In this document: one piece after another, positions 1 through 64,000 of the stretch | How the letters are laid out: the number at the start of each line of letters is the position of its first letter | Position numbering within the stretch: position 1 is the stretch's first letter | NCBI GenBank assembly: GCA_001782045.1 | Contig: MFNK01000009.1 | Location: 7,516 to 71,515 of the forward strand | Length of the DNA: 64,000 nt | From: Candidatus Levybacteria bacterium RIFCSPHIGHO2_01_FULL_36_15b | Lineage (GTDB): Bacteria; Patescibacteriota; Microgenomatia; Levybacterales; UBA12049 | Reading direction: 5' to 3' | Translations under genes and position numbers: made by a program | Notes under the pieces: generated by a model | Told to the model about the DNA's origin: nothing | Database searches by the model: none | Seen by the model: only the letters and a program-made list of their open reading frames with translations

Positions 1-1480
1 ACGTCAGTTAATAATAATAGTTGTGATTTTTTCAATATTTTCTTATCTACTCGTACCATTTGGTTTTGTAAAAAATGAGTTTTTCCCAAAATCCAACGGA
101 GACACACTTTCCGTCTCGGTCGAACTTCCTTCGGGAACAAACCTTAAGACATCTACTCAAGAATCCTTAAAAATTCTTAAAACTCTTGTAAAAACACCGG
201 AAACAGACCATGTAGTCCTAAACATAGGAGCAGGTTATAATCCTTTTGGTGGCGGAGTGTCAACGGAAAACATTTTCAATTACACGCTTATTTTTGACGA
301 AAATAAAAAACTAACCTCAGGAGAAATTGCAGATTATCTTCGAGCTGAATTTAAAAATTATAACAAAGGTAAGTTATCCGTAAATGAGGAAACCGGGGGA
401 CCGCCAGCAGGATCTGACATTCAAATCAAAATTTTTGGACCCGATCTTTCAACGCTTGATGCGTATGCCAATAAAGCTATCTCTTTTCTTAATAAAGAAC
501 CGAGTGCAACAAACGTTTCAAAATCAATAAAAGCAGGAACAAGCAAAATTGTTTTTGAGCCTGATGAACAAAGACTCGCAAGTTATTCACTTACACCCGA
601 TGCGGCAGGATTCTGGCTTAGGCTTTTTGCAACTGGAGTCAAGATAGATAGCATAAAACTTGATAAAGATACCAATACTTCTGAAGATATAACACTTAGA
701 ATGGGAAGAAAAATTCCAACTGCAGATGAAATTTCAGGAATAAGTATTCCAACCCAAACAGGAGTTGTTCCGATAACATCTTTAGGGTTTTTAAGACTTG
801 AGCCAAATCCGACATTGATTACAAGAGAAGACGGCAAGCGCACAATATCAGTAACTGCAGGGGTAAAAAGCGGGTATACAATTCCACAGGTTAATTCAAA
901 ACTTGAAGCTTACGCAAATGACGAACTTGATCTCCCGCTAGGTTATAGCTGGAAAACAGGAGGCGTAAATGAACAAAATCAAGAATCGGTAGGAGATATT
1001 TATAAGGCGATGATAATTTCTATACTTTTGATTGTTATTACTATGGTTTTGCAGTTTAGTTCTTTCAGACGCGCAATAATAGTTATTCTTGTAATTCCAT
1101 TGGCCGTTTCCGGAGTATTTGTAATTTTTGCACTTACTCAAACAGCACTTACTTTCCCGGCTTTGGTTGGGGTTTTGGCACTTTTTGGAATTGTTGTTAA
1201 GAATTCTATTCTTATTATGGATAGAATTGTAGCTAATATTAAAACAGGAATGGAATTTAGACGATCTATTGCAGATGCCGCATCATCCAGACTTGAGCCC
1301 ATAGCGCTTACATCAATTTGTGCAATAGTAGGCTTAATTCCAATAACGATTTCTGATCCTTTATGGAGGGGACTTGGTGGGGCAATAATTGCAGGGCTCA
1401 CCTTCAGCGGAACTATAATGCTTTTCTTTATCCCGGTAGTTTATTATATTGTTTTTAATCCAAAAAAGTCCAAAAAATAA
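1..1480 (+). CDS. RND-family efflux transporter permease, C-terminal half (5'-truncated by window edge)
   Basis: Read-through frame from position 1. C-terminal TM bundle with RND-type motifs (GIVVKNSILIMD..., LTSICAIVGLIPI), large periplasmic-loop-like region before it. The listed ORF starts at 23 but the reading frame is open from the window start. Confidence 0.6.
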   Translation, partial: RQLIIIVVIFSIFSYLLVPFGFVKNEFFPKSNGDTLSVSVELPSGTNLKTSTQESLKILKTLVKTPETDHVVLNIGAGYNPFGGGVSTENIFNYTLIFDENKKLTSGEIADYLRAEFKNYNKGKLSVNEETGGPPAGSDIQIKIFGPDLSTLDAYANKAISFLNKEPSATNVSKSIKAGTSKIVFEPDEQRLASYSLTPDAAGFWLRLFATGVKIDSIKLDKDTNTSEDITLRMGRKIPTADEISGISIPTQTGVVPITSLGFLRLEPNPTLITREDGKRTISVTAGVKSGYTIPQVNSKLEAYANDELDLPLGYSWKTGGVNEQNQESVGDIYKAMIISILLIVITMVLQFSSFRRAIIVILVIPLAVSGVFVIFALTQTALTFPALVGVLALFGIVVKNSILIMDRIVANIKTGMEFRRSIADAASSRLEPIALTSICAIVGLIPITISDPLWRGLGGAIIAGLTFSGTIMLFFIPVVYYIVFNPKKSKK

Positions 1481-1512
1481 AGTATTTTTACTTCCGAGAG
1501 TTTAATTTTATA

Positions 1513-1878
1513 GTGTATACTTTGTTTGTGGATAACAAAAGTTTTGAAAAACTTGTAGAAGAAGCACTTGATTCACTCCCTAAAGAATTTGCTGAAAAAT
1601 TAAAAAACGTAGCAGTTGTAATAGAAGATTTTCCTACTCATCAAAAACTTCAACAGTTAGGTTTACCGCCTTGGGGACTTTTATTTGGTCTTTACGAAGG
1701 TGTTCCCCAAACTAAAAGGGGAATTTATTATTCTTCTCCTCCTGATAAAATAACAATTTTTAAAAATTCAATTGAGAAAGTAGCGCAAACAAAAGAACAA
1801 ATAAAGGCACAGGTAAAATCAACTGTAATTCACGAAATAGGTCATCACTTCGGCCTTTCGGATAAAGAATTGCAATAG
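1513..1878 (+). CDS. Zincin-like metallopeptidase family protein (DUF1025/Zincin_1-like), HEIGHHFG motif
   Basis: 121 aa, GTG start. C-terminal HExxH (VIHEIGHHFGLSD) typical of the small Zincin_1 family. Confidence 0.55.
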   Translation: MYTLFVDNKSFEKLVEEALDSLPKEFAEKLKNVAVVIEDFPTHQKLQQLGLPPWGLLFGLYEGVPQTKRGIYYSSPPDKITIFKNSIEKVAQTKEQIKAQVKSTVIHEIGHHFGLSDKELQ

Positions 1879-1893
1879 AAGCTCTAAAATTAC

Positions 1894-2517
1894 TTACTCA
1901 GAGGGGCAATTTAGCTGCTGTAAGCAACTAGCTTTGTCATCTCCTGATAAATAGTTACATGTACTGCAGCTTGCTCCGGCTCCTGATTTTGGTAAAGTAA
2001 AACTTGATAGGTCTGTGAATTTAATATTTGAAGGAGGAGTAAATTTGCTAGCATCAACAAGCCAGGGCGTACACTTGTAATCTACTTTTTGGTCTGAATT
2101 GAAATATTGAACAAACTGTTGATTTGTCTTTAAATCTTCTTCCTTTAAGGTCATTTTGAAACCAGCTTCCAAATCTGTTCCCCACATATAATTAGTGTCC
2201 CCATCTCTTATTAAATAGAACACAGAAGTTTTTCCCTCATTTTTGGATGTTATATCACCTCTCATTTTTTTGCCGGAGAAATAAAATGTCCCGGTTGATG
2301 AACTATCGGAAGTCATATAAGAAAAATCACATTTTTGATTCGTGCCTTTTGAAAGAATCCCCCAAATATCGGTAGTTGATTTTTCATTTTGTACTGTAGT
2401 CGGGGTAATATTTGTAGCTGTTTGATTTGCTTGCTTGTTCTGTCCCAAAACCAAAAAGCCGCCGATCCCAAGAAGCAAAACTAAAACTACGATGGCACCG
2501 ACAACCTTAGTATTCAT
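1894..2517 (-). CDS. hypothetical exported protein (N-terminal TM/signal, 6 Cys)
   Basis: 207 aa. Hydrophobic N-terminus VGAIVVLVLLLGIGGFLVLG followed by a Thr/Ser-rich region and Cys residues. Confidence 0.45.
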   Translation of the reverse strand: MNTKVVGAIVVLVLLLGIGGFLVLGQNKQANQTATNITPTTVQNEKSTTDIWGILSKGTNQKCDFSYMTSDSSSTGTFYFSGKKMRGDITSKNEGKTSVFYLIRDGDTNYMWGTDLEAGFKMTLKEEDLKTNQQFVQYFNSDQKVDYKCTPWLVDASKFTPPSNIKFTDLSSFTLPKSGAGASCSTCNYLSGDDKASCLQQLNCPSE

Positions 2518-2605
2518 AGGCTGATTTTATACCTGGTTTTGCAAGAAGTCAATCATTGTTTACAAAGACTTGACAAATGGCCTACGGATGCGCTCATAAT
2601 AGAGT

Positions 2606-2761
2606 ATGGCAAAGAAAAACAAACCCAAGTATAAGCATTTTCAGCTTCATGGAAAGCACACAAACCAGGAAGTTCTTGTTTATATTGTTGTAGTTTTAAC
2701 TATTTCGTTTATGGTAGGAATTGTTTTGAAAATGCAGTTTCTTACTTTTGCAGCCCGCTAG
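2606..2761 (+). CDS. hypothetical small membrane peptide (51 aa), convergently overlaps the metG stop
   Basis: ATG at 2606. Basic N-terminus followed by one hydrophobic helix (VLVYIVVVLTISFMVGIVL). Upstream TTGACA-N18-tcATAAT. Not in the supplied ORF track (<60 aa). Confidence 0.25.
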   Translation: MAKKNKPKYKHFQLHGKHTNQEVLVYIVVVLTISFMVGIVLKMQFLTFAAR

Positions 2762-4206
2762 ATTCTTGGAAATAGAGCATCACCCGATTTAATTTCCGCT
2801 TTAGAAAATTGTTTTTGTATTTTATCGGAGGTTTCCGGCAAGAAAGGAGACAAAAGTGCTGCAATTTCATATATTTGATCAACAGAGTGTGCAAGAAGAG
2901 AATTTAAATCCTTGCCCTTATGATTCGAGGAAACTTTTAGAAGCTCCCATGGTTTCTCATCGTTTATAAATTTGTCGAGCTTTGAGATTTTATTCCAAAT
3001 TAAAGCAAGAGCCTCGTTAAATCTAAATTCTTCAAGTAATTTTTTATAGTCACCGTAAATATCAATCAAATGAATTGCACGAGGAGATGCAAATTGTTTA
3101 AATGCTGCATTTTCACATAACTTACTTACTCTTGATACTAAATTTCCAAGTCCATTTGCAAGGTCACTGTTATAAACCTTTTCAAGTTTTTCAACAGAAA
3201 AATCACCGTCCGAAAAAGGTGAATTTTCGGAAAGCAGATAGTATCTCAAAGAATCCACACCATATTTATTTATTATTTCAATTGGATCAATAACATTTCC
3301 TATTGTTTTTGACATTTTTTGACCATTTACCGTAAAGTAACCATGAACAAATAGGGCATTAGGAAGTGCAAGTCCTGCAGACAATAAGAATGCAGGCCAG
3401 TAAATAGCATGGAATCTAATTATTCCTTTTCCTATAACGTGTAAATCCGCAGGCCACCATTTCTTATATTCTTGCTCGTTTGAATTAAAACCTATTCCTG
3501 ATTGATAAATATTGAGTGCATCAAACCAAACGTACATACGCTGATTATCATCGTCTGGTACCGGAACTCCCCAGTTTTTAGCACGTTTGTTGCTTCTTGA
3601 AATACTAATGTCTTTTAAACCTTCTTTTAAAAAACCCAAAACTTCGTTTTTTCTATATTGGGGATATATTTTAAGCTTGTCGGAATCTATTAGGTCTTTA
3701 ATTTGTTTTTCGTACTTTGAAAGTTTAAAAAAATAGTTTGTTTCGCTTACTTCTTCCAATGGTTTCCCAGGGTGCTCGAAGCACTGTCCGTTTTCATCAA
3801 GTTCTGATTTTTCATAAAAAAGTTCACACCCGACACAATAAAGCCCGGTATATTCCTTTTTATAAATATCATGCTGGCATAATTCCCAAAGTTTCTGCGA
3901 TGCCTGGTGATGCACCCTAGAGCTTCCTCTTTGAAATACATCAAATTCAATATTTAATGCTTTTGCTAAATCTTCAAACTCTTTTGAGTGAGTATCTAAA
4001 AATTTCTGAACCTCTACGCCTTCTTTTTCAGCTGCCTGAACATTTTTAATTGCATTTTCATCCGCACCCGATAAAAGTAAAACTTCTTCTCCTAAGCTTT
4101 TTCTAAATCTTTTTATCACATCCGCCTGCACAAATTCCAAAGCATGGCCTACATGAGGCTTTGCATTCACGTACGGAATAGCTGTAGTTAAATAATATTT
4201 GTTCAT
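2758..4206 (-). CDS. metG: methionine--tRNA ligase (short form, 482 aa)
   Basis: Class I aaRS with HIGH motif (PHVGHALE) and KMSKS (QKMSKTIGN). MetRS-type N-terminus AIPYVNAKPHVGH. Confidence 0.9.
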   Translation of the reverse strand: MNKYYLTTAIPYVNAKPHVGHALEFVQADVIKRFRKSLGEEVLLLSGADENAIKNVQAAEKEGVEVQKFLDTHSKEFEDLAKALNIEFDVFQRGSSRVHHQASQKLWELCQHDIYKKEYTGLYCVGCELFYEKSELDENGQCFEHPGKPLEEVSETNYFFKLSKYEKQIKDLIDSDKLKIYPQYRKNEVLGFLKEGLKDISISRSNKRAKNWGVPVPDDDNQRMYVWFDALNIYQSGIGFNSNEQEYKKWWPADLHVIGKGIIRFHAIYWPAFLLSAGLALPNALFVHGYFTVNGQKMSKTIGNVIDPIEIINKYGVDSLRYYLLSENSPFSDGDFSVEKLEKVYNSDLANGLGNLVSRVSKLCENAAFKQFASPRAIHLIDIYGDYKKLLEEFRFNEALALIWNKISKLDKFINDEKPWELLKVSSNHKGKDLNSLLAHSVDQIYEIAALLSPFLPETSDKIQKQFSKAEIKSGDALFPRI

Positions 4207-4220
4207 AGCTTCAGATTATA

Positions 4221-4562
4221 TCAGAGTTTCTTCTTTTCTCTAAACAAAATCTCAAGTCCCACAAAGAAAATTATAATCAGAAGAGGAAAAAGAGCCTGAT
4301 TTAATTTATAAAATCTAAGCAAAAGAAAAATTAAAATAGCAAGGCTGATAAAAGCACCTCTTCTTTTATTTGCTAAAGTAAACCAGGATATAGACCAAGT
4401 AAAAATAAAAAATGCTAATGCTGCAATTGGAAGAATAGGGATTTCAATAGAATATAAAGGTAAACTAAATTTTGGGGGAAAGAAAAAAACGAGATACAAA
4501 AGTGCTGCAAAAGAAAAAAACGAGATAAGAAGAAGATACAAAAGTGATTTTCTTTTACGCAT
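4221..4562 (-). CDS. hypothetical integral membrane protein
   Basis: 113 aa, 3-4 predicted TM helices, no recognisable motif. Confidence 0.4.
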   Translation of the reverse strand: MRKRKSLLYLLLISFFSFAALLYLVFFFPPKFSLPLYSIEIPILPIAALAFFIFTWSISWFTLANKRRGAFISLAILIFLLLRFYKLNQALFPLLIIIFFVGLEILFREKKKL

Positions 4563-4597
4563 ATATAAAGTTTAGCACAAGGTGATATAATGCAGCC

Positions 4598-4765
4598 ATG
4601 AATTTAGAATCGGAATTCAGTATCTCTAAGTCAAACAGAAGACGCGTTCAGGAAAAAGTAGAAAATCCTCAACACCCGTTTAAAATAATAGTACACGAAA
4701 GAACAAGAAAAAAGCTTGAAAAACGCGCCCACATCCTAGAAAGAAAAGCAGTAAAAAGAAAGTAA
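4598..4765 (+). CDS. hypothetical small highly basic protein (55 aa)
   Basis: ATG at 4598 directly after a gaTATAAT -10 box. Very K/R-rich (SKSNRRRVQEK...RKKLEKRAHILERKAVKRK). Not in the ORF track (<60 aa). Confidence 0.3.
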   Translation: MNLESEFSISKSNRRRVQEKVENPQHPFKIIVHERTRKKLEKRAHILERKAVKRK

Positions 4766-4804
4766 CCTAATAAATTTGCAATTTACTGCTATAATAGTCC
4801 GATT

Positions 4805-5134
4805 ATGAGCGAAAGGTTCAAAAAACCATTGCCTGAACATGCAGGATTGCGCAGTAAAATAGTTGGAACTCTTCAGAAAGTGGATCAAGCAAAGTCAAAG
4901 ATTTGGCAGACAGACGCTGCTTATAATTATTTGCCTACAAGTTCACAGCAAATTGTAGACGATATGGTTGAAGGAACTACTGATGGAATTAAGGCAGCAA
5001 ACGACATGGAATGGGTTTTGGCAGCAAACGAAGAGGGACTGGATCCAGACACAATTGTTAGAATGTGGGAAAGAATTGAACAAAAACCTGTTAAAGAACT
5101 CTCTACAGATTTATACTCTTCAAGAATTCATTAA
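4805..5134 (+). CDS. hypothetical protein
   Basis: 109 aa, preceded by an extended -10 (tgcTATAAT). No recognisable domain. Confidence 0.45.
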   Translation: MSERFKKPLPEHAGLRSKIVGTLQKVDQAKSKIWQTDAAYNYLPTSSQQIVDDMVEGTTDGIKAANDMEWVLAANEEGLDPDTIVRMWERIEQKPVKELSTDLYSSRIH

Positions 5135-5226
5135 ATAACCTTCTGAACCATTCGACTAAGAACTCTTGATCCATTCGACTCACTTCTTTCGCTCAGGATC
5201 AATACCTAATTCTTTGAAAATAGGTA

Positions 5227-5263
5227 TTGACAACTATTAGCAGTTATGATATGTTACTGCTAA
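5227..5263 (+). promoter_or_regulatory. sigma-70-like promoter (-35 TTGACA at 5227-5232) overlapped by a CIRCE operator (TTAGCAGTT-N9-TACTGCTAA, 5237-5263) upstream of hrcA-grpE-dnaK-dnaJ
   Basis: 9-N9-9 inverted repeat matching the CIRCE consensus TTAGCACTC-N9-GAGTGCTAA at 7-8 of 9 positions per arm. Sits immediately downstream of a perfect TTGACA and precedes the HrcA-repressor operon. Confidence 0.7.
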
Positions 5264-5339
5264 CCTCGATACATCGCAATTAGGCAGAACAATTTACTCT
5301 GCAAGCGAGTATCTGGGCCGAGCTTATTTGAAAATTTAT

Positions 5340-6071
5340 ATGCATGATTTAACAGCAAGGCAGGTTGAGATCTTAAAAAGCTTAATAGAGGAATACATAG
5401 AAACAGCAGAGCCAGTTGGTTCTGAGACTTTGGAGAAAAAGCATAATTTAAGCGCATCTCCGGCAACAATAAGAAATGAAATGGTGCGCTTGACAGAGTT
5501 GGGATATTTAAAAAAACCGCATATTTCGGCAGGAAGAATTCCAACTCCGGAAGGAATGAAGTTCTATGTAAAGCAGCTGATGAAGGAAAAAGAACTTTCA
5601 GTTGCAGAAGAAGTTTCATTAAAAGAAAAAGTATGGGATTTAAGAGAAAAGGAAAAAGATTTTTTAAGAGAGCTTACTAAAGCTTTAGCGGAAAGAACTA
5701 ATGCATTGGCTGTTACAACGACAAACGACGGAGATTTATTTTGTGCAGGATATGCAAATTTATTAGATTCACCGGAGTTTTTCGATATTGATGTAACTAA
5801 AAATTTACTTTCTGCAATTGATGAAATAAATTATTTTCAAGGTTTGTTTGAAGGACAAGAGGACGATGACGATACACATATATTACTTGGAGAAGAACTT
5901 GGTCCTAAATTAAACGGACCGTACGGTTTTGTTTACAGAAAGTATACAACTCCGGCAAGATTAAAAGGAGAAGTTGGAGTATTAGGTCCGGCGAGGCTAA
6001 ATTACAATCTTGTTGTCCCAACGGTTAGATATTTCGGAAATTTAATAGAGGAAATAGCAAAAGGCTGGTAA
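5340..6071 (+). CDS. hrcA: heat-inducible transcription repressor HrcA (short, ~243 aa)
   Basis: N-terminal wHTH (LTARQVEILKSLIEEYIETAEPVGSETL...SPATIRNEMVRLTELGYL) aligns with HrcA N-termini. The ORF track starts at a TTG (5328); ATG 5340 (MHDLTARQ) fits HrcA N-termini better. Confidence 0.8.
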   Translation: MHDLTARQVEILKSLIEEYIETAEPVGSETLEKKHNLSASPATIRNEMVRLTELGYLKKPHISAGRIPTPEGMKFYVKQLMKEKELSVAEEVSLKEKVWDLREKEKDFLRELTKALAERTNALAVTTTNDGDLFCAGYANLLDSPEFFDIDVTKNLLSAIDEINYFQGLFEGQEDDDDTHILLGEELGPKLNGPYGFVYRKYTTPARLKGEVGVLGPARLNYNLVVPTVRYFGNLIEEIAKGW

Positions 6072-6512
6072 ATGTTCGCAATGAAAAAAAAACATGAAGA
6101 TAAAAATGAAAATCATAGACAGAACCTTGAAAACCAACTAAAAAGAGCGGTAGCGGACTATCAGAATCTTGAAAAAAGGATAGCTATGGAAAAGGCGGAT
6201 TGGATAAGGCTATCTAACAAAGATTTACTTTTAAGACTGCTGCCTGGTCTTGACAGTTTAATTTTGGCACAAAAACATACTCAAGATGAAGGAGTAAAAA
6301 TTGCCATAAAGCATTTTTTAGAAATTCTTGAGCAAGAGGGAGTCAAAAAAATAGAAACAGAAGGAAAGGATTTTGACCCTAATCTGATGGAAGTAGTAGC
6401 AACGCGAGAAGGAGATGCAGGAAAAGTGCTAGAAGAAACAAGAACGGGATATGCGCTGGGTGATAAAGTATTAAGACCCGCTCAAGTAATAGTTGGGGGG
6501 CAAGAAAATTAA
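6072..6512 (+). CDS. grpE: nucleotide exchange factor GrpE
   Basis: 146 aa; coiled-coil N-terminus and GrpE C-terminal region; sits between hrcA and dnaK. Confidence 0.8.
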
Positions 6513-6514
6513 AT

Positions 6515-8422
6515 ATGGGAAAAATAATAGGAATTGATTTAGGTACAACGAATTCGGCTGTAGCCGTAATGGAAGGCGGAAGTCCGAAAATTATACATTC
6601 TGCAGAAGGAAGGAATGTTATTCCCTCTGTGGTTGACCCTGTATCTCATATAGTGGGCGATGTCGCAAAAAGACAGATGGTTTTAAAACCCAAGACCACA
6701 ATTTTTTCGATAAAAAGATTAATGGGAAAGAAATTTACCGACGAGTCAGTGCAATTTGATATGAAGTGGCTTCCATATACGATAAAAAGCGGCCGAGACG
6801 GGATGGCAGTAGTTGAGGTAGAAGGAAGAACTTTCACACCTCAGGAAATTTCTGCGAAAATTTTGCAAAAGATTAAAGCCGATGCTGAAGCCTATCTAGG
6901 AAGCAAGGTATCGCAAGCAGTTATAACGGTACCTGCATATTTTGACGATAGTCAGAGACAGGCAACAAAACAAGCAGGAGAAATAGCAGGACTTGAAGTA
7001 CTTAGGATCATAAATGAACCCACTGCAGCTTCACTAGCTTATGGATTGGACAAGAAAAATGCTCATACAATTGCAGTCTACGATTTAGGCGGAGGGACTT
7101 TTGACATTTCTATTCTTGAACTTGGAGAAGGAGTTTACGAAGTAAAATCTACGAATGGCGATACTCATTTAGGAGGAGACGATTTTGATCAGGTAATTGT
7201 AGATTACCTTGCTGAGGAATTTAAAAAAGAAAACGGAGTTGATTTAAAAAAAGACCCGCAAGCACTGCAAAGATTAAGAGAATCTGCAGAAAAAGCAAAA
7301 ATTGAGCTTTCAAGTTCAGCTGAAGCACAAATTAATCAGCCATTTATAACACAAGGAAGTGCCGGACCGCTTCATTTAACAGTTACATTAACAAGAGCAA
7401 AGCTAGAGCAGATAGTTGATCCGCTTATTCAAAAATCCATAAAGCCTGTTGAGCTTGCCTTAAAAGATGCCAAAGTTAAGGTAACAGACATAGATGAAAT
7501 AGTTTTAGTGGGTGGAATGACTAGAATGCCAAAAGTAGTTGAAGCTGTAACTAAGTTTTTCGGAAAAGAGCCAAACAAAAGTGTCAATCCCGATGAAGTT
7601 GTAGCTGTAGGAGCCGCAGTACAGGCAGGAGTTTTAGGTGGAGAGGTAAAAGACGTGTTGCTTTTAGACGTTACGCCTCTTACCCTTGGAATCGAAACTT
7701 TGGGAGCCGTATCAACACCATTAATCGAGCGAAATACAACAATACCTTCTTCTAAATCTCAAGTTTTCTCGACTGCGGCAGACAATCAAACCCAAGTTGA
7801 AATAAATGTTTTACAGGGAGAGCGTCCAATGGCAGCAGATAATAAATCATTAGGAAGATTTATATTAGATGGAATTCCGCCATCTCCTAGAGGAGTTCCT
7901 CAAATAGAAGTTACATTTGATATTGATGCGAATGGAATATTACATGTTAAAGCACAGGATAAGGCTACTGGAAAAGAACAAAGTATTAAAATAGAAGGTT
8001 CAACCGGCCTAACTAAAGAAGAAGTTGAAAAAATGACCAAAGAGGCCGAAGCTCATGCGACAGAGGATGCAGAAAAAAAATCAAAAGTTGAGGCAAGAAA
8101 TCAGGCAGACTCTTTGATATTTACAGCCGAAAAAACACTAAAAGACGCAGGAGACAAAGTTGCAGAAGATAGCAAAAAAGAAATAGAAGAAAAAATTGCA
8201 GCCTTAAAGGGAATATTAGATAGCGGATCGAAGGAGGATTTGGAGATTAAATCAAAAGAACTTTCAGACGCTTTGCAAAAAGTTGGAGAAGCTATGTATA
8301 AAAAGCAAGAAGATCAAGCACAACAGCCTCAAGCAGAAGAGACTCAAGGTGAACCAGGTGCGGAAGAACAGCCTCAAAAAGACAAAAAGGACGAGCCGGT
8401 AGAGGGTGAAGTTGTTAACTAA
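6515..8422 (+). CDS. dnaK: molecular chaperone DnaK (Hsp70)
   Basis: Hsp70 signatures ([26 protein letters not shown]). 635 aa with acidic C-terminus. Confidence 0.95.
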
Positions 8423-8486
8423 TTTTAAAGGAAAATATTTAAAAACAAGCGCGGATAACGCGCTTTTATAATATAATAGAGAAATT

Positions 8487-9371
8487 ATGGCAGCAAAAGA
8501 TTACTATTCAATTCTAGGAATTTCTAAAAATGCCACAGAAACTGAAATAAAAAAAGCTTATAGAAAGCTTGCGTTAGAATATCATCCGGATAGAAATAAA
8601 AGCAAAGAAGCCGAGGGTAAGTTTAAGGAGATAACAAAAGCGTACGAAGTTTTGTCCGACTCTCAAAAAAGAAAAACCTACGACCAGTTTGGAGAGGCAG
8701 CTTTTGAGCAAGGAGGACCAGGAGCAGGGGGTCCGTTTGGTGGGTTCGGTGGATTTTCGGGGCAACAGGGTCCATTCACTTATACATATACAACATCAGG
8801 GGATGGAGCCGGTTTTGATTTCGGAGGTTTTTCCGACCCTTTTGAAATTTTTGAACAATTTTTCGGAGGGGCAAATCCTTTCGGGCAAAGAGCGCAACAG
8901 AGACCCGTATACTCGCTCAATATTTCCTTTATGGAAGCAGTAAAGGGAACGACAAAAAGAGTAAATATGGGGGGAAGAACTCAAACCATAAAAATTCCCG
9001 CAGGTGTTGACACCGGATCAAGAATTAGATTTGGAGACTCAGATATAATTATGGAGGTTGAGCCGCACTCCAAATTTAAAAGGCAGGGATACGATGTAGT
9101 TTCGGAAGAAGATCTTTCTTTTCCTAAAGCTGCTTTGGGAACAAATTTAGATGTAGAAACTATAGAAGGAAATGTAAAAATTAAAATTCCTGCCGGCACA
9201 CAACCGGATACGCTTATTAGGCTTCGAGGAAAAGGCGTTTCACATCTTGCAGGAAGCGGAAAAGGCGATCATTATGTAAGAATCAGGATCCTAATTCCCA
9301 AAAATTTAACCTCCAAACAGAAAGAATTACTTAAAGAATTCGATGGCGAGAAAAAATCAGGCTGGTTTTAA
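8487..9371 (+). CDS. dnaJ: DnaJ-family co-chaperone lacking the Cys-rich zinc-finger domain (CbpA/type II-like)
   Basis: J domain with HPD motif (YHPDRN), G/F-rich linker, C-terminal substrate-binding domains. No CxxCxGxG repeats. Confidence 0.75.
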
Positions 9372-9430
9372 ATCCCTCAAATCGTCCTATAGTTGAAAAA
9401 ACACCATGAAAATGCTAATATTTACGTCTC

Positions 9431-12142
9431 ATGAAAGAAAAACAACAGGAATCAAGATCCTTATCGAAAAGTGTTCAGGGATATCTTACTGATTCAGAAA
9501 GAACGGTTTTAAGACCACACCAACTTACCGTTTTTGAAGATATACGAAAATTTTTTGAGGAGGGAAACAAAAGAGGATATGTTAGCTTACCTACTGGAAC
9601 AGGAAAGACTGTTCTTTTTGTGGAACTATCTAAAGCTTTATTAGACGTCCAGCCAGAACAAAAAAAACCAAAAATATTAGTCGTAACTCCATCTAAGGAT
9701 TTGGTTCATCAAACAATGGGCAAAAGTGGAGAAAGAGGATATGGTAAATTTGCCCCGGAATTAGGCGTTGGATCATATTTCAGTGATACTCCTAGCTCAG
9801 AAAAAACAGAAGCAGGTTTTTTAGACAATGACGTAGTAATTACTACTTATGATTCTTTTGCAATCTTAACTAATGCAACTGAATATGAATATACCCCAAT
9901 TGAACATGTAAAAATACCTCGCGTAAAAATACCTCGCGTAAAAATAGAACACATAGAAATACCAGAAGAAGATTTAAAAAATCATGGTAAAGGACAATTT
10001 AGTGATGGGGTAATAAATTCTGAAATCTATAAAAGAATGGTAGAGGTATTTGGAGAGGAAGGAACAATAAAAGCAGTTTCCAAATGGAAAGAATACCCGG
10101 TTCTTAACCAAGAACTATTCGAAACAGAATACTATAAAAGAATATTAGCCCTTTATGGAGAGAAAGAAGCATTAAAAAGAATTAAAATCTGGCAATCATA
10201 TCCAAAGGGAGATGATTTCTTAAATTCAACAATCTTTAAAAAAATAGAGGCTCTTTATGGAGAGAAAGAAGCCTTGAAAATTATTAAACAGTGGCAGTCC
10301 TACCCCATTGTTGATGAAAAACTATTTGAATCCAAATTTTATAAGAAAACAGTTGAGTTCATTGGGGTAGAGAAAGCAAGGAAAACAATTTCGAGCTTGG
10401 AGAAATATCCCCTATCTGCGAAAAAATTATTTGAATCAGACTTTTACAAAAGAATAGTTTCTCTTTTTGGAAAAAAAGGAGCCCTTGAAATGATTAGGCA
10501 ATGGCAATCTTTGGTAAATATTGAGCAAGTAATATTTGAACCCGAGTTCCACAAAAAAACAATTTCATTTATTGCTGAAAAAGAAGCTCTAAATAAATTG
10601 AGATTTTGGAGATCTTACCCAATAATTAATGATTTGCTTGAATCCGATACTTATAAGAAATGGTTAATTTTCTATGGGGAGAAAGATTTGATGAAATCAG
10701 TTAGGACAAAAAAATCGTTTCCTGTAATAACAGATAGGAAACTAATCGATAATTTCGACATTTTTGTTTTGGATGAAGCGCATCATGTTTTTGGTCAGGC
10801 AATAGCAGATTTGGTACAAAGCATCCCAGAAGACAAGTTAGTAATTGGTTTTACAGCAACTCCCGAAGCAAACAGGTTTAAAAAATTACAGAAATATCTT
10901 CCGTATGAAATCCATAATTTAGGAATAACAGAGGCAATAAGCCTAGATCTACTGGCGCCAATGTTACCAGTAGCGTTAAAAAGTGGGCTAAGAATAGATG
11001 GATCCGATATTTACGATGAGAGAGGTGAATACATAGATACCAAAATCTCATATTTAGCTCATGATGAAAAAAGAAACAAAATAGTGGTAGAGGCTACTAA
11101 GGCCATGTCGTCTTTGGGTAAGGGAATAATAATATCTTGCATTGCAGGGGGAGAAGCATGGCATGCAAAATATTTAGCAGAAAAGCTGAAAGAAGAAGGT
11201 ATAAAAGCGGAGGCTATTTATTCAGAAGTTCCGGCTAAAACCAGACAAGAAATATACGACAAATTTAATAGAGGAGAAATAAATGCTCTAACATTTATAG
11301 GAGTAATTGGTGAGGGATGGGATAGTGAAAGAGCAAAAGTAATTATAAATGCAAGGCCCACAAGATCTGATATTTTTGCAAAGCAGAGACTGGGAAGAAT
11401 AACAAGGCGCAATGGAGAATTGGCAGTAGCAATAGATATTCAAGATGATTTTGACCCTAAAAATCCTCCGGTAACAGTTGCAGACGCATTAGAGGTAGGA
11501 AAAGTGAGTTTTGGGACAATTATTGGGACAAACACAGATGTAAAAGAAGGGGAGATTTTGTCTTTACTTAAAAATAATACTCCGATTGAAGAGCAAGTTA
11601 AAGCTCCTTTTTCAGAATTCAAAAACCAGCTAGCAACGCTTCCTCAGTTAAAAAGAGGTTTTGTTTTGTCAGAAAGAGGCTTCCCAGAATATGCAATTGC
11701 TACAAGAGTAAACGGCCAGTATAGAGGCTTGACCACTGAATTTTTAGATAAAGTAGGAGAAGTAAATAATATTGAGATAAATAAACGAACTGCAGCTATG
11801 GATAGATCAACAAGAGAGGTATACAGTATTGATCAAACCAGAAGACTTTTGGCTTCTCTCCCAAGGGTAGAACCAAGTAAGTACTACATAGATAGTAAAA
11901 ACAACAAATGGATTTCAATAAAAGGCTTACAAGCTCTTTTTAGTCGAAGGTTTACAAATTTAAGTGAGGGACGTTTGGTAAAAATAACAACTGACATTCA
12001 GGATGAATTATCATGGATACCAGCAGTATATGAAATTAATAATCGAGGAAGCAGATTATTTTTTGCAATAAAATTATTCAGTGCCACACCCGAGGCTATC
12101 AGAAAAATAACGGAAGCGATAGAAAAGTCCTATAATAATTGA
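9431..12142 (+). CDS. SF2 DEAH-box helicase (type III restriction res-subunit-like core) with seven tandem ~36-aa repeats inserted in RecA domain 1 and a ~250-aa C-terminal extension
   Basis: Motif I LPTGTGKT, Ia VVTPSKDLVHQT, II VLDEAHHV, III FTATP, V TFIGVIGEGWDSE, VI QRLGRITRR. Seven repeats of the pattern F/Y-YKK-x5-G-x3-A-x3-I-x2-WQSYP fall between motifs Ia and II (nt ~10015-10750). Confidence 0.7.
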   Translation: MKEKQQESRSLSKSVQGYLTDSERTVLRPHQLTVFEDIRKFFEEGNKRGYVSLPTGTGKTVLFVELSKALLDVQPEQKKPKILVVTPSKDLVHQTMGKSGERGYGKFAPELGVGSYFSDTPSSEKTEAGFLDNDVVITTYDSFAILTNATEYEYTPIEHVKIPRVKIPRVKIEHIEIPEEDLKNHGKGQFSDGVINSEIYKRMVEVFGEEGTIKAVSKWKEYPVLNQELFETEYYKRILALYGEKEALKRIKIWQSYPKGDDFLNSTIFKKIEALYGEKEALKIIKQWQSYPIVDEKLFESKFYKKTVEFIGVEKARKTISSLEKYPLSAKKLFESDFYKRIVSLFGKKGALEMIRQWQSLVNIEQVIFEPEFHKKTISFIAEKEALNKLRFWRSYPIINDLLESDTYKKWLIFYGEKDLMKSVRTKKSFPVITDRKLIDNFDIFVLDEAHHVFGQAIADLVQSIPEDKLVIGFTATPEANRFKKLQKYLPYEIHNLGITEAISLDLLAPMLPVALKSGLRIDGSDIYDERGEYIDTKISYLAHDEKRNKIVVEATKAMSSLGKGIIISCIAGGEAWHAKYLAEKLKEEGIKAEAIYSEVPAKTRQEIYDKFNRGEINALTFIGVIGEGWDSERAKVIINARPTRSDIFAKQRLGRITRRNGELAVAIDIQDDFDPKNPPVTVADALEVGKVSFGTIIGTNTDVKEGEILSLLKNNTPIEEQVKAPFSEFKNQLATLPQLKRGFVLSERGFPEYAIATRVNGQYRGLTTEFLDKVGEVNNIEINKRTAAMDRSTREVYSIDQTRRLLASLPRVEPSKYYIDSKNNKWISIKGLQALFSRRFTNLSEGRLVKITTDIQDELSWIPAVYEINNRGSRLFFAIKLFSATPEAIRKITEAIEKSYNN
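9908..9952 (+). repeat. in-frame 15-bp perfect tandem duplication (GTAAAAATACCTCGC x2 plus a diverged third unit), encoding VKIPR-VKIPR-VKIEH
   Basis: Directly visible at 9908-9922 and 9923-9937, then GTAAAAATAGAACAC at 9938-9952. Confidence 0.9.
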
Positions 12143-12177
12143 CATTGTAAAAAATTAATGTATAATACTCTACCTAT

Positions 12178-13902
12178 ATGACGAAAGAAATAGAAAACTT
12201 AAAACAAATGTCAGCTCAGCGAGAGGTTTTTAGCTCTTTGGTTAACAAAAGAGAAAAACAATATAGTATGCTGGGTCAGCAGGTTAATCAAGAAAGTCTT
12301 GAAAAAGCTGTAAAAATAGGCGAAATAATGGATAGAACCCAAGCTCGACAACTGCGCATTGCAGAAAAAGTTGAATTACTTGATCAATCTATTTCCACGG
12401 AGTCAGAAAGAGTAGAAAGCCTTATCCAACGTCTTGAAGAATTGGGTTCAAGAAATCCCGCAATACATTCAGTATACGAAACATTTCGATCAGAATTTGA
12501 AGATTGGAATACTCCTCAAACAGCAAAACCAGAAGAAATAATACCACAACCGGTTGTTGAAGAGATCTCTGTTCCCGCAGTTCCTGAAGTTTCTGCTGGT
12601 TTTGAAGGACAAACAAGAATTGGTGGAAAAAAAGAAATATATGTGCTTCCAAATGGAACAGAACTTAAAACAACGCAAACAAGATTGCGAATTCTTCAAG
12701 CTCTTGAAAAAGGCCCTGCATCCATGGAGGAATTGGAGGAAGTTACGGGGAAAAATGCAGGATGGGTTTCTTCGACTATACATCAATTAGATAATCAACT
12801 GCAGCAATACAATTATAGAATACGTAATCTTAGCAGCGCAAAACAATTCGGCGCGAGGTATGTTCGGCAGTACGAGGGTGAAGAAGATATCACTCAAGGC
12901 GTGCAAGAGCATAGCGAAAAAGATTTAACAGAAGATAGCCATGCTGAGCAGGAGACTGAAGCGTCACTTGAATCAGGAGCTTTGCAAATTCCTCAGATTC
13001 CGGTGTTGAGACATATTGAATCTGCAAATCCACACAAATATGACGAAACTATTACCGTAAAATATGCCTTGGGACAAATTGAAAGCATAGCTCCTAATGA
13101 AAGAACAGAAGAAGAACAACAGCTAGTCAAAGATGCTGAATATCTAAAAAAATATACGCCATCAATCCGTTATCAGTCAATTTATACACAGGAGGAGATA
13201 CACGGTTTAGTCTTAAAATTAAAAACCCTGGAAGGTAAAAAAAGAGAAGATTTTGATGATGTAGAAGATAGAATAATAAATCACTTGATACAGATTGAAA
13301 AATCGACTTCTTCAAAATATGAATCTCCTAAAAAATCTACATCATGGGTTACTCTTAAAAATCGTGCATTTAGAGTAAGTAGATATCTCGCTGCAAAATA
13401 TGCACAGCGACAAGAACAAGCTGGTTATTTTATTAATCTGCATGATCCGCATCCAGAAACTCCTCCTCATGATTTATCAGCTATTTTTACTTTTGTTGCA
13501 TATGATCATGCAGTAAATACTATTGGAGCGAGAACTGTAGGCGTGACTGATCAACGATTTGCTAATTTCGAATCAAATTGCGAAGCAATAAATAAATGGT
13601 ATGAAGCTGCAAAACCATTCATTGACAAAATTCCAGGACATCTCAAGTTGCCAACAGGCTATGATGAACATCAGAGACAGGTTGGAGCCAGATGGTTTTT
13701 GTCTGATCTTGTGGCCACCATGAATATTAGGTTAAATGGAAATGGCCATAATAAATTCGAAGGTTTTGAGAAATATTATAGATATGATGTTGCAGGAGCG
13801 ATGGCTTTGCAATACAAAATTAAACATACAGTAGATGAAATAAATGAGATGTTGAAAAACATTACTACAGAAGAAATTGTTCCTCTCGAGCCCAATAGTT
13901 AA
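12178..13902 (+). CDS. hypothetical protein: coiled-coil N-terminus, possible wHTH segment (TRLRILQALEKGPASMEELEEVTG), unknown C-terminal domain
   Basis: 574 aa, no catalytic motif recognised. Follows the helicase after a 35-bp gap. Confidence 0.45.
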   Translation: MTKEIENLKQMSAQREVFSSLVNKREKQYSMLGQQVNQESLEKAVKIGEIMDRTQARQLRIAEKVELLDQSISTESERVESLIQRLEELGSRNPAIHSVYETFRSEFEDWNTPQTAKPEEIIPQPVVEEISVPAVPEVSAGFEGQTRIGGKKEIYVLPNGTELKTTQTRLRILQALEKGPASMEELEEVTGKNAGWVSSTIHQLDNQLQQYNYRIRNLSSAKQFGARYVRQYEGEEDITQGVQEHSEKDLTEDSHAEQETEASLESGALQIPQIPVLRHIESANPHKYDETITVKYALGQIESIAPNERTEEEQQLVKDAEYLKKYTPSIRYQSIYTQEEIHGLVLKLKTLEGKKREDFDDVEDRIINHLIQIEKSTSSKYESPKKSTSWVTLKNRAFRVSRYLAAKYAQRQEQAGYFINLHDPHPETPPHDLSAIFTFVAYDHAVNTIGARTVGVTDQRFANFESNCEAINKWYEAAKPFIDKIPGHLKLPTGYDEHQRQVGARWFLSDLVATMNIRLNGNGHNKFEGFEKYYRYDVAGAMALQYKIKHTVDEINEMLKNITTEEIVPLEPNS

Positions 13903-13945
13903 ATAGAAGTTTGTAATTTGAGCGCAATGTTTCTATACTTAAACT

Positions 13946-14272
13946 ATGTGGAGACTGCCCATTTATATACTTAAATTTTGGTACCTGGAAGCTCCGTTTT
14001 CGCTTGTAGGTTATTTTTTAAACCTCAACAAATCATTTTTTAATGCATTTTCTATGCTTCTTATGGTTAAAACGTTTTTTAAGCCTTGGAAAAATGAATA
14101 CAGGGAAGGTTTAGTAAAATTCTCCGTATTTATGGGAATTATTTTTAAGACTTTGTTTATTACTGCTGACGTATTTTTATTTGCAGTATTGTTGTTTTTT
14201 GAGCTTACATTCTTTATTGCATTTCTAGTATTTCCTATAGCAATATTTTATTTGCCGTTTATAAAATTATGA
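13946..14272 (+). CDS. hypothetical small membrane protein, translationally coupled (ATGA overlap) to the downstream Clp-like ATPase
   Basis: 108 aa, 3 TM helices. Stop TGA overlaps the ATG of the next gene at 14269-14272. Confidence 0.4.
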   Translation: MWRLPIYILKFWYLEAPFSLVGYFLNLNKSFFNAFSMLLMVKTFFKPWKNEYREGLVKFSVFMGIIFKTLFITADVFLFAVLLFFELTFFIAFLVFPIAIFYLPFIKL

Positions 14273-16635
14273 GAATATTAGCCAAATTTTACCATTGGTA
14301 TACTAATTTATTAACAGAAGTAACAAGAATTTTACTCTTTATTCTTCTTATAGGCTTAGTCGTTTTAAGTTATGTATATAAAATTTACCCGAATATTTTT
14401 ATTACTCTATTTGGGTTATTTATTATGTTTGAAGTCTATTTTTACCAGAAAATTGTAAAACATACTCCAAAGACTACAGTTTCCAACAATACGGGAAGTA
14501 TTTTTGATTCTTTTATAATTGAATCTTTATCTGCCTTTGAGGCAAGTAACAGTTCTGAGCAGATAATTAGATATTTAGTTAAACTTCCTCAAATTAAATT
14601 TATTATTTCTAAGTGTTGCTCCAGTAATAAAAATGTTCCAATTATTCCGGTAGAAAAAGAGGAGTTGGCAAAATCCGCGTTTGAGCTTGCCAAGGTTTTA
14701 AACGCAAAATTTGTTACCACCATAGATATTTTTGGAGCATATTTGAAGCTAATTGAACCTAAAACAAAGTTTTTGTTTAACGAAAAACTAAAACAAGAAG
14801 ATCTGAATAATATTTTGCTTTGGGCATCAAATAATTTCGCAGGAGAAGAAGTAGATAAAAAGGCTCAAATCTCATTTGCAGGGGAAGGTATTGCAGAAGA
14901 CTGGATTTATGGTTGGACACTAGAGACTAAAAAGTACACGGTTGATTTGACAAAAGAATATGTAAATCAAGATGAGCCGGTAGTTAGATTAAACGAATAT
15001 AACCAGTTGACGGAAGCTTTGTATAAGGGATCAAGTGTTGTGTTAGTAGGGGATGTTGGAGCTGGCAAGGATTCAATAGTTAGATTCTTTGCAGTAGAGA
15101 GCTATATGGGAAGATTGTCGGGAAATTTATATCACCAAAGGGTTTATAGACTTATGGTCGATGCTTTAATGGGAGGAGCAAGCCAGCAAGGAGAACTTGA
15201 AGAAAGACTTAACTTAACCATGCAGGAGCTGACTCACAGTGGCAATGTAATAATTTATATTCCTGAATTTCAAAACCTATTGGGAGCACAGTCTTTTAAT
15301 TTAGATATTTCGGGGGCAATTTTGCCTTATCTGCAAAACAAAAATGTTAGAATCATAGCATCCGTTACTCCGAGTGCTTATAAAAAATATGTTGAGCCCA
15401 ATAAGACGCTTCTAGATACTTTAGAGATTATAAATTTCCCGCAAATAACACACGAAGAAATGCTCGATATTCTTTTTGCAAAAGTTTCTGAAATTGAAAT
15501 TCTAAATAACGTCTCATTTTCTTACCGAGCAGTTTTAACAGCAGCTAGATATTCAAAAAATTACTCTAATGAAAGAGTAGAGCCAGGGAGTGCCGTAGTA
15601 TTGCTTGAAGACAGTGCAAATTCGGTTCATATATCCGGAAAACAAATAGTTGAGGAGGAAGATATTCTTTCTCAAGTGAAGAAAAAAGTACATGTTGAAG
15701 TTGGAGAACCAAAGCCAGTTGAGAAGAAGCTCTTATTAAATTTGGAAAATGAAATTCACAAAAGAATTATAAATCAAGCGGAGGCTGTTTCGGCAATTTC
15801 GGAGGCTATTAGAAGATTAAGATCCGGTTTAAAAACCCCTACCAAGCCAATATCATTTCTCTTTTTAGGCCCAACTGGAGTTGGAAAGACAGAAACCGCA
15901 AAAGCTCTTGCAGAGATTTATTTCGAGGGAAAAGAAAGACTAATTAGACTTGATATGAGCGAATTTTCTGGTGTTGATGGAGAGAAAAGACTTTTGGGGG
16001 CACCACCAGGCGAGGGAGACGAAAAAGGACAGCTAACGGAAGCAATTTATGATAGTCCTTACTCACTAGTTTTACTCGATGAATTTGAAAAAGCAGATCA
16101 AACCATTCTGGATTTATTTTTACAAGTATTCGATGACGGAAGACTCACCGATAATAAGGGAAAAACCGTTTCTTTTGCAAATTCAATCATTATTTCAACT
16201 TCAAATGCTGCTTCAGAATTCATCCGAGAACAGATAGCAATGGGGGTAATAGTCGATAAAAATTTTAAGACAAAACTTATTGAATTTCTCGAAACTAAAG
16301 GTGTATTTAAGCCTGAACTATTAAATAGATTTGATGATATTATTGTTTTTAAACCACTTGGAAACCCTGAAATTATACAAATTGTAAAATTGCTTCTTAC
16401 AGATGTTACTAAAAACTTAAAAGAAAAAGATATAAATGTAATGTTTGAAGAACCCGTTATTGAAAAAATAGCAACCGAGGGATTTGATCGGGATTTTGGC
16501 GCAAGGCCACTTAAAAGATACATTCAGGATAATATCGAAGACCTAATCGCCCAAAAAATGTTAAAAGACGAAATAAAAAGAGGAGACAAAATAGTAGTTT
16601 CAGTAAGTCCTGAAGGAAAAATAGTCATAGGTTGA
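14269..16635 (+). CDS. membrane-anchored Clp/Hsp100-type double AAA+ ATPase (ClpC-like) with degenerate D1 and intact D2
   Basis: N-terminal TM helices, then a degenerate Clp_N-like segment (VTTIDIFGAYLKLIE). D1 has Walker A GDVGAGKDS and Walker B IIYIPEF, both non-canonical. D2 has GPTGVGKTETAKALA, LVLLDEFEKA, sensor-2 GARPLKRYIQ. Confidence 0.7.
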   Translation: MRILAKFYHWYTNLLTEVTRILLFILLIGLVVLSYVYKIYPNIFITLFGLFIMFEVYFYQKIVKHTPKTTVSNNTGSIFDSFIIESLSAFEASNSSEQIIRYLVKLPQIKFIISKCCSSNKNVPIIPVEKEELAKSAFELAKVLNAKFVTTIDIFGAYLKLIEPKTKFLFNEKLKQEDLNNILLWASNNFAGEEVDKKAQISFAGEGIAEDWIYGWTLETKKYTVDLTKEYVNQDEPVVRLNEYNQLTEALYKGSSVVLVGDVGAGKDSIVRFFAVESYMGRLSGNLYHQRVYRLMVDALMGGASQQGELEERLNLTMQELTHSGNVIIYIPEFQNLLGAQSFNLDISGAILPYLQNKNVRIIASVTPSAYKKYVEPNKTLLDTLEIINFPQITHEEMLDILFAKVSEIEILNNVSFSYRAVLTAARYSKNYSNERVEPGSAVVLLEDSANSVHISGKQIVEEEDILSQVKKKVHVEVGEPKPVEKKLLLNLENEIHKRIINQAEAVSAISEAIRRLRSGLKTPTKPISFLFLGPTGVGKTETAKALAEIYFEGKERLIRLDMSEFSGVDGEKRLLGAPPGEGDEKGQLTEAIYDSPYSLVLLDEFEKADQTILDLFLQVFDDGRLTDNKGKTVSFANSIIISTSNAASEFIREQIAMGVIVDKNFKTKLIEFLETKGVFKPELLNRFDDIIVFKPLGNPEIIQIVKLLLTDVTKNLKEKDINVMFEEPVIEKIATEGFDRDFGARPLKRYIQDNIEDLIAQKMLKDEIKRGDKIVVSVSPEGKIVIG

Positions 16636-16812
16636 CATATTTGTATTAATTTCTTATATTAAATCTAATATGAATAGCAGAGTTGACGTGTACAATAATT
16701 TCTCCCCACAAAAATCTCTTAGTTAAAACTAGGAGAGCCTCAAGTTTTTAGAAAACAACTAATAAGATTTTTAAGCCTCCTAGATAAATTTTTTTGAAAG
16801 GAGGTGATTAAA

Positions 16813-17298
16813 TTGAGTAAAGAAAGAGCTCTTAAAGGATTACAGAAAGACGACTTATATTACCGGTTCGTAACAAAAGTAATTGGTCTTGATGAATCTG
16901 CTTCAGTAAAAGATGTAGAGATTGCAAGTTCAAAATGGTTTTCTAATGCACTTAGAAATACAGCAATTAAAGCATTGGGTCTTTCTGTATCAGCGACAGA
17001 TGAAGAAATAGATAAGGCTCAAAAAACTCCGGAAGGAGGAAGATTAGTGCGGCGTGCAATGCTTGGAGGAATAACAGATGAAGAACTGACTATTTTTGAA
17101 AGAGATGACCCAATTCCATTTCCCTATTCAAAGTACATACCAAAAGAAAGTATATTTGCAAGCGAGGGAAGAAAAAATAAAAAACGAAAACGAAGAAGAA
17201 GATTACGAAAAAGAAAATGTTCGTCTTGTCGAAATGAATTCAAGAAAACAGGTATAAAGCCGGAAAAGTGCATACACAAAGGAATTAATTTGTCTTGA
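16813..17298 (+). CDS. hypothetical protein with poly-basic C-terminal tail and a possible zinc-ribbon
   Basis: ORF track starts at GTG 16804, inside the aaggagg SD. TTG 16813 has better SD spacing. C-terminus RKNKKRKRRRRLRKRKCSSC...KCIH. Confidence 0.4.
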   Translation: MSKERALKGLQKDDLYYRFVTKVIGLDESASVKDVEIASSKWFSNALRNTAIKALGLSVSATDEEIDKAQKTPEGGRLVRRAMLGGITDEELTIFERDDPIPFPYSKYIPKESIFASEGRKNKKRKRRRRLRKRKCSSCRNEFKKTGIKPEKCIHKGINLS

Positions 17299-17332
17299 AG
17301 CTAGCTCGCTAAACTGATATAATGGCAAAACT

Positions 17333-18583
17333 ATGCCTGCAATACAAAGAAGTGAATTCGCATTAGCGCTAAATCAGGTATCAAACGAAAGGGGCTTGGA
17401 CCCCGAAATAATTTTAGATGCAGTTCGTAATGCCATTTTAGCTGCTTACAGAAAAGATCATCCCGAATCGGAGCTTGAAGAATTCACAGCCTTACTCGAT
17501 GCAAATACAGGCGAAGCAAAAATTTTACAAGGTGATAAAGACGTCACCCCTCCTGGTTTTGGGAGAATTGCCGCACAAACCGCAAAACAGGTAATACTTC
17601 AAAAAATCCGAGAAAAAGAAAAAGAATCTGTAATGGCAGATTTTAAGCAAAAAATGGGATCAATTGTAAATGGAATGATTTTAAGATTTGCCGGGCCAAA
17701 TGTAATTGTAGATGTTGGAAAAACAGAGGCTCTAATGCCTCCGCAAGAACAAATTCAGAATGAAAAATACCATCTTAATCAAAGACTTGCAGTTTATATT
17801 CTTAATATTCAGGAGGGACCAAGAGGAGAAGAAGTAGTTGTATCCCGTGCTAGCAATGGACTCTTAGAAGGATTATTTAAAAGAGAAGTTCCGGAAGTAT
17901 CTCAAGGAGCAGTTGAAATAAAAGAAATAGTTAGAGAACCCGGGAATAGAAGTAAAGTAGCAGTATATTCAAATCAATCTGGAATTGATCCAGTAGGAAG
18001 TTGCGTTGGGCAAAAAGGCGTTAGAGTTCAGGCAATAATTGCAGAATTAGGAGGACTTGAAAAAATAGACATAATTCAGTGGCAGGAGAATATTAAGAAT
18101 TATATTGCACAGGCTCTTTCTCCTGCAAAGGATTTAAGAGTTGAGGTAAGTGAAGACGATAAAGTTGCCCACGTATTTGTTGCGCCAACGGAGCTTTCTT
18201 TGGCAATTGGTAAAGAAGGACAAAATGTAAGACTTGCTTCGAAATTAACCGGATACAGGATTGAAATAGAAGAAGATCCGACCAAGGCTGCAGCACCCGT
18301 AAAAGAAGAAGTTAAAGTCGCTGAGAAAACACCTGAAGAAGAAGTAAAGAAAGAGAAACAAGTTGCCGAATCAGCAACAACGGATGTCCAGAGCCAAGCT
18401 ACAGAAGAAGTAGCAGAGCCAGTAGTTTCTGACTTACCTATTCAAGTTTCAGAACCAGTACAGGAAGAAAATCAGGCAGAGCCTCAGGTAAATACAGAAG
18501 AAGCTAAATCTATTGAGGAAACACCGGTTGAAAATCCGGTCCAAAATAAGACAAAAGTTAAAGATGAAGAAAATTTACAATAA
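17333..18583 (+). CDS. nusA: transcription termination/antitermination factor NusA
   Basis: NusA N-terminal domain (FALALNQVSNERGLDPEIILDAV), S1 and two KH domains, acidic C-terminal tail. Confidence 0.9.
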   Translation: MPAIQRSEFALALNQVSNERGLDPEIILDAVRNAILAAYRKDHPESELEEFTALLDANTGEAKILQGDKDVTPPGFGRIAAQTAKQVILQKIREKEKESVMADFKQKMGSIVNGMILRFAGPNVIVDVGKTEALMPPQEQIQNEKYHLNQRLAVYILNIQEGPRGEEVVVSRASNGLLEGLFKREVPEVSQGAVEIKEIVREPGNRSKVAVYSNQSGIDPVGSCVGQKGVRVQAIIAELGGLEKIDIIQWQENIKNYIAQALSPAKDLRVEVSEDDKVAHVFVAPTELSLAIGKEGQNVRLASKLTGYRIEIEEDPTKAAAPVKEEVKVAEKTPEEEVKKEKQVAESATTDVQSQATEEVAEPVVSDLPIQVSEPVQEENQAEPQVNTEEAKSIEETPVENPVQNKTKVKDEENLQ

Positions 18584-18618
18584 TTTATGAAGCCCATGCG
18601 TTGTAAATTTAATTTAAT

Positions 18619-20097
18619 ATGGATAAAAAGACAAAAATTGAACATTCAAAGAATGAATACAACTTTCCTCCTGTAGTTGCGGTTTTGGGTCACGTTGATC
18701 ACGGCAAAACTTCTCTTTTAGATGCAATAAGAAAAACAAATATCGCAGGAGCAGAACATGGTGGAATAACCCAAAAAATCGGAGCATCAAGCATTAAAGT
18801 AACCCACGAAGGAAAAGAGCGAAGAATTACTTTTATAGATACCCCCGGACACGAAGCTTTTACCAAAATGCGAGGACGCGGAGCGCAAGCTGCAGATATT
18901 GGAATATTAGTCGTTTCTGCAGTTGATGGTGTGATGCCTCAAACAAAAGAAAGCATAACGTTATTAAAAGCTTCTGAAATTCCATTTATTGTTGCTTTTA
19001 CAAAAGTTGACGATCCGCAAAAATTAGTTGATAAAGCAAAGGACCAGCTTTTAAAAGAAGAAGTAATGCTTGAAGGTTATGGAGGAGATATTCCTTTTAT
19101 AGAAGTTTCCGCAAAAGAGGGGCACAACATAAAAGAGCTTTTAGACTTAATTCTTTTGATTTTTGATTTAAAATTAGACAGTAATTTTTATCATTTTTCA
19201 AAAGACGGACAATTTAAAGGAATAGTAATTGAGTCAAAACTGGATCAAAAGAAAGGACCGCTGGCTTCTGTGGTGGTTAAAAATGGAAAATTAAGTCTTA
19301 AAGACGAATTATTTTCACCAGAAGGAAATTTGGGAAAAGTAAAAAACCTTATATCTGCAACCAGCGAAAATATAAAAGAGGCAGAAATAGGTGAAGCAGT
19401 GGAGATATTAGGATTTGCAAAAGCTCCTACCGTAGGAAGCGTTATTAGTACAACAAAGGTTGCCGCAGAAGAGATAGTTGAAGCACAAAAAGCACCTGCG
19501 CTTTCTAATTCTCCTTTTGAGAGAAATGAAGAGAATATGATTCCAATAGTTTTGTGTGCCGATACCTTAGGTTCTCTAGAAGCCATAAAATATTCATTGC
19601 CTGAAAAAGCAAAAATTGTTAAGGAAAAAACCGGCGAAATAGAAGTGTCAGATGTCTTATATGCTAAATCTACAGGCGCAATAGTATTGGGATTTAATGT
19701 TAAGTTAAAACCTGAAATTTTAAAGCTTGCCAAAACAGAAAAAATTCTAGTTAAGAGTTATTCAATAATTTACGAGATGATTGATGAAATAAATGATTTT
19801 GTACAAGGAAAACTAGAGGCCTTACAAGAGGAAGTTTTTGGCATAGGTAAAATACTTGCAAGTTTCCCGTACGAAAAAACAAAAGTGATGGGAATAAAAG
19901 TGCAAGAGGGAAGAATCGCAAAAAACGATAAATTGAGGCTAATTAGAAACGATGAAGTTATTGGCGAAAGCCATGTTGCTTCTTTAAGACAAGGTAAAGA
20001 GCAGGTTTCAAAAATTGAAGAAGGAGCAGAAGGGGGAATAATAATTTCTCCTTTCCTTGACTTTACTATAGGAGATATGGTACTATCGCACAACTAA
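18619..20097 (+). CDS. infB: translation initiation factor IF-2 (short form starting at the G domain, 492 aa)
   Basis: G1 [15 protein letters not shown]3 DTPGHEAF, G4 TKVD; IF-2 C-terminal beta-barrels. Confidence 0.9.
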
Positions 20098-20115
20098 CTG
20101 CCCCAAAAACAAGTT

Positions 20116-21060
20116 ATGGATAATTTAACATTCCCAAAGATTAAAGAAGCAATAGAAAAATATCAAACAATCGGAATTGCTTTTGCTTCCGGTTCTAATC
20201 TTGATTCCACAGCAGGAGCGCTTTCTTTATATTTATCTCTTAAGAATTTAGGCAAGAATGTAACAGTTGCCTCCCCGTCAAGCCCATTAGTAGAAGTTTC
20301 TTCTTTAGTTGGAATTGATGAGGTTTCTACTGGTTTTGGGGGAGCAGGAGGAGATTTAGTCGTATCTTTTCCTTATAAAGAAGGAGAAATAGAAAAAGTT
20401 TCTTATACACGAGACGAAAATTTTTTGAACATAGTAGTTAAAGCAGGAGAATTGGGGCTTGGATTTGATGAGAAAGATGTTAAATATTCAAGGTCGGGTG
20501 CTGCACCAGAGCTTTTATTTGTTGTTGGAACTCCCCGAATTTCGGATTTGGGTCCTCTTTTTGATCCGGCAATTTTAAAAGATACCGTTGTTATAAATAT
20601 AGATAATAATTCTCAAAATCAAGGATTTGGAGATATCGTAATGGTATCTAATAGACTTTCTTCGGTTTCGGAAGCAATTGCAAATTTACTTTTGGCACTT
20701 AATTTAAAAATTGATTTGGATATTGCACAAAATTTAATGCTCGGATTGTCAAATGCCACCGATAATTTCCAAAGCGAGTCCACAAGTCCTTTGGCTTTTG
20801 AAATAGCGGGAATTTTAATGAGACAGGGCGCAACAAGACCGTCTCAAAAAATAGCAAGAAGAAGGGTTTCTGAAGACGATTTCATTAAACAGCAGGAAAG
20901 ACAGATTAGGGTTCAATCTCAAGAATCAGCTCGAGATCAAGAGCCAATAAGACAGCAAGAGCCTGTTTTAGAACAAGCAGAAAAAAAGGAAAAAACAGTT
21001 GAAAATCCGCCGGAAGATTGGCTAGAGCCAAAAATCTATAAGGGTTCCACAAACTTCTAA
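20116..21060 (+). CDS. DHH-family (NrnA-like) phosphoesterase homolog with degenerate active site, Q/E-rich C-terminal tail
   Basis: Aligns to the NrnA N-terminal DHH domain (TIGIAFASGSNLD.., VVINIDNNSQNQGFGDIVMV, SSVSEAIANLL). DHH motif reads DNN, motif I His/Asp replaced, no DHHA1 GGGH. Confidence 0.55.
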   Translation: MDNLTFPKIKEAIEKYQTIGIAFASGSNLDSTAGALSLYLSLKNLGKNVTVASPSSPLVEVSSLVGIDEVSTGFGGAGGDLVVSFPYKEGEIEKVSYTRDENFLNIVVKAGELGLGFDEKDVKYSRSGAAPELLFVVGTPRISDLGPLFDPAILKDTVVINIDNNSQNQGFGDIVMVSNRLSSVSEAIANLLLALNLKIDLDIAQNLMLGLSNATDNFQSESTSPLAFEIAGILMRQGATRPSQKIARRRVSEDDFIKQQERQIRVQSQESARDQEPIRQQEPVLEQAEKKEKTVENPPEDWLEPKIYKGSTNF

Positions 21061-21062
21061 TT

Positions 21063-21587
21063 ATGAATGAGAAAACTAGACCCCAACTTGAGAGTAGGTT
21101 GCTTGCATGGAGCAGAAAAAATAACAATAATGAACGTGGATTAAGACGCCAAGAACCGGAAAATCCTAAGGTTTATCCGTTTGCTGATTTTGATGACTAT
21201 GTTCTTGGATTTAGAGCAGGCGTTCAGCAAGATTTTGGAATCGTCTTAAGTCATATCGAAGTTCCCTTTGACGGACATTCTTATGAAGCATTTTTAGATG
21301 GGTTAGCTGGATTTGAAAGTGAGGGGAATTGGGGAAGAATGGCTAATCATACAGGATTAACACTTTTATTACTTCATTTAGGTTATCCCCGAGCGCAATT
21401 AACAGAAAGAAGGATAGAAATTTATCAGCATCCAGGTGCTTTAGAAAAGTATAGAGAAGATATCGAAGATTTAATGAAGCGTAAAAAAATAGATCCAAAA
21501 AATCCATCTCCAATTATGCCTGTATACGGAAACATGGTTGGGGCTCTAGATCCAAACCCAAAGACTGTTTACACTCGACCATTGTAA
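21063..21587 (+). CDS. hypothetical protein (compositionally atypical, R/G/H-rich)
   Basis: 174 aa, no recognised domain. Confidence 0.4.
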   Translation: MNEKTRPQLESRLLAWSRKNNNNERGLRRQEPENPKVYPFADFDDYVLGFRAGVQQDFGIVLSHIEVPFDGHSYEAFLDGLAGFESEGNWGRMANHTGLTLLLLHLGYPRAQLTERRIEIYQHPGALEKYREDIEDLMKRKKIDPKNPSPIMPVYGNMVGALDPNPKTVYTRPL

Positions 21588-21642
21588 TTGGAAACAGGAG
21601 CTGTTATAATACGTTCTGTTATTAAGAAAGAAAAATTAGTTT

Positions 21643-21915
21643 ATGCCACTTAGTTCTACGCAAAAGAAAGACATAATTAAAGAATTCCAAACAGCAAAAG
21701 GAGATACAGGAAGTCCTGAAGTCCAAGTTGCGCTTTTAACGCATAGAATAGAAAGATTAACTGAACATCTTCAGGGACACGGACATGATAATCACAGCAG
21801 ACGCGGACTTCTTTCTATGATTGCAAAGAGAAGAAGACTTATCAATTTTTTGGAAAAAGTTGATAAGGCAAGATCCTCGGATATAGCAAAAAGGGTAGGA
21901 TTAAAAAGTAAGTAA
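21643..21915 (+). CDS. rpsO: 30S ribosomal protein S15
   Basis: 90 aa. S15 signature (TGSPEVQVALLT..HSRRGLL..RRRLL.YL). Confidence 0.9.
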   Translation: MPLSSTQKKDIIKEFQTAKGDTGSPEVQVALLTHRIERLTEHLQGHGHDNHSRRGLLSMIAKRRRLINFLEKVDKARSSDIAKRVGLKSK

Positions 21916-21921
21916 AAATTA

Positions 21922-24183
21922 ATGAAACAAACCTCAAAAGAGCTAGATTTAGCTGGTAAAAAATTAACACTACAAATAGGAAACTTGGCTCAACAAGCCA
22001 CATCTTCTGTTTTAGCAAGACTCGGAGATACCGTAGTATTAGTTACGGTTGTTGAGGGTGGCCCAACAGACTTAGATTATTTTCCTCTTAGTGTTGAATA
22101 CGTAGAAAGGCTTTATGCGGGAGGCAGAATTAAAGGAAGCCGCTGGGTAAAAAGAGAGGGAAGACCAAGCGATGAAGCTATACTTGCAGGAAGAGTAATT
22201 GATCGTTCCATTAGGCCTCTTTTCCCCAAAGCCTTTAAAAACGAAGTTCAAATTATTGTAACAGTACTTTCAGTTGATGGGGAAAACGAACCAGACATCG
22301 TTGCTTTAAATGCAGTATCGGCTGCAATTGCAATATCGCGAATTCCATGGAACGGACCAATTGGGGCTGTAAGAATGGGTTATGTTAAAGAAAATGGAAG
22401 CGCTGCAGAATTTTTAGCAAATCCAACTTCCAGCGAAATTGAACTTTCAGAGCTTGACATGGTTGTTTCTCAAACTAAAGACAAAACAGTGATGATTGAA
22501 GCTGGTGCTTTGCAGGTACCCGAGGATGTATTGGTAGAAGCAATAAAAAGGGCTCAGGTGGAAAATGAAAAGATAGTTTCCGCAATTGAGGAACTAGTAA
22601 AAGAGGTTGGAGCAAAGAAACTTGCAACAACTGAAGATCCACTGCTCCACGAAACGATTCAAATAATAGAAAAGTCATATAAAGAAGATGTACAAGCGCT
22701 TATTAAATCACGAGTTGATAAAGAATCTGGTGGGGATGACACAGGAGATTTAATAAATAAAATATACGACGACCAAAAAATGAAAAACAAAGATACGGAA
22801 ATTGACAAAAAACAGGTTGCTAAAGCAATAGAATATGTAATGTTTAAGCTTATCAGAAAAGATGTTTTGGAAAAGAAACATAGGCCAGATGGTAGAGGCA
22901 TGGACGAAATCCGAGAAATTGATACAAAAGTTGGAATTTTACCAAGAACACATGGTAGTGCGCTTTTTCAAAGAGGCCTTACACAGGCTTTATCAATTGT
23001 AACCCTTGGTTCTCCCCGAATGGAACAGCTAATTGAGTCTGCAGAAGGAGAAGAGTCTAAAAGATATATTCATCATTATAGCGGACTACCTTATTCTTTT
23101 GGACAAACCGGAAGAGTAGGAACACCTAGCAGACGAGAAATAGGACATGGAGCACTTGCAGAAAGAGCGCTAAAAGGAGTAATACCTTCGCAAAATGAAT
23201 TCCCTTACACAATAAGATTAGTTTCGGAAGTATTATCTCAGAATGGATCAAGCTCTATGGCTTCAACTTGCGGATCAACTCTTGCCCTTATGGATGCCGG
23301 AGTGCCAATTAAAAAACCTGTAGCAGGAATATCTATAGGAATGATGTCGGATGAAAAAAGCTACGAGCTTTTAACTGATATTATTGGGCTTGAAGATTTT
23401 TCAGGAGATATGGATTTTAAAGTGGCAGGAACCGATACCGGTGTCACGGCGATACAAGTTGATGTAAAAATTCCAGGTTTAACTCAAGCCCAAATTAAAG
23501 ATATTTTTGAAGCTTCTAAAAAGGCAAGACTATCAATTTTAGAAAAAATGCTATCAGTAATACCAACGACTCGCGAAAATCTTTCTCAGTATGCGCCAAA
23601 GATAGAGATGTTAAATATCCCGGTGGATAAAATTGGAGAATTAATAGGACCGGGAGGTAAAGTTATAAAAAATATAATATCTACAACAGGCGCAACTGTT
23701 GATGTAGAAGATGATGGATCTGTAACGGTTTCAGGAACAAACGAAGAATCAGTACAAAAAGCAATCGATTGGGTTAAGAGCTTAACAAGAGATGTTGGGG
23801 TGGGAGAAACATTTGAAGGAGAAGTAAAAAGAATATTACCTTTTGGTGCATTCGTTGAAATTTTACCCGGAAAAGAAGGTATGGTTCATGTTTCTAAGAT
23901 GTCTACAGAATTTGTAAATAATCCTTCTGATATTGTTGAAATAGGGCAAAAAGTTAAAGTAAGAGTTGCAGAAATAGACGATCAAGGAAGAATAAATCTG
24001 TCTATGTTATTTGGAGCAGATGCAGAGAAAGAGAAAGAACCTCGTGGCCCATCAAATAGAAACTTTGAAGCACGAGAAAGGGAACCAAGACGAGAACATC
24101 CTCTTTCCATGCAATTTAAAAGAGAAAGACAAAAAACATGGCAGCAAAATAAGCGTTTTGGACCTAAAAAACCAAGATACTAA
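21922..24183 (+). CDS. pnp: polyribonucleotide nucleotidyltransferase (PNPase)
   Basis: Two RNase PH domains, KH and S1 domains, basic C-terminal tail. 753 aa. Confidence 0.95.
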   Translation: MKQTSKELDLAGKKLTLQIGNLAQQATSSVLARLGDTVVLVTVVEGGPTDLDYFPLSVEYVERLYAGGRIKGSRWVKREGRPSDEAILAGRVIDRSIRPLFPKAFKNEVQIIVTVLSVDGENEPDIVALNAVSAAIAISRIPWNGPIGAVRMGYVKENGSAAEFLANPTSSEIELSELDMVVSQTKDKTVMIEAGALQVPEDVLVEAIKRAQVENEKIVSAIEELVKEVGAKKLATTEDPLLHETIQIIEKSYKEDVQALIKSRVDKESGGDDTGDLINKIYDDQKMKNKDTEIDKKQVAKAIEYVMFKLIRKDVLEKKHRPDGRGMDEIREIDTKVGILPRTHGSALFQRGLTQALSIVTLGSPRMEQLIESAEGEESKRYIHHYSGLPYSFGQTGRVGTPSRREIGHGALAERALKGVIPSQNEFPYTIRLVSEVLSQNGSSSMASTCGSTLALMDAGVPIKKPVAGISIGMMSDEKSYELLTDIIGLEDFSGDMDFKVAGTDTGVTAIQVDVKIPGLTQAQIKDIFEASKKARLSILEKMLSVIPTTRENLSQYAPKIEMLNIPVDKIGELIGPGGKVIKNIISTTGATVDVEDDGSVTVSGTNEESVQKAIDWVKSLTRDVGVGETFEGEVKRILPFGAFVEILPGKEGMVHVSKMSTEFVNNPSDIVEIGQKVKVRVAEIDDQGRINLSMLFGADAEKEKEPRGPSNRNFEAREREPRREHPLSMQFKRERQKTWQQNKRFGPKKPRY

Positions 24184-24209
24184 TTCCCCATTGTGTTATT
24201 ATTAAATTA

Positions 24210-25265
24210 ATGGATTCTGCCCAAAATATTGATTCAGAGTTAAATAAATTATCAGAGAAGGTTAAAAAAGCATCTCTTCCTCCCGATTTACAAGAAAAGG
24301 TTAATTCTATGTTATCGCTTTTATCTATTAGTTTAAAAACAGGAACAGGTAGTTTTATAAACTATCAAACAACCGAAAATTACTTAAATTGGCTATGTTC
24401 ATTGCCATTCAACCTTGAAACGCAGGACAATTTAGATATCAACAAAGCAAAAGAAATACTAGACAAAAATCATTACGGATTAATGTCCGTAAAAGACACG
24501 ATTATGGAATACTTATCAACCCTAATTTTAAATAAACAAAATAATACAATGGTTAATGCGCCAATTCTTTGTTTGGTAGGATTGGTAGGAACAGGTAAAA
24601 CAACACTTGCGTATTCTATAGCAGAAGCGTTGGGAAGAAGATTTGAAAGAATTCCTTTTGGAGGGTTATCCGATTCTTTGTCTTTAAGAGGACAATCGCG
24701 TGCATTTACTGACGCAGAGCCCGGTCTATTTATTAAGAAAATCGTACATGCCCAAAGCAAAAATTGCGTAATATTACTAGATGAACTTGATAGAATTGCA
24801 GAGCATGCCAGAGCAGATGTTATGGGAGTATTAATTGAAGCACTAGACAATGAGCAAAATAATTCGTTTGTTGATCATTATATAGATTATCCTTTTGATT
24901 TGTCTCATGTTTTATTTATTGCAACAGCAAATAACACGACAAGTCTTTCTACCGCAGTATTGGATAGATTAGAAATTATTCAAATGCCCTCCTACAACGA
25001 TGATGAAAAAAAAGTGATTGGGCAAAAATATTTATTTCCAAAAATTGTTAAAAACGCGGGACTTCTAGACAACCAGGTAATAATAGAAGAAATTTTATGG
25101 CCTACCATTATTAGGCCGCTTGGTTATGATAGCGGTATAAGAAGTTTGGAAAGAAGCCTAGAAAATATTGCAAGAAGAGTTGCGCGTATGATTGTAGAAG
25201 GCAAATTATCTAAAAATTCGCAAGTTAAAATAGATAGTAATAATATAAGAGAGTATTTAAATTAA
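24210..25265 (+). CDS. Lon-derived AAA+ ATPase lacking both the LAN N-domain and the S16 protease domain
   Basis: Aligns with LonA from the pre-AAA long helix (ENYLNWLCSLPF..KAKEILDKNHYGL) through Walker A (GLVGTGKTT), Walker B (VILLDELD), sensor regions. Ends (..NNIREYLN*) exactly at the AAA+/protease boundary. rnj starts 2 nt later. Confidence 0.7.
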   Translation: MDSAQNIDSELNKLSEKVKKASLPPDLQEKVNSMLSLLSISLKTGTGSFINYQTTENYLNWLCSLPFNLETQDNLDINKAKEILDKNHYGLMSVKDTIMEYLSTLILNKQNNTMVNAPILCLVGLVGTGKTTLAYSIAEALGRRFERIPFGGLSDSLSLRGQSRAFTDAEPGLFIKKIVHAQSKNCVILLDELDRIAEHARADVMGVLIEALDNEQNNSFVDHYIDYPFDLSHVLFIATANNTTSLSTAVLDRLEIIQMPSYNDDEKKVIGQKYLFPKIVKNAGLLDNQVIIEEILWPTIIRPLGYDSGIRSLERSLENIARRVARMIVEGKLSKNSQVKIDSNNIREYLN

Positions 25266-25266
25266 T

Positions 25267-26922
25267 ATGGAAGAAAAAATATCAATTATTCCTTTGGGTG
25301 GAGTTTCGGACGTTACTCGTAATATGTATATTTACGAATACAAGAACGAGATTCTTCTTGTGGATTGCGGAATCGGTTTTGCAAACGAAACTGTTGTAGG
25401 GGTGGATTTATTGCTGCCGGATATTTCTTATCTAAAAACTACAAATAAAAAAATTGTTGGAATGGCAATAACTCACGGACACGAAGATCACATGGGAGCT
25501 TTGCCTTATATCTTACCCGACCTTCCTGATTTTCCAATATACGCTACATCTTTAACCGCAGAATTTGCAAATGAGAAATTAAAGGAGTTTGGGATGCCAA
25601 AAAGAATTCAAAAAGTAGATTTTGATGGAGGAGAAGTAAAGATTGGAAGCTTTACAATTTCTTTCGTTAGAGTTACGCATAGTATTCCAGATACTTCTCA
25701 CGTTTTTATAAAAACCCCCGTAGGTAATTTTTATCATGGAAGCGATTTTAAATTTGACTTAACTCCATACGACGGCAAAAAAACAGATTTTCAAAAAATC
25801 GTAAAGCTTGCAAATCAAGGAGTTATATGTCTTTTATCCGATGCGCTTCGCGCGGAGGAACCGGGAAAGGCTCCTTCAGAATCAAGCTTAACTTATGCAT
25901 TTGAAGAAGAGATAGATAAAACCAAAGGCAAGTTTATAGTTACTACATTTTCTTCAAATATTTCAAGACTTAATCAGGTAATAAATGTTGCAAAAAAGTT
26001 TAACAAAAAGATCTGCTTTGTAGGAAGGTCTTTGATTAAGGCTAAAGATATGGCAATAAGACTAGGATACATGAGCCTCCCTAAAGATATGGAAGTTGAT
26101 GTTAGGGATTTAAAGCACGTAAAAGATCAAAATTTGGTTTTAATAGTAGCAGGAAGTCAAGGGCAGGAGAATTCTGCGCTAACACGTATTGTAAGCGGGG
26201 AATTTAGGGAAATAAAATTAAATCCAGCCGATACCATTATTTTTAGTTCCGATCCAATTCCGGGAAACGAAATATCTATTAATTCATTAATAGATGAAAT
26301 ATCTAAAATTGGAACACGCGTTATTTATTCTGCAATTTCCGAAAGCTTTCATGTATCGGGTCATGGAGCCGCTGATGATTTAATGATGTTGATGAACTTA
26401 GTAAGACCAAGTAAGGTTTTACCGATAGGTGCAACTTACAGACAAATGGTTGCCTATAAGCAGCTTGCCAGACAGCAAAGCTTTGAAGATAAGGATATTA
26501 TTTTAATCGAAAATGGGCAGGAAGTAGTATTTACTAAGGAATCTTCATTTCTTGGTAGAAAACTAAATCTTAGGAATGTTTTTGTAGATCAAATTTCAGG
26601 GGAGGAAATCGAGAGTTTCGTGGTAATGGACAGGCAAAAAATTGCAAAAGAAGGAGTAATAGTTGTTATTGCAGAAGTAGATTCCCAAACCGGACAAATC
26701 TTGGATAACCCTAATATTATTGCAAGAGGTTATGCTTCCGCAGACGCACAGACTTTATCTAAAGGACTCAGCAAAGAGTTAAAAACCGCGCTGTCCAGAA
26801 AGAAAGGACCGGTTACAAACTGGATTTATATAAGAAGACAACTGGCAGATGTAACAGAAAAGTTTATTTTCAAAACTTTCCGCAAACACCCCATGGTGCT
26901 TCCGATTGTTATCGAGATTTAG
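25267..26922 (+). CDS. rnj: ribonuclease J (metallo-beta-lactamase/beta-CASP RNase)
   Basis: MBL motif ITHGHEDHMGALP, beta-CASP region, RNase J C-terminal domain. 551 aa. Confidence 0.9.
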   Translation: MEEKISIIPLGGVSDVTRNMYIYEYKNEILLVDCGIGFANETVVGVDLLLPDISYLKTTNKKIVGMAITHGHEDHMGALPYILPDLPDFPIYATSLTAEFANEKLKEFGMPKRIQKVDFDGGEVKIGSFTISFVRVTHSIPDTSHVFIKTPVGNFYHGSDFKFDLTPYDGKKTDFQKIVKLANQGVICLLSDALRAEEPGKAPSESSLTYAFEEEIDKTKGKFIVTTFSSNISRLNQVINVAKKFNKKICFVGRSLIKAKDMAIRLGYMSLPKDMEVDVRDLKHVKDQNLVLIVAGSQGQENSALTRIVSGEFREIKLNPADTIIFSSDPIPGNEISINSLIDEISKIGTRVIYSAISESFHVSGHGAADDLMMLMNLVRPSKVLPIGATYRQMVAYKQLARQQSFEDKDIILIENGQEVVFTKESSFLGRKLNLRNVFVDQISGEEIESFVVMDRQKIAKEGVIVVIAEVDSQTGQILDNPNIIARGYASADAQTLSKGLSKELKTALSRKKGPVTNWIYIRRQLADVTEKFIFKTFRKHPMVLPIVIEI

Positions 26923-27499
26923 AAAGATTTCTTGTTAAATTTTCGATATCTTGTAGATGTTCATCTCTTTTAACATCTCCACGAATCTTTCTTTTGTAAA
27001 TTTTATCTTTTAATTCAGTTTCGGGACTCTGAATTTCGTAAACAATATCGCCGATTCTACCATATACAGGTTCAGAGAATTGTTGTTTGTCTACTGTTCC
27101 ATCACTTTTTATAATTTGCTTATCTTTTCCAAGTGGGCTAATTTTTGTTTGGAGGTAATAAATATCTAAGTTTGAACCCCCAAGATGATAAATTAGATTG
27201 TGGTAGTATTCTTTTCTTCCTTTATAATTGATTTTATAATCCAAAACTTCAGGATTAATCGATTTTAATATTTTCTCTATTGCTTCTTTTGGATTTGAAT
27301 CCGTTCCGTAAATTTGAATATCTATATCGTTATGAAATCTAGTGATTCCTTCTAGGTAGCCGTCCACGGCATACCCACCAGAAATGATAAGCCTCATTCC
27401 AAGCTGCGGAGCCACTTTTGTTAATTGTCCAATAATTTTAAGATCTGTCTGAACTCTTTCTTTTTGTTCAGAAGAAAGATTTTCTCTAATTATTTCCAT
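26909..27499 (-). CDS. nucleotidyltransferase-fold protein, ANT(2'')/Lnu-like (GGYAVDG...TRFHNDIDI)
   Basis: Pol-beta-superfamily NTase signature resembling aminoglycoside-2''-/lincosamide-nucleotidyltransferases (GGWAIDA..TR.HDDIDL). 3' end overlaps the rnj stop by 14 nt. Confidence 0.55.
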   Translation of the reverse strand: MEIIRENLSSEQKERVQTDLKIIGQLTKVAPQLGMRLIISGGYAVDGYLEGITRFHNDIDIQIYGTDSNPKEAIEKILKSINPEVLDYKINYKGRKEYYHNLIYHLGGSNLDIYYLQTKISPLGKDKQIIKSDGTVDKQQFSEPVYGRIGDIVYEIQSPETELKDKIYKRKIRGDVKRDEHLQDIENLTRNLSKSR

Positions 27500-27605
27500 G
27501 AGGAAATTATAGCAGAAATAGAAATATTACCCTATAGTTTGCAATTTAGTTAAAAAGGTATATAATTAAGTTGTACAAGGCTAATAAAGTCTTTATAATA
27601 AATAC

Positions 27606-29702
27606 ATGCCCAAAAGACGTCATTATAGAAAACAAAAGTTTAAGATCAAGCTTAAAAAAACTACGATTTATTCTATTTTCGCTTTTGGAATAATGCTTTC
27701 TGCAATTCTTTTTGGAGCTTCTTTTACCAAAAACGGACCTTCGCTAGTTCTTATTAACGATTATTTAACTTATTATCTTGGTAGATTTTCGCTTCTATTT
27801 CCGTTAGTACTTTTAGTACTTGGATTTTTCTTTTTAAAGCTCAAGTTTTTTCTTTCAAAACCTAACGTTGCCGTAGGTGCTTTAATTTTTTATTTATCGT
27901 TGCTTGGCGCTTCTAAGTCCGGTTTTGTTGGAATTACTCTAAATTCTCTAATTGCGGATGTATTAGGAGGTTTTATTACTTTTGCCATTTATGCTTTTGG
28001 AATAGTTGTCGGTTTAATTGTGTTTTTTGATACTTCAATTGATGAAATAGTTCAAATAATTTCTTCAGTTTTTTCTTTAATTCAAAAATTAGTACCGGGA
28101 AACCTGCTTTCATTTTTTAAAAAGAAAGAAATCCCTGCACTTTCAGACAAGCAAATGATTATAAAAGGTATGGATGATCGATCTTCCAAAGATATGAAAA
28201 TAAACTCTAATTCTCCTAAAAAAGAAGAGCCACTTATTTCAGATAAGCTTGTTATGAATGTTCCGGGAAAAGCTGGTGTTTGGCATCTTCCTCCCTTAGA
28301 CTTACTTTCAAGCGACGCTCCGCAAAAAGCAGACAGAGGAGATGTTAAAAAAATCGCCGCAGATATAGAAAGAACTCTACAATCTTTTAATATAGGAGCA
28401 AAAGTTGTTGAAGTTAACTTAGGACCGGCAGTTACCCAATATGCCCTGCAGGTTCCTATGGGAATAAAAGTTTCTAAAATTACCTCCCTTGCTAACGATT
28501 TAGCGCTTAATACAGAGGCTCCAACTGGGCAAATAAGAATTGAAGCGCCGATTCCCGGAAGAAATTTAATTGGAGTAGAAATTCCAAATAGAAGCCTTGA
28601 GGTTGTAACTCTTCGCACAATGCTTTCAAGCGATCAGATGAAAAAACATAAATCCAAGCTTGCAGTTTCCTTAGGACTTGATGTTTCCGGGGATCCTCTT
28701 GTTGCAGATATTGGTAAAATGCCTCACGTATTAGTTGCAGGTACCACGGGAAGCGGAAAATCAGTTTTAATAAATTCTTTTATAGCGTCTCTGCTTTTTA
28801 GGGCAACTCCGGATGAGCTAAGACTTATTATGATTGATCCTAAAAGAGTAGAGCTAACCGGTTATAATGGCATCCCTCATTTGATGACACCAGTAATTGT
28901 AGAGGTTGATCAAATTTTGGCATCTTTAAAATGGGCTATGGGAGAAATGGATAGGCGCTACAAAACCTTTGCAGAACAAGGAGTAAGAAATATAGATTCC
29001 TATAACGAACTTGCAGGATTTCAAAGACTTCCATACATTGTAATTTTTGTAGATGAACTTGCTGATTTAATGGCTTATGCGCCGGTTGAGGTTGAAGATG
29101 CAATTGCACGACTTGCTCAAATGGCAAGAGCAACAGGAATACATTTGGTTGTTTCAACCCAAAGACCCTCAGTTGATGTTATAACGGGTTTAATTAAAGC
29201 AAATATTCCGGCTCGAATCGCATTTAACGTTTCTTCAATGATTGATTCCAGAGTTATAATAGATATGCCGGGGGCTGAAAAACTTCTGGGAAGAGGTGAT
29301 ATGCTTTACATTCCACCAGACCAGGCAAAACCAACAAGAATTCAGGGTGCATTTGTTTCAGAAAAAGAAGTCAGAAAGTTAGTAGACTTTTTAAAGGCAG
29401 AAAATCCGCCGGTAGAATATACAGAGGAGGTTTTAGCAGAGCCGCTTGTTAAAAAAGGCGGACACGGGAGCAGTTTGGATGGCGGTAGAGATGCTTTATT
29501 TGAAGAAGCCGTAAGAATCGTTTGCCAATATGACAGAGCATCAGCATCATTATTGCAAAGAAGATTATCTATTGGATATTCAAGAGCAGCAAAAATTATA
29601 GACCAGCTTGAAGAAGCCGGATTAATTGGAAGAGCAGACGGGAGTAAGCCAAGAGACGTTCTTATAAGAGATCCGGAAGAATTTCTTGCTAACTTAGGAT
29701 AA
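27606..29702 (+). CDS. ftsK: DNA translocase FtsK/SpoIIIE
   Basis: N-terminal TM helices, linker, motor domain with Walker A GTTGSGKSV, C-terminal gamma wHTH (LLQRRLSIGYSRAAKIIDQLEEAGLIG). Confidence 0.9.
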   Translation: MPKRRHYRKQKFKIKLKKTTIYSIFAFGIMLSAILFGASFTKNGPSLVLINDYLTYYLGRFSLLFPLVLLVLGFFFLKLKFFLSKPNVAVGALIFYLSLLGASKSGFVGITLNSLIADVLGGFITFAIYAFGIVVGLIVFFDTSIDEIVQIISSVFSLIQKLVPGNLLSFFKKKEIPALSDKQMIIKGMDDRSSKDMKINSNSPKKEEPLISDKLVMNVPGKAGVWHLPPLDLLSSDAPQKADRGDVKKIAADIERTLQSFNIGAKVVEVNLGPAVTQYALQVPMGIKVSKITSLANDLALNTEAPTGQIRIEAPIPGRNLIGVEIPNRSLEVVTLRTMLSSDQMKKHKSKLAVSLGLDVSGDPLVADIGKMPHVLVAGTTGSGKSVLINSFIASLLFRATPDELRLIMIDPKRVELTGYNGIPHLMTPVIVEVDQILASLKWAMGEMDRRYKTFAEQGVRNIDSYNELAGFQRLPYIVIFVDELADLMAYAPVEVEDAIARLAQMARATGIHLVVSTQRPSVDVITGLIKANIPARIAFNVSSMIDSRVIIDMPGAEKLLGRGDMLYIPPDQAKPTRIQGAFVSEKEVRKLVDFLKAENPPVEYTEEVLAEPLVKKGGHGSSLDGGRDALFEEAVRIVCQYDRASASLLQRRLSIGYSRAAKIIDQLEEAGLIGRADGSKPRDVLIRDPEEFLANLG

Positions 29703-29711
29703 GCCCCCTTT

Positions 29712-30353
29712 ATGATTAAAGCCAGTGAAAAATTATTAGAGAAAAGACTTGAATTAGGACTTTCTTTAGAGAAAATCGAAAAATCTACAAAAATTAAAGC
29801 AGATTACCTTAGTTTAATCGAAAATGGAAAATTTTCCAGTCTTCCTTCTATTTCCCACGCTTCTGGATTTGTTAAAAATTATGCAAAATTTTTGGGAATT
29901 TCAGAAAAAGAAATTATGCCGCTCTTTAGACGTGAGTTTGATGCAGAATCCGAGTATAGAGTCTTACCTAAGAGCTTTGAAGAGAGGGAGGGGTTTCCAA
30001 TTAGAAATTTTAAGCTAGGAAATGGTTTATTTATCGTAGGGATTGTACTTGTTATTTTTATAGCTTATATTCTTTTTCAATATAGGTACGCTTTTATAAA
30101 TCCACCGCTTACAGTTTATAACCCGCAGGACAGAAGTGTAATAGTTGCACAACAACTCGAAGTCAAGGGTAAAACAGAACCGGAGACCAACATTTTTATA
30201 AATAAAAATCCTGCAACAGTTGATAGCAGAGGTAATTTTTCCAAAACAATTAGTGTTTTTCCCGGAAATTTTGTGCTTAATATAGATGCTGTAAATAAAT
30301 TTGGAAAAAAGACAAGTAAGAAAATAATTATTGAAATTAAATCGGGCACTTGA
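29712..30353 (+). CDS. rodZ: RodZ-like cytoskeleton protein (N-terminal XRE-type HTH, single TM, C-terminal DUF4115-like domain)
   Basis: HTH (LGLSLEKIEKSTKIKADYLSLIENGKF), TM (LFIVGIVLVIFIAYILF), C-terminal beta-rich domain. Confidence 0.55.
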   Translation: MIKASEKLLEKRLELGLSLEKIEKSTKIKADYLSLIENGKFSSLPSISHASGFVKNYAKFLGISEKEIMPLFRREFDAESEYRVLPKSFEEREGFPIRNFKLGNGLFIVGIVLVIFIAYILFQYRYAFINPPLTVYNPQDRSVIVAQQLEVKGKTEPETNIFINKNPATVDSRGNFSKTISVFPGNFVLNIDAVNKFGKKTSKKIIIEIKSGT

Positions 30354-30387
30354 CCTTTTTAACCTTTTGGGTTAAGTTAATTGTATG

Positions 30388-30508
30388 GATCCCGTTAAAA
30401 GCCGCGATCGCATATGGTTCATAGCAATGAAAATTGAACTTTCGATATCATACGAATATAAGATCAAAGGAGGAATTAAGCAGATCGCAATCTGCTTTTA
30501 AACGGGAT
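30388..30508 (+). promoter_or_regulatory. long-range inverted repeat (ATCCCGTTAAAAGC ... GCTTTTAAACGGGAT, 14 bp with one bulge) enclosing a 92-nt loop that contains an AAGGAGG box and an internal hairpin. Right arm ends on the AT of the ATG at 30507
   Basis: Arms 30388-30401 and 30494-30508. Same arm core and geometry recur at 58316-58395. Confidence 0.4.
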
Positions 30509-30773
30509 GGATACTGCTCAAGTTGTATTATTTTTAGTTATCATAATCCTCACGGTTCTTCTTGTGGTTTTGGGGATACAAGTATTTTTTATCTTAAGGG
30601 AGCTTCGTAAAACAGTAGATAGAGCAAATAAAATTCTTGAAGATGCAAGCGAGATAACAGAAAATGTTAGAAAACCGGTAAGTTCCTTATCGTCTTTGGC
30701 AATGGGTCTTAAAACCGGTGCCACAATTGCAAAAATATTTCAAGGAGATAAGAGGGGTAAAAAAGATGAATAA
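30507..30773 (+). CDS. small membrane protein, DUF948/YtxG-like
   Basis: 88 aa; N-terminal TM followed by a coiled-coil. Confidence 0.45.
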   Translation: MDTAQVVLFLVIIILTVLLVVLGIQVFFILRELRKTVDRANKILEDASEITENVRKPVSSLSSLAMGLKTGATIAKIFQGDKRGKKDE

Positions 30774-31053
30774 TAATGGCGGAAGCAGATTTTTTGATGG
30801 GTTTTTACTTGGCATTGTTATTGGTGCCGCTGCGGTTTATCTTTTTGGAACAAAATCCGGTAAAAGATTAGTTAAAAAATTCTCCGAGGAAGGCTTTAGC
30901 GGCTTTGAAGAATTAATAGAGAATTATAATAGCAATGAAGATGAATTTGAAGCCCAACCGGAAGAAAAGGAAAACTCCATGGAAAAAGAGCCTACAATTA
31001 TTGCCGTTAAGCCCAAAAAGAGATTATTCAAAAGGTTTAGAAGAGTTGATTAG
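30766..31053 (+). CDS. small membrane protein, YtxH-like
   Basis: MNNNGGSRFFDGFLLGIVIGAAAVYLFGTKSGKRL matches the YtxH G-rich TM motif. ATG 30766 with SD aagagggg; 8-nt overlap with the upstream gene. The ORF track's longer frame from 30718 is probably over-extended. Confidence 0.45.
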   Translation: MNNNGGSRFFDGFLLGIVIGAAAVYLFGTKSGKRLVKKFSEEGFSGFEELIENYNSNEDEFEAQPEEKENSMEKEPTIIAVKPKKRLFKRFRRVD

Positions 31054-32003
31054 TTTGAAAGACCGTATTTATTTATATTTTCCTGTTGCTCCGCTAATGT
31101 TTTAGCATAACGATTAGTCCCCGTTTTATCAGTAATATAAAAAAGGTACGAAGTGTTGGAAGGATTTACTACAGCTTTTAAGCTAGCCAATCCCGGGTTT
31201 GAAATTGGACCTGGCGGAAGACCATTTATCTGATATGTATTATAAGGCGAGTTAAGAGAATAGTCTGTTCTTAAGATTGGTCTCCACCATTTATTATCAA
31301 TTTTACCTTTGGCATATTGAATTGTGGCATCAATATCAAGTTTCATTCCTATTTCTAGCCTATTTAAAATAACACTAGCAACAATTGGTCTGTCCTCGTC
31401 GTGTTTTGATTCTCTTTCTACTAGAGAAGCTATAGTTACGATTTTGTCTTTTGAAAGATTTGTCCTAGATATATCTAGAGACGAATATTTTTTTTCAAAA
31501 TTATTTTTCATAATAGAAACGATTGTATCTACATCGGAATCTTTAGGAAATAAGTAGGTATCAGGAAAAAGATATCCTTCATTTTCAATTAGGGTTTGAT
31601 TCCAGGATTTATCGTAGGTTGGCATTTTATTCTGTAAAGATTCATCAATTTGGGCTGCACGAAAACCTTCCGGAATAGTTACCCAAATATCAAGCGTTCC
31701 GTGTGTTAGATTTTCTGCAATATCATATGTATTCATTGATGGTGACAATCTAAAGGACCCTGCTTGAATTTTTTTATCTAATCCTGTTTGTTTAGTAATA
31801 AGAAAGAAAACAATAGGATCTCTTATGAGTTCTTGAGATTTTAAATTGTATGCTATAGCCCTGACGTTATCTCCCTGACTGATTACAAAAGTTTTTATCT
31901 CCTTGCTTTCTTTATTAACCGGATAATTTCCGTTTTGCCACCAAAATATTGCACCTATAAAAAGAATTAGTAAAATTATTAATAAAACTATAGATTTTTT
32001 CAT
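31050..32003 (-). CDS. mltG: endolytic murein transglycosylase MltG (YceG family)
   Basis: N-terminal TM plus YceG-like domain. 317 aa. Confidence 0.75.
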   Translation of the reverse strand: MKKSIVLLIILLILFIGAIFWWQNGNYPVNKESKEIKTFVISQGDNVRAIAYNLKSQELIRDPIVFFLITKQTGLDKKIQAGSFRLSPSMNTYDIAENLTHGTLDIWVTIPEGFRAAQIDESLQNKMPTYDKSWNQTLIENEGYLFPDTYLFPKDSDVDTIVSIMKNNFEKKYSSLDISRTNLSKDKIVTIASLVERESKHDEDRPIVASVILNRLEIGMKLDIDATIQYAKGKIDNKWWRPILRTDYSLNSPYNTYQINGLPPGPISNPGLASLKAVVNPSNTSYLFYITDKTGTNRYAKTLAEQQENINKYGLSN

Positions 32004-32046
32004 AGATTCGATTTCCTCACTATGACCCTGAGCCTAGTCGAACGGG

Positions 32047-33324
32047 TCATTCGTATTCTATGATTGGAAAATTATGCAAAGCCTCTTTTGCCTCCCTAAG
32101 ATTATACATGTTTTCCGCAAAAAGTGTATATAATGTATCATCTAATTTGACGCTCTCTCCCAACTTTTTGTCTAAATATATGCCTGAGGATTTAGCAAGC
32201 GGAGCTCCTAAAATTCTTGCAATAGAAGTTAAGTTACGAATACTTAACTCATTTACTATGCCCTCTTTTTTTGCTTTCTCTTTATGTATAAATTTTCCTA
32301 AAGGAAGCGCCGAACTATCTATCTTAGGGTTTCCCCCTTGAGCTTTTATTATTTGTTTAAATTTTTCTAAAGCTATTTTTTCCTGCAATAAATGTAATAC
32401 CCACGCATAAGTATTCTTGAAGTTTTTTTCCACATAGTCTTTTGTTTTCTTATCATCTGCAAGACAAAGGTCTAATAATTCTGTAGAAAGATGAATACTT
32501 CTTAACTCTAAATCAGTTGGTCTGTCATCTGTTTGTTCCAAAACTTTTAAGGTATCTGTTATTTCCAAAACTGGTCCGATACCTCGTCCTGCTGGTTCCA
32601 GAGTTTTATATATAATAATTTTTATTTTGACTTTAAACTTTCTGGCCAAAAATTCAAATTTATTTTTTAAAACCTCTGCGTCTTTTAAAGTATGAACTTT
32701 AACAGTTTTTCCATAAGGTAAATCTATAATTATATGATTTGATCCGAAAGCTATTTTTTTAGCCATAATAGATACGACAATTTTGTCATAAGACTCAAAA
32801 AGCAAAGGCCTCTCTACCTGAATTAGTACATCATCTGCCGGGGCTAAATTAAAACTTCCGCCCCAAACAATACATCCATTTGTTTTTTTTACTGTTTCGT
32901 AAATTTGCTCTTTTGTTAAATTTACAGGAGCAAGTACTTCCATGTCATCTGCTGTGCCATCTGGAGAAGTGATAGCGCGGGAAGAGCTTTTTGGAATTTT
33001 AAAACCCGCTGCCGCAACTATTGCTACAACAATTGGGGTAGTTCTTGTTCCCGGTACGCCACCAATCGAATGCTTATCCGCAACAATTCCCGGAAACGTA
33101 AGTTTTTCTCCTGTTTCTACCATTGCGCGCGTCAAATAATAAAGTTCTTCATTGCTAAAGCCTTTTGAATATCCCGAAGCTGCGAAATAAGTGGTTAAAA
33201 TATCTCCGAATTTCTTCTTTGATATTTCGTCCATAATTGAATATATTTCTTTGTAAGATAATTTCTTTCCAAGTAATTTTTTTCTGACAGCATTAATTGC
33301 TAGATGATTTTCGTCCATATTCAA
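32047..33324 (-). CDS. thymidine/pyrimidine-nucleoside (or AMP) phosphorylase family protein
   Basis: Glycosyl-transferase family 3 core (ADKHSIGGVPG.RTTP) with C-terminal PYNP domain. 425 aa. Confidence 0.7.
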   Translation of the reverse strand: MNMDENHLAINAVRKKLLGKKLSYKEIYSIMDEISKKKFGDILTTYFAASGYSKGFSNEELYYLTRAMVETGEKLTFPGIVADKHSIGGVPGTRTTPIVVAIVAAAGFKIPKSSSRAITSPDGTADDMEVLAPVNLTKEQIYETVKKTNGCIVWGGSFNLAPADDVLIQVERPLLFESYDKIVVSIMAKKIAFGSNHIIIDLPYGKTVKVHTLKDAEVLKNKFEFLARKFKVKIKIIIYKTLEPAGRGIGPVLEITDTLKVLEQTDDRPTDLELRSIHLSTELLDLCLADDKKTKDYVEKNFKNTYAWVLHLLQEKIALEKFKQIIKAQGGNPKIDSSALPLGKFIHKEKAKKEGIVNELSIRNLTSIARILGAPLAKSSGIYLDKKLGESVKLDDTLYTLFAENMYNLREAKEALHNFPIIEYE

Positions 33325-33427
33325 TCTTTAATTTGTGATAAGGCAATCCCAATTGATGATTTAATTATTCTTAAAATTAATGAAAATAAATTTAACAAAA
33401 ATATTTTAAGCTTAGTAACTAAATCTT

Positions 33428-34153
33428 TCATATTTTAGTGAGTCTTGCTTTCACTACAAGTCTTTTCCAAATAGTTCCGGGAGGAGTACAAGTTATAAGA
33501 GTTAAGAAACTATCTCCGTAATTTTGCTCAAGTACTGCTGTATTTGTCGGATCTACAACAGTTATGGATTCAATTTTATAATTGTATATTACATTTCCCA
33601 CTTTTACTATAATGTCGTCTCCGGTTTGCAATTTAAAAAGATAAGAAAAAATAGTTTTGTAATCCTTTTGGTTGTAAAGCTGGGGAAGAGTAGAGTGACC
33701 AAAAATTACTGCATTTCCTCTTTCTGGAGGAAGAGCAGTTCCTCCATAATTAACAAGGTGTTTTGTTAAGTCTGTATCTTTTGCAGAAACTTCTGCGTTT
33801 TCAATTCCAATTTTAGGAATGGAAATATTATATATAGGAGTTTTTAGATTTCCGTTTTTTGGATTATATCCGGGAAACCAGTTTTGCGCATCTGCATAAT
33901 TTATTCCTGATAGGCTTTCGGATGCACCGCTTATAAGGGATGCAAGTGTGTTTCCTGAAACAATGCTAACCTTTGGAATGGGAGCGTTAATTTCCTGATT
34001 TGCAAAAACAGGAGCAAAGTATATTTGCCAGGAGATTAAAGGAAAAAAAGCGTAAATAAAAATTGAAACTCCAAATATTAGACTTGTAAAACTTAGGAGT
34101 CTAAGAATATTTTTCCTGCCTTTTGGGTTTCCTTTTTTATAATACTTAACCAT
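33428..34153 (-). CDS. sortase (cysteine transpeptidase)
   Basis: N-terminal TM, catalytic His (VIFGHS), TLxTC motif (LTLITCTP), conserved Arg near C-terminus. Confidence 0.8.
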   Translation of the reverse strand: MVKYYKKGNPKGRKNILRLLSFTSLIFGVSIFIYAFFPLISWQIYFAPVFANQEINAPIPKVSIVSGNTLASLISGASESLSGINYADAQNWFPGYNPKNGNLKTPIYNISIPKIGIENAEVSAKDTDLTKHLVNYGGTALPPERGNAVIFGHSTLPQLYNQKDYKTIFSYLFKLQTGDDIIVKVGNVIYNYKIESITVVDPTNTAVLEQNYGDSFLTLITCTPPGTIWKRLVVKARLTKI

Positions 34154-36430
34154 TTAGTTATTTTGCACATTTATTTCTATGTTGTTTGGATTTTTGGGCA
34201 ATCCAGAATTTAAAAACGGGATTGAGGGATTAAATAAAGTTTCAACTTTTTCAACATTTTGTAAATTATTTAAATAGTTTTGTGCTTTTTGCAAATCCTG
34301 TCCCTGTATTTGTGTTTTAATTTCGTTCAAATCAAGTTTTGGTAATACTTTAACATTTATTGCAAGTTCCGCTACGGTATCTCTGTTCTTTTCTACAGTC
34401 AGTTTTTTTACATCTGTTTTTATAGCGCTTTTTAAAATATTTACTTCTGCACTGTCAAATAGCATCTCTACAAGACTTATCATATCGCTGTTTTCATAAG
34501 CTATGTAATTAAAAGCGACTGTTGCGTTAAGTGTGAGCTTATTAGACTCATCCCCTTCTTTTTTATCGAATTTTTCATCCGATAAATCGGTATCTACAAA
34601 TTGCGGGAGAATAGTTTTTCCTTTTTCTATCTTTCCTGCAATGGCCTCTTTTGCCTTATCCTCAAGTGCCTTAGGAAGGGCAGCTCTTGCTTTTGCCATG
34701 TCATCTTTAGAAACTACATTCACGTTTTTCTTTGTTCCTCCGGAGAATGCGTTGTCATTTTTTGCTCCTATTGCTTTATTGCTTCCAATTGTAAACTTGG
34801 TGTCAGAAGGAAGATTATATTCCGTTCCTATTTTTTCTGCTGTTACTTCTACATTTGCAGTTCCAGGTTTTGTTCCGGAAAAAACATCACCTGATGCGGA
34901 TGCAATTGATATTGTTTTGTCCAGCGTAAACTTAAGTCCATTCGATGAAGTTATTACGGTTCCTTCGTTAAGCTTAATAGGGTCAGTGTCGTTATTAAAA
35001 ACCGTTACCGTTCCTTTTGCGTTTGTTCCCACGTCTTTTTTGCCGACTACATCGATGGTTGTCGATCCGCTTTCCTCAATCGGAACAATGGTTGCTTCAA
35101 TTATATTTTCATCAAGCTTTGTGGAAGAGTTAGGAGAAAAAGTAACTTCAGCGTTTTTAGTTTGTGTTATTGTTTTAACCGTTATGTTAACTTTTGCTTT
35201 TGCCTGAAATAGAAAAATAAAATAAAACAAAATTACTCCAAGAATTACAACACCCGCAATTAGCAGCATCTTTTTATCTCTAATGTTTAAATTTCTTAAA
35301 GAGTCTTTTGCAACTAAGGATCTTGCCTTAGTAAAAGACGTTTTTGCTTTTTCTATAAGCAATACTCCTAAAGCTCCTAAGTTAGATTTTTTTTCTTCTC
35401 TTATTTTTACATCCTCTGGAATTTCTTCACTTACTTCATTCAGATTTTCACTTGGAACACTGTCTTTAGGTTTTTCATATCTTGGTTTATTTTTGGCAAC
35501 GTCGGCATTGCTAAAGCCAAAAAAATCCATAGATCCTTCTTGTCCTACATAATCCAAATCGCCGGTTTCTTTATCTTCCGCTTTAATTTCTTCTGCCACT
35601 TCATTCTTGCTAACATTTTCTTCCTCGCCTTCTTCTCTTTTTTCCATAACAATTTGATTTTCATCAAACTGCAGAGTTGCACCCATTTGAGTAGCAGCAC
35701 CTAAAAGTACAGCTTTTACATCGGCATTAGCAGGTAGCATCATAATTTGGGGAATATGCAAAAAGTTTAAACTCTTACTCCACTGATGATTTAGAAATTC
35801 CTGAGTTAATTCATCTTCGTCTGAATTTAATAAAATTACTCTTGCAGGCATAACCGCAGGTGTTTCTAAGTGTTTAAGAAGTGTATCTACTGTAAAAGAA
35901 GCACCTTCGTGAATTTCGGTTGTTCTTGCCTCCATGATTTTTCCGCTTTTTATGTAATATACGGTTAAATATTTTTTTCCAATTTCGGCAAGTATTGCTG
36001 TTACTGGGGCGCCTTCTTCTTTTTGTAAAAGATTTGTTACGCTTTCGCTAAATGTTAGAAAACCAATTGGATCAAGGGATAATTCTTCTCCTACCTTTTT
36101 TAATTTATCTAAATATTCTTTTTTAATTTTATCAGCCTCTATCCAGTTATCTTTTAAGGCAAGAATTGTTTTATATTTATCAGGAGAAGTGCCTAGGGAA
36201 GTTTCAGCGCCAGATACTGCTTTATCTAATACATTTAAGAATTCCTCAAGCGATGCATCCTCAATTGTATTTGTAAATTCTTCCTCGGATGAACTAATGT
36301 ACTTTAGGTTGCTCCCAGTCTTTTCAAAAATAACGGCCTTTGCCTTCTCGTTTCTTAAAATAAGAGAGAGGTAATATTCTTTATCCTCTTTTTTGCCAAC
36401 GTTGAGCAGATTAGAAATGTTCATATTCAA
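34154..36430 (-). CDS. large bitopic membrane protein: ~390-aa cytoplasmic N-domain (possible FtsA/PilM-like actin fold), one TM, ~340-aa extracytoplasmic beta-rich C-domain
   Basis: TM LLIAGVVILGVILFYFIFLF. N-domain resembles the PilM/FtsA SHS2 pattern only loosely. Stop/start junction with sortase (34153/34154). Confidence 0.45.
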   Translation of the reverse strand: MNMNISNLLNVGKKEDKEYYLSLILRNEKAKAVIFEKTGSNLKYISSSEEEFTNTIEDASLEEFLNVLDKAVSGAETSLGTSPDKYKTILALKDNWIEADKIKKEYLDKLKKVGEELSLDPIGFLTFSESVTNLLQKEEGAPVTAILAEIGKKYLTVYYIKSGKIMEARTTEIHEGASFTVDTLLKHLETPAVMPARVILLNSDEDELTQEFLNHQWSKSLNFLHIPQIMMLPANADVKAVLLGAATQMGATLQFDENQIVMEKREEGEEENVSKNEVAEEIKAEDKETGDLDYVGQEGSMDFFGFSNADVAKNKPRYEKPKDSVPSENLNEVSEEIPEDVKIREEKKSNLGALGVLLIEKAKTSFTKARSLVAKDSLRNLNIRDKKMLLIAGVVILGVILFYFIFLFQAKAKVNITVKTITQTKNAEVTFSPNSSTKLDENIIEATIVPIEESGSTTIDVVGKKDVGTNAKGTVTVFNNDTDPIKLNEGTVITSSNGLKFTLDKTISIASASGDVFSGTKPGTANVEVTAEKIGTEYNLPSDTKFTIGSNKAIGAKNDNAFSGGTKKNVNVVSKDDMAKARAALPKALEDKAKEAIAGKIEKGKTILPQFVDTDLSDEKFDKKEGDESNKLTLNATVAFNYIAYENSDMISLVEMLFDSAEVNILKSAIKTDVKKLTVEKNRDTVAELAINVKVLPKLDLNEIKTQIQGQDLQKAQNYLNNLQNVEKVETLFNPSIPFLNSGLPKNPNNIEINVQNN

Positions 36431-38175
36431 GTAACTTTAGCGTATATTCTTTTTTGTCCCCGGCCTAAATTCTCCTGCTTTATTATTGTAAAACTCTTTA
36501 TCTTGCCTGTAAAGTCGACATGAGGTCCGCCGCAGAACTCTTTAGAATAGTCTCCTATAAAATAAACTTTTACATCTCCTTCGTATTTTTCATCAAAAAG
36601 TCCCATTGCTTTGATTCCTTTAGCTTTTTCGATTGGAAGCATCTCAAAATGTACAGGTAGATTTTCTTTTATTTTGCTAGTTACAATTTCTTCAATCTTT
36701 TTTATTTCATCATCCGTTAAATTTCTATCAAAATTAAAATCAAATCTAACCCTTTCACTTGTAATATTGCTTCCCGTCTGGTGAAGATCTGTTCCAAACA
36801 TATCTCGAAGTGCCTGATGCAAAAGATGAGTTGCGGTATGCCCTTTAATTGTTAACTCAGAGTGGTCTGCAAGTCCTCCTTTAAACATTCCCGCTCCTGC
36901 GGTTTTGGATTTTTTACTATGCTCTTGCATTAAATCCGCAAACTTTTGTTCGTCAAAAATGTAACCAAGACTTTTTATTTGAGTCGGGGAAAGTCCGTGG
37001 GTTGAATACATTTTAAAAGCCTCATCAGCATTAATTTCTTTAGTTCCATTTTCCTCTGCTCCTCCAATTATTTTCTCTGCATCTTTGATAACTTTTTTGT
37101 AAGCTTGCTGTTCTTGTAAAATTACATTTTTAATCTCTTCAAAGTTTTGGCTCAAAGTTTTATCTGTTTTGGCACACTCTGCAACAATTGCACTTATTAT
37201 GTTTTCAACATCTGCTTGTCCCAGGTTATCAAAACTTCTTCGAAGTAATCTTCTTAAAATATATCCGCGTTCTTTATTAGATGGGAAAACGCCTGCATCA
37301 ATTAAATAAACAGCAGCTCGCAGGTGGTCAGCAATTATTCTTACTGCTTTTTGGTTCTTCACATAATCTAAATCTGCTTCTCTTTCTATTGCTTTTACAA
37401 TTGGGGAAAAAAGGGAAGTCTGGAAAATATCAGACTTTTGCTCAACTGCTGCCAGTAGCCTTTCCAGTCCTCCTCCAAAATCAACATTTTTATTTGGTAG
37501 TTCTTTAAAGCCTTTATCTGTTTTTTGATATTGCATAAAGACGCTGTTTGCAATTTCCAAAAACTTCCCGCATTCGCATTCTACAGGATTATCTTTGCAC
37601 TCCTTCTTGTGTTCTATGTCATCAAACCTAAAGTACACTTCTGTGTCAGGTCCGCCAATTTCGCCAACAGGCATATTTTTTGGAACTCCGCTTCTTGACC
37701 ACCAGTTTTTATCAACTCCTGCAAAAGATATTTTTTGCGCCGGTACTATTTTTTTCCACAATTCAAAAGACTCTGTATCTTTTTCAATTTCATCCTCACC
37801 ACCAAAAACTGTAATAAAAAGCTTATCCTCCGGTAAGCTCAACTCAACGGTTAAAAATTCCCAAAGCCAGGGAATTTCTTCTTTTTTAAAATAATCTCCC
37901 AAACTCCAATTACCAAGCATTCTAAAAAATGTCGTGTGGCGGTTGTCTCCGACTTCGTCTATATCAACAGCCCTAAAAGAATTTTGTACGTTTACTAATC
38001 TTTTGCCTTGAGGATGCGCTTCTCCTAAGAGATAAGGAATTAAAGGCTGCATACCGGACGATGTAAAAAGGGTAGTCGGGTCATCAATTGGAACAAGTGG
38101 AGAATTAATAATTTGCTTATGGTCTCTTTTTTCAAAAAATGAAATGTAAGTATCAATAAGAAGTCTTGCGTTCAT
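36427..38175 (-). CDS. alaS: alanine--tRNA ligase, short form (catalytic + editing domains, no C-Ala domain, 582 aa)
   Basis: Class II AlaRS motifs (TLFTSSGMQ, RHTTFFRMLGNWSLGDYFK), editing HxxxH (HTATHLLHQAL) and CGGPHV. Confidence 0.8.
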   Translation of the reverse strand: MNARLLIDTYISFFEKRDHKQIINSPLVPIDDPTTLFTSSGMQPLIPYLLGEAHPQGKRLVNVQNSFRAVDIDEVGDNRHTTFFRMLGNWSLGDYFKKEEIPWLWEFLTVELSLPEDKLFITVFGGEDEIEKDTESFELWKKIVPAQKISFAGVDKNWWSRSGVPKNMPVGEIGGPDTEVYFRFDDIEHKKECKDNPVECECGKFLEIANSVFMQYQKTDKGFKELPNKNVDFGGGLERLLAAVEQKSDIFQTSLFSPIVKAIEREADLDYVKNQKAVRIIADHLRAAVYLIDAGVFPSNKERGYILRRLLRRSFDNLGQADVENIISAIVAECAKTDKTLSQNFEEIKNVILQEQQAYKKVIKDAEKIIGGAEENGTKEINADEAFKMYSTHGLSPTQIKSLGYIFDEQKFADLMQEHSKKSKTAGAGMFKGGLADHSELTIKGHTATHLLHQALRDMFGTDLHQTGSNITSERVRFDFNFDRNLTDDEIKKIEEIVTSKIKENLPVHFEMLPIEKAKGIKAMGLFDEKYEGDVKVYFIGDYSKEFCGGPHVDFTGKIKSFTIIKQENLGRGQKRIYAKVT

Positions 38176-38200
38176 AGCTAAATTATATCAGAAGAAGAGG

Positions 38201-38587
38201 CTAAAAACCGAAGCTTTTGGCGAATTTATCGGCTTGCATTTCCTGGTGCGCAATCTCCTGCTTACCCTGTCGTACTAAGGTAGAATTTCTGTGACCTAAC
38301 ATTATATGGCCTATTTCATGTGCTATAGAGTATTGAATTTGCTTCTGCGTTTGTTCAAAAAGAGATTCACTCAAAAAAATTAGATGCATGTTTTTTAAGT
38401 CGTTTCCGGTAAAAGTAAAACCCCAAGCGTCTTCCATTGAAGTTACAAACCAGCAATTTGTGGTTACAAAACTTATTATTTCATCATTCATTGCGGCTAG
38501 GGTTTTGCAAACCCACTTTTTCATCACAGTAAGTCCTACAAGTTTTCCATCAAATGCTTGCATAATTTCATCTTCCTTATTTGTCAT
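38201..38587 (-). CDS. ImmA/IrrE-family (COG2856-like) zinc metallopeptidase, HEIGH motif
   Basis: SIAHEIGHIMLGH near the C-terminus. The ORF track extends to 38722 through an implausible N-terminal stretch. ATG at 38587 (MTNKED...) is preceded by a TATAAT. Confidence 0.5.
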   Translation of the reverse strand: MTNKEDEIMQAFDGKLVGLTVMKKWVCKTLAAMNDEIISFVTTNCWFVTSMEDAWGFTFTGNDLKNMHLIFLSESLFEQTQKQIQYSIAHEIGHIMLGHRNSTLVRQGKQEIAHQEMQADKFAKSFGF

Positions 38588-38832
38588 TTTAAAATTATAC
38601 ATCGTATTATAGACGTACGGGTTTATAATGTATTTATGAAGATAAATGCAGAATGGCATGGTAAAAATAAAATGCCAAAAAACCCTACTGTTGCACAAAG
38701 AATAAATTGGCACAGAAAACACTTAAAATATTGTGCATGCCGAACAGATGTTCCTGAGAGCCTAAAGAACTTCTTCTAGCCAGTGCAAGTTAACTCCCAC
38801 ATTTTTATTTTTTCTGGTACAATCTCAAACTA

Positions 38833-39117
38833 ATGACTGATATTTTAAAAGAGCCGTTTTCGAATATAGTCCGATGGGAGAATACAGAAGTAGTTACTGT
38901 TACAACTGAGCCTGATTGGGAGGATGACATTATTGAGAAAGGTCTTGATTTTATAAATAGATTTAAGCCTACCGATTTAGACTACGAACATGGACTTGCA
39001 ATCAAAGAAACGCCCGATGGAAAACTAAGTCAGCATGTGGTAATTTGGCATGCGAAATGGAGCCACGAAGACAAAACAAAACGACCTCCATTATTAGATA
39101 TTCCTTCTAGACAATAG
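38833..39117 (+). CDS. hypothetical protein
   Basis: 94 aa, no recognised domain. Confidence 0.4.
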   Translation: MTDILKEPFSNIVRWENTEVVTVTTEPDWEDDIIEKGLDFINRFKPTDLDYEHGLAIKETPDGKLSQHVVIWHAKWSHEDKTKRPPLLDIPSRQ

Positions 39118-39146
39118 AAATTAGTAAGTAGTGGTATAATTAATTC

Positions 39147-39542
39147 ATGAAATCCCTCAAACAAACCTACATTATTAACGCACCCGTAAAAGAAGTTTGG
39201 AAAGCCTTAACAGACCCAAAATATATAGAGGGCTGGGGAGCAGGAAAGTGCGTAATGGATGAAAAAGAAGGTACTAACTTTTCTTTGTGGGGGGAAAGTA
39301 TTTGGGGAAGGAATACAAAAGTAGTTTCCGGTAAATTACTTATTCAGGATTGGTATAGTGATGAAACTCCAAAATGGAAAAGCCCGTCTATTGTAACTTT
39401 TGAGCTGGTAGAAGAAAATGGAAATACCAAATTAGATTTAACGCAAGAAAATATTCCGGAAAAAGATTTCCAAAACATCTTTGATGGTTGGAAAGACTAC
39501 TATGTAGGTCCGCTTAAAGCTTTTGTCGAGTCGAAAAACTAG
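39147..39542 (+). CDS. SRPBCC-superfamily protein (AHSA1/polyketide-cyclase-like)
   Basis: 131 aa. N-terminal INAPVKEVWKALTDP typical of SRPBCC/START-like proteins. Confidence 0.6.
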   Translation: MKSLKQTYIINAPVKEVWKALTDPKYIEGWGAGKCVMDEKEGTNFSLWGESIWGRNTKVVSGKLLIQDWYSDETPKWKSPSIVTFELVEENGNTKLDLTQENIPEKDFQNIFDGWKDYYVGPLKAFVESKN

Positions 39543-39553
39543 CTTAAGTTTTT

Positions 39554-40006
39554 ATGAACATAATTAGTCCTGCGTTTTCAGAAGGAGAAGAAATTCCAAA
39601 AATTTATACTTGCGATGGAAATAATATAAATCCACCTCTTGAGTTTTCCGAAGTTCCGGAAAATGCAAAAAGCCTAGTTTTAATTATGGATGATCCAGAT
39701 GTGCCAAGAAACTTAAAACCAGATGGCATTTTTGATCACTGGGTTGTTTTTAATATTCCGCCTGAAATAACAAAAATAGATGAGAACTCAAAACCTTTGG
39801 GAATTGTAGGAAAAAATAGCGCAGGGCAGTCTGAATATACGGGACCTTGCCCGCCGGACAGGAAACACCGTTATTTCTTCAAACTTTATGCCCTAGACTC
39901 GTTACTAGAACTTGACGAGCGTGCGACTAAAAAAGAGGTAGAAATAGCAATAGAAAGTCACATAATTGATAAAGCAGAGTTGATGGGTGTTTATGAAAGA
40001 TCTTAG
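39554..40006 (+). CDS. YbhB/YbcL-family PEBP (Raf-kinase-inhibitor-like) protein
   Basis: PEBP motifs (DPDVP, HRYFFKLYALD). 150 aa. Confidence 0.75.
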   Translation: MNIISPAFSEGEEIPKIYTCDGNNINPPLEFSEVPENAKSLVLIMDDPDVPRNLKPDGIFDHWVVFNIPPEITKIDENSKPLGIVGKNSAGQSEYTGPCPPDRKHRYFFKLYALDSLLELDERATKKEVEIAIESHIIDKAELMGVYERS

Positions 40007-40137
40007 ATTTGACTTCTGGCTAAATTCTGCTACAATTACACGATCATGGAAAATATATTTTTAGCAGTTAGAAGACATACAACGCTCTCGGGCGGTATGT
40101 CTTTTAGTGTCTAAAACTATTTAGAAGCAACAAAAGC

Positions 40138-40161
40138 AGCCGCCCCAAGGGGCGGTTTTTT
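40138..40161 (+). terminator. rho-independent terminator (GC-rich hairpin CCGCCCC-AA-GGGGCGG followed by T6)
   Basis: Hairpin 40140-40155 followed by tttttt at 40156-40161. Preceded by a second hairpin AGACATAC...GTATGTCT at ~40066-40105. Confidence 0.55.
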
Positions 40162-40180
40162 AGTGGAAAAGAGGTGAATT

Positions 40181-40738
40181 ATGGAAAGAGAACAAACAGA
40201 AAATTTAAAATATAATTTTTCGGTAAAGATGGCCGGAGAAGCTGACTTAAAGTATGTTCCGGAAATTTCAGGGTGGACAAATAGTGCAGGAACTATGATA
40301 GCCCTTTCAGAAGAAAAACTTGCAGAGTTATTTCTAAACGATAATTCGGCAATTGTAACAAATTCTTTGGGTCAAATAGTTTCTCATGCTGCTATTACTT
40401 GCGAGTATCTCGATGATTTCCTTGAATTTGGAGGTTTGGTAACAGGTAAGGATTTTCAAAATCACGGTGCAGCGACATTGGTTACAAAATTTCTTTTATG
40501 TAAAAAATCTAAAGAAAATCCGGGTAAGACTATTTTTGCTCTTGCGAATAATATTAGCTCAAAAATTTTGATTAAGCTTAATGCTCCGGAAATGCTCACA
40601 ACCGAAGTTTGTGAACAAGCTTGGGATTTATGCAAGGAATGCCCTAAATACATGAAACCAAAATCGGGAGAAATTTTTGAATGCTGCGATACACCTTACA
40701 ACTTAACAGAAGTTTGCAAAGGAGGTGATAAGAAATGA
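40181..40738 (+). CDS. hypothetical Cys-rich protein
   Basis: 185 aa; strong SD aaaagaggtga; C-terminal Cys cluster CEQAWDLCKECPKY..FECCD..EVC. Confidence 0.45.
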   Translation: MEREQTENLKYNFSVKMAGEADLKYVPEISGWTNSAGTMIALSEEKLAELFLNDNSAIVTNSLGQIVSHAAITCEYLDDFLEFGGLVTGKDFQNHGAATLVTKFLLCKKSKENPGKTIFALANNISSKILIKLNAPEMLTTEVCEQAWDLCKECPKYMKPKSGEIFECCDTPYNLTEVCKGGDKK

Positions 40739-40905
40739 AAGAATTTTTTAAACCAGAACAAACAGAATTTTTATATCCGGAAATTGTTCCGGTTTATCAG
40801 CGTGCCTTTGCAGGAGAACCATGGTTTGAAGTAAGCAAATGCGCGGACGAGTCTGAAATTCAGAAATGTATAGGGGGATTTTCCAAATTATGTCTGGGCT
40901 TATAA
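40735..40905 (+). CDS. hypothetical 56-aa Cys-containing peptide, translationally coupled (ATGA overlap) to the upstream gene
   Basis: ATG 40735 overlaps stop 40736-40738. Strong SD aaaggaggtga 7 nt upstream. Not in the ORF track (<60 aa). Confidence 0.3.
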   Translation: MKEFFKPEQTEFLYPEIVPVYQRAFAGEPWFEVSKCADESEIQKCIGGFSKLCLGL

Positions 40906-41022
40906 ACGAGAGATGGGAGTTCCGGACAGGAGAGATTTTGTTTCTATAATGCCGTTATTGTACAATCGAAAAAACATAACTGAACAACGCGAAAAATCTA
41001 TATTTAATTTTTATTACAAGCA

Positions 41023-42012
41023 ATGGATAACGGAATAATTTTGTTAAAAAAACTTATTTCAATTCCTTCTGAAACGGGGAATGAGAAAGTCATTTGTAAT
41101 TTTGTTTATAGCCTGTTAAAAAAGGAGGGTTTTTTAGTGCAAAAAATTTCAGTTGGGAATAGGTTCAATGTAATTGCAAAAATTGGAAAACCTAAAGTTT
41201 TTCTACAAGCACATTTAGATACTGTACCACCATTTATAAAATTTAGCCAAGATGAAAAATTCATCTATGGCCGTGGAGCATGTGACACAAAAGGAAGCGC
41301 AGCGGCTATGATTACTGCTTCGCTTGAATTGGCAAAATCAGGAGTAAAAGATTTTGGATTAATATTTACGGTTGGGGAAGAAGTAGATTTTACAGGAGTC
41401 AAAAAACTTTCAAAATATAATTTCCCCTTTGTCATTGTTGGCGAGCCAACCTCACTTAAGGCAGTAAACGCGCATTTTGGAATTTTAGTATTTAAAATTA
41501 CCGCAAAAGGAAAAGCTGCGCACAGCAGCCTTCCGGAAAAAGGTATAAATGCAATACAGCTTCTTTTAGAAACTCTTAATAGGGTTAATAAAATAAAAAT
41601 TTTTCCGGAAAGTATACTTACTCTTGCAAAGATAGAAGGAGGAATCGCAGACAATATAATACCGGAAACAGCAAGCGCTCTTTATAGCATGAGGATTTCT
41701 CCCAACGACAAAAAAGATTATATAAAAGAATTTAAATCTGCTCTTTCTAAATATACAAAGGTTGAACAAATTCTAAATGTGTCATCCGTTAACAACAAAA
41801 TTCCAAGTGAGCTCTCATTTTTTAAGGTTGGAGAAATGTTAAAAGGCTCAACAGAACTTGCTTTCTTTAAAAACGGAGTTATTTTGGGCCCGGGCGATAT
41901 TAAATTTGCACACAGCCAAGATGAAAAAATTGAAAAGAAAGAGCTTAAGGAAGCAGTAAGAATTTATTCAAAGATCGTTGAAAATTTTATTGGAAGTAAT
42001 TTAGCCACTTGA
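41023..42012 (+). CDS. M20-family metallopeptidase (ArgE/DapE-like deacylase)
   Basis: N-terminal LISIPSETGNE, metal ligands (HLDTV, GACDTKG, GEE). Confidence 0.7.
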   Translation: MDNGIILLKKLISIPSETGNEKVICNFVYSLLKKEGFLVQKISVGNRFNVIAKIGKPKVFLQAHLDTVPPFIKFSQDEKFIYGRGACDTKGSAAAMITASLELAKSGVKDFGLIFTVGEEVDFTGVKKLSKYNFPFVIVGEPTSLKAVNAHFGILVFKITAKGKAAHSSLPEKGINAIQLLLETLNRVNKIKIFPESILTLAKIEGGIADNIIPETASALYSMRISPNDKKDYIKEFKSALSKYTKVEQILNVSSVNNKIPSELSFFKVGEMLKGSTELAFFKNGVILGPGDIKFAHSQDEKIEKKELKEAVRIYSKIVENFIGSNLAT

Positions 42013-42064
42013 CAGCATTGTGAATTATTGGTATAAAAAGAATACTCTATAGACATTAAATGGA

Positions 42065-42091
42065 AGAGGTGAAGACCTCTCCCGTTTTTTT
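42065..42091 (+). terminator. rho-independent terminator (AGAGGT-gaag-ACCTCT then T7)
   Basis: Hairpin 42065-42080, T-run 42085-42091, downstream of the M20 gene. Confidence 0.5.
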
Positions 42092-42127
42092 GGCGTTATT
42101 TGGGCAGGAAATTATAATTTTTACCTA

Positions 42128-45100
42128 ATGGCAAAAAAGGGCAGTAGCAAAAACAGTAAGGACGGCATTAGAATTGTGTGGGGCAAAGATTTTTCTTTAC
42201 TCCCCAATCTTGATTTACTTCAAATTCAAAAAAATTCATATCAGTGGTTTTTAGATGAGGGAATTAAGGAAATTCTAAACGAGATTTCTCCAATTGATGA
42301 CTTTACAGAAAAAAACTGGACACTTGAACTTAAAGACTATAGATTAGGAAAGGCTTCTACTACTCCCGAGAATGCACTTTTAAAAGGCATCACCTACGAC
42401 AGTCCCTTATATGTAGAAACCACCCTCACAAACAAAAAAACAGATGCAAAATATAACCAAGAAGTATTTTTAGGTGATATTCCTCTTATGACAGAAAGAG
42501 GCACCTTTATAATTAATGGAATTGAGCGGGCAGTAGTAAACCAGCTTGTTCGAAGCCCCGGTGTTTTCTTTACTGCAACACCAGATAACGTTACTGGAAA
42601 AACCCTTTATATGGCAGAAATAAGACCAGTTCACGGAAGCTGGCTAGAATTTACAACTACAAGACATGAAACAATAATGGTAAAAATTGACAGAAGAAGA
42701 AAGTTTTTATCGACAACATTTTTAAGAGCTCTGGGAATGTCTTCTAACGAGGCAATAAAAGAAAGATTTGTACAGACAGAGGCTGATAAAACCCAATTTA
42801 TAGAAAACACACTTCTTAAAGATGATACTGCAACGTCTGACGATGCAGTAATTGAGATTTTCAAAAAGATGCACCCCGGAGAACCGGTAGTCTTAGACAA
42901 AGTAAGGGAAAATTTCTTAGGCACATTCTTCAACAATAGAAGGTACGATTTGGGAGTAGTTGGAAGGTATAAGATTAACAAAAAACTCCAAAATATAGAA
43001 GGATTTACTCCACCCAGTATTGAGACCAAAATTTTGACAACAGAAGATATTATTGGAACACTGTCTTTTCTTATTAAACTAGCTCAGGGACAAGAAGGAA
43101 TAGATGATATTGATAATTTGGCAAATAGAAGAGTCAGATGCGTAGGAGAATTAGTAGCAACGACTGCATTTAGAATTGGTGCCTTAAGATTAGAGCGATC
43201 TGTTAAAGAGCGAATGAGCTTAATTCAGGCAGATCAGCCAATTTCAATTGGCGGACTTATTAATGCAAGACCAATCATGGCTTCTATTAATGAATTCTTC
43301 AGAACCTCGCAGCTTTCTACAATTTTGGATCAAACAAACCCACTTTCCGAAATTGACAACTTAAACCGCCTAACAGTTATGGGAACCGGCGGAATTTCAA
43401 GAGAAAGAGCAGCCTTTTCAATAAGAGACATAAATGCGTCCCAATACAGCAGAATTTGTCCTATCCGAAGCCCTGAAGGTCCAAACATTGGATTAGTAAC
43501 CTATCTTGCTTTATTCGCAAAAGTAAATAAGTACGGATTTTTAGAAGCTCCTTATAGAAAAGTAGTGCAGGAAAAAAGAGGCAAAGAAAAACTTGCTAAA
43601 GCAACAAATGAAATAGTTTATTTGTCAGCAGACGATGAGCGAAATCATTATATTACTCATGCGGGAATGCTTGATCAAAACGGGAAAATTATCGATGAAA
43701 GAGTTCCGGCAAGATTTAAGGGTGAATTTATAGAAACGGATAGAGAAAACATTGAATATGTAGACGTTGTTCCAAGACAAGTTGTAGGAAGCGCAGCTTC
43801 TCTTATTCCTTTTGTATCACATGATGAAGCGAATAGAGCCTTAATGGGTACACACATGCAGTGTCAGGCAGTGCCACTTCTTAAGCCGGAAAGCCCAATT
43901 GTTGGAACCGGAATGGAAAATTCAATTTCTCAGATGATGGGAAGGGTAATTTATGCCCCCTACGACGGAATTATAGAATACGCAGATTCCGACAAGGTGA
44001 CAATCAAAGGAAGAGGATCAAAAGAAGAAATAACATATTACATCAATTCTTTCAAGAGAACATCTAATGCAACTTCATATAGTCAAAAAACAGTTGTAAA
44101 AACAGGTCAGCGAGTTAAAAAAGGAGATATTTTAGTTGATGGGCCTTCTTCGCAAAATGGAGAACTAGCTCTTGGTCAAAACCTACTTATTGCATATATG
44201 TCTTTTGACGGACTTGGATATGAAGACGGAATAGTTATTTCAGACAGGCTTGTTAAAGAAGATACCTTGTCATCTATTCATATTGAAAAGCATGAAGCAG
44301 CAGTTGTTGAAACAAAACTTGGACCCGAAGAGACAACAAGAGATATCCCTAATGTTTCGGAAGAGGATTTGGCAAATTTAGATGAAGACGGAATAGTGGT
44401 AGTAGGCTCGGAAGTTGAACCGGGAGATATCTTGGTCGGAAAAATAGCTCCAAAAGGAGAAACAGAACTTTCTGCAGAAGAAAGACTGCTCCGGGCAATA
44501 TTTGGAGAACAAGCAAGAGAAGTTAGGGATACATCCCTTAGAATTCCCCATGGCGAACGAGGCACAGTAATAAGCGTTCAGATATTAGATAGAAAAAAGG
44601 GAGATGAACTGGAGCCCGGCTGTTTAAGAAAAATAATTGTTGAAGTAGCACAGCTTCGACACGTTGTAATAGGCGATAAACTTGCAGGTAGACACGGAAA
44701 TAAAGGAGTTATTTCAAAAATACTCCCTGAAGTTGATATGCCTCATTTGGCAGATGGTACTCCGGTTGATATTATAATTTCTCCAATTTCGGTACTTGCG
44801 CGTATGAATTTAGGACAACTTTTAGAAGCGCATCTTGGTTGGGCTGCAAAAGAGCTTGGACAAAAAATTGCAATTCCAGCATTCGAAGAAGTAAATGAAC
44901 AAAAAATTGTTGACGAGCTAAAAAAAGCAGGACTTCCGGTAACTGGCAAAGCAGTACTTTATGACGGTAGAACTGGAGAGCCTTATGAAAATCCGGCAGT
45001 TGTCGGAATTGAGTACATAATGAAGCTAATCCATATGGTAGAAGATAAAACTCACGCACGATCAACCGGACCATACTCTTTGGTTACGCAGCAGCCTTTA

Positions 45101-45553
45101 GGAGGAAAAGCTCAAATGGGAGGACAAAGGCTTGGAGAAATGGAAGTTTGGGCACTGGAAGCGCATCGCGCACGCTATACTCTGCAGGAAATGTTGACTA
45201 TAAAATCAGATGACGTCGTAGGAAGAGCAAAGGCGTTTGAGGCTATTGTTAAGGGAACAGATATACCTACTCCGAAGGTTCCAGAAAGCTTTAAGGTTTT
45301 AATTAAGGAATTAAACGCGCTGGGATTAAATGTTGTTCCAATGGGCGCAACGGTTTCGGATCATCCGATTGATGAACCAATTGCGACAACCGAAGAAGCA
45401 AAAAAAGCTGCAGCAGAAGAGGCAGTTGAAGAAGAAGCAAAAGAGCTAAAAGAAGAATTAGGGGGAGAAGATACTTTAGGAAAGGGAGAAGAGTCTTCCG
45501 CTCAGGGTATGGATGTAGCAGAAGCGGAAGGAGAAAGTAAGGCAAATGAATAA
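42128..45553 (+). CDS. rpoB: DNA-directed RNA polymerase subunit beta
   Basis: 1141 aa; conserved RpoB blocks; acidic C-terminal tail. Confidence 0.95.
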   Translation: MAKKGSSKNSKDGIRIVWGKDFSLLPNLDLLQIQKNSYQWFLDEGIKEILNEISPIDDFTEKNWTLELKDYRLGKASTTPENALLKGITYDSPLYVETTLTNKKTDAKYNQEVFLGDIPLMTERGTFIINGIERAVVNQLVRSPGVFFTATPDNVTGKTLYMAEIRPVHGSWLEFTTTRHETIMVKIDRRRKFLSTTFLRALGMSSNEAIKERFVQTEADKTQFIENTLLKDDTATSDDAVIEIFKKMHPGEPVVLDKVRENFLGTFFNNRRYDLGVVGRYKINKKLQNIEGFTPPSIETKILTTEDIIGTLSFLIKLAQGQEGIDDIDNLANRRVRCVGELVATTAFRIGALRLERSVKERMSLIQADQPISIGGLINARPIMASINEFFRTSQLSTILDQTNPLSEIDNLNRLTVMGTGGISRERAAFSIRDINASQYSRICPIRSPEGPNIGLVTYLALFAKVNKYGFLEAPYRKVVQEKRGKEKLAKATNEIVYLSADDERNHYITHAGMLDQNGKIIDERVPARFKGEFIETDRENIEYVDVVPRQVVGSAASLIPFVSHDEANRALMGTHMQCQAVPLLKPESPIVGTGMENSISQMMGRVIYAPYDGIIEYADSDKVTIKGRGSKEEITYYINSFKRTSNATSYSQKTVVKTGQRVKKGDILVDGPSSQNGELALGQNLLIAYMSFDGLGYEDGIVISDRLVKEDTLSSIHIEKHEAAVVETKLGPEETTRDIPNVSEEDLANLDEDGIVVVGSEVEPGDILVGKIAPKGETELSAEERLLRAIFGEQAREVRDTSLRIPHGERGTVISVQILDRKKGDELEPGCLRKIIVEVAQLRHVVIGDKLAGRHGNKGVISKILPEVDMPHLADGTPVDIIISPISVLARMNLGQLLEAHLGWAAKELGQKIAIPAFEEVNEQKIVDELKKAGLPVTGKAVLYDGRTGEPYENPAVVGIEYIMKLIHMVEDKTHARSTGPYSLVTQQPLGGKAQMGGQRLGEMEVWALEAHRARYTLQEMLTIKSDDVVGRAKAFEAIVKGTDIPTPKVPESFKVLIKELNALGLNVVPMGATVSDHPIDEPIATTEEAKKAAAEEAVEEEAKELKEELGGEDTLGKGEESSAQGMDVAEAEGESKANE

Positions 45554-48500
45554 TAATAACTCTAAGAAAAATAAAGACATAACAATTTTGGACTTTAAAG
45601 CATTAAAACTTCTTTTGGCGAGTAAAGAAGATATTATGAATTGGTCTTACGGCGAAGTTACAAAGCCTGAAACCATAAATTATAGAACTTTAAGGCCAGA
45701 AAAAGACGGACTTTTTGATGAAAGAATTTTCGGACCCACAAAAGATTGGGAATGTTACTGCGGAAAATATAAAAGAATAAGAAACAGAGGCATAATTTGC
45801 GATAAATGCGGAGTTGAAGTAACTCTATCCAGAGTAAGAAGAGAGAGAATGGGTCATATTAATCTTGCATCTCCTGTTTCACATGTATGGTTTTTCAAGG
45901 GTTCAAGTTCTCCGCTTTCTCTAATGCTTGATATGTCTCAAAAGAGCCTGGAAGGCGTTATTTATTATGCGTCTTATCTTGTGACAGATTTGGATGACGA
46001 AAAAAAGAAAGAAGCGCTTTCAACTCTTTCTAAGGTTATTGAAAAAAGAAAGGAAGAATTAAGACGCGAAATTCTTACTGAAGAAAAAACAATTGGAAAG
46101 GAAATTGAAGGTAAAAAGAAAGAAGCGGTAACGACTAAAGTTAAAGGCGAGCAAAAAGACTTGATAAAAGAAGAATTAGAGTTAAATAAAAGACAAAAAA
46201 TAGCAAGACTTACCGAGCGAGCAGATGCAGAAGCTAAAAAATTAGATGAAATAGAAGATGCGCTTTCTAAACTTCTAAAAAGTCTTAAAGTGGGAAGCGT
46301 TTTATCGGAAGATGAGTATTATAAAATTTTAGAATACGATATACCAATTTTCTTCACTATTAAAACCGGGGCAGAGGGATTAATGGAATTAATTGAAAAA
46401 ATTGGAATCGCCAACCTTATTTTGGATCTTCGAGAAGAAACAGCTAAAGCTAAAGGACAAAAATACTTCAAATTGATTAAAAGACTGCGTCTTTTAGAGG
46501 CAATGCGAAAAGCAGGAGTTGAGCCTAAATCAATGATACTTACAACGCTACCTGTTATTCCCCCGGATTTGCGACCCATGGTTCAGCTTGCTGGAGGAAG
46601 ATTTGCAACATCCGACTTAAACGATTTATACAGAAGAGTAATTAACAGAAATAATAGATTAAGACATTTGATGGCACTTGGTGCACCTGAAATAATTTTA
46701 AGAAACGAAAAAAGGATGCTTCAGGAATCTGTAGATTCTTTAATTGATGCTTCTCAGCGTACAACCCAGGTTGTCGCATCGCCTCTTCGATCTCTTTCAG
46801 ATATGTTAAGAGGAAAACAAGGAAGATTTAGGCAGAATTTACTCGGAAAAAGAGTTGATTATTCCGGCCGAAGCGTAATAGTAGTAGGTCCAGAACTTAA
46901 GCTTTCAGAGTGCGGATTGCCAAAGGAAATGGCACTTGAAATGTTTAAGCCATTTGTGTTGCGTGAAGTTATTGTAAGAGGATATGCCCCAAACATAAAA
47001 AGCGCAAAAAGATTTATAGAAAAAAGAAGTCCTGAAATATTTGATATTTTGGAAGAAATTACAAAAAATCATCCGGTTTTACTAAATCGTGCTCCAACGC
47101 TCCATAAGTTGGGAATTCAGGCATTTTATCCTGTTCTTATTGAAGGAAGCGCAATATCGCTGCATCCTTGCGTTTGTAGCGGATATAATGCTGATTTTGA
47201 CGGTGATCAAATGGCAGTTCATATTCCTCTTTCAGTAAAAGCACAGGAAGAAGCGGCAACTCTTATGATGCCAAAGCACAATTTGCTAAAGCCGGCAGAC
47301 GGAAGCCCTATTACTTTGCCAAATAAAGAAATGGCAGTTGGAATTTTCTATCTTACTTCAATAGACGAGTCTTTAAGAGCTGAGGTATTGCAGGGTTTTC
47401 ACAATATAAATGAAGTTATGCTTGCAATTTCAATGAGAAAAATAAAAATACGACAGCCAATTTTAGTAAAAATTGATAATGAAGTTGTCGAAACCTCTGC
47501 GGGAAGAGTAATGCTTAGCGAAAGACTTCCAAAAGAAATAGGATTTATAAACGAACAGGTTAAAGCTTCAGGCATAAAAGCTATTATTACTAAAGCCATT
47601 AAAAGCCTATCTCCCGAAGAAGTAGAAGCTTTAATTGATAATATTAAAGCCTTAGGATTTTATGGTGCAACAATTTCCGGAATCTCCGTTTCCGTATTTG
47701 ATAACGAAATGGTAGAAGAAAAAGACAAATTAATAGCTGAAGCAGAGAAAAAGGTAAGCGGCGTTGAAGATGATTATCAAGCAGGTCTTATTACTAATGA
47801 TGAGAAGAAAAGACTTTCAAATGAAATTTGGATTGAAACAACAGAAAAAATTGCAACTTTAACATGGAATAACTTAAAAATAGGAAACGTTATAAGAACC
47901 ATTATAGATTCTGAAGGAGCAAGAGCGGGTAAGGAGCAATTAAAACAGTTGTCCGCTATGAGAGGACTTATTCTTGATCCATTAGGTAAAATAGTTGAGC
48001 TCCCAATTAAAGGAAACTTTAGACAAGGGTTGTCTATTTATGAATATGTCGCATCAGCAAGAGGTAGCCGAAAAGGGTTAACAGATTCTGCTTTAAAAAC
48101 AGCAAACGCAGGATATTTGACCCGAAGATTGGTAGATGTATCTCACGATGTAATAGTACGCGGAGAAGACTGCGCAACAACAGAGGGAATTCTGATTGTT
48201 CAAAATGAGCCTGGTAGAACAGCTGAGTTTGCCGATAGAATTCTTGGAAGATTTGCGGCAGAAAAAGTTACTTCCAAAAAAAGCAGAAAAGAATTAATTA
48301 AAGCACATGAACTGGTTACAGAAGAAAAAGTCAAATTGTTATTGTCAGAAGGAATAGAAGAACTTTTAGTGCGTAGTGCAATTACTTGTAAACTTGAATA
48401 TGGAGTATGCGCAACCTGTTACGGTTGGGACTTTTCTACAAAAGCAAAAGTAGAGCTTGGAGTACCGGTAGGAGTTATAGCTGCGCAATCAATTGGAGAA

Positions 48501-49265
48501 CCGGGAACGCAGCTTACAATGCGTACAAGATACGTAGCTGGAGCAATAATGCAGGATGTTACCCAAGGTCTCCCAAGAGTAGAAGAGCTTTTTGAAATGA
48601 GAACTCCAAAAAGTCTTTCTCCCATTGCCGAAATAACAGGAAAAGTGTCAGTTGAGGCCGGCGAGGATGGATACATAGTAAAAGTTAGAAGCGCAAAAGC
48701 GAAACCTGCAGAAGAAAAAGAGTATTTTATTCCACTTGCTTCTACTTTAACAGTTGAAAATGGACAAGAATTACTTGCCGGTACACAGCTTGCCCAGGGA
48801 TATCTGGATCCAAAGGAAGTAATAAAAATTAAGGGTTTAGTAGATGCTCAAAGGTACATAATAACTGAAGCTCAAAAAGTTTATGAGAGTCAGGGAATTG
48901 GAATAAATGATAAACATTTTGAGGTAATACTTCGAAAAATGTCGGACAAAGTAATAATTGAAACCGTTGGGGATACATCTTTAATTCCGGGCGACTTTAT
49001 TACAAAAACAAGATTTGAGCAAATAAATGCAGAGGTTTTATCACAAGGAGGAGAACCAGCTACCGCACGGCAAACCATTCTTGGGATTACAAAGTCGTCT
49101 CTTTTCTCAGATTCTTGGCTTTCAGCTTCTTCATTCCAGGAAACTACAAAAGTATTAACAGAAGCAGCGCTCGAAGGTTCCGAGGACAAATTGGTTGGAC
49201 TTAAGGAAAACGTAATTATAGGAAGACTAATTCCCGTTGAAGGAACTATCCCAGATACGGTATAA
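45546..49265 (+). CDS. rpoC: DNA-directed RNA polymerase subunit beta'
   Basis: Zn-finger CYCGKYKRIRNRGIICDKCGVEV, catalytic NADFDGDQMAVH. 1239 aa. Confidence 0.95.
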   Translation: MNNNNSKKNKDITILDFKALKLLLASKEDIMNWSYGEVTKPETINYRTLRPEKDGLFDERIFGPTKDWECYCGKYKRIRNRGIICDKCGVEVTLSRVRRERMGHINLASPVSHVWFFKGSSSPLSLMLDMSQKSLEGVIYYASYLVTDLDDEKKKEALSTLSKVIEKRKEELRREILTEEKTIGKEIEGKKKEAVTTKVKGEQKDLIKEELELNKRQKIARLTERADAEAKKLDEIEDALSKLLKSLKVGSVLSEDEYYKILEYDIPIFFTIKTGAEGLMELIEKIGIANLILDLREETAKAKGQKYFKLIKRLRLLEAMRKAGVEPKSMILTTLPVIPPDLRPMVQLAGGRFATSDLNDLYRRVINRNNRLRHLMALGAPEIILRNEKRMLQESVDSLIDASQRTTQVVASPLRSLSDMLRGKQGRFRQNLLGKRVDYSGRSVIVVGPELKLSECGLPKEMALEMFKPFVLREVIVRGYAPNIKSAKRFIEKRSPEIFDILEEITKNHPVLLNRAPTLHKLGIQAFYPVLIEGSAISLHPCVCSGYNADFDGDQMAVHIPLSVKAQEEAATLMMPKHNLLKPADGSPITLPNKEMAVGIFYLTSIDESLRAEVLQGFHNINEVMLAISMRKIKIRQPILVKIDNEVVETSAGRVMLSERLPKEIGFINEQVKASGIKAIITKAIKSLSPEEVEALIDNIKALGFYGATISGISVSVFDNEMVEEKDKLIAEAEKKVSGVEDDYQAGLITNDEKKRLSNEIWIETTEKIATLTWNNLKIGNVIRTIIDSEGARAGKEQLKQLSAMRGLILDPLGKIVELPIKGNFRQGLSIYEYVASARGSRKGLTDSALKTANAGYLTRRLVDVSHDVIVRGEDCATTEGILIVQNEPGRTAEFADRILGRFAAEKVTSKKSRKELIKAHELVTEEKVKLLLSEGIEELLVRSAITCKLEYGVCATCYGWDFSTKAKVELGVPVGVIAAQSIGEPGTQLTMRTRYVAGAIMQDVTQGLPRVEELFEMRTPKSLSPIAEITGKVSVEAGEDGYIVKVRSAKAKPAEEKEYFIPLASTLTVENGQELLAGTQLAQGYLDPKEVIKIKGLVDAQRYIITEAQKVYESQGIGINDKHFEVILRKMSDKVIIETVGDTSLIPGDFITKTRFEQINAEVLSQGGEPATARQTILGITKSSLFSDSWLSASSFQETTKVLTEAALEGSEDKLVGLKENVIIGRLIPVEGTIPDTV

Positions 49266-49275
49266 TACTTAACCT

Positions 49276-49758
49276 ATGCCTACACTTAGTCAGTTATCTA
49301 AAAGAGGAAGACATAAGAAGATTAAAAAGACAAAATCCGCTGCATTGAGGCGAATTTTTAACGCTAAAGAAAGGCGTTATAAAGATATTGAAGGACCTCA
49401 AAAACGCGGTGTTGTAACTTTAGTTAAAACTATGACTCCAAGAAAGCCTAATTCTGCGCTTAGAAAGGTAGCAAGAGTAAAACTTTCAAATCGCATGGAG
49501 GTAACAGCATATATTCAAGGCGTTGGCCACACTCTTTCGGAACACGGAATAGTCTTGGTAAGAGGCGGAAGGGTAAAAGATTTACCGGGTGTAAGATACC
49601 ATATAGTTAGAGGTAAGTTTGATTTAGCAGGAGTTGAAGGAAGAAAATCCAGTAGAAGCAAATACGGAGCAAAAAGAGGCGGAGGCCCGGTAAGAGTTGC
49701 AGGAACTCCAACGCCCACAGCTGAAGCACCGGCACCAGAAGCAGCACCTGCTGCATAA
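49276..49758 (+). CDS. rpsL: 30S ribosomal protein S12 with ~25-aa Ala/Pro-rich C-terminal extension
   Basis: S12 core ([27 protein letters not shown]) followed by [26 protein letters not shown]. Confidence 0.9.
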
Positions 49759-49763
49759 AATTT

Positions 49764-50237
49764 ATGAGACACAAAAAAATAGACAAAAGACAAGTAGATA
49801 AAGACTTAACATACGGAAACGCATTGGTTACTAAATTTATAAACCGCATAATGCGCGATGGTAAAAAATCTCCTGCAGAAAAATCTTTTTATGGCGCGAT
49901 GGATATTATAAAGGAAAAAGGTCATGATCCTTTGGTTTTGTTTGAAACAGCCCTCCAAAATGTCGGACCGAGAGTAGAGGTAAAATCCAGACGCGTGGGA
50001 GGCGCAAATTATCAGGTTCCCTTGGAAGTAAGAGGAGACAGAAAAAACGCCTTAGCAATAAGGTGGATTGTAGAAGCAGCAAGGGCAAGAGCAAATACGG
50101 AATTCCATACTTTTGCAGAAAAGCTTGCCCAAGAACTTTTAGAAGCTTCTAAAAACGAAGGAGCCGCAGTTAAAAAACGCGATACAGTTCACAGAATGGC
50201 CGAAGCAAACCGCGCTTTTTCCCACTTTAGGTTCTAA
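49764..50237 (+). CDS. rpsG: 30S ribosomal protein S7
   Basis: 157 aa; S7 conserved blocks. Confidence 0.9.
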   Translation: MRHKKIDKRQVDKDLTYGNALVTKFINRIMRDGKKSPAEKSFYGAMDIIKEKGHDPLVLFETALQNVGPRVEVKSRRVGGANYQVPLEVRGDRKNALAIRWIVEAARARANTEFHTFAEKLAQELLEASKNEGAAVKKRDTVHRMAEANRAFSHFRF

Positions 50238-50276
50238 ATTTTTGTTGAATGAGATAAAATAAAAGTAGGGATTATT

Positions 50277-52376
50277 ATGGCTGAAGATAGATTAAAAACA
50301 TTAGATAAGGTAAGAAATATTGGCATTATTGCCCATATTGACGCGGGAAAAACAACAACCACAGAAAGAATTCTTTTTTACACCGGAAAAACCTACAAAA
50401 TTGGAGATATCGACGAGGGAAATACCCAAATGGACTGGATGGAACAGGAAAAAGAAAGAGGAATTACCATAGTTTCCGCTGCAACAACAGCTTTTTGGAA
50501 AGATTACAGAATAAATATTATTGATACTCCCGGACACGTTGATTTTACTGCAGAAGTAGAGAGATCTTTAAGGGTTTTGGATGGCGGAATTACAGTTTTG
50601 GATGCAGAAGAAGGAGTTCAATCCCAATCAGAAACCGTTTGGAGACAGGCTGATAAGTATAAAGTGCCAAGGCTATGTTTTGTGAATAAAATGGATAAAT
50701 TAGGAGCCGATTTTTTAGCAACTATAAAATCGATTGAAGACAGACTTGGTGCTAACCCGCTTATTATGGTTTTGCCAATTGGGGTTGAAAGTAGTTTTAC
50801 AGGAATAGTCCATTTGATGGAACAAAAAGCATACATTTGGAAAAATGACAACCTCGGCGCGGAATTTGAAGTTACAGATGTGCCGGAAGATATGAAGGCT
50901 CAGGTGCAAGAATATAGGCACAAATTAGTTGAAAAAATTGCAGAAACCGATGATGCTCTAACTGATAAATATTTGCACGGACAGGAAATTTCAGACGATG
51001 AATTAAAAGCGGCTTTGCGGCGTGCAGTTATTGCTTATAAATTAGTTCCGATATTTGCAGGAAGTTCGCTGCGTAACAAAGGCGTCCAGCCATTACTTGA
51101 TGCAGTTGTAGATTATCTGCCTTCTCCTTTGGATGTTGGAGAAATTATCGGAATTAATCCCAAAACTGGTGAGGAAGTAAAAAGAACTCCTCAAGCAGAC
51201 CAGCCTTTAGCAGGTCTTGCCTTTAAAATTCAAATTGACCCACACGTCGGAAAACTTACTTATTTTAGAGTTTATAGCGGCAAAGTAGCTGCCGGTTCCT
51301 ATATTTATAACAGTTCCAAAAATGAAAATGAAAGAATTGGAAGAATTTTATTAATGCATGCAAATCACAGAGAAGAAATTAAAGAAGCATATGCAGGAGA
51401 AATTGTTGCATTAGTTGGGCTTAAGGATACTATTACCGGAGACACTTTATCAGATGAAAAAGAACCAATAGTTCTGGAAAAAATTTCCTTCCCCGAGCCT
51501 GTTATATCACTTGCAATTGAGCCAAAAACAAAAGCAGATCAGGAAAAATTAGGCCTTGCTCTAAAAAGATTGTCAGAGGAAGATCCGACTTTTTCAATTA
51601 AAACAAATCATGAAACAGGGCAGACTATAATTTCCGGAATGGGAGAGCTGCAGCTTGAAGTTATGGTAGACAGAATGAAGCGGGAATTCGGAGTTTTGGC
51701 AAATGTCGGAGCGCCCCAAGTAGCATATAAAGAAACAATAAAGCAAACTGCAGAGGGAGAAGGAAAGTATATAAGGCAATCCGGAGGAAGAGGACAATAC
51801 GGCCATTGTTTCTTACGGGTTGAACCAAAACCAAGAGGCGAAGGGTACGAGTTTATAAATGCAATAAAAGGAGGAGCAATTCCTTCTGAATTTATAATTT
51901 CAATCCAAAAAGGTGTAAAAGAAACTATGGAAAACGGAATTTTGTTAGGATATCCGCTTGTTGATATGAATGTAACTGTTTATGATGGAAGTTTCCACGA
52001 GGTAGATTCATCCGACGTCGCATTTAAAATTGCAGCTTCACAAGCACTTCAAGCTGCTACACGAAAAGCACAGCTTTCGCTTTTAGAGCCTATTATGAAG
52101 GTTGAAGTAACAACGCCGAGCGAGTTTATGGGAGATGTAATTGGAGATTTGTCATCTAAAAGAGGTCAAATATTAGGAACAGAAGAAAAGGGAAAAGCGA
52201 CAATTATTAACGCTATGGTACCGCTCGCCGAGCTTTCAAAATATGAAACGACTCTTCGATCTATGTCTCAGGGAAGAGCCCACTCATATCTTGAGCCAAG
52301 CCATTACGAAGAAGTACCCAAAAATATAGTTGAAGCAATGCTTGCCAAATCCACATTCACCGGAAGAGTTGAATAG
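50277..52376 (+). CDS. fusA: elongation factor G
   Basis: G domain [20 protein letters not shown]; domains II-V. 699 aa. Confidence 0.95.
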
Positions 52377-53160
52377 GTAAAGAGGGATAATTTCCGCGTC
52401 TCCAAAAACTGCTCGTAAAGTATTTTTTAAGTTTATCCAGGACAGGATTAGAATGAGAAGGTTCTTCTTCAATCGTAAGTTGAGTAAAACTTGATGGTCG
52501 AATCCACGGCCAAATTTGAATTTGACCTTCTCTTTGTGCAATAACTGTTTCCTCTGGTGTCATTCCTTGTGCTTGCCATACTAATCTTTCCAGTTGAGGA
52601 TGCCAACTTTCCCATAAAATTTGATCTTTTGTTTTTTCTTTTAGATCTTGTTCACCACCATTTATTAGCATTTTATTATGTCTCGTAAGATAACTTGAGA
52701 GTTTTAATTCTTTTTCAGCAAGAGGTAGGCTGTTCCATCCATCTAATGCGGCCTTTTTAACCCAAGAACCATTTATTTGTCCATCCTGTTCTTCTTGTTT
52801 AGCTATCTCTTCGCTTAGCATTCTATTTCTAATTTTCTGTTTGCCGTGTTTCAATTGTAGACTGCTCGATTTTACCTCACCTTCAGCTTCGCTTAAAGGA
52901 AAGCCTTCAACGAACTTTATTATAAAATCACTACCTTTTGCATATCGTTCTTTCAGAATTACTTCTGCAACAATATCTGTTTGGGATGCTATTATCTTTT
53001 GTGTTCTTATTTCTGTTATATCTCCTCTTTCGTTCCAGAGATCATGAAGAAAAGCTCCATTATCTTTTTGCTGTTCTTTAATTTTTCTTCTCGTGAGACG
53101 CACAGGGATCTCAAAATGAGGCGCGGATATTTGATCTAATTCGGATGGTGCAATTCCCAT
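52357..53160 (-). CDS. hypothetical protein (Q/E/W/R-rich), antisense-oriented insertion between fusA and tuf
   Basis: 267 aa, no recognised domain. 3' end overlaps the fusA stop by 20 nt (convergent). Confidence 0.45.
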
Positions 53161-53206
53161 CTGATTTAATTGTGGTAGTTCAAAAAATATTTGTCAAGAA
53201 GATTAT

Positions 53207-53785
53207 TTGTTTTGGTATACTAAATATGTGGTAAAAATAAAATCCTTCAGGTATAAAAATCTTCTTGGGGCTTTTTTGGGAATTCTTATCGCGCTTCTTC
53301 TGTCTCGCTTTGAGCCTTTTCACTTATTTCTTCTAAACTTACATGAATTAGGTTACTTAGGTGCCTTTATTGCCGGAGCGCTTTTTGTTTCTACTTTCAC
53401 GGTTGCAACAGGGGCTGTAATACTTCTTGTTTTAGCTGAAAGTCTTTCGCCCGTAGAGTTGGCCCTAATAGGTGGTTTAGGCTCGGTTCTTGGAGATTTT
53501 TTTATTTTCAAGTTTATCAAAAACTCGCTCTCGATTGAAATTACTGAAATTTATAATCACTTTGGGGGTAACCATCTTTCAAAAATCCTACACACAAAAT
53601 ATTTTAGTTGGACTTTGCCGGTAATTGGCGCGATTATTATCGCTTCTCCATTTCCCGATGAATTAGGAGTAAGTTTACTAGGGATATCCAGAATGAAGAC
53701 GTATCAATTCTTAATTCTCGCATTTATTTTAGATTTTTTAGGCATATTTCTCATAGTAAGTGCGTCAGCTTTAATAAAACCTTAA
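53207..53785 (+). CDS. hypothetical polytopic membrane protein
   Basis: ~192 aa, 5-6 TM helices. Start ambiguous (TTG 53207 or GTG 53228). Confidence 0.4.
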   Translation: MFWYTKYVVKIKSFRYKNLLGAFLGILIALLLSRFEPFHLFLLNLHELGYLGAFIAGALFVSTFTVATGAVILLVLAESLSPVELALIGGLGSVLGDFFIFKFIKNSLSIEITEIYNHFGGNHLSKILHTKYFSWTLPVIGAIIIASPFPDELGVSLLGISRMKTYQFLILAFILDFLGIFLIVSASALIKP

Positions 53786-53858
53786 ATTCCTACTTGACGA
53801 AAGCTTGTAAGTAATGTATATTTAATTCAACCTTGGAACAGGTATTTTTTTTGCTCAT

Positions 53859-55040
53859 ATGGCAGATAAATTCGAGAGAACAAAACCACATGTAAATATA
53901 GGAACCATCGGTCACGTAGACCATGGTAAGACAACGCTAACCGCAGCTATTGCAACAGTACTGTCTAAAAGCGGTAAGGCAACAGCAAAAAAGTACGAAG
54001 ATATTGATAACGCTCCGGAAGAAAAAGCAAGAGGAGTCACAATTAATATTTCCCATATTGAATACGAAACAGACAAAAGACACTATGCACACATTGACGC
54101 ACCAGGACATGCAGATTACATTAAGAACATGATCACAGGAGCTGCCCAAATGGACGGCTCAATCTTAGTTGTTTCTGCCCCGGACGGCCCCATGCCACAA
54201 ACAAGAGAACACATACTCCTCGCTCGACAAGTAGGAGTTCCTGCAATTGTCGTTTTCTTAAACAAAACAGATATGGTTCAGGATGCAGAACTTTTGGACT
54301 TGGTAGAAATGGAAGTAAGAGAACTCTTAACCAAATATCAATATCCTGGCAATGACGTGCCTATTATTCGTGGGTCAGCGCTTAAAGCTTTGGAAGGCGA
54401 CGCAGAAGCAGAAAAGCAAATACTGGCCTTAATGGATGCAGTTGATACTTATATTCCAACTCCAACAAGAGATTTAGACAAACCATTCCTTATGCCTGTT
54501 GAAGACGTCTTCTCTATTAAAGGAAGAGGAACAGTTGTTACGGGAAGAGTTGAAAGAGGAAAGGTCAAAGTTAACGAGCCGGTTGAAATAGTCGGAATTA
54601 AAGCTACAAAACAGTCTGTTGTAACCGGAGTAGAAATGTTTAGAAAAATGCTTGATGAAGGACAGGCAGGAGATAATGTTGGACTGCTCTTGCGAGGTGT
54701 TGAAAAAGCAGACGTTGAAAGAGGACAGGTTATTGCAAAGCCAGGCTCGATTACGCCTCACAAAGAATTTGAAGCAGAAGCATATATTCTTACAAAAGAA
54801 GAAGGCGGACGACATACACCGTTCTTTACAGGATACAGACCTCAGTTCTTTATTAGAACAACTGACGTAACAGGAGAAGCAGCGCTGCCAAGCGGTGTAG
54901 AAATGGTTATGCCAGGGGATAATACAAAAATGACAGTAAAACTTATTGCACCAGTTGCAATGGAAGAGGGACTCAGATTCGCAATAAGAGAAGGCGGAAA
55001 AACAGTTGGAGCAGGAGTAATCTCCAAAATAATCTCTTAA
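53859..55040 (+). CDS. tuf: elongation factor Tu
   Basis: [22 protein letters not shown]. 393 aa. Confidence 0.95.
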
Positions 55041-55053
55041 TCCAAAAGTCTGC

Positions 55054-55071
55054 CCTGCCTGCGCAGGCAGG
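55054..55071 (+). repeat. 18-bp perfect GC-rich palindrome CCTGCCTGCGCAGGCAGG just downstream of tuf (terminator-like but without a clean U-tract)
   Basis: Arms 55054-55062 and 55063-55071. Strongly GC-rich in an AT-rich genome. Confidence 0.5.
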
Positions 55072-55101
55072 CTCATTTAGCTCTTTGATTTAAATACACA
55101 T

Positions 55102-55410
55102 ATGCCAAAAGGAAGAATTAGAGTAAAACTCAAAAGTTACGACGCGAGAGTAATAGACTCTACATGTCAGCAAATTTTAGACACGGCAATTAGAACCGGG
55201 GCTAAAGTTGTTGGGCCAATTCCACTTCCCAGCAAAAGATCGGTATATGCGGTAAATAAATCAACTTTTATAGACAAAAACGCACGAGACCACTTTCAAA
55301 TAAAAATCCACAAAAGACTCATAGATATAATCTCACCCACAGAAAAAACAATTGACAGTCTTACGCATTTAGAATTACCTGCTGGAGTGAATATTGAGAT
55401 AAGGATGTAG
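55102..55410 (+). CDS. rpsJ: 30S ribosomal protein S10
   Basis: 102 aa. S10 signature (RIRVKLKSYD..LD.S...I..TA...GAKVVGPIPLP). Confidence 0.9.
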   Translation: MPKGRIRVKLKSYDARVIDSTCQQILDTAIRTGAKVVGPIPLPSKRSVYAVNKSTFIDKNARDHFQIKIHKRLIDIISPTEKTIDSLTHLELPAGVNIEIRM

Positions 55411-55422
55411 TATAATTCGTTT

Positions 55423-55830
55423 ATGGATACACCAGCAAATCCAAATCAACCTCCACAAGATCCCTTTAACTTAGCCCGACAGATATCTACTGATCCCGCA
55501 GTTCCAGACGAGCAGAAATTGGAAATGTTAACGGAAATTGGCAGAGGTGTTGGCGTTGATGTAGATAGAATAAATAGATTGCAACGTGTTCCAATTATAC
55601 AACGTGCGGAAATAATAGCAGGACATATTGCTCGACATGGAGAAACTGTTAGGCAGATTACCGATTTTCAAACGGAAGCAAAAAGTCAATTACGCGAAGC
55701 AGATTCACAGCTGGCTAAATCGACGGCGGAAATAGCAGCTAGACTGGATGAGCTAAGAAGATTCCATGAGCCAAGAATAGCAGAAGCAGACATAGCCGTA
55801 CGCCGTCCCAAAAACACCCCTGAAAAATAA
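55423..55830 (+). CDS. hypothetical protein (alpha-helical; Pro-rich N-terminus PANPNQPPQDP), inserted directly after rpsJ
   Basis: 135 aa. Higher GC and R/Q/D-rich composition unlike neighbours. Preceded by tagTATAAT. Confidence 0.45.
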   Translation: MDTPANPNQPPQDPFNLARQISTDPAVPDEQKLEMLTEIGRGVGVDVDRINRLQRVPIIQRAEIIAGHIARHGETVRQITDFQTEAKSQLREADSQLAKSTAEIAARLDELRRFHEPRIAEADIAVRRPKNTPEK

Positions 55831-55863
55831 CCTGCAGGCGTAAACATCGAAATCAGGATGTAG
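55831..55863 (+). pseudogene. orphan duplicate of the rpsJ 3' end (10 codons + stop, PAGVNIEIRM*), synonymously recoded
   Basis: cct gca ggc gta aac atc gaa atc agg atg tag versus the rpsJ end cct gct gga gtg aat att gag ata agg atg tag (55378-55410). Seven differences, all third-position synonymous. Identical aggatgtag core. Confidence 0.6.
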
Positions 55864-55865
55864 AA

Positions 55866-55893
55866 TTGACTTGTATCTCTTTAATGCTATAAT
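55866..55893 (+). promoter_or_regulatory. candidate sigma-70 promoter TTGACT-N16-TATAAT
   Basis: -35 at 55866-55871, -10 at 55888-55893, upstream of the second inserted ORF. Confidence 0.45.
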
Positions 55894-56006
55894 TTCTATA
55901 TGGAACCTGTTGATAGTCAAGAAATCGCTGCTAATTCTCTAGAGCAAAGCATTATTCTCCAGACCACGTTTTTAAAAGAGAAGAGCTTCAGAACGAATCA
56001 GAAAGC

Positions 56007-56432
56007 TTGTTCTCTAGTTTTCTAGATGTATTTAAGCAAGACCCTGATGTTCTAGAAGCCACAGCAGATTCCTTCTTTGATTATGGTGGGTCTCACGATT
56101 TTATAGAAATACCTAAAAGTAATTCTGAATATGAAATATCTACAGCTGATGATCCATATAATGGGGCTGTATATAGATTAGATATTGTTAGAAGAGAGGG
56201 AGAGGTTGAAGAACATCTAATTCTTAAAAGCGCACCCGAGAGGTTTAGAGGAAGCACCATAGTTATGGAAGGAGTGGGGTTTATATATCAATACCGAAAT
56301 GAGGAGACGCAAGGGTATCGTCCATACTCAAATTCACCAATAGCTTTGGATGCTGCTCGAACTCTTTTAGAAAAAACAAAAAGAGATTTTCAAGATGCAC
56401 CCCAACCAAATCCGGCCAATCCTCAGACTTAA
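56007..56432 (+). CDS. hypothetical protein (TTG start; C-terminus ends in the Pro-rich APQPNPANPQT)
   Basis: 141 aa, no recognised domain. Atypical composition (R/E/Y/G). Weak SD. Confidence 0.4.
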   Translation: MFSSFLDVFKQDPDVLEATADSFFDYGGSHDFIEIPKSNSEYEISTADDPYNGAVYRLDIVRREGEVEEHLILKSAPERFRGSTIVMEGVGFIYQYRNEETQGYRPYSNSPIALDAARTLLEKTKRDFQDAPQPNPANPQT

Positions 56433-56601
56433 ACGCTCCCATTAAGAATCCACAGGTTAAAATTCAAACGCGAAAACCTATCAGCCTCCTCTTGCAATTG
56501 ACCTCATCAATATATATAATTACAAGTACAAAATGGCTAAAACACAGGAGGTGATGTTAGCTACATAGGAGTAAATTCGCTACTTTTTTTGTAAGTAAAA
56601 G

Positions 56602-56630
56602 CGGCTCTATGTGGCCGCCTTTTTGTTGTT
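56602..56630 (+). terminator. terminator/attenuator-like hairpin (GCGGC-n8-GCCGC + T-rich run) 10 nt upstream of the rplC SD
   Basis: Stem 56602-56606 / 56615-56619, then ctttttgttgttt. Preceded by a candidate promoter TTGCAA-N16-TATAAT (56493-56520) and an 11-codon mini-ORF (MAKTQEVMLAT). Confidence 0.4.
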
Positions 56631-56640
56631 TAGGAGAATT

Positions 56641-57579
56641 ATGCAAATTTTATCTTTAGTAGGAAGAAAAGTCAGTCAAAAACAAGGATTTTTGCAGAAC
56701 GGTAAAAGAGTTCCGTTAACTGCAGTAAATGTGATGGGTAACATGGTAACTCAGCTTAAGACAGCCGACAAAGAAGGCTACACTGCAATTCAGCTAGGTA
56801 TGGATATTAAGAAAAAACCAGGCAAAAGAGACCTGAATAGAGCAAAACAAGCGGGGCTAGAAAAAGCACCCCGCTTTTTTACAGAAATAAGAGTGGATGA
56901 TCTTGAAGGTGCAACCCTAGGCGCAGAATTAAAATTTGAGGAAGTTTTCGTTCCCGGAGATATTGTTGACGTAACAGGAACTTCAAAAGGAAAAGGATTT
57001 GCAGGAGGAGTAAAAAGACACGGATTCCACGGAGGACCTAGAACCCATGGACAATCAGACAGGGAAAGAGCGCCCGGCTCAATTGGTCAAACAACAACAC
57101 CAGGAAGAGTTTATAAAGGTAAAAAAATGGCAGGAAGAATGGGAACAGATACGGTAACTGTTAAAAATTTAGAAATTATAGAAGTAACTGCAGACGGAGT
57201 TTTACTAATAAAAGGATTAGTTCCCGGACATTTAAACGGATATGTAACAATTAAAAAAGTTGGAGAAAATAAAAAATTTGAACCGTTATATAAGGAAGAA
57301 GTAAAAGAACCAATTTCAGAAAGCACCAGTGAAAGTTCAGAAAATCAGACAAGCGGAACCGACCTGTCGCATTCTTCGGATGACGCTCAGGCTGTTCAAC
57401 CTGAACAACAAAACCTAGAGTCACCTTCGCTAAATAACAGCTCGGCAACTGACTCTGAAGATATTAAAGTTAATACTGAGCCGGCTGTCAGTTCACCTCA
57501 GAATGAACAGGTCGATACCACTCCAAAGAAAAATAAAGAAGAAATTAAAGAGGAGGTAGCTGAAGATGCCAAGAGCTAA
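56641..57579 (+). CDS. rplC: 50S ribosomal protein L3 with ~100-aa Ser/Glu-rich C-terminal extension
   Basis: ATG 56641 after SD aggaga (the ORF track's 56611 start is over-extended). L3 core then a low-complexity acidic tail. Confidence 0.9.
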   Translation: MQILSLVGRKVSQKQGFLQNGKRVPLTAVNVMGNMVTQLKTADKEGYTAIQLGMDIKKKPGKRDLNRAKQAGLEKAPRFFTEIRVDDLEGATLGAELKFEEVFVPGDIVDVTGTSKGKGFAGGVKRHGFHGGPRTHGQSDRERAPGSIGQTTTPGRVYKGKKMAGRMGTDTVTVKNLEIIEVTADGVLLIKGLVPGHLNGYVTIKKVGENKKFEPLYKEEVKEPISESTSESSENQTSGTDLSHSSDDAQAVQPEQQNLESPSLNNSSATDSEDIKVNTEPAVSSPQNEQVDTTPKKNKEEIKEEVAEDAKS

Positions 57580-58315
57580 AGCTCAAGTTAAAAGCTCAAA
57601 GTCAAAAGTTATAAAGAAAGAAACATCAAAAGCTCCAAAAAAAGCGGTAAAAGAATTATCTAAGCAAACAGGATTAAAACTAAGTGTTTATTCTGCAACC
57701 GGAAGAGTTTTGGAAAGCATGAGTCTTCCTAAAGAAATTTTCGGAGTGGAAGAAAACAAAAGCTTACTTGCCCAGGCTGTAAGAGTTTATCTTGCAAATC
57801 AAAGAAGCGGAACTGCAAAGTCAAAAAGCAGGGGAGAAGTAAATATTTCTACAAGAAAAATTTACAGACAGAAAGGAACAGGCCGGGCAAGACATGGCGC
57901 TGCTTCAGCTCCTATTTTTGTTGGAGGAGGAGTTGCTTTTGGACCAAGGCCCCACGATTTTTCATTAAAACTTTCTAAAAATCTCAGAAGGAAAGCATTA
58001 TTTATGGCGCTTTCTTCAAAGCTTGCAGAAGGGGAAATAAAAATAGTTTCAGGATTTGAAAAACTGGAGCCTAAAACAAAAAACATGGCTCAAGCTTTTG
58101 CAAAAATAGAAAAAGAAGGAAAGAAAAGGAATTTATTATTGGTAACTCCGGATTCAACCGAAAAATACGTAAACGTAGTTAAAGCAGCAAGAAATATAAA
58201 AGGCGTAGAAATTATGCCCTCGAGTCTTTTAAATACATATCAGGTTCTTAAAGCAAAAGAATTATTATTCATGAAAGAAGCAATAAACACACTAAAGGAG
58301 AGCGCAGCAAAATGA
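57566..58315 (+). CDS. rplD: 50S ribosomal protein L4 (N-terminal basic extension)
   Basis: 249 aa; L4 core (GTGRARHG...). Confidence 0.9.
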   Translation: MPRAKAQVKSSKSKVIKKETSKAPKKAVKELSKQTGLKLSVYSATGRVLESMSLPKEIFGVEENKSLLAQAVRVYLANQRSGTAKSKSRGEVNISTRKIYRQKGTGRARHGAASAPIFVGGGVAFGPRPHDFSLKLSKNLRRKALFMALSSKLAEGEIKIVSGFEKLEPKTKNMAQAFAKIEKEGKKRNLLLVTPDSTEKYVNVVKAARNIKGVEIMPSSLLNTYQVLKAKELLFMKEAINTLKESAAK

Positions 58316-58395
58316 ATCCCGTTAGAAAAATGAGTTCAAAAAAGATATTTCCAGAAATAAGGCTTAATATTTTAAGGAGGGTTTTCTAACGGGAT
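58316..58395 (+). promoter_or_regulatory. second copy of the ATCCCGTTA...TAACGGGAT inverted-repeat element (14-bp perfect arms, 52-nt loop containing AAGGAGGG). Right arm ends on the AT of the rplW ATG
   Basis: Arms 58316-58329 (ATCCCGTTAGAAAA) and 58382-58395 (TTTTCTAACGGGAT). rplW ATG at 58394. Confidence 0.45.
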
Positions 58396-58693
58396 GAATG
58401 CATTAAATATTATTTTACAGCCCGTAATTTCTGAAAAATCATTAAATGATGTAGGTAAATCAAGATTTACATTTAAAGTGGCAAGGAATACAAACAAAAC
58501 TGAAATTAAAAAAGCAGTAGAGGAAAAATTTAAGGTAAATGTTTTAAAAGTTTCAACGATAAGCTTAGCGGGAAAAGAAAAACAAATACGAACAAGAACA
58601 AAAGTTGCAAAAGTAGCAAACAAGCCCTTTAAAAAGGCAGTCGTAACATTAAAAGAGGGACAAAAGATTGCAATTTTTGAGTCAGGAAAATAA
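58394..58693 (+). CDS. rplW: 50S ribosomal protein L23
   Basis: 99 aa, L23 fold pattern. Confidence 0.9.
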   Translation: MNALNIILQPVISEKSLNDVGKSRFTFKVARNTNKTEIKKAVEEKFKVNVLKVSTISLAGKEKQIRTRTKVAKVANKPFKKAVVTLKEGQKIAIFESGK

Positions 58694-58695
58694 AT

Positions 58696-59451
58696 ATGAA
58701 TAAATTACAAATAATAAAAAAGAAAATATCAGGTAGAGACGCAGCAGGAAGAGTTGCGGTAAGGCACCAGGGCGGAGAGCAAAAAAGATATTTGCGCGTC
58801 ATTGATTTTAAAAGAGACAAAAAAAATATTGAAGGAAAAGTAGTATCGCTGGAATACGATCCGGGAAGAACAGTAGATATTGCGCTAGTGCAATATAGCG
58901 ATGGAGAGAAAAGGTATATTTTAGCGCCCGAGGGTCTAAAGCTTAAAGATATAGTTATTGCATCCGATAGAGCAGTTGAGCTTAAAACGGGAAATGCGAT
59001 GCCGCTTTCGGTACTTCCAATCGGTACGGTAGTTCATAATGTGGAGCTAAATCCGGGCAGAGGCGGACAGCTTGCAAGAGGCGCTGGTGCACAAGCAATT
59101 ATTGCAGCAAAAGAAGGCGGATATATACATCTTAAGCTTCCGAGTGGCGAAGTTAGAAAAATTTTGCAGGCATCTATGGCAACAATAGGCGCATTGGGAA
59201 ATGCAGATTTAAAAAACAGAGTATTTGGAAAAGCTGGAACAAAAAGACATATGGGAATAAGGCCAACTGTTAGAGGAGTAGCCCAAAATCCAAGAAGCCA
59301 TCCTCATGGTGGTGGAGAAGGAAGATCGGGAATTGGTATGAGCTTACCTAAAACTTTCGCAGGAAGACCTGCGGTTGGAAAAACAAGGAGACCAAAAAAA
59401 TATTCTAATAAATATATTTTACAAGGAAGAAAGAAAGGAAAGCATAATTAA
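58696..59451 (+). CDS. rplB: 50S ribosomal protein L2
   Basis: RVIDFKR..., HPHGGGEGR motif. Confidence 0.9.
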
Positions 59452-59453
59452 GA

Positions 59454-59737
59454 TGGGACGAAGCACTAAAAAGGGTCCATTTGTTGATCCTAAATTAATT
59501 AAAAAAGTTAATTTACAAAAACAGACCGGTGATAAATCGGCGATTAAAACATGGAAAAGATCGTCCCAAATTCCGCCGGAATTTGTCGGACATACGTTTG
59601 CTGTTCATAACGGAAGAAATTTTATAAACGTGTTAGTCCTTGAAGGAATGGTAGGACATAGGCTTGGCGAATTTGCGCCTACTAGAACATTTAGATCTCA
59701 CGGAAGAGTAGTAGCAAGGGAGATAAGTAAAACTTAA
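59454..59737 (+). CDS. rpsS: 30S ribosomal protein S19
   Basis: [12 protein letters not shown]..., HNGR. The ORF track's 59375 start is an over-extension into rplB. Confidence 0.9.
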
Positions 59738-59738
59738 T

Positions 59739-60155
59739 ATGGAAATTATTGCAGTTTCAAAATCAGTTAGGGTTGCACCAAGAAAAGTAAGACTGGTTGC
59801 GGATTCGGTAAGAAAAATGCCAATTGAAGACGCGCTTGCCACACTTGGGCTTATAAACAAAAGAGGAGCTGTGGCAATAAGCAAAACATTAAAGAGTGCA
59901 ATTTCAAATGCTAAAAATAATAATAAATTGGAGAAGGATATGTTAATTATAAAATCTATAGAAGTAGCAGAGGCACCATTTTATAAAAGATTTAGACCTT
60001 CAACTCGCGGAAGAGTACATCCTTATAAAAGAAGAGGAAGCCATATTAAAATAATTTTATCCGAAAAAAATGTTCAGCTTGGGGCTAAATCAAAAACCGT
60101 AACGGTAAGGCAAGAAAAAGAAAAAAAGGAGGAAAAAAGTGGGACAAAAAGTTAA
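59739..60155 (+). CDS. rplV: 50S ribosomal protein L22 (C-terminal extension)
   Basis: L22 core; 138 aa. Confidence 0.9.
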   Translation: MEIIAVSKSVRVAPRKVRLVADSVRKMPIEDALATLGLINKRGAVAISKTLKSAISNAKNNNKLEKDMLIIKSIEVAEAPFYKRFRPSTRGRVHPYKRRGSHIKIILSEKNVQLGAKSKTVTVRQEKEKKEEKSGTKS

Positions 60156-60783
60156 TCCTAAAATATTAAGACTTGGTGTTGGTTTAAACTGGACAAGCAG
60201 ATGGTTTGATGACGTAAAGTACAAAGATACTCTGCTTGAAGATTACATAATTAGAAAATCATTGATGGAAAGGCTTAAGAACGCCGGTATTGCAGAAATA
60301 GATATTGAAAGAAGTATTAACAGTATTAAGATAACTGCTTATGTTTCAAAACCCGGAATGGTAATTGGAAGAGGAGGAACAGGACTAGAGGAATTAAAAG
60401 CATTTCTTTCAAAACTTTTAGACAAGAAACAAGTGAAAAATCAATACAAAATAGATACTCAGGTTGAACCGATTAAAGACCCTAATTTAAATGCATATTT
60501 GGTTGGAAGAAATATCTCAGACCAGCTTGCAAGAAGACTTCCGGCTAAAAGAGTTATGAAATCAACTGCGGAAAGAGTTATGGCAAGCGGTGCACAAGGA
60601 GTAAGGATAGTGCTGTCGGGAAGAATCGGTGGTGCGGAAATCGGAAGAAGAGAAAAAATTCAGCAGGGAACTGTTCCGTTATCAACCATTAGAGAAAATA
60701 TAGATTATGCATCCGTTCCTTCGCTTACAAAAAAAGGATATATAGGAGTAAAAGTTTGGATTCATAAGGAGGAAGAAAAATAA
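60139..60783 (+). CDS. rpsC: 30S ribosomal protein S3
   Basis: GTG start after SD aaggagg. KH + S3-C domains (MGQKVNPKILRLG...). Confidence 0.9.
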   Translation: MGQKVNPKILRLGVGLNWTSRWFDDVKYKDTLLEDYIIRKSLMERLKNAGIAEIDIERSINSIKITAYVSKPGMVIGRGGTGLEELKAFLSKLLDKKQVKNQYKIDTQVEPIKDPNLNAYLVGRNISDQLARRLPAKRVMKSTAERVMASGAQGVRIVLSGRIGGAEIGRREKIQQGTVPLSTIRENIDYASVPSLTKKGYIGVKVWIHKEEEK

Positions 60784-61194
60784 ATGTTAGTTCCAAGGCG
60801 TGCTAAATATAGAAAACAAATGAGGGGAACAATGAAAGGTAATTCATACAGAGGAATAACTGTTTCTTTTGGAGACTTTGGTTTAATGAGCGAAGGCACT
60901 GCTTGGGTTAGTGCAAGGCAAATAGAAGCGGCAAGAAGAGCAATAACTCATTATACACAAAGAGGGGGAAGAGTTTGGATAAGAATCTTTCCGGATAAAC
61001 CGATTACAAAAAAACCTGCAGAAACAAGAATGGGTTCCGGAAAAGGAGATGTAGCCGAATTTGTAGCAAGAGTTAAGCCCGGCAGAATTTTATTTGAAAT
61101 GGGTGGAACTACAAAAGAAATAGCATATGAAGCCTTGCGACTAGCAGGACATAAATTGAATATAAAAACAAGAGTGGTAGAAAAGGAAAATTAA
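60784..61194 (+). CDS. rplP: 50S ribosomal protein L16
   Basis: [15 protein letters not shown]... L16 signature. Confidence 0.9.
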
Positions 61195-61218
61195 TATTTC
61201 GATAAACTCAATATAATT

Positions 61219-61440
61219 ATGAAAAGCAAAGATAAAAAAGATTTATTTACAAAAAGCTTAACAGAACTTAAAAAAAAATTAAGTGACGGTAGAGACGAGT
61301 TGTTTAATTTAAAACTAGATTTATCGCAAAATAAATTAAAAAATACAAAATCTATAACGTTAAAAAGAAAAGAAATTGCTTTGATTTTAACAGCTTTAAG
61401 AGAAAAGGAGTATGAAAATGCAAAAAACACTAATAGGTAA
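61219..61440 (+). CDS. rpmC: 50S ribosomal protein L29
   Basis: 73 aa, L29-like helical protein. Position between rplP and rpsQ. Confidence 0.8.
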   Translation: MKSKDKKDLFTKSLTELKKKLSDGRDELFNLKLDLSQNKLKNTKSITLKRKEIALILTALREKEYENAKNTNR

Positions 61441-61651
61441 AATAGTTTCATTAAAAACCGAAGGAACAGCAGTAGTTGAGGTAACTAGAAAAACTGCTCA
61501 TCCTTTATATAAAAAGCTTATGAAAAGGAGCAAAAAATATAAAGTTGATACGGCAGGTATGAATTTGGAACTTGGCCAAAGAGTTAAAGTAGGCTCGATT
61601 AAAAAGATGTCAAAAGACAAATATTTTAAAGTTATTACAGTACTAAAATGA
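61418..61651 (+). CDS. rpsQ: 30S ribosomal protein S17
   Basis: MQKTLIGKIVS... OB-fold S17. ATG 61418 has proper SD spacing (the ORF track's 61412 start is too close to the SD). Confidence 0.85.
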   Translation: MQKTLIGKIVSLKTEGTAVVEVTRKTAHPLYKKLMKRSKKYKVDTAGMNLELGQRVKVGSIKKMSKDKYFKVITVLK

Positions 61652-62022
61652 TACAGCACAGAACAATACTAACAGTTGCAGATAATTCAGGAGCAAGAAG
61701 ATTGCAGGTAATTCATGTTTTCGGAGGGCACAAAAGAAAATTTGGATTCTTAGGCGATATTTTAAATTGCGTTGTTAAAGATGCATCACCAACCGGTCAA
61801 GTAAAGGCAAGTGAAATAGTAAAAGTTGTATTAGTTAGAAGCAGGAAAGAACATAAAAGAGAAGACGGATCATACGTTAGGTTTTCGGATAACGCAGGAG
61901 TCTTAATTGATAATGACAAAGATAAAAACCCAAGAGGCACCAGAATTTTTGGGCCAATTGCAAGAGAGATAAGAGACAGAGGTTTTGCAAAAATTGCCAG
62001 TATGGCTATTGAGGTAGTTTAA
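61648..62022 (+). CDS. rplN: 50S ribosomal protein L14
   Basis: MIQHRTILTVADNSGAR... L14 signature. Confidence 0.9.
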   Translation: MIQHRTILTVADNSGARRLQVIHVFGGHKRKFGFLGDILNCVVKDASPTGQVKASEIVKVVLVRSRKEHKREDGSYVRFSDNAGVLIDNDKDKNPRGTRIFGPIAREIRDRGFAKIASMAIEVV

Positions 62023-62023
62023 T

Positions 62024-62329
62024 ATGAAACTTAAAAAAGGCGATAACGTAAAAGTCATAAAAGGAAAGGACAAAGGAAAAAACGGAAAAATAGAAAAAGT
62101 TTTCCCAAAGGCCAAAAAAGTGCTCGTTGCAAATATTAATTTATTCAAAAGACACTTAAAAGCAAGGAGTCAAAATCAGCCTTCGGAAATTGTAACTTTA
62201 ACTAAACCAATTTCTGAAGCAAGCGTTGCTTTTGTTTGTCCAAAATGTTCTAAAGTTTCTCGAATTGGATATAAAATTCAAAAAGGTGTAAAATCTAGAA
62301 TTTGCACAAATTGTAAATCGGAAATTTAA
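62024..62329 (+). CDS. rplX: 50S ribosomal protein L24 with C-terminal C4 zinc-ribbon extension
   Basis: KOW motif then CPKCSKVSRIGYKIQKGVKSRICTNCKSEI. Confidence 0.85.
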   Translation: MKLKKGDNVKVIKGKDKGKNGKIEKVFPKAKKVLVANINLFKRHLKARSQNQPSEIVTLTKPISEASVAFVCPKCSKVSRIGYKIQKGVKSRICTNCKSEI

Positions 62330-62330
62330 A

Positions 62331-62870
62331 ATGAATACTTTACAACAAAATTATACCGAAAACATATCTAAAAAATTAAAAGAAGACTTAGGTATTAAAA
62401 ATGTAAATAGAATTCCTAAGCTTTCTAAAATTGTACTTAATATGGGAGTTAAGGGTGCATTAGACGATAAAAAAAATATAGAAAAAGCAGCCGAGATTTT
62501 AGCACTTATTTCGGGTCAAAAACCGGCAGTTATGAAAGCAAAAAAATCAATATCGACATTTAAATTAAGAGAAGGAGATCCGGTTGGAGTTATGGTAACC
62601 TTGCGGGGCAGAAGGATGTATGATTTTTATCAAAAACTGACATCAATCGTTTTCCCAAGACTTAGAGATTTCCATGGAGTAAAATTAGGAAGCTTTGACG
62701 GTAGAGGAAATTATACTTTGGGTTTTGCGGAAAGCACTGTTTTTCCGGAAATAGATCCAAGCAAAGCAGACTTACAGCAGGGACTTGAAATTTCTATTGT
62801 AACAACTGCCGAAAAAGATGATGAAGGAAGGGAGTTACTAAAGGCACTTGGAATGCCTTTTCAAAAATAA
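62331..62870 (+). CDS. rplE: 50S ribosomal protein L5
   Basis: 179 aa, L5 conserved blocks. Confidence 0.9.
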
Positions 62871-62872
62871 AT

Positions 62873-63058
62873 ATGGCTAAAAAGTCGGACATAGTTAAAT
62901 TTCAGAAAAAACAAAAGTTCTCTACAAGAGATAAGAATAGATGCAATATTTGCGGTAGAGCAAGGGGTTATATGAGAAGATTTGGAATTTGTAGAATTTG
63001 TTTTAGAGAACTTGCACAGAAAGGAGAATTACCGGGAGTTATTAAAGCTACCTGGTAA
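62873..63058 (+). CDS. rpsN: 30S ribosomal protein S14 type Z (zinc-binding, 61 aa)
   Basis: [24 protein letters not shown]4 motif. Confidence 0.9.
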
Positions 63059-63064
63059 ATTAAT

Positions 63065-63457
63065 ATGAATCATTTAGTATCTGATTTTGTAATTAGAATA
63101 AAAAATAGCGCAATTGCTAAAAGAAAAGAGGTTATTTTGCCGCATTCAAAAATTAATAAAGAGATCGGCAAAGTTTTGGTACGGGAAGGTTTTTTGGAGG
63201 ACTTAAAAGAAGAAGGGGAAAAAGGAAAAAAGAGTTTAAGAGCGACTATAAAATATGAAAATAGAATTCCTGTTTTAACCGATATAGAAGTAATTTCAAA
63301 ACCATCTTTAAGAGTTTATGGAAACATAAAAAAGATTAACGAAATAAAAAAGAGAGGCAGAAGAAGAGTAATAGTTTCAACCAGTAAAGGACTTATGACA
63401 TCAGAAGAAGCACAGAAAAAGGGAGTTGGAGGAGAAATACTTTTCGCCATTTGGTAA
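63065..63457 (+). CDS. rpsH: 30S ribosomal protein S8
   Basis: 130 aa, S8 C-terminus GGEILFAIW. Confidence 0.9.
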   Translation: MNHLVSDFVIRIKNSAIAKRKEVILPHSKINKEIGKVLVREGFLEDLKEEGEKGKKSLRATIKYENRIPVLTDIEVISKPSLRVYGNIKKINEIKKRGRRRVIVSTSKGLMTSEEAQKKGVGGEILFAIW

Positions 63458-63461
63458 AAAT

Positions 63462-64000
63462 ATGTCAAAGATTGCAAAAAAACCAATTATTATAAAAGAA
63501 GGAGTAACGCTTATAAATAATGGCGGGGTGGTTACCGTATCAGGACCAAAAGGAAGTTTAGTATTTAATATTCCAACAGGAGTTGAAACCGAAATAAACG
63601 ATGGTAAGGTAATGATAAGAGCGAAAAGTAAAAATCCGCAGTTAAGCCCTATGTTAGGATTAACAAGAGCATTGCTTGCAAACTTTGTTACAGGTGTAAG
63701 TGAAGGTTTTGAAAAAAAATTAGAACTTGCAGGGGTTGGTTACAGGGCACAAGCAACGGGTGATACACTTACGCTTTCCGTTGGCTTCTCACATCCGGTT
63801 ATAATAAAAGGCGAGCCGGGAATTACTTTTAGCGTAGAAGAAAACATAATCACGGTTTCCGGTATAGACAAAATACTTGTGGGAAATACGGCAGCTAAAG
63901 TTAGAAACATAAGACCTCCGGAGCCATATAAGGGCAAGGGCATAAAATATGTAGGAGAAAGAATAAGAAGAAAAGCAGGTAAAGCAGCCAAGGCATTAAC
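63462..64000 (+). CDS. rplF: 50S ribosomal protein L6 (3'-truncated by window edge)
   Basis: ATG 63462. MSKIAKKPIIIKEGVTL...GVGYRA L6 pattern. Runs to the window end, so absent from the ORF track. Confidence 0.85.
   Translation, partial: MSKIAKKPIIIKEGVTLINNGGVVTVSGPKGSLVFNIPTGVETEINDGKVMIRAKSKNPQLSPMLGLTRALLANFVTGVSEGFEKKLELAGVGYRAQATGDTLTLSVGFSHPVIIKGEPGITFSVEENIITVSGIDKILVGNTAAKVRNIRPPEPYKGKGIKYVGERIRRKAGKAAKAL

What the first reader, a model, noticed from the sequence alone, without database searches (positions are those of the whole stretch)
9431..16635. Candidate novel four-gene module between dnaJ and nusA: repeat-bearing SF2 helicase + wHTH/coiled-coil protein + small membrane protein + membrane-anchored ClpC-like unfoldase
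The four genes are co-oriented and tightly spaced (gaps of 35 and 43 bp, then an ATGA overlap). They are wedged between two housekeeping operons.

The module pairs a DEAH helicase of the type-III-restriction-res / defence-helicase kind with a 574-aa protein that has a wHTH-like segment and no recognisable catalytic motif. These are followed by a translationally coupled pair: a 3-TM protein, then a transmembrane Clp/Hsp100 ATPase.

Helicase plus accessory protein plus AAA+ ATPase is a recurring logic of anti-phage systems, but I cannot map this onto any named system (Hachiman, Gabija, DISARM, Druantia etc.). A housekeeping role, such as membrane-protein quality control plus an RNA helicase, cannot be excluded from sequence alone.
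Basis: inference. Interest (0 to 1): 0.65.

Follow-up and report, generated by a model that had tools for sequence, protein, structure and literature searches.

The report
Two gene pairs, not one module
The supposed four-gene module is two unrelated gene pairs that happen to be neighbours in this one genome: a rare, movable helicase-plus-unknown-partner cassette, inserted beside a lineage-conserved membrane-anchored Clp-like ATPase pair that lacks the usual protein-threading residues.

Summary
The four ORFs, their spacing (35 bp, 43 bp, ATGA overlap) and their domain content are real. The four-gene module is not.

**Unit A, helicase plus 574-aa protein.** These two genes are adjacent in 12 of 12 informative loci from other Patescibacteria, always in different surroundings and never near a Clp gene.

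**Unit B, 108-aa membrane protein plus Clp-like ATPase.** In 9 of 9 Levybacteria relatives this pair sits at the same position: (dnaK-)dnaJ | p108-Clp | nusA-infB. The three closest relatives have dnaJ followed directly by p108, with no helicase.

The window therefore shows a 4.5-kb two-gene accessory cassette (about 9372-13930) inserted at a variable spot in a conserved housekeeping cluster.

Unit A is an intact ResIII-type SF2 helicase with a 7 x 35-aa repeat array. Its partner has a C-terminal domain that models confidently (pLDDT 92) but matches nothing in Pfam, PADLOC, PHROGs or PDB. Its function is unknown. A conflict or defence role is plausible but unproven.

Unit B is a divergent Hsp100. 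It has a TM hairpin, a dead D1 ring (Walker B P-E), no aromatic pore loops, no M-domain and no ClpP loop. In those respects it resembles Torsins.

The parts
9372..13930 (+). Inserted segment relative to cassette-free relatives. It runs from just after the dnaJ stop codon to just before the conserved TATACT..ATG of p108.
   Evidence: Junction comparison with L087. In L087, L178, L179 and L180, dnaJ is followed directly by p108.
9386..9421 (+). Promoter-like site upstream of the helicase (TTGAAA-17-TAATAT, with TG), carrying the motif CCTATAGTTGAAA.
   Evidence: The 11-mer CCTATAGTTGA occurs in only 4 independent places among the window and 177 loci. In each it lies within about 80 bp upstream of a cassette gene's start codon.
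9431..12142 (+). SF2 helicase of ResIII/DEAH type, 903 aa. Motifs I (PTGTGKT), II (DEAH), III (TATP) and VI (QRLGRITR) are conserved (invariant or >=90%) across the family.
9908..9946 (+). Perfect 15-bp x 2.6 tandem repeat encoding KIPRV-KIPRV.
10007..10735 (+). Array of seven ~35-aa repeats (consensus xLFESxxYKKxxxxxGEKxALKxIxxWxSYP) between the helicase motifs that precede motif II and motif II itself. Most family members have one unit; the closest homologue P0004 has several.
   Evidence: Mean pairwise identity is 33% at the amino-acid level and 54% at the DNA level.
11468..12142 (+). Family-specific C-terminal alpha/beta region of the helicase (aa 680-903).
   Evidence: AF2 model with pLDDT 92.0. 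No PDB fold match (best E 0.29). No tblastn match in phage or plasmid records.
12139..12166 (+). Perfect sigma-70 consensus (TTGACA-16-TATAAT) in the gap between the helicase and the partner gene, 12 nt before the partner's ATG.
   Evidence: Similar TTGACA...TATAAT-like sites lie upstream of the partner gene in L007, L009, L010, L090 and L092.
12178..13902 (+). Helicase partner protein, 574 aa. It has an N-terminal coiled-coil/possible wHTH region (aa 1-230, variable in the family) and a conserved C-terminal domain.
12676..12771 (+). Possible ArsR-type HTH (aa 167-198).
   Evidence: Pfam HTH_5, E 4.5e-4, 20.5 bits, below the cut-off of 22. Only 1 of 36 family members hits it.
12925..13902 (+). 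Conserved, mostly alpha-helical C-terminal domain of the partner (aa 250-574). This domain defines the family.
   Evidence: 72 relatives in 1.84 billion representatives. AF2 pLDDT 91.6, pTM 0.83. No fold match in PDB or BFVD. No Pfam, PADLOC, PHROGs or PDB-sequence match.
13911..13939 (+). Promoter-like site (TTGTAA-17-TATACT) upstream of p108. The TATACT element is also present in L087.
13946..14272 (+). p108, a small membrane protein, translationally coupled to the Clp-like gene by an ATGA overlap.
   Evidence: A homologue lies directly upstream of the Clp-like gene in 9 of 9 relatives.
14269..16635 (+). Membrane-anchored Hsp100/Clp-like ATPase, 788 aa. It has a TM hairpin at aa 21-57 (14329-14439), a degenerate D1 at about aa 221-483, and a canonical D2 plus D2-small at about aa 484-785.

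Best explanation
The region is a juxtaposition of two independent two-gene units.

**Unit A (9431-13902).** This is an accessory cassette that has been inserted between dnaJ and p108 in this Levybacteria genome only. It holds an ATPase-competent SF2 DNA-translocase-type helicase (ResIII/DEAH) and a partner protein. The partner's conserved C-terminal domain is mostly alpha-helical and has no known relative.
- Shown: the two genes travel together across Patescibacteria.
- Shown: the partner gene has its own strong promoter-like site.
- Shown: the cassette is patchily distributed and is absent from the closest relatives.
- Inferred: helicase and partner form a complex, with the partner acting as the specificity or regulatory subunit through its variable N-terminal coiled coil/HTH.
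- Inferred: the cassette serves a genetic-conflict role, meaning defence against or maintenance of mobile DNA (about 0.4), rather than core metabolism.

**Unit B (13946-16635).** This is a lineage-conserved pair fixed in the synteny dnaK operon | p108-Clp-like | nusA-infB.
- Shown: the ATPase has a TM hairpin.
- Shown: the D1 ring cannot be catalytic in the canonical way. Walker B is P-E in 116 of 116 members and the Walker A Thr is replaced by Glu/Asp.
- Shown: D2 is intact.
- Shown: there is no aromatic pore-loop residue in either ring, no M-domain and no ClpP-docking loop.
- Inferred: a membrane-tethered hexamer, driven by D2 alone, works with p108 on membrane or membrane-proximal clients by remodelling rather than canonical Tyr-paddle threading, independently of ClpP (about 0.5).
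For: **Split of the four genes.**
- Helicase and partner are adjacent in the window and in L007, L008-L014, L090, L092 and L093.
- An all-vs-all comparison of flanks finds only these two genes shared.
- Flanks differ between loci: tig, Mur ligase, secA, ftsAZ, ileS and others.
- Relatives of the Clp-like gene show hrcA-grpE-dnaK-dnaJ-[0-4 variable genes]-p108-Clp-like-nusA-infB-rpsO-pnp. The nearest relatives (76-82% identity) have dnaJ directly followed by p108.
- The junction sequences define the insertion.

**Unit A.**
- Motifs are conserved in the family alignment.
- About 45 clusters form the family in a 5.8-billion-protein database. The partner has 72 relatives in 1.84 billion representatives.
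- Helicase identities do not follow taxonomy.
- Accessory neighbours occur in some loci: a PIN gene, a recombinase fragment, a T4SS pilin gene, and a YafQ-like gene in the same hotspot in L176.

**Unit B.**
- Residue-level alignment to ClpB 1QVR and ClpC 3J3S.
- Column counts over 116 family members.
- More than 116 full-length relatives at 49% identity or above.
- Hydropathy analysis.
Against: - No biochemical or expression data exist for any of the four proteins.
- For Unit A, no effector domain (nuclease, toxin) is recognisable. PADLOC gives only partial helicase-core hits. Most neighbours elsewhere are housekeeping genes, so a defence role is not demonstrated.
- For Unit B, loss of pore-loop tyrosines does not prove loss of translocation. 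D1 keeps its Walker A lysine and may bind ATP.
- Co-transcription of all four genes in this genome cannot be excluded. No terminator-like site separates them.
Confidence: 0.8

Rival explanations
1. All four genes form one functional module, for example a defence system in which the helicase pair senses and the membrane Clp pair executes.
For: The four genes are co-oriented and tightly spaced, with no terminator-like site between them in this genome.
Against: - The four genes do not co-occur anywhere else. That is 0 of 11 helicase-pair loci and 0 of 9 Clp-pair loci.
- The Clp pair keeps its position in relatives that lack the cassette.
- Separate promoter-like sites precede the helicase, the partner gene and p108.
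Confidence: 0.04
2. The helicase+partner pair is an ordinary, lineage-specific DNA-repair, recombination or RNA-metabolism helicase with a cofactor. It would not be conflict-related, and its patchiness would reflect gene loss in reduced genomes.
For: - Flanks elsewhere are mostly housekeeping genes.
- GC content matches the host.
- There are weak NCBIfam similarities to RadD, XPB and Hef.
- No match was found in phage, plasmid or IMG/VR collections for the family-specific parts.
Against: - The pair is absent from the three closest relatives at the same locus.
- The families are very small for a repair function.
- Identities do not track taxonomy.
- The pair sits in a spot that holds unrelated accessory genes, including a YafQ-like toxin, in relatives.
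Confidence: 0.3
3. The helicase+partner pair is the remnant of, or cargo of, an integrated mobile element, serving as a replication or maintenance module.
For: - The helicase core scores best against the phage helicase family phrog_16 (E 8e-54).
- A serine-recombinase fragment lies directly upstream in L010.
- A T4SS pilin gene lies near the pair in L090.
- The pair shows presence/absence polymorphism.
Against: - In the window, no integrase, transposase or tRNA lies near the cassette, and the dnaJ and p108 junction sequences read show no repeat.
- The insert contains only the two genes.
- Viral contigs give only generic core matches at 30% identity or below, never extending into the C-terminal domain.
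- The partner family is absent from viral, phage and plasmid collections.
Confidence: 0.2
4. The 788-aa protein is a conventional ClpC/ClpB-type unfoldase or disaggregase that is simply membrane-tethered. It would carry out membrane-protein quality control with DnaK or ClpP.
For: - Public annotation calls it ClpC.
- D2 matches ClpB and ClpC strongly (E 1e-105 and 1e-101).
- The gene lies next to the dnaK operon.
Against: - Scores are far below the NCBIfam equivalog cut-offs (422 bits against 1232 for ClpB).
- The D1 Walker B Asp is replaced by Pro in 116 of 116 members.
- Both pore-loop tyrosines are absent.
- There is no M-domain, which ClpB needs for coupling to DnaK.
- There is no [LIV]-G-[FL] ClpP loop.
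- At least one genome (L175) also carries a canonical 860-aa ClpB/C.
Confidence: 0.25

Closest known systems
SauUSI-type type IV restriction helicase (PDB 7CLG) and related ResIII helicases (PADLOC mREase_IV, PbeA; DUF3427 proteins)
   Same: Both have an SF2 ResIII/DEAH motor. Sequence similarity runs from motif II to motif VI (E 1e-14 to 7CLG; E 1e-16/1e-17 to mREase_IV and PbeA). More distant database hits are PLD+DUF3427 helicases.
   Different: - The window helicase has no PLD or other nuclease domain and no SRA-like reader domain.
- It instead carries a 35-aa repeat array inside the first RecA-like domain and a family-specific C-terminal alpha/beta region.
- It has an obligate neighbour gene of unknown fold.
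- The matches cover the motor only.
Two-gene helicase+partner defence systems (for example Hachiman HamA/HamB). The resemblance is recalled from knowledge of the field and is a lead, not a test.
   Same: The gene logic is the same: one SF2 helicase plus one non-helicase partner, patchy distribution, and location in variable spots.
   Different: No PADLOC model of Hachiman, Gabija, DISARM, Druantia or similar systems matches either protein beyond generic helicase-core hits. The partner has no nuclease-like fold. It is mostly alpha-helical, with no PDB match.
ClpB / ClpC / ClpA (class I Hsp100; PDB 1QVR, 3J3S, 1KSF)
   Same: Both have a two-tier AAA+ architecture. The window protein has canonical D2 Walker A/B, the D2 NR and GARPL motifs (the positions of the ClpB arginine finger and sensor 2, assigned from general knowledge) and a D2-small domain.
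   Different: - It has an N-terminal TM hairpin.
- D1 Walker B is P-E and the Walker A Thr is replaced by Glu/Asp.
- Neither pore loop has a tyrosine: D1 reads AGAxxQGE and D2 reads GxxPG[EQ]G[DS]EKG.
- There is no M-domain and no ClpP-docking tripeptide.
- It has a conserved, translationally coupled small membrane partner.
Torsin ATPases with LAP1/LULL1 (eukaryotic ER/nuclear envelope)
   Same: Both are Clp/Hsp100-related AAA+ proteins that are membrane-associated, lack aromatic pore loops and operate with a membrane-protein partner (PMC5425593, read; window features).
   Different: - Torsins are single-ring proteins (general knowledge); they lack their own arginine finger, which the cofactor supplies.
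- The window protein keeps the NR and GARPL motifs that correspond to the D2 arginine finger and sensor 2.
- It has an extra, degenerate D1 ring.
- Its partner is a ~108-aa polytopic membrane protein, not an AAA-like fold.
- There is no evidence of common descent beyond the Hsp100 clade.

Membership tests
   0 of 11 other helicase-pair loci and 0 of 9 other Clp-pair loci contain the other pair.
Conserved two-gene helicase+partner cassette | The helicase and partner genes are adjacent and co-oriented in unrelated genomic contexts. | tested here: met
   12 of 12 informative loci show this. These two genes are the only ones shared between the loci.
SF2 helicase, ResIII/DEAH group | Motifs I, II, III and VI are present and conserved, and the Pfam ResIII and Helicase_C hits are above threshold. 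| tested here: met
   ResIII scores 83.5 bits against a cut-off of 22.5, and Helicase_C scores 50.8 against 23.5. PTGTGKT, DE, AT and QR.GR..R are invariant in A1; the His of DEAH and the Pro of TATP are at >=90%.
Type III / type IV restriction enzymes | A nuclease domain in the helicase polypeptide, or a cognate methyltransferase next door. | tested here: not met
   No nuclease or PLD domain was found in Pfam. The neighbour is the partner protein of unknown family, and no methyltransferase is present among the flanking genes scanned.
Named anti-phage systems in PADLOC-DB v2 | Near-full-length matches of the component proteins to a system's models. | tested here: not met
   The helicase gives only partial core hits (PbeA, mREase_IV, DinG, DpdF). 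The partner gives only DpdD at E 0.008, and p108 gives none.
Anti-phage defence (functional class) | Protection against phage or plasmid when expressed. | not testable with these tools
   Only indirect evidence is available: a patchy distribution, location in a variable hotspot, and occasional toxin, recombinase or T4SS neighbours.
ArsR-type winged HTH (Pfam HTH_5) | A score above Pfam's gathering threshold. | tested here: inconclusive
   The score is 20.5 bits against a cut-off of 22 (E 4.5e-4) at aa 167-198. Only 1 of 36 family members hits it.
ClpB (disaggregase) | M-domain coiled coil, active D1 and D2, pore-loop tyrosines, and a score above the NCBIfam equivalog cut-off. | tested here: not met
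   - The alignment to 1QVR leaves ClpB residues 419-521, between the two aligned domains, with no counterpart in the query; this is where the M-domain lies (general knowledge).
- D1 Walker B is P-E in 116 of 116 members, and neither pore loop has Tyr.
- TIGR03346 scores 422 bits against a cut-off of 1232.
ClpA/ClpC (ClpP-coupled unfoldases) | A ClpP-docking [LIV]-G-[FL] loop in D2, pore-loop tyrosines and a Clp_N domain. | tested here: not met
   - The loop position reads K-G-[VTA] in the family and MGV in the window. It has ClpB-like length, without the ClpC insertion.
- There is no Pfam Clp_N hit.
- TIGR02639 scores 366 bits against a cut-off of 993.
Clp/Hsp100 superfamily (broad) | An AAA_2-type D2 with a ClpB_D2-small domain, preceded by a D1 AAA module. 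| tested here: met
   AAA_2 E 8e-43, ClpB_D2-small E 1.5e-23 and AAA_lid_9. D1 aligns to ClpB residues 154-419.
Torsin-like (functional analogy only) | No aromatic pore loop, membrane association, and an arginine finger supplied in trans. | tested here: inconclusive
   The first two features are met. The third is not: the protein keeps the NR motif at the position corresponding to the D2 arginine finger, and GARPL. The Torsin features were taken from PMC5425593.

The most novel reading that the evidence does not exclude
Two uncharacterised systems lie side by side.

(1) The helicase plus novel-fold partner cassette is a new Patescibacteria-specific genome-conflict (anti-phage or anti-MGE) system. 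Its partner protein represents a fold with no solved relative.

(2) The p108/Clp-like pair is a bacterial counterpart of the Torsin principle. It would be a membrane-tethered Hsp100 derivative that has given up aromatic pore-loop threading and D1 catalysis, and that acts with a small membrane cofactor.

The probability given is for at least one of these two readings being correct in its functional sense.
Probability: 0.35. Interest if true: 0.65.

Novelty: new variant of a known kind. Interest (0 to 1): 0.4.

Why it matters
As a defence-system candidate, the four-gene module should be dropped. Treating it as a unit would mislead guilt-by-association annotation.

What remains is useful in three ways.

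- **A clean insertion example.** It shows an accessory cassette inserting into a variable spot inside a conserved housekeeping cluster of a reduced CPR genome, with cassette-free sibling genomes from the same aquifer.
- **A conserved helicase-partner pair.** The partner domain is confidently modelled but has no sequence or PDB fold relative. That makes it a tractable target for structure and function work, and for defence screens in a phylum where few systems are known.
- **A widespread, mis-annotated 'ClpC'.** This Levybacteria protein lacks every feature needed for ClpC or ClpB function as known: D1 catalysis, pore-loop tyrosines, the M-domain and the ClpP loop. It is also membrane-anchored with a coupled partner. 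It bears on how AAA+ machines work without aromatic paddles, a question so far studied mainly in Torsins.

Tried and rejected
- **First metagenome scan.** A narrower alignment (A4) gave only 5 loci. Of these, L091 and L094 were too short to be informative.
- **Partner family against other libraries.** A PDB sequence-profile search of the partner family hit only coiled-coil or low-complexity noise, such as huntingtin and stathmin. A Pfam scan of 36 family members found no shared family.
- **Catalytic folds for the partner.** I considered a HEPN (Rx4-6H), HD or tyrosine-recombinase-like catalytic site. I rejected all three. The conserved residues (H286, R356, E363, R385, W390, Y417, D423, R452, N467, R518, K532, Q545) do not follow those motif orders, and Foldseek found none of those well-populated folds.
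- **Distant helicase subfamily.** I looked for a conserved neighbour of the more distant subfamily (L015-L028, about 32% identity). No adjacent partner was found.
- **Other elements.** No canonical CIRCE element lies in the window at 3 mismatches or fewer. There is no Rfam family in 4-22 kb and no tRNA in the window. No DNA-level tandem repeat underlies the 35-aa array.
- **Mobile-element collections.** Viral, phage and plasmid searches found no relative of the partner or of the helicase C-terminal region.
- **Literature.** Three searches found no description of either family.


Full report
**1. Observation.** The window comes from Candidatus Levybacteria bacterium RIFCSPLOWO2_01_FULL_36, a member of the CPR/Patescibacteria from the Rifle aquifer.
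- 9431-12142, 903 aa
- 12178-13902, 574 aa
- 13946-14272, 108 aa
- 14269-16635, 788 aa

The gaps are 35 and 43 bp, and the ATGA overlap was read directly. Upstream lie hrcA, grpE, dnaK and dnaJ. Downstream lie a 164-aa ORF with no family, then nusA, infB, two unknown ORFs and pnp; public gene calls on the identical contig add rpsO before pnp. The domain calls also hold:
- The helicase hits ResIII, DEAD and Helicase_C.
- The 574-aa protein has only a sub-threshold HTH_5 hit.
- p108 has no family.
- The 788-aa protein has AAA_2 and ClpB_D2-small preceded by a weak D1.
- Hydropathy gives two N-terminal hydrophobic segments in the 788-aa protein (aa 21-57) and at least two in p108.

GC content is uniform across the region.

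**2. The four genes are not one module.** I tested co-occurrence from both sides.

*From the helicase side.*
- A word-index search found a family of about 45 clusters of ~680-aa helicases, alignable to the window protein through their C-terminal regions. They come mostly from Saccharibacteria and other Patescibacteria.
- A scan of one genome per GTDB species returned loci with 10-kb flanks.
- In all seven loci with helicases at 38% identity or above (L008-L014), a homologue of the 574-aa protein is the immediate neighbour. It lies downstream in six loci and upstream in one.
- The same holds for its only close relative, P0002 (L007). There the upstream fragment is a helicase C-terminus and the downstream gene is ychF, not a membrane protein.
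- It also holds for three metagenome loci found with the partner family as query (L090, L092, L093).
- An all-vs-all comparison of every ORF in these loci found only those two genes shared.
- Flanks include trigger factor, a Mur ligase, secA, recJ-adk-map-ftsA-ftsZ-nrdR and ileS.
- No Clp-like gene, p108, dnaJ or nusA was detected in any of them.

*From the Clp side.*
- The 788-aa protein has more than 116 full-length relatives at 49-82% identity.
- In nine relatives examined, p108 lies directly upstream in 9 of 9. It overlaps the Clp-like start or lies within 3 nt of it.
- nusA-infB follow in every contig long enough to show it.
- In 8 of 9, dnaJ (with dnaK wherever the sequence reaches) lies upstream of p108, separated from it by 0-4 unrelated genes.
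- The three closest relatives (76-82% identity) have dnaJ followed within about 15-40 bp by p108, with no helicase, no partner and no 164-aa ORF. One of them comes from the same Rifle project.

Aligning the junctions shows that the window carries an insertion from just after the dnaJ stop to just before a conserved TATACT..ATG of p108, at about 9372-13930.

**3. Unit A: helicase plus partner.**

*Helicase.*
- Motifs I, II (DEAH), III (TATP) and VI are conserved (invariant or >=90%) across the family, so it is presumably an active motor.
- Its LRPHQ...PTGTGKT...DEAH...TATP...GEGWDS...QRLGRITR pattern and its Pfam ResIII hit place it with restriction-type DNA translocases.
- The nearest solved relative is the motor of the type IV enzyme SauUSI (7CLG, E 1e-14).
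- PADLOC gives only partial core hits (PbeA, mREase_IV). PHROGs gives the generic phage helicase family phrog_16.
- No nuclease domain is present.

*Repeat array.*
- Between the helicase motifs that precede motif II and motif II itself, family members have one copy of a ~35-aa unit. The window protein has seven (aa 193-435; consensus xLFESxxYKKxxxxxGEKxALKxIxxWxSYP).
- The copies share 33% mean amino-acid identity and 54% DNA identity, so this is an old, diverged amplification. TRF detects no DNA repeat apart from a perfect 15-bp x 2.6 unit at 9908-9946.
- The closest homologue, P0004, has an intermediate number of units.

*Helicase C-terminal region.* The C-terminal 224 aa model confidently (pLDDT 92.0) as small alpha/beta modules, with no PDB fold match.

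*Partner protein.*
- Exhaustive HMMER found 72 relatives. They share only the C-terminal ~300 aa. The N-termini vary: they may be absent, coiled coil, or an internal duplication.
- That domain models at pLDDT 91.6 and pTM 0.83 as a mostly alpha-helical domain with one hairpin.
- It has no Foldseek match in PDB or BFVD (best E 0.17 and 0.05, TM at or below 0.25).
- It has no Pfam, PADLOC, PHROGs or PDB-sequence relative.
- Conserved residues are mainly basic or polar and match no catalytic motif I could recognise.

*Promoters.*
- A perfect sigma-70 consensus (TTGACA-16-TATAAT, 12139-12166) sits in the 35-bp gap before the partner gene. Comparable sites precede the partner gene in five other loci.
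- The 11-mer CCTATAGTTGA, which overlaps the -35 element, occurs in four independent places among the window and 177 loci. In each it lies within about 80 bp upstream of a cassette gene's start codon.

*Distribution.*
- The families are small.
- Helicase identities do not follow taxonomy. A Levyibacteriota copy is 48% identical to the window copy but 51-52% identical to Saccharibacteria copies.
- The cassette is missing from the closest relatives.
- The family-specific parts have no match in phage, plasmid or IMG/VR collections.
- Occasional neighbours are accessory genes: a PIN gene in L009, a serine-recombinase fragment in L010 and a T4SS pilin gene in L090. The same dnaJ|p108 spot holds a YafQ-like toxin gene in L176.

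**4. Unit B: p108 plus the Clp-like ATPase.** Alignment to T. thermophilus ClpB and B. subtilis ClpC, together with column counts over 116 family members, shows the following:
- D1 Walker A is G-[DE]-x-G-S-G-K-[ED]-S. The lysine is kept and the Thr is replaced.
- D1 Walker B is hhhh-P-E, with Pro invariant.
- The D1 pore loop is AGAxxQGE, in place of KYRGEFE.
- D2 Walker A and B are canonical and invariant. The NR and GARPL motifs, at the positions of the ClpB arginine finger and sensor 2 (assignment from general knowledge), are present.
- The D2 pore loop is G-[SA]-x-P-G-[EQ]-G-[DS]-E-K-G, two residues shorter than GAPPGYVGYEEGG and without any aromatic residue.
- There is no M-domain. ClpB residues 419-521, between the two aligned domains, have no counterpart in the query.
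- The ClpP-docking position reads K-G-[VTA], with ClpB-like loop length.

NCBIfam scores are a third of the equivalog cut-offs. One genome (L175) also has a canonical 860-aa ClpB/C nearby, so the family is a paralogue and not a replacement.

**5. Mechanism.**

*Shown:* the region contains two independent units; Unit A is an insertion and is polymorphic; Unit B keeps a fixed synteny; and the motif states are as listed above.

*Inferred for Unit A:*
- The helicase and partner act as a complex.
- The conserved C-terminal domain of the partner binds or regulates the motor.
- The partner's variable N-terminus provides oligomerisation and possibly DNA binding or autoregulation at the CCTATAGTTGACA promoter. 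In this genome the N-terminus is a coiled coil plus a possible HTH.
- I put about 0.4 on a conflict role (defence or MGE-related), 0.3 on an accessory repair or nucleic-acid-metabolism role, and the rest on unknown.

*Inferred for Unit B:*
- It is a hexamer tethered by a TM hairpin with both ends cytoplasmic. There are positive charges on both sides of the hairpin.
- D1 serves as a nucleotide-binding but non-catalytic assembly ring, and D2 is the only motor.
- It acts with p108 on membrane or membrane-proximal clients without canonical Tyr-paddle threading and without ClpP (about 0.5).
- The nearest functional analogy is Torsin with its membrane cofactors. Torsins are Hsp100-related, membrane-associated and lack aromatic pore loops (PMC5425593). 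The analogy is incomplete because this protein keeps the motif that corresponds to its own arginine finger.

**6. Novelty and score.**
- The four-gene module is not a real unit.
- Each half is a new variant of a known kind: an SF2 helicase with an uncharacterised obligate partner, and a strongly derived Hsp100.
- Neither family was found described in three literature searches.
- Interest is 0.4.

**7. Limits.**
- TM segments come from hydropathy only.
- Promoter calls are consensus matches, and their overall number is at chance level. Only their positions and the 12/12 match are notable.
- There are no expression or interaction data.

Noticed in passing
window 12139-12166: A perfect 12/12 sigma-70 consensus (TTGACA-16-TATAAT) lies between the helicase stop and the partner ATG, leaving a leader of about 10 nt or less. 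Similar sites precede partner genes in L007, L009, L010, L090 and L092.
   Followed up: partly
window 9386-9398; L007 313-323; L009 5449-5459; L090 5925-5935: The 11-mer CCTATAGTTGA, which overlaps a -35 element, occurs in only four independent places among the window and 177 loci. In each it lies within about 80 bp upstream of a cassette gene's start codon. It may be a cassette-specific promoter or operator. The loci that carry it have partner proteins with long N-terminal regions.
   Followed up: partly
window 16804-17298 (and 16632-16660): A 164-aa ORF with no family lies between the Clp-like gene and nusA. It is absent from all nine relatives. It is preceded by an 11/12 promoter-like site. 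This is a second variable spot: L175 has a PNPOx-like gene there and L176 a PQ-loop gene. It is not recognisable as rimP.
   Followed up: partly
window 13946-14272; L001-L006, L087, L178, L180: Public gene calls shorten p108 to 69-72 aa, or replace it with a spurious minus-strand ORF (L087, L178). Conservation from residue 1 supports the 108-aa form.
   Followed up: yes
between dnaJ and p108 in L088, L089, L176, L177: The dnaJ|p108 junction is a hotspot for unrelated accessory genes. L088 has a P-loop kinase-like 168-aa gene plus a 312-aa gene. L089 has a 261-aa gene. L176 has a 172-aa gene, a 71-aa gene and a YafQ-toxin-like gene. L177 has an EamA fragment plus an SdrD_B gene.
   Followed up: partly
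L175 2050-6596: One relative has a canonical 860-aa ClpB/ClpC (with Clp_N) and a cohesin-domain protein immediately upstream of p108/Clp-like, in place of the dnaK operon. The membrane Clp-like protein is therefore a paralogue that coexists with a normal Hsp100.
   Followed up: no
L033 2781-13819: Four tandem paralogous SF2 helicase genes (each about 700-980 aa, distantly related to the window helicase) lie in a Patescibacteria contig.
   Followed up: no
L009 7470-7922; L010 8595-9593 (-); L090 8454-9746: Accessory genes lie next to the cassette in other genomes: a PIN-domain protein, a serine-recombinase C-terminal fragment, and a T4SS-pilin-domain protein.
   Followed up: partly
alignment A3: P0095, P0097, P0100, P0102, P0103, P0125: Partner-family members of about 700-820 aa carry an extra N-terminal copy of the first half of the conserved domain (RT.EQ.QLLEDI...Y..VYTP.ELH.LV), which is an internal duplication.
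   Followed up: no
window 5328-9371; L089, L177: hrcA is present, but no canonical CIRCE element was found in the 64-kb window at 3 mismatches or fewer. In two relatives, a GATase+SIS gene (possibly glmS; name inferred from the two Pfam domains) is inserted between dnaK and dnaJ.
   Followed up: partly

Follow-up and report, generated by a model that had tools for sequence, protein, structure and literature searches.

The locus examined here raises the question of what a Clp/Hsp100 ATPase would do when it is anchored in the membrane, keeps only one intact motor ring and is constantly accompanied by a very small membrane protein, class I Hsp100 proteins being textbook soluble threading machines. 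In this study, we analyzed a window of 64,000 nucleotides (the whole stretch of DNA considered, with positions counted from its first letter) from Candidatus Levybacteria bacterium RIFCSPHIGHO2_01_FULL_36_15b (GCA_001782045.1, MFNK01000009.1:7516-71515), in which two adjacent genes are found on the forward (+) strand, as are all features located below. The first (13946..14272) encodes a 108-aa integral membrane protein of no known family, and the second (14269..16635) a 788-aa membrane-anchored Clp/Hsp100 paralogue. Both open reading frames are present as the initial annotation described them, and they share an ATGA start/stop overlap in the window sequence (14269..14272), implying the translational coupling that had been claimed. 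The same 4-base overlap was observed in 24 of 66 species loci, the remainder mostly displaying gaps of 1-10 nt. Partner and ATPase were paired in every one of the species loci with room downstream (78/78) and at 6 other loci, a few of them very distant; the partner lies immediately 5' of the ATPase in loci L001-L007, and it still adjoins the ATPase in distant members despite an identity of just 19-30% in the N-terminal region. With high confidence, we regard the pair as a chromosomal module of two genes that is passed on vertically in Levybacteria and related Microgenomates (CPR), and its identity and architecture as set out below are very likely correct. A covariation analysis of partner and ATPase returned a noisy result. 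Our literature search found no description of the membrane-anchored Clp family, and automatic annotation pipelines label the 788-aa family "ClpC".

The 788-aa protein is a double-ring class I Clp/Hsp100 paralogue, consisting of tandem AAA+ modules with an AAA_2-type D2 followed by ClpB_D2-small. Pfam recognized AAA_2 at residues 527-691 (E 8e-43), ClpB_D2-small at 697-777 (E 1.5e-23) and, within D1, AAA_lid_9 at 395-476; the top Foldseek matches of its model were ClpC, ClpC1 and ClpB (E ~1e-50 to 1e-39), and both rings match ClpB and ClpC in sequence alignment. The best sequence match was Thermus ClpB 1qvr (E 2e-105), and the top NCBIfam match, TIGR03346 (ClpB), scored 421.7 bits, below its equivalog cut-off of 1232.1; the ClpA model TIGR02639 scored 365.9 bits, likewise below its cut-off of 993.15. 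The protein resembles ClpB/Hsp104 in its two tandem AAA+ modules with ClpB_D2-small, in being without a ClpP loop, in its best sequence matches and in the position of its gene near the dnaK operon, clpB being found beside that operon in some bacteria, such as in the Thermus dnaK operon. It differs from them in having no M-domain, and hence no known DnaK docking site, in a D1 that its motifs predict to be hydrolysis-dead, in possessing neither pore-1 tyrosine, and in the presence of a TM hairpin and, as obligate partner, a small membrane protein. With ClpA and ClpC it shares the double ring and, judged by its model, an N-domain of Clp_N-like fold, and with ClpA also the lack of a long M-domain, the ClpA alignment running as a single stretch over residues 215-782; unlike ClpA/ClpC, it lacks the conserved [LIV]-G-[FL] loop and the pore tyrosines, carries the presumably dead D1 and is membrane-anchored.

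The absence of the M-domain, as noted in the initial annotation, was confirmed by comparison with ClpB and with the soluble Clp of the same lineage. In the ClpB alignment, ClpB positions 419 and 521 correspond to query residues 483 and 461, respectively, so that the ~100 residues of the M-domain are absent, and the D1-D2 junction aligns almost without gaps to that of the M-domain-less soluble Clp (a single 6-residue gap). This soluble Levybacterial protein (L002:1050..3632, 860 aa) is ~38% identical to the 788-aa protein over ~595 residues (tblastn) and collinear with it from Clp_N repeat 2 onwards, and neither possesses an M-domain or the D1 pore tyrosine, nor is a ClpP loop obvious in either. 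On the other hand, the soluble protein retains the D1 Walker A and B motifs, the RRF arginines and the D2 GYVG, thereby serving as an internal control, and it lacks the TM hairpin and the WxYGW linker insertion as well as a small partner. Its gene adjoins the module in several genomes. The soluble Clp is the probable parent paralogue, and the membrane form probably arose by duplication of this M-domain-less Clp of the lineage.

The N-terminal TM hairpin covers residues 14-63 (14308..14457; TM1 ~19-37 and TM2 ~42-63 by AF2 and hydropathy), and the two N-terminal TM helices previously proposed appear in the AF2 model as helices 14-36 and 43-63 with pLDDT 88-92. Their hydropathy reaches 2.41 and 1.74, and K/R-rich flanks occur on either side, suggesting an N-in/C-in topology that fits the positive-inside pattern. 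E55 is conserved within TM2, and the hairpin region is hydrophobic in all 33 distant full-length representatives. It might be supposed that a wrong start creates false TM helices or that sequence errors create a false dead D1, for which a priori caution and a JGI call of only 72 aa for the partner could be cited; we consider such an artefact practically negligible. Residues 1-65, with the TM region covered, are conserved together with the D1 substitutions in more than 150 full-length homologues, which rules out the mis-called start that had been raised as a concern. After M53, moreover, the next in-frame Met of the ATPase ORF falls within D1, and the partner is conserved over its residues 1-36, with an invariant W12.

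Behind the hairpin lies a divergent N-domain of putative Clp_N fold, with eight helices (residues 78-189; 14500..14835), which was recognized from an isolated model (pLDDT 90.6) whose top-50 Foldseek matches were all Clp N-domains, with probabilities mostly of 0.93-1.0, TM-scores mostly of 0.43-0.60 and E-values of only 0.05-0.4. Clp_N repeat 2 of the soluble Clp aligns collinearly with it. Neither Pfam, for Clp_N (PF02861), nor the PDB profile search gave a match to this domain, and hhalign against Clp_N gave a weak alignment (probability 14%), the aligned segment being again Clp_N repeat 2. The earlier description "Clp_N-like" thus finds support at the level of fold, but the domain goes undetected by Pfam and profile searches. 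Between the N-domain and D1, the alignment revealed a family-specific, Trp/Tyr-rich linker, FAGEGIAEDWIYGWTLET (residues 203-220; 14875..14928), with invariant G207, E210, G215, W216 and E219; it forms the conserved core of a stretch that aligns to a 23-aa gap (residues 192-214) in the soluble paralogue, and the region has low pLDDT (51-67) in the monomer model.

The D1 AAA+ module (residues ~221-480; 14929..15708) aligns to ClpB D1 154-419 and, judged by its motifs, is hydrolysis-dead across the family. Its Walker A, GDVGAGKDS (15049..15075), aligns to ClpB GEPGVGKTA, and its Walker B, IIYIPEF (15250..15270), to ILFIDEL with Asp replaced by Pro, both motifs reading as first reported. G261, G264, G266 and K267 were present in 120/120 homologues, while the Thr at position 268 had become Asp or Glu in 108/120 (GK[E/D]S); P332 was likewise present in 120/120, and DE was noticed in only 1/216 family sequences. 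The arginine-finger position displays LLDTLE (15409..15426) where ClpB reads LERRFQ, and both arginine positions read D and N/S/V/T family-wide. The predicted ATPase-dead state of D1 is therefore borne out family-wide by Walker B, Walker A and the lost arginine fingers, and the recurrence of P332 and GK[E/D]S rules out sequencing error as the source of these motifs. The D1 pore-1 loop, GGASQQGELE (15172..15201), has no tyrosine where it aligns to ClpB AGAKYRGEFE, KYRG having turned into xxQG, and none of 120 close and 33 distant members has an aromatic residue there. The invariant GxxGxGK suggests that D1 may still bind nucleotide.

The D2 AAA+ module (residues 527-691; 15847..16341) carries Walker A GPTGVGKT (15868-15891), Walker B LVLLDEFEKA (16066-16095), TSN (16198-16206) and the arginine finger R687 in LLNRFD (16318-16335), and is followed by ClpB_D2-small (residues 697-777; 16357..16599) with the sensor-2 motif GARPLKR, in which G744, A745, R746 and R750 are invariant. 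All these ATP-site motifs (Walker A/B, TSN, R687, GAR) are invariant in the ATPase alignment (A1) and in the distant representatives, supporting D2 as the single active ring throughout the family. This conservation bears on the proposal that the protein performs no mechanical work and is an ATP-regulated scaffold, holdase or switch, in which the nucleotide state of D2 sets the binding and release of a membrane client or the partner. The loss of the pore loops of both rings and the apparently dead D1 are in line with it, and degenerate Clp-like precedents exist in plant SMAX1/D53-type proteins, SMAX1 being among the PDB matches of the 788-aa protein (E 1.6e-08). However, the Walker B Glu, sensor 1, arginine finger and sensor 2 of D2 remain invariant over deep divergence, which points to real hydrolysis and to coupling between subunits, and we consider a purely regulatory role improbable.

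The initial annotation regarded D2 as fully canonical, which is correct for the ATP site but not for the pore. The D2 pore-1 loop, GAPPGEGDEKG (15997..16029), has become shorter and acidic; in alignment with GAPPGYVGYEEGG, the segment of ClpB, ClpC and the Levybacterial soluble Clp, GE-G-D stands in place of GYVGY. Levybacterial members retain the consensus G[EQ]G[DS]EKG, indicating that the loop is under selection and not decaying, and otherwise it is variable. A G[YFW]xG scan of 207 sequences showed that no family member keeps GYVG: just 3/207 sequences match, all three reading APPGYVGYEEGGQ, which is the loop of the soluble paralogue, and we infer that they are soluble paralogues because their loci carry the soluble gene upstream and the loop matches. 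Some distant members have a Tyr or Phe in the D2 loop, displaced by a few residues in the C-terminal direction.

These loops are central to the view, first suggested by analogy with FtsH and Msp1, that the protein is an extractase or unfoldase, in which damaged or mislocalised membrane or membrane-proximal proteins would be drawn through the D1-to-D2 channel by non-canonical pore loops and released to cytosolic DnaK/DnaJ or proteases. The geometry of that analogy fits, as the order TM anchor, N-domain, D1, D2 sets the D1 face and the channel entrance at the membrane, like in FtsH; the D2 motor is intact, the Clp_N fold is a substrate- or adaptor-binding domain in relatives, about half of the species have dnaK-dnaJ upstream, and some distant members possess the later aromatic residue. 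What does not fit is the grip: with GYVG kept by no member and the D1 tyrosine also gone, the pore-1 aromatics with which Clp/Hsp100, FtsH and Msp1 seize and move polypeptides are missing from both rings, and processive unfolding by Clp/HSP100 proteins depends critically on such aromatic loops, which these proteins conserve (PMC5425593). The Levybacterial loop is, moreover, acidic (GEGDEKG), and there is no loop for a protease partner. Though the loss of pore-1 tyrosines does not prove the loss of translocation, since a specialised substrate could be held by the conserved linker or by residues elsewhere in the channel, we consider extraction by threading doubtful. Concerning proteolysis, the position equivalent to the ClpP-docking loop in the ClpA/ClpC alignment reads AMGVIVD (16237..16257); the [LIV]-G-[FL] loop is not conserved there, K-G being found in 100/120 homologues and the position being unconserved in distant members, which agrees with the initial view that there is no obvious ClpP-docking loop. 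The M-G-V at this position is unique to the window sequence.

The small partner has 97 homologues, each of ~108-111 aa and all annotated as hypothetical, and it gave no match in Pfam or NCBIfam. The JGI annotation gives it only 72 aa. Its basic/aromatic motif KTFFKPWKNEYREGLVKFS (residues 42-60; 14069..14125) contains T43, F45, P47, K49, N50, E51, Y52, R53, G55 and F59, all invariant in the partner alignment (A2), and residues 41-60 are rich in K/R (~4.4 K/R); the motif is presumably cytoplasmic or interfacial. It is followed by a hydrophobic helical hairpin (residues 59-106; 14120..14263), defined from family-averaged hydropathy (peak 2.85 in a 19-residue window), with intramembrane K68 and E86 invariant and D75 nearly so. 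Of the 3-TM topology formerly assigned, this 47-residue hairpin is clearly membrane-spanning but the third TM helix is not established, residues 1-40 being amphipathic or weakly hydrophobic. The obligate pairing with a small membrane protein and the conserved intramembrane charges in both proteins would also suit a membrane channel powered or gated by the AAA+ rings, in which the hairpins of a hexamer and the helices of its partners, at least 24 TM helices together, would form a pore coaxial with the ATPase channel, as a new export or import device of episymbiotic bacteria. The short connection between TM2 and the N-domain (~14 residues in the monomer model) implies such a coaxial geometry. 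Against it, the pore is deduced from the geometry of a monomer model, secretion-system genes are not conserved near the module loci, and the translocating pore loops are missing, making a channel improbable.

Members of the family turned up in Levybacteria, Gottesmanbacteria, Microgenomates and MAGs classed only as "Patescibacteria group", and it is not the CPR-wide family about which the initial annotation had asked. In the window, hrcA-grpE-dnaK-dnaJ lie upstream of the module; dnaJ occurs on the same strand at most 3.5 kb upstream in 39/80 species and nusA downstream in 47/80, the usual position of the module being between dnaK-dnaJ and nusA. Its location beside the dnaK operon fits a role in membrane proteostasis, though this synteny may merely be conserved core gene order. 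The search for a CIRCE element found none. A helicase and HTH insertion sits just upstream of the module in the window, and PADLOC matched DolB and PDC-M37B in the D2 region, which could be taken as signs of a mobile or anti-phage defence module made of an AAA+ protein and a membrane effector. These matches are, however, confined to the generic AAA_2 region, with the partner unmatched; the module occupies a fixed core-genome site (dnaJ ... nusA-infB) in dozens of species and was absent from the viral contigs searched, and the upstream helicase and 574-aa genes are missing from 80/80 related loci. A defence function is thus highly improbable.

Taken with these results, the reading that we favor, though only tentatively, is a D2-powered, torsin-like remodeller which acts together with its small membrane partner, independently of ClpP and DnaK and without threading. 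The ATPase would form a Clp-type hexamer whose N-domain/D1 face is held to the membrane by twelve hairpin helices, and these helices would pack with those of the partner, with intramembrane charges on both sides (E55 versus K68, D75 and E86). D1 would be the hydrolysis-dead structural ring and D2 the sole motor. The missing docking loop suggests ClpP-independent action, the missing M-domain speaks against a ClpB-type hand-over to DnaK, and the loss of the pore-1 tyrosine in both rings suggests that arbitrary polypeptides are not threaded processively. ATP cycles in D2 may reach the membrane part by way of D1, the conserved Trp/Tyr-rich linker and the N-domain, and the outcome would be the remodelling, assembly or disassembly of a dedicated membrane client or partner complex, by a logic analogous to that of torsins.

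Torsins are Clp/HSP100-related, without aromatic pore loops, attached to membranes by an N-terminal hydrophobic domain and dependent on a TM cofactor (PMC5425593). The 788-aa protein resembles the torsin/LAP1/LULL1 system of the eukaryotic ER and nuclear envelope in its lack of aromatic pore loops, hydrophobic N-terminus and TM partner, a functional resemblance only. A torsin is a single, luminal AAA+ module that receives its arginine finger from the cofactor, whereas D2 of the 788-aa protein keeps the invariant R687 alongside a ring that appears dead, and the analogy is only partial because D2 retains its own finger; the torsin partner has an AAA-like fold and the Levybacterial partner is a 108-aa hairpin protein. 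Membership in the Torsin family (PF06309) was rejected (Pfam E 0.078; 13.5 bits, cut-off 27), and the two are not orthologous. In FtsH and Msp1/ATAD1, too, an N-terminal anchor puts the entrance of the AAA+ ring at the membrane surface, but these are single classic-clade rings with aromatic pore loops, as opposed to two Clp-type rings without them. FtsH carries an M41 peptidase, whereas the Pfam/NCBIfam scan of the 788-aa protein found no M41 domain, its C-terminus being ClpB_D2-small; Msp1/ATAD1 has one N-terminal TM helix in place of the TM hairpin. In p97/Cdc48 and NSF, a largely structural nucleotide-binding ring is combined with a motor ring, and the 788-aa protein resembles them in this division of labour; they belong to another clade, are soluble and have aromatic pore loops in their motor rings.

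A passage of PMC8943139 refers to FtsH as the only known membrane-anchored AAA+ protease family. Membrane integration, one intact motor ring, lost D1 catalysis, missing pore tyrosines and a constant tiny partner are combined in the family described here, which therefore constitutes a natural experiment on the capabilities of an Hsp100 motor deprived of threading paddles. To our knowledge, FtsH and archaeal LonB are the AAA+ quality-control machines with a membrane anchor that have been described in prokaryotes. The family may be a prokaryotic parallel to the torsins, whose mechanism is still unsolved. Hundreds of database entries that go under the name "ClpC" or "ATP-dependent Clp protease ATP-binding subunit" very probably do not represent partners of ClpP, and CPR proteostasis inventories that count the family as ClpC/ClpB are therefore wrong. 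It is a speculative proposition, with a small chance of being right, that six ATPase hairpins and six or more partners build a membrane ring coaxial with the Hsp100-derived motor, as a bacterial counterpart of torsin and its cofactor or as a conducting device. If true, a coaxial ring with an acidic D2 loop in place of tyrosine paddles would represent a previously unknown ATP-driven membrane machine of the CPR and, in its conducting version, a new device for conducting proteins or solutes where host and symbiont meet.

In this study, both open reading frames of the module were observed exactly where the initial annotation had placed them, namely a 108-aa partner at 13946..14272 (+) and a 788-aa ATPase at 14269..16635 (+), which have four bases in common (14269-14272) in a confirmed ATGA overlap. 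The 788-aa product was recognized as a Clp/Hsp100 protein, as proposed, through matches in Pfam, NCBIfam, phmmer against the PDB and Foldseek. The Pfam matches comprised AAA_lid_9 at residues 395-476, AAA_2 at residues 527-691 (E 8e-43) and ClpB_D2-small at residues 697-777 (E 1.5e-23). The best NCBIfam models were ClpB, ClpA, ClpK/G and ClpV, all scoring far under their equivalog cut-offs (421.7 against 1232 for ClpB and 365.9 against 993 for ClpA). With phmmer against PDB sequences, D1 (221-483) and D2 (461-785) align to residues 154-419 and 521-845 of Thermus ClpB, and about 100 residues of the Thermus protein are skipped in the alignment, confirming the reported lack of an M-domain. The AlphaFold2 (AF2) model, built with 58 family sequences, reached a mean pLDDT of 83.5, and its closest structures were ClpC, ClpC1 and ClpB (Foldseek E 1e-50 to 1e-39). 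By architecture and fold, the ATPase belongs to the Clp/Hsp100 class I superfamily, and we assign its identity and architecture with high confidence.

An 80-kb JGI contig encodes an identical copy of the ATPase, and the partner matches, at 100% identity, a hypothetical protein from "Candidatus Levybacteria bacterium RIFCSPLOWO2_01_FULL_36". Full-length homologues of the ATPase number at least 120 (approximately 785-800 aa, 49-82% identity, 100% query coverage), with Levybacteria or Patescibacteria as their sources and "ClpC" as their pipeline label. Additionally, an exhaustive HMMER search with residues 1-240 alone against 1.84 billion representatives returned 94 clusters, 33 of them full-length, with 19-40% identity in that region.

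Membrane segments in both proteins were assigned from hydropathy and AF2 helices. In the ATPase, the N-terminal transmembrane segments proved real, being modeled as two helices at residues 14-36 and 43-63 (pLDDT 88-92), with family-averaged 19-residue hydropathy peaks of 2.41 and 1.74. The possibility of a mis-called start, raised in the initial annotation, is excluded because the hydrophobic N-terminus is conserved across the family and is thus part of the protein; the next in-frame Met after M53, which lies inside TM2, is already within D1. A short external turn (KIYPN) separates the two helices, and the flanks of the hairpin are K/R-rich (residues 1-20 hold about 3.5 K/R, residues 61-70 about 2.8). 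By the positive-inside rule, this fits a putative N-in/C-in hairpin with cytoplasmic ATPase domains. Within TM2, E55 is nearly invariant.

The domain that follows (residues 78-189) consists of eight helices, and its description as Clp_N-like was borne out by fold search but not by sequence methods. Clp_N was not recognized there by Pfam or by a profile search against PDB sequences, and hhalign against one soluble Clp N-domain gave 14% probability, with the aligned segment on repeat 2. With the soluble Clp of another Levybacterium as query, tblastn gave a collinear alignment that runs from Clp_N repeat 2 into D1. The isolated N-domain was modeled with a pLDDT of 90.6, and its top 50 PDB matches were Clp N-domains only, including those of ClpT, ClpD, ClpC, ClpC1, ClpA, Hsp104, ClpV and ClpB (probability mostly 0.93-1.0, TM-score mostly 0.43-0.60). 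We conclude that the domain is probably a Clp_N fold that has diverged strongly. A family-specific linker of the ATPase, between its N-domain and D1, lies where the soluble paralogue has a 23-aa gap. The linker core FAGEGIAEDWIYGWTLET (residues 203-220) holds the invariant G207, E210, G215, W216 and E219. As the linker is highly conserved and of low confidence in the monomer model (pLDDT 51-67), an interface is suggested; given the Trp/Tyr content of the linker, the contacted side could be the membrane surface or the partner.

The D1 ring had been described as inactivated, and both of its altered motifs were confirmed. Walker A reads GDVGAGKDS, with G261, G264, G266 and K267 present in 120 out of 120 homologues and E or D at the Walker A Thr position in 108 of them, while Walker B reads IIYIPEF, with an invariant Pro where Asp is expected; only 1 of 216 family sequences has DE there. 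Moreover, the arginine-finger pair RRF is replaced by D-T-L and the pore-1 KYRG by SQQG. The Walker and arginine-finger substitutions predict that D1 cannot hydrolyze ATP by the standard mechanism. Nucleotide binding may perhaps be kept for assembly, as the glycine-rich loop and Lys are preserved, by analogy with the structural rings of other type II AAA+ proteins. Alternatively, GK[E/D]S together with IPE could represent a swapped Mg ligand. The residue that follows the Walker A Lys does co-vary with the one that follows the Walker B Pro, since 112 family sequences combine GK[E/D] with P-E, and those with GKT mostly carry P-N, P-D or P-Q (22, compared with 4 that carry P-E); this could reflect a remodeled nucleotide or metal site. 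However, this co-occurrence is confounded by phylogeny, and the loss of the Arg fingers argues against an active D1. An artefact is effectively excluded as the origin of these features, as both the N-terminal hydrophobic region and the D1 substitutions are conserved in the family.

The initial annotation regarded D2 as canonical, which stands for the ATP site but not for the pore-1 loop, whose non-canonical form had been overlooked. Even the most distant members retain, without change, GPTGVGKT, LVLLDEFEKA, the sensor-1 motif TSN, the arginine finger R687 and the sensor-2 motif GARPLKR. The pore-1 loop, the aromatic substrate-gripping loop of these proteins, reads GAPPGYVGYEEGG in ClpB, ClpC and the soluble Levybacterial Clp, and becomes GAPPGE-G-DEKG in the ATPase. 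Within Levybacteria the replacement is conserved as G[EQ]G[DS]EKG, and in distant family members the loop is shortened or variable. Only 3 of 207 parsed sequences matched G[YFW]xG in this loop; they read APPGYVGYEEGGQ, which is the D2 loop of the soluble paralogue, and we infer that these three are probably soluble paralogues from loci with one upstream. The absence of a ClpP loop was also upheld, as 100 of 120 homologues have K-G at the position of ClpA IGL or ClpC VGF, where more distant ones show no conservation. An M-G-V of the window lies at the right position for a ClpP-loop variant and was rejected because the family consensus is K-G, M-G-V being a one-off.

Aromatic pore loops are conserved and critical for processive unfolding in Clp/HSP100 proteins (PMC5425593). 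Since these loops are critical elsewhere, and since the soluble paralogue of the same lineage retains the D2 GYVG, we take the family-wide loss to mark a shift in mechanism rather than decay, which is also made unlikely by the conservation of the replacement loop within Levybacteria. The soluble paralogue (860 aa, at 1050..3632 of the related locus L002) is itself unusual in that it lacks an M-domain, has SHRG in place of KYRG as its D1 pore loop and shows no evident [LIV]-G-[FL] ClpP loop; it has intact ATP sites in D1 and D2 as well as an intact D2 GYVG. The membrane-anchored paralogue may descend from such a soluble Levybacterial Clp.

The partner had no match in Pfam, NCBIfam or PADLOC. 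Its residues 1-40 are conserved and amphipathic, with W12 invariant and F11, E15, A16 and P17 nearly so, and its basic/aromatic motif KTFFKPWKNEYREGLV is invariant. In the hydrophobic hairpin (residues 59-106, 47 residues), K68 and E86 are invariant and D75 is nearly so. Of the three membrane spans originally proposed, two are firm, but the third was not established by hydropathy or alignment. The pair of partner and ATPase is strictly conserved and was found in the related locus L001, in L002 and L003, where the partner was missed by gene finders, and in the very distant L004, L005/L006 and L007. By scanning one genome per GTDB species, we obtained 101 matching stretches and kept 80 loci. The ATPase N-terminal region follows a small ORF in 78 of these 80, the remaining two ending too early, and the ATGA overlap is present in 24 of 66 scored loci, with mostly 1-10 nt gaps elsewhere. 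Covariation between the partner and ATPase residues 1-245 (MI + APC, 69 pairs) gave scattered top pairs, with TM-TM pairs within noise. In the JGI call, the partner at 13946..14272 is only 72 aa long; it is uncalled in L002 (5668..5997) and in L003 (2188..2514), the latter having a spurious 71-aa minus-strand ORF, and in L005 (4628..5020) a minus-strand 66-aa call takes its place. As gene callers miss the partner, its family is under-represented in protein databases.

Record titles of module carriers name Levybacteria/Levyibacteriota, Gottesmanbacteria, Microgenomates and "Patescibacteria group". Among the carriers, dozens of GTDB species-representative MAGs (such as L008, L009 and L013) are titled "MAG TPA_asm: uncultured Gammaproteobacteria bacterium" and have the module in Levybacteria-type synteny. 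These titles look like placeholder labels or mis-assignments, because one such record is the same 936-kb contig as L001. Other odd titles were one "Woesearchaeota archaeon", one "Limnocylindrales" and a protein entry "Sulfotelmatobacter".

In the window, hrcA-grpE-dnaK-dnaJ (5340..9371) is followed by a 903-aa helicase, a 574-aa HTH protein, the module, a 164-aa ORF and nusA-infB ... rpsO-pnp. Of the 80 species, 39 have dnaJ on the same strand no more than 3.5 kb upstream of the module, and 47 have nusA downstream; a soluble Clp stands directly upstream in four loci (L002, L027, L054 and L073). Such a placement fits a proteostasis role and an origin in which a Clp gene of the chaperone operon was duplicated, and it could also reflect mere conservation of core gene order. 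No CIRCE element (TTAGCACTC-N9-GAGTGCTAA, at most 3 mismatches) was matched in the window, which thus gives no evidence of HrcA control. The helicase and 574-aa genes are missing from all 80 related loci and so look like an insertion. They occupy 9431..13902 (+) between dnaJ and the module, as a ResIII/DEAD helicase with a long run of internal repeats of about 40 aa each (residues about 200-440, motif YGEKEALKxIKxWQSYP) and an HTH ORF, with weak PADLOC matches to PbeA and type IV methyl-directed restriction enzymes. The stretch looks like a strain-specific insertion into a conserved operon region, possibly defence-related. Between the ATPase and nusA, the 164-aa ORF (16804..17298, +) has a GTG start, is called by JGI as 161 aa, and ends in a very basic C-terminus, KKRKRRRRLRKRK; no family matched it, none of the 80 related loci has a homologue, and a strong sigma-70-like promoter match (11/12) lies just upstream, at 16632-16660. 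Further along, a 351-aa AAA+ protein at 24210..25265 (+), between pnp and an RNase J gene, has a Lon-type lid (PF22667) without a protease or N-terminal Lon domain and is another pared-down AAA+ quality-control relative. A weak Baseplate_J-like match (E 1.5e-6) was obtained for a 758-aa ORF at 34154..36430 (-), which lies beside alaS in a region otherwise made up of housekeeping genes.

Comparatively, the ATPase differs from ClpB in its missing M-domain and from ClpA/ClpC in its missing ClpP loop, with equivalog scores too low for any of them. It is without the peptidase of FtsH, is not a single ring with aromatic loops as Msp1 is, and neither matches the torsin family model nor shares the cofactor-supplied Arg finger of torsin. 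ClpI, a recently defined additional Clp class, is soluble, with all motifs intact and with an M-domain (PMC10149685), and is thus unrelated to this family. No account of a membrane-anchored or membrane-integrated Hsp100, or of this family, was found in our literature searches. We know of no cultured member of the clade. We classify the family as a Clp/Hsp100 subfamily of its own, as yet unnamed, whose architecture is novel and whose partner is obligate, and which is currently mis-annotated as ClpC.

A defence-system or mobile-element function was rejected because the PADLOC matches cover the generic AAA_2 region only and a scan of viral contigs found none with the partner. Our data show a membrane-anchored ATPase that faces the cytoplasm (by the positive-inside rule), has, as judged from its conserved motifs, a dead D1 and an intact D2 ATP site, lacks an M-domain, a ClpP loop and pore-1 aromatics, and has an obligate small membrane partner. 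The protein would form a hexamer, as its relatives do, with the D1/N-domain face against the membrane, because only about 14 residues join TM2 to the N-domain, and its hairpin would pack with the partner via the conserved intramembrane charges. The initial annotation expected the module to act as an FtsH/Msp1-like extractase or unfoldase; with unconventional pore loops this is the main rival, favored by the geometry but opposed by the pore loops, and we consider it rather unlikely. A channel or translocon, and equally a pure switch or scaffold, appear improbable. The best-supported reading, which we adopt tentatively, is that these bacteria possess a ClpP- and DnaK-independent, D2-driven remodeler that may act on a dedicated membrane client or partner complex by a torsin-like logic.

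Follow-up and report, generated by a model that had tools for sequence, protein, structure and literature searches.

Several described systems come close to the element reported here. MIRUs are direct tandem repeats of 40-100 bp (VNTR loci) that possess neither terminal inverted repeats nor a hairpin and are not known outside mycobacteria. So far as the account given in one review goes, they insert at start codons and carry an internal ORF that is coupled to the downstream gene (Supply et al. 1997, via PMC12548453). Rickettsia palindromic elements (RPEs) are palindromic and mobile, and are tolerated in expressed regions by virtue of an open frame, inserting in frame inside genes and joining the protein (PMC10969869). 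Bacterial MITEs, among them Correia/NEMIS of Neisseria, ERIC, RUP and Nezha, are small and transposase-free, bear terminal inverted repeats and short target-site duplications, occur in multiple copies that are patchy among close relatives, and are predicted to give a stable stem-loop transcript (PMC10969869, PMC3184786).

All of these MITE attributes are shared by the present element, which is 27 to ~120 nt long. Unlike MITEs, its 10-11 nt termini are identical across contigs whose GC content runs from 0.30 to 0.58 and whose genes are very different, about one third of its copies lie exactly on a rebuilt start codon, its inner helices covary so that pairing itself seems to matter beyond the termini, and no parent IS was found for it in the searched loci. 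What sets it apart from the known kinds is a built-in rebuilding of the start codon, together with termini whose conservation among very different bacteria is unusual. Like RPEs it is palindromic, mobile and tolerated through an open frame, but its copies lie mostly outside the mature protein. The MIRU logic of translational coupling, as that review presents it (PMC12548453), is matched by a pass-through ORF ending at +4 or -4 of the ATG. In contrast to MIRUs, the element is a single foldback unit with inverted termini and target duplications, and is found in CPR and other uncultured bacteria; by this analogy it appears to work somewhat like MIRUs but is not a member of them.

The stretch of DNA analysed, 64,000 nucleotides long and hereafter called the window, belongs to a 275-kb scaffold of a Candidatus Levybacteria genome (CPR/Microgenomates) from the Rifle aquifer. 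Two copies of the element lie in the window and a third further along the same scaffold. The explanation that jointly accounts best for copies 1-3, and one that we consider likely, is that they are insertions of a non-autonomous, MITE-like foldback element in which the start codon of the interrupted gene is rebuilt and the gene would be expressed by coupling. Copy 1 comprises the following features.

30385-30390, + strand: left direct repeat ATGGAT, the original start codon of the 88-aa gene
30390-30507, + strand: copy 1 element, long form, from T-CCCGTTAAAA to TTTAAACGGG-A
30389-30402, + strand: 5′ strand of helix 1, the terminal inverted repeat ATCCCGTTAAAAGC
30404-30409, + strand: 5′ strand of helix 2, GCGATC, the second helix conserved in the family
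30467-30473, + strand: SD-like AAGGAGG in the loop, 33 nt ahead of the regenerated ATG
30483-30488, + strand: 3′ strand of helix 2, GATCGC
30489-30493, + strand: bulge AATCT on the 3′ side of helix 2 (NYCT in relatives)
30494-30508, + strand: 3′ strand of helix 1, the terminal inverted repeat GCTTTTAAACGGGAT
30385-30501, + strand: pass-through leader ORF, 38 codons plus stop, from the original ATG
30507-30512, + strand: right direct repeat ATGGAT, the regenerated start codon
30507-30773, + strand: gene of an 88-aa, DUF948-like membrane protein, downstream of copy 1

With its 116-nt core and the duplicated target, copy 1 amounts to a 122-bp insertion. The orthologous sites of L232, L233 and L230, where the 88-aa ortholog is 95, 94 and 86% identical, are uninterrupted and read ...TTAATTGT-ATGGAT-ACAGC... 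(empty-site reads ...taattgtATGGATACAGC / ...taattgtATGGACAGTGC; ...ttaattgtATGGATACAGC... or ...ttaattgtATGGACAGTGC...); since all three lack copy 1, the window carries a precise insertion. An earlier note, made from the letters of this DNA, had described a hairpin here whose right arm at 30494-30508 pairs over 14 bp with one bulged A, and this description stands. The left arm exists as well, one base away from the 30388-30401 given for it, at 30389-30402. The AAGGAGG of the loop, placed by the note at 30466-30472 and 34 nt from the ATG, lies at 30467-30473 and 33 nt away, and is indeed too far for a canonical Shine-Dalgarno role. The internal hairpin CAGAT-cgca-ATCTG is present at 30481-30494, but as a local alternative that is not conserved in the family. 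The direct repeats that include the start codon and bracket each element (30385/30507 and 58312/58394) had escaped that reading. An in-frame TAA (30499-30501) lies within the right arm 5 nt before the ATG, a spacing that is 4 nt elsewhere and is lengthened in copy 1 by the bulged A. A TTGACC...TAAGTT pair suspected upstream of copy 1 was not called by a promoter scan; the ancestral 88-aa gene may conceivably have been leaderless.

Copy 2 interrupts the rplD/rplW junction.

58312-58317, + strand: left direct repeat ATGAAT, the original rplW start codon
58317-58394, + strand: copy 2 element, short form, with a 76-nt core; an 82-bp insertion
58312-58389, + strand: pass-through leader ORF, 25 codons, with a right-arm TAA 4 nt before the rplW ATG
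58394-58399, + strand: right direct repeat ATGAAT, the regenerated rplW start codon
58394-58693, + strand: rplW, downstream of copy 2

Its arms (58316-58329 and 58382-58395) form a perfect 14 bp whose closing point is the A-T of the rplW start codon (ATG at 58394), in the register of copy 1, a recurrence of arm core and register that the earlier note had correctly reported, and its AAGGAGG occupies 58374-58380. The original rplW ATG overlaps the rplD stop (ATGA), the usual layout in this operon. The site is empty in L019, of all species in the genome collection the nearest one (ribosomal protein L2 89% identical), where the rplD/rplW junction reads ...AAATGAATGCTCTAAAT... without interruption, so that the window has an 82-bp insertion; in other related loci the gaps between rplD and rplW matches are mostly short too (tblastn). 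Copy 3 (L001 20012-20087), on the same scaffold 4.4 kb past the end of the window, stands exactly at the rpsM start codon between flanks ATGAGT and ATGAGA, has a leader ORF of 25 codons, and is missing from the corresponding site in L019 and 14 other relatives. The direct repeats of the three filled/empty pairs are thus ATGGAT, ATGAAT and ATGAG. The insertions are present in every contig that encodes identical proteins, and are therefore fixed in this population.

By itself a 14-bp inverted repeat is unremarkable, a repeat search having returned 98 inverted-repeat pairs in the window. The 9-mer ATCCCGTTA occurs there exactly only at the arms (30389 on the + strand, 58316 on the + strand and 58387 on the - strand), with a one-mismatch partner at 30500 on the - strand, against about 0.5 exact matches expected by chance in 128 kb of two-strand sequence. 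Among 80 related S10-spc loci, copies are borne, besides the window itself, only by L038 (four, before rpmC, rplX, rplO and adk) and L064 (one, before rplX), all of them exactly at start codons. The proportion on start codons is accordingly 3/3 in the window genome and 8/8 in Levybacteria, at densities of 3 copies in ~68 kb of the window genome and 4 in 11 kb of L038. The rplX start carries a long form in L038 and a short form in L064, and must have been hit independently in the two. Three long forms of L038 are mutually 94-96% identical and 72% identical to copy 1 of the window, while in four different genomes the short forms share a length of exactly 76 nt, a constancy by which the reading frame is kept.

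The family at large was collected with a pattern that fixed only the two 10-nt arms and was blind to the flanks, applied to public viral and metagenome contigs. It gave 11 viral-contig matches and at least 120 metagenome loci; unique copies among the matches listed number 141, on contigs of about 30-62% GC, related copies being statistically non-independent of each other. Of the other hosts, an exact-protein look-up named one, a Patescibacteria group bacterium. Common to the window, L001, L038, L064 and the 141 unique metagenome and viral copies listed are the termini Y-CCCGTTAGAA ... TTCTAACGGG-R, i.e., YCCCGTTAGAA / TTCTAACGGGR, each insertion consisting of a short direct repeat, these termini with their loop, and the repeat again. 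Loops are 1 to about 100 nt long and unrelated in sequence; some are GC-rich hairpins, one encloses a complete tRNA, and minimal hairpins with loops of 7-10 nt also occur. The element cores encode only leader frames (38 and 25 codons), with no transposase gene inside. The family is a large one of MITE-like foldback elements in many uncultured bacteria, and it is apparently undescribed: a literature search on arm sequences, on MITEs and start codons, and on CPR/Patescibacteria repeats retrieved no description of it. Terminal inverted repeats with target-site duplications, which the earlier note had named, for a known MITE family, as grounds against its regulatory reading, are both there, although no previously described family was found that fits them.

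Across the 141 copies listed the flanks follow the pattern R-T-N-A-A-Y | CCCG...CGGG | R-T-N-A-A, giving a target consensus R|TNAA with ~4 bp duplicated. The Y to the left of CCCG covaries with the R to the right of CGGG, and both bases therefore belong to the inverted repeat. Even off consensus the direct repeat spans positions 2-5, with TGAG, TGCG, TGAT or GCAA alike on both sides; these matching repeats, together with the empty sites, argue for a true target duplication of ~4 bp and for termini YCCCGTTAGAA. Elements that end in T...A nearly always have TGNN as their duplicated target with an A before it, in other words the ATG itself, and those that end in C...G are mostly found at G|TAAA. 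The target base preceding the duplication is correlated with the base in which the element itself terminates, a relation unexpected under plain DDE target duplication.

The duplication bears directly on whether the element could be of the REP/REPIN type or derived from IS200/IS605 (PATE), and moved as single-stranded DNA by a RAYT or a Y1 HUH transposase. We regard this as very improbable, even though the element is hairpin-based with a covarying stem, keeps a fixed orientation relative to its flanks, and includes the minimal hairpins mentioned above. Y1 transposition makes no target duplication, whereas here a real one is seen at the empty/filled pairs and off-consensus tetranucleotides are repeated on both sides; furthermore, a single arm is not itself palindromic, the GTAG-type head is absent, and no RAYT or TnpA gene lies near the copies (~120 loci). 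An IS200/IS605 PATE was also rejected on its anatomy, the element having a single end-to-end stem rather than distinct subterminal hairpins, and duplicating variable tetranucleotides.

The same junctions may be read as products of conservative site-specific recombination, in which a circle TTCTAACGGG-[RTNAAY]-CCCGTTAGAA, with inverted arms around a core as in lox/dif, recombines with genomic sites that share the core, the flanking repeat being the crossover region. Such a model, less likely than transposition and in our estimate unlikely, would account for a tandem junction ...TTCTAACGGG-GTGAAC-CCCGTTAGAA... that is directly present in L122, for the correlation between the base before the repeat and the terminal base of the element, and for the single orientation of 12/12 long forms relative to the asymmetric repeat. 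The integron core consensus is GTTRRRY / RYYYAAC, and the arm boxes GTTAGAA and TTCTAAC each agree with it at 6/7 positions, but their order is opposite to that in a folded attC. Beyond the short core, moreover, target sites do not resemble the arms; core positions 1 and 6 often differ between junctions, so that just 4 bases are identical, few for the overlap region of a tyrosine recombinase, and no recombinase recurs near the copies in ~120 loci. The order of the boxes (GTTAGAA ... TTCTAAC) led to rejection of an integron attC as such, and dif/Xer sites and retron ncRNA were considered and rejected as well.

Returning to transposition, our guess is that the mobiliser is a DDE transposase making a 4-bp staggered cut. 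The piggyBac target duplication is TTAA. The element's 4-bp T-N-A-A duplication and its CCC...GGG termini presumably resemble those of piggyBac / IS1380-type DDE transposons, and its CCCGTTAGAAAG resembles the piggyBac terminal repeat, CCCTAGAAAG. In contrast to piggyBac/IS1380, CCC is separated from the duplication by an additional Y/R base in the element, and no such transposase was found near any copy; the resemblance is short and could be due to chance. All-against-all clustering of 549 ORFs from ~120 loci returned housekeeping families only, such as ABC transporters, TPR proteins, GT2 glycosyltransferases, histidine kinases and LepA, with no recurring transposase or recombinase, and no integrase was seen in ten proteins scanned to represent the ORF families recurrent across these loci. 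Pfam identified no transposase among the window's unannotated ORFs, and arm pairs 150-5000 nt apart gave no candidate autonomous element. A single-arm scan of viral contigs produced 116 matches, roughly the chance estimate, and BLAST of copies 1 and 2 against plasmids and phages gave chance AT-rich matches only. An autonomous IS with the same termini was thus found neither in the loci near copies (~120), nor among the window ORFs, nor in the viral contigs.

Structural analysis of the putative transcript brings in the interpretation put forward by the earlier note, of a dedicated cis-regulatory RNA (a thermosensor, or a ligand- or protein-responsive switch) whose closing helix sequesters the start codon. 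All start-codon copies do have a hairpin that closes on the A-U of their AUG, and its fold is stabler than that of shuffled sequence, copy 1 reaching -32.4 kcal/mol with a z of -2.8 and copy 2 -25.1 kcal/mol with a z of -4.4. In an alignment of 12 long forms, all at ATG codons and from contigs of 32-53% GC, two helices separated by the 3′ bulge NYCT are shared, 94.7% of cells pair as compared with 32-44% in slid controls, and six pairs change on both sides, so that compensatory change affects helices 1 and 2 alike and the hairpin ending on the A-U of AUG, as first described, proves to be conserved in the long-form subfamily. Among arm pairs with one substitution per arm, 9/12 pair perfectly; a reversed-sequence control contained just one doubly substituted arm pair, uncompensated. 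The hairpin would also form in mRNA. Stem mismatches on the sense strand (G·U 12 vs A·C 6) do not demonstrate RNA-level selection, and the pairing may be selected either in RNA or in DNA.

As the origin of the element, a cis-regulatory RNA is nevertheless largely refuted, and we hold it to be improbable. At each of the three loci the closest relatives have an empty orthologous site, which also disposes of a conserved regulatory leader, and the element bears target-site duplications. Copies precede unrelated genes (DUF948-like, rplW, rpsM, rpmC, rplX, rplO, adk and dozens more), loops are unconserved in sequence and length, and about two thirds of the family do not stand at start codons. An Rfam scan, which the earlier note had suggested, left the element unmatched at the gathering score in the window and 20 loci, and returned nothing for 30300-30600, the copy 1 region, at E≤1. 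The alternative suggestion of that note, of a miniature inverted-repeat element that landed before unrelated genes, is the one upheld by the empty sites, the terminal inverted repeats and the target duplications.

How closely is this foldback element associated with start codons? The right-junction [A/G]TG opens an ORF of at least 60 aa in 49 of the 141 copies listed, and gene callers placed the annotated start at the right-junction ATG in 7/10 cases checked. The left TAA is the stop codon of an upstream ORF in at least 12 further copies, and roughly two thirds of the family members listed lie away from start codons. In the window, 17 of the ~147 RTNAA sites at which insertion would be non-disruptive are start codons. 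A bolder reading, which we offer only tentatively, is that the elements form an undescribed hairpin family, spread over several phyla, for which start codons are a homing target and not just places where insertions survive. Three observations point in the direction of homing: the ATG is the invariant part of the duplicated target in T...A elements, the last base of the element equals the base before the target, and the right end makes every frame either stop at the rebuilt ATG or fuse.

At start-codon copies the original ATG now opens a frame that runs CCC-GTT-AGA through the left arm. This pass-through frame is open in 25/45 such copies, whereas 2000 shuffles of the loops gave 7.1±2.4 and never more than 17; away from start codons, where it is open in 72/184 copies against 60±6 expected, there is no comparable excess. 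It may end in three ways, at the right-arm TAA 4 nt before the ATG, in an ATGA overlap or by in-frame fusion, so that the right end of the element copes with all three frames. The leader-ORF stop lies at +4 or -4 from the new ATG in 20/44 copies, and in-frame N-terminal fusions are a minority (4/44). In the three long forms of L038 the leader ORFs have only 9-12 codons and stop 76-86 nt from the new ATG, and pass-through is therefore not universal. The AAGGAGG box is present in 8/8 Levybacteria copies, its distance to the ATG being 13 nt for short forms and 33-34 nt for long ones; an SD-like box occurs in only 16/53 start-codon copies overall, which makes it a lineage-specific addition. Judged from sequence, the excess of open frames and the positions of their stops point to translational pass-through and coupling.

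It is also conceivable, if extremely improbable, that the insertion is neutralised at the level of RNA or the ribosome, by intron-like excision or by a hop between the AUG-NA repeats as in T4 gene 60 or mitochondrial byp. Identical take-off and landing sequences (ATGGA or ATGAA) do bracket a stable hairpin, and 37/53 start-codon copies are without an internal SD-like box. An excess of open ORFs ending at the new ATG would however be needless in that case, and fits ordinary translation and coupling; no ribozyme or intron signature is apparent, a nascent-peptide signal for hopping is impossible at codon 2, and intergenic copies have the same repeats in places where bypass is unneeded.

Under insertion followed by coupling, events at an affected gene may be envisaged as follows. 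Integration duplicates ~4 bp of target. The last base of the element is R and the duplicated target opens with TG; together they restore an ATG or GTG directly ahead of an intact coding sequence, and insertion into ATGAA, ATGGA or ATGAG therefore leaves the gene with a start codon. The original start codon would retain its own ribosome-binding context, and in rplW also the ATGA overlap with rplD, from which ribosomes may arrive by coupling. Those initiating at the original ATG would read the short ORF through the hairpin, unwinding its stem, and would then terminate at the right-arm UAA 4-5 nt before the new AUG or at an AUGA overlap, or else produce a fusion. The interrupted gene would in this way be expressed by termination-reinitiation coupling, in which the internal AAGGAGG box of the Levybacteria copies may assist, and such coupling, as far as the reading frames allow it to be deduced, would maintain its expression.

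In annotation these insertions show up as a long but false 5′ leader with a spurious small ORF and a seemingly orphan SD box, in front of essential genes that in CPR genomes include those for ribosomal proteins, and they may be mistaken for riboregulators. That such different bacteria have near-identical termini points to a horizontally spreading mobilising enzyme. With more than 140 copies and their variable loops, the family constitutes a natural data set on termination-reinitiation across structured RNA, and the element would independently parallel, by means of a hairpin, the behaviour proposed for mycobacterial MIRUs. It suggests that a selfish element can colonise extremely compact genomes (93% coding) by way of TNAA/ATG gene boundaries, through restoring the start codon and letting ribosomes pass to a stop located at the new ATG. 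If homing were true, the insertion would be self-healing and would exploit translational coupling, and its mobiliser might be an enzyme, piggyBac/IS1380-like or of the recombinase type, capable of reading gene boundaries.

A third copy of the element, a foldback hairpin resembling a miniature inverted-repeat element, lies on the same scaffold as the window, 4.4 kb past its end, and is positioned exactly at the rpsM start codon:

20012-20087 of locus L001, element copy 3, short form, 76 nt

This copy is flanked by ATGAGT and ATGAGA and contains a pass-through ORF of 25 codons, read from the original ATG through the inserted sequence, while the rpsM site is found without an element in L019 and 14 further relatives.

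Upstream of copy 1, which precedes the gene for an 88-aa protein, TTGACC is located approximately 17 nt upstream of TAAGTT, directly before the original ATG (window 30350-30384), and this pair is conserved in the same region of the empty-site relatives L230, L232, and L233. A consensus promoter scan did not call the pair. No SD precedes the original ATG in any of these four regions, which hints at a possibly leaderless 88-aa gene in the ancestral state.

The str/S10 ribosomal protein cluster of the window, otherwise canonical, is broken by four ORFs of 135-267 aa:

52357-53160, minus strand, ORF between fusA and tuf
53207-53785, plus strand, ORF between fusA and tuf
55423-55830, plus strand, ORF between rpsJ and rplC
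56007-56432, plus strand, ORF between rpsJ and rplC

None of the four has a Pfam match, and no element arms were found beside them. Within the same cluster, ribosomal protein L3 (56611-57579) is 322 aa long and carries an acidic, Ser/Gln-rich C-terminal tail of low complexity, some 110 aa in length.

An Rfam search over the whole window (1-64000) returned no family at the gathering score, tRNAs and ribosomal protein leaders included. Elsewhere, a c-di-AMP riboswitch match at locus L215 (5557-5778) covers 222 nt, compared with 134 nt for the model, and includes, at 5731, an element arm with one mismatch; an element may therefore have inserted into this riboswitch. At L157 (628-735), a complete tRNA gene (648-718, minus strand) lies between exact element arms, set off from them by short linkers, and the arms have no matching repeat at their flanks. 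The tRNA may represent cargo, or two elements may together form a composite here.

Nested and tandem elements occur at L117 102-187, L118 2045-2127, L122 616-799, and L142 8814-9213, in some cases with one element within the loop hairpin of another, and in L122 with a single GTGAAC core placed between two elements and common to both. Minimal elements with only 7-10 nt between the arms (L107 3963-3989, L145 9739-9768) have the usual flanks. An additional subfamily (L193 549-668, L146 12290-12409) retains unchanged element termini around a different interior that includes, close to the 3' arm, a GGAAATCT-AA-AGATTTCC hairpin. Its members share contigs with long-form copies, and thus several subfamilies are present within one genome.
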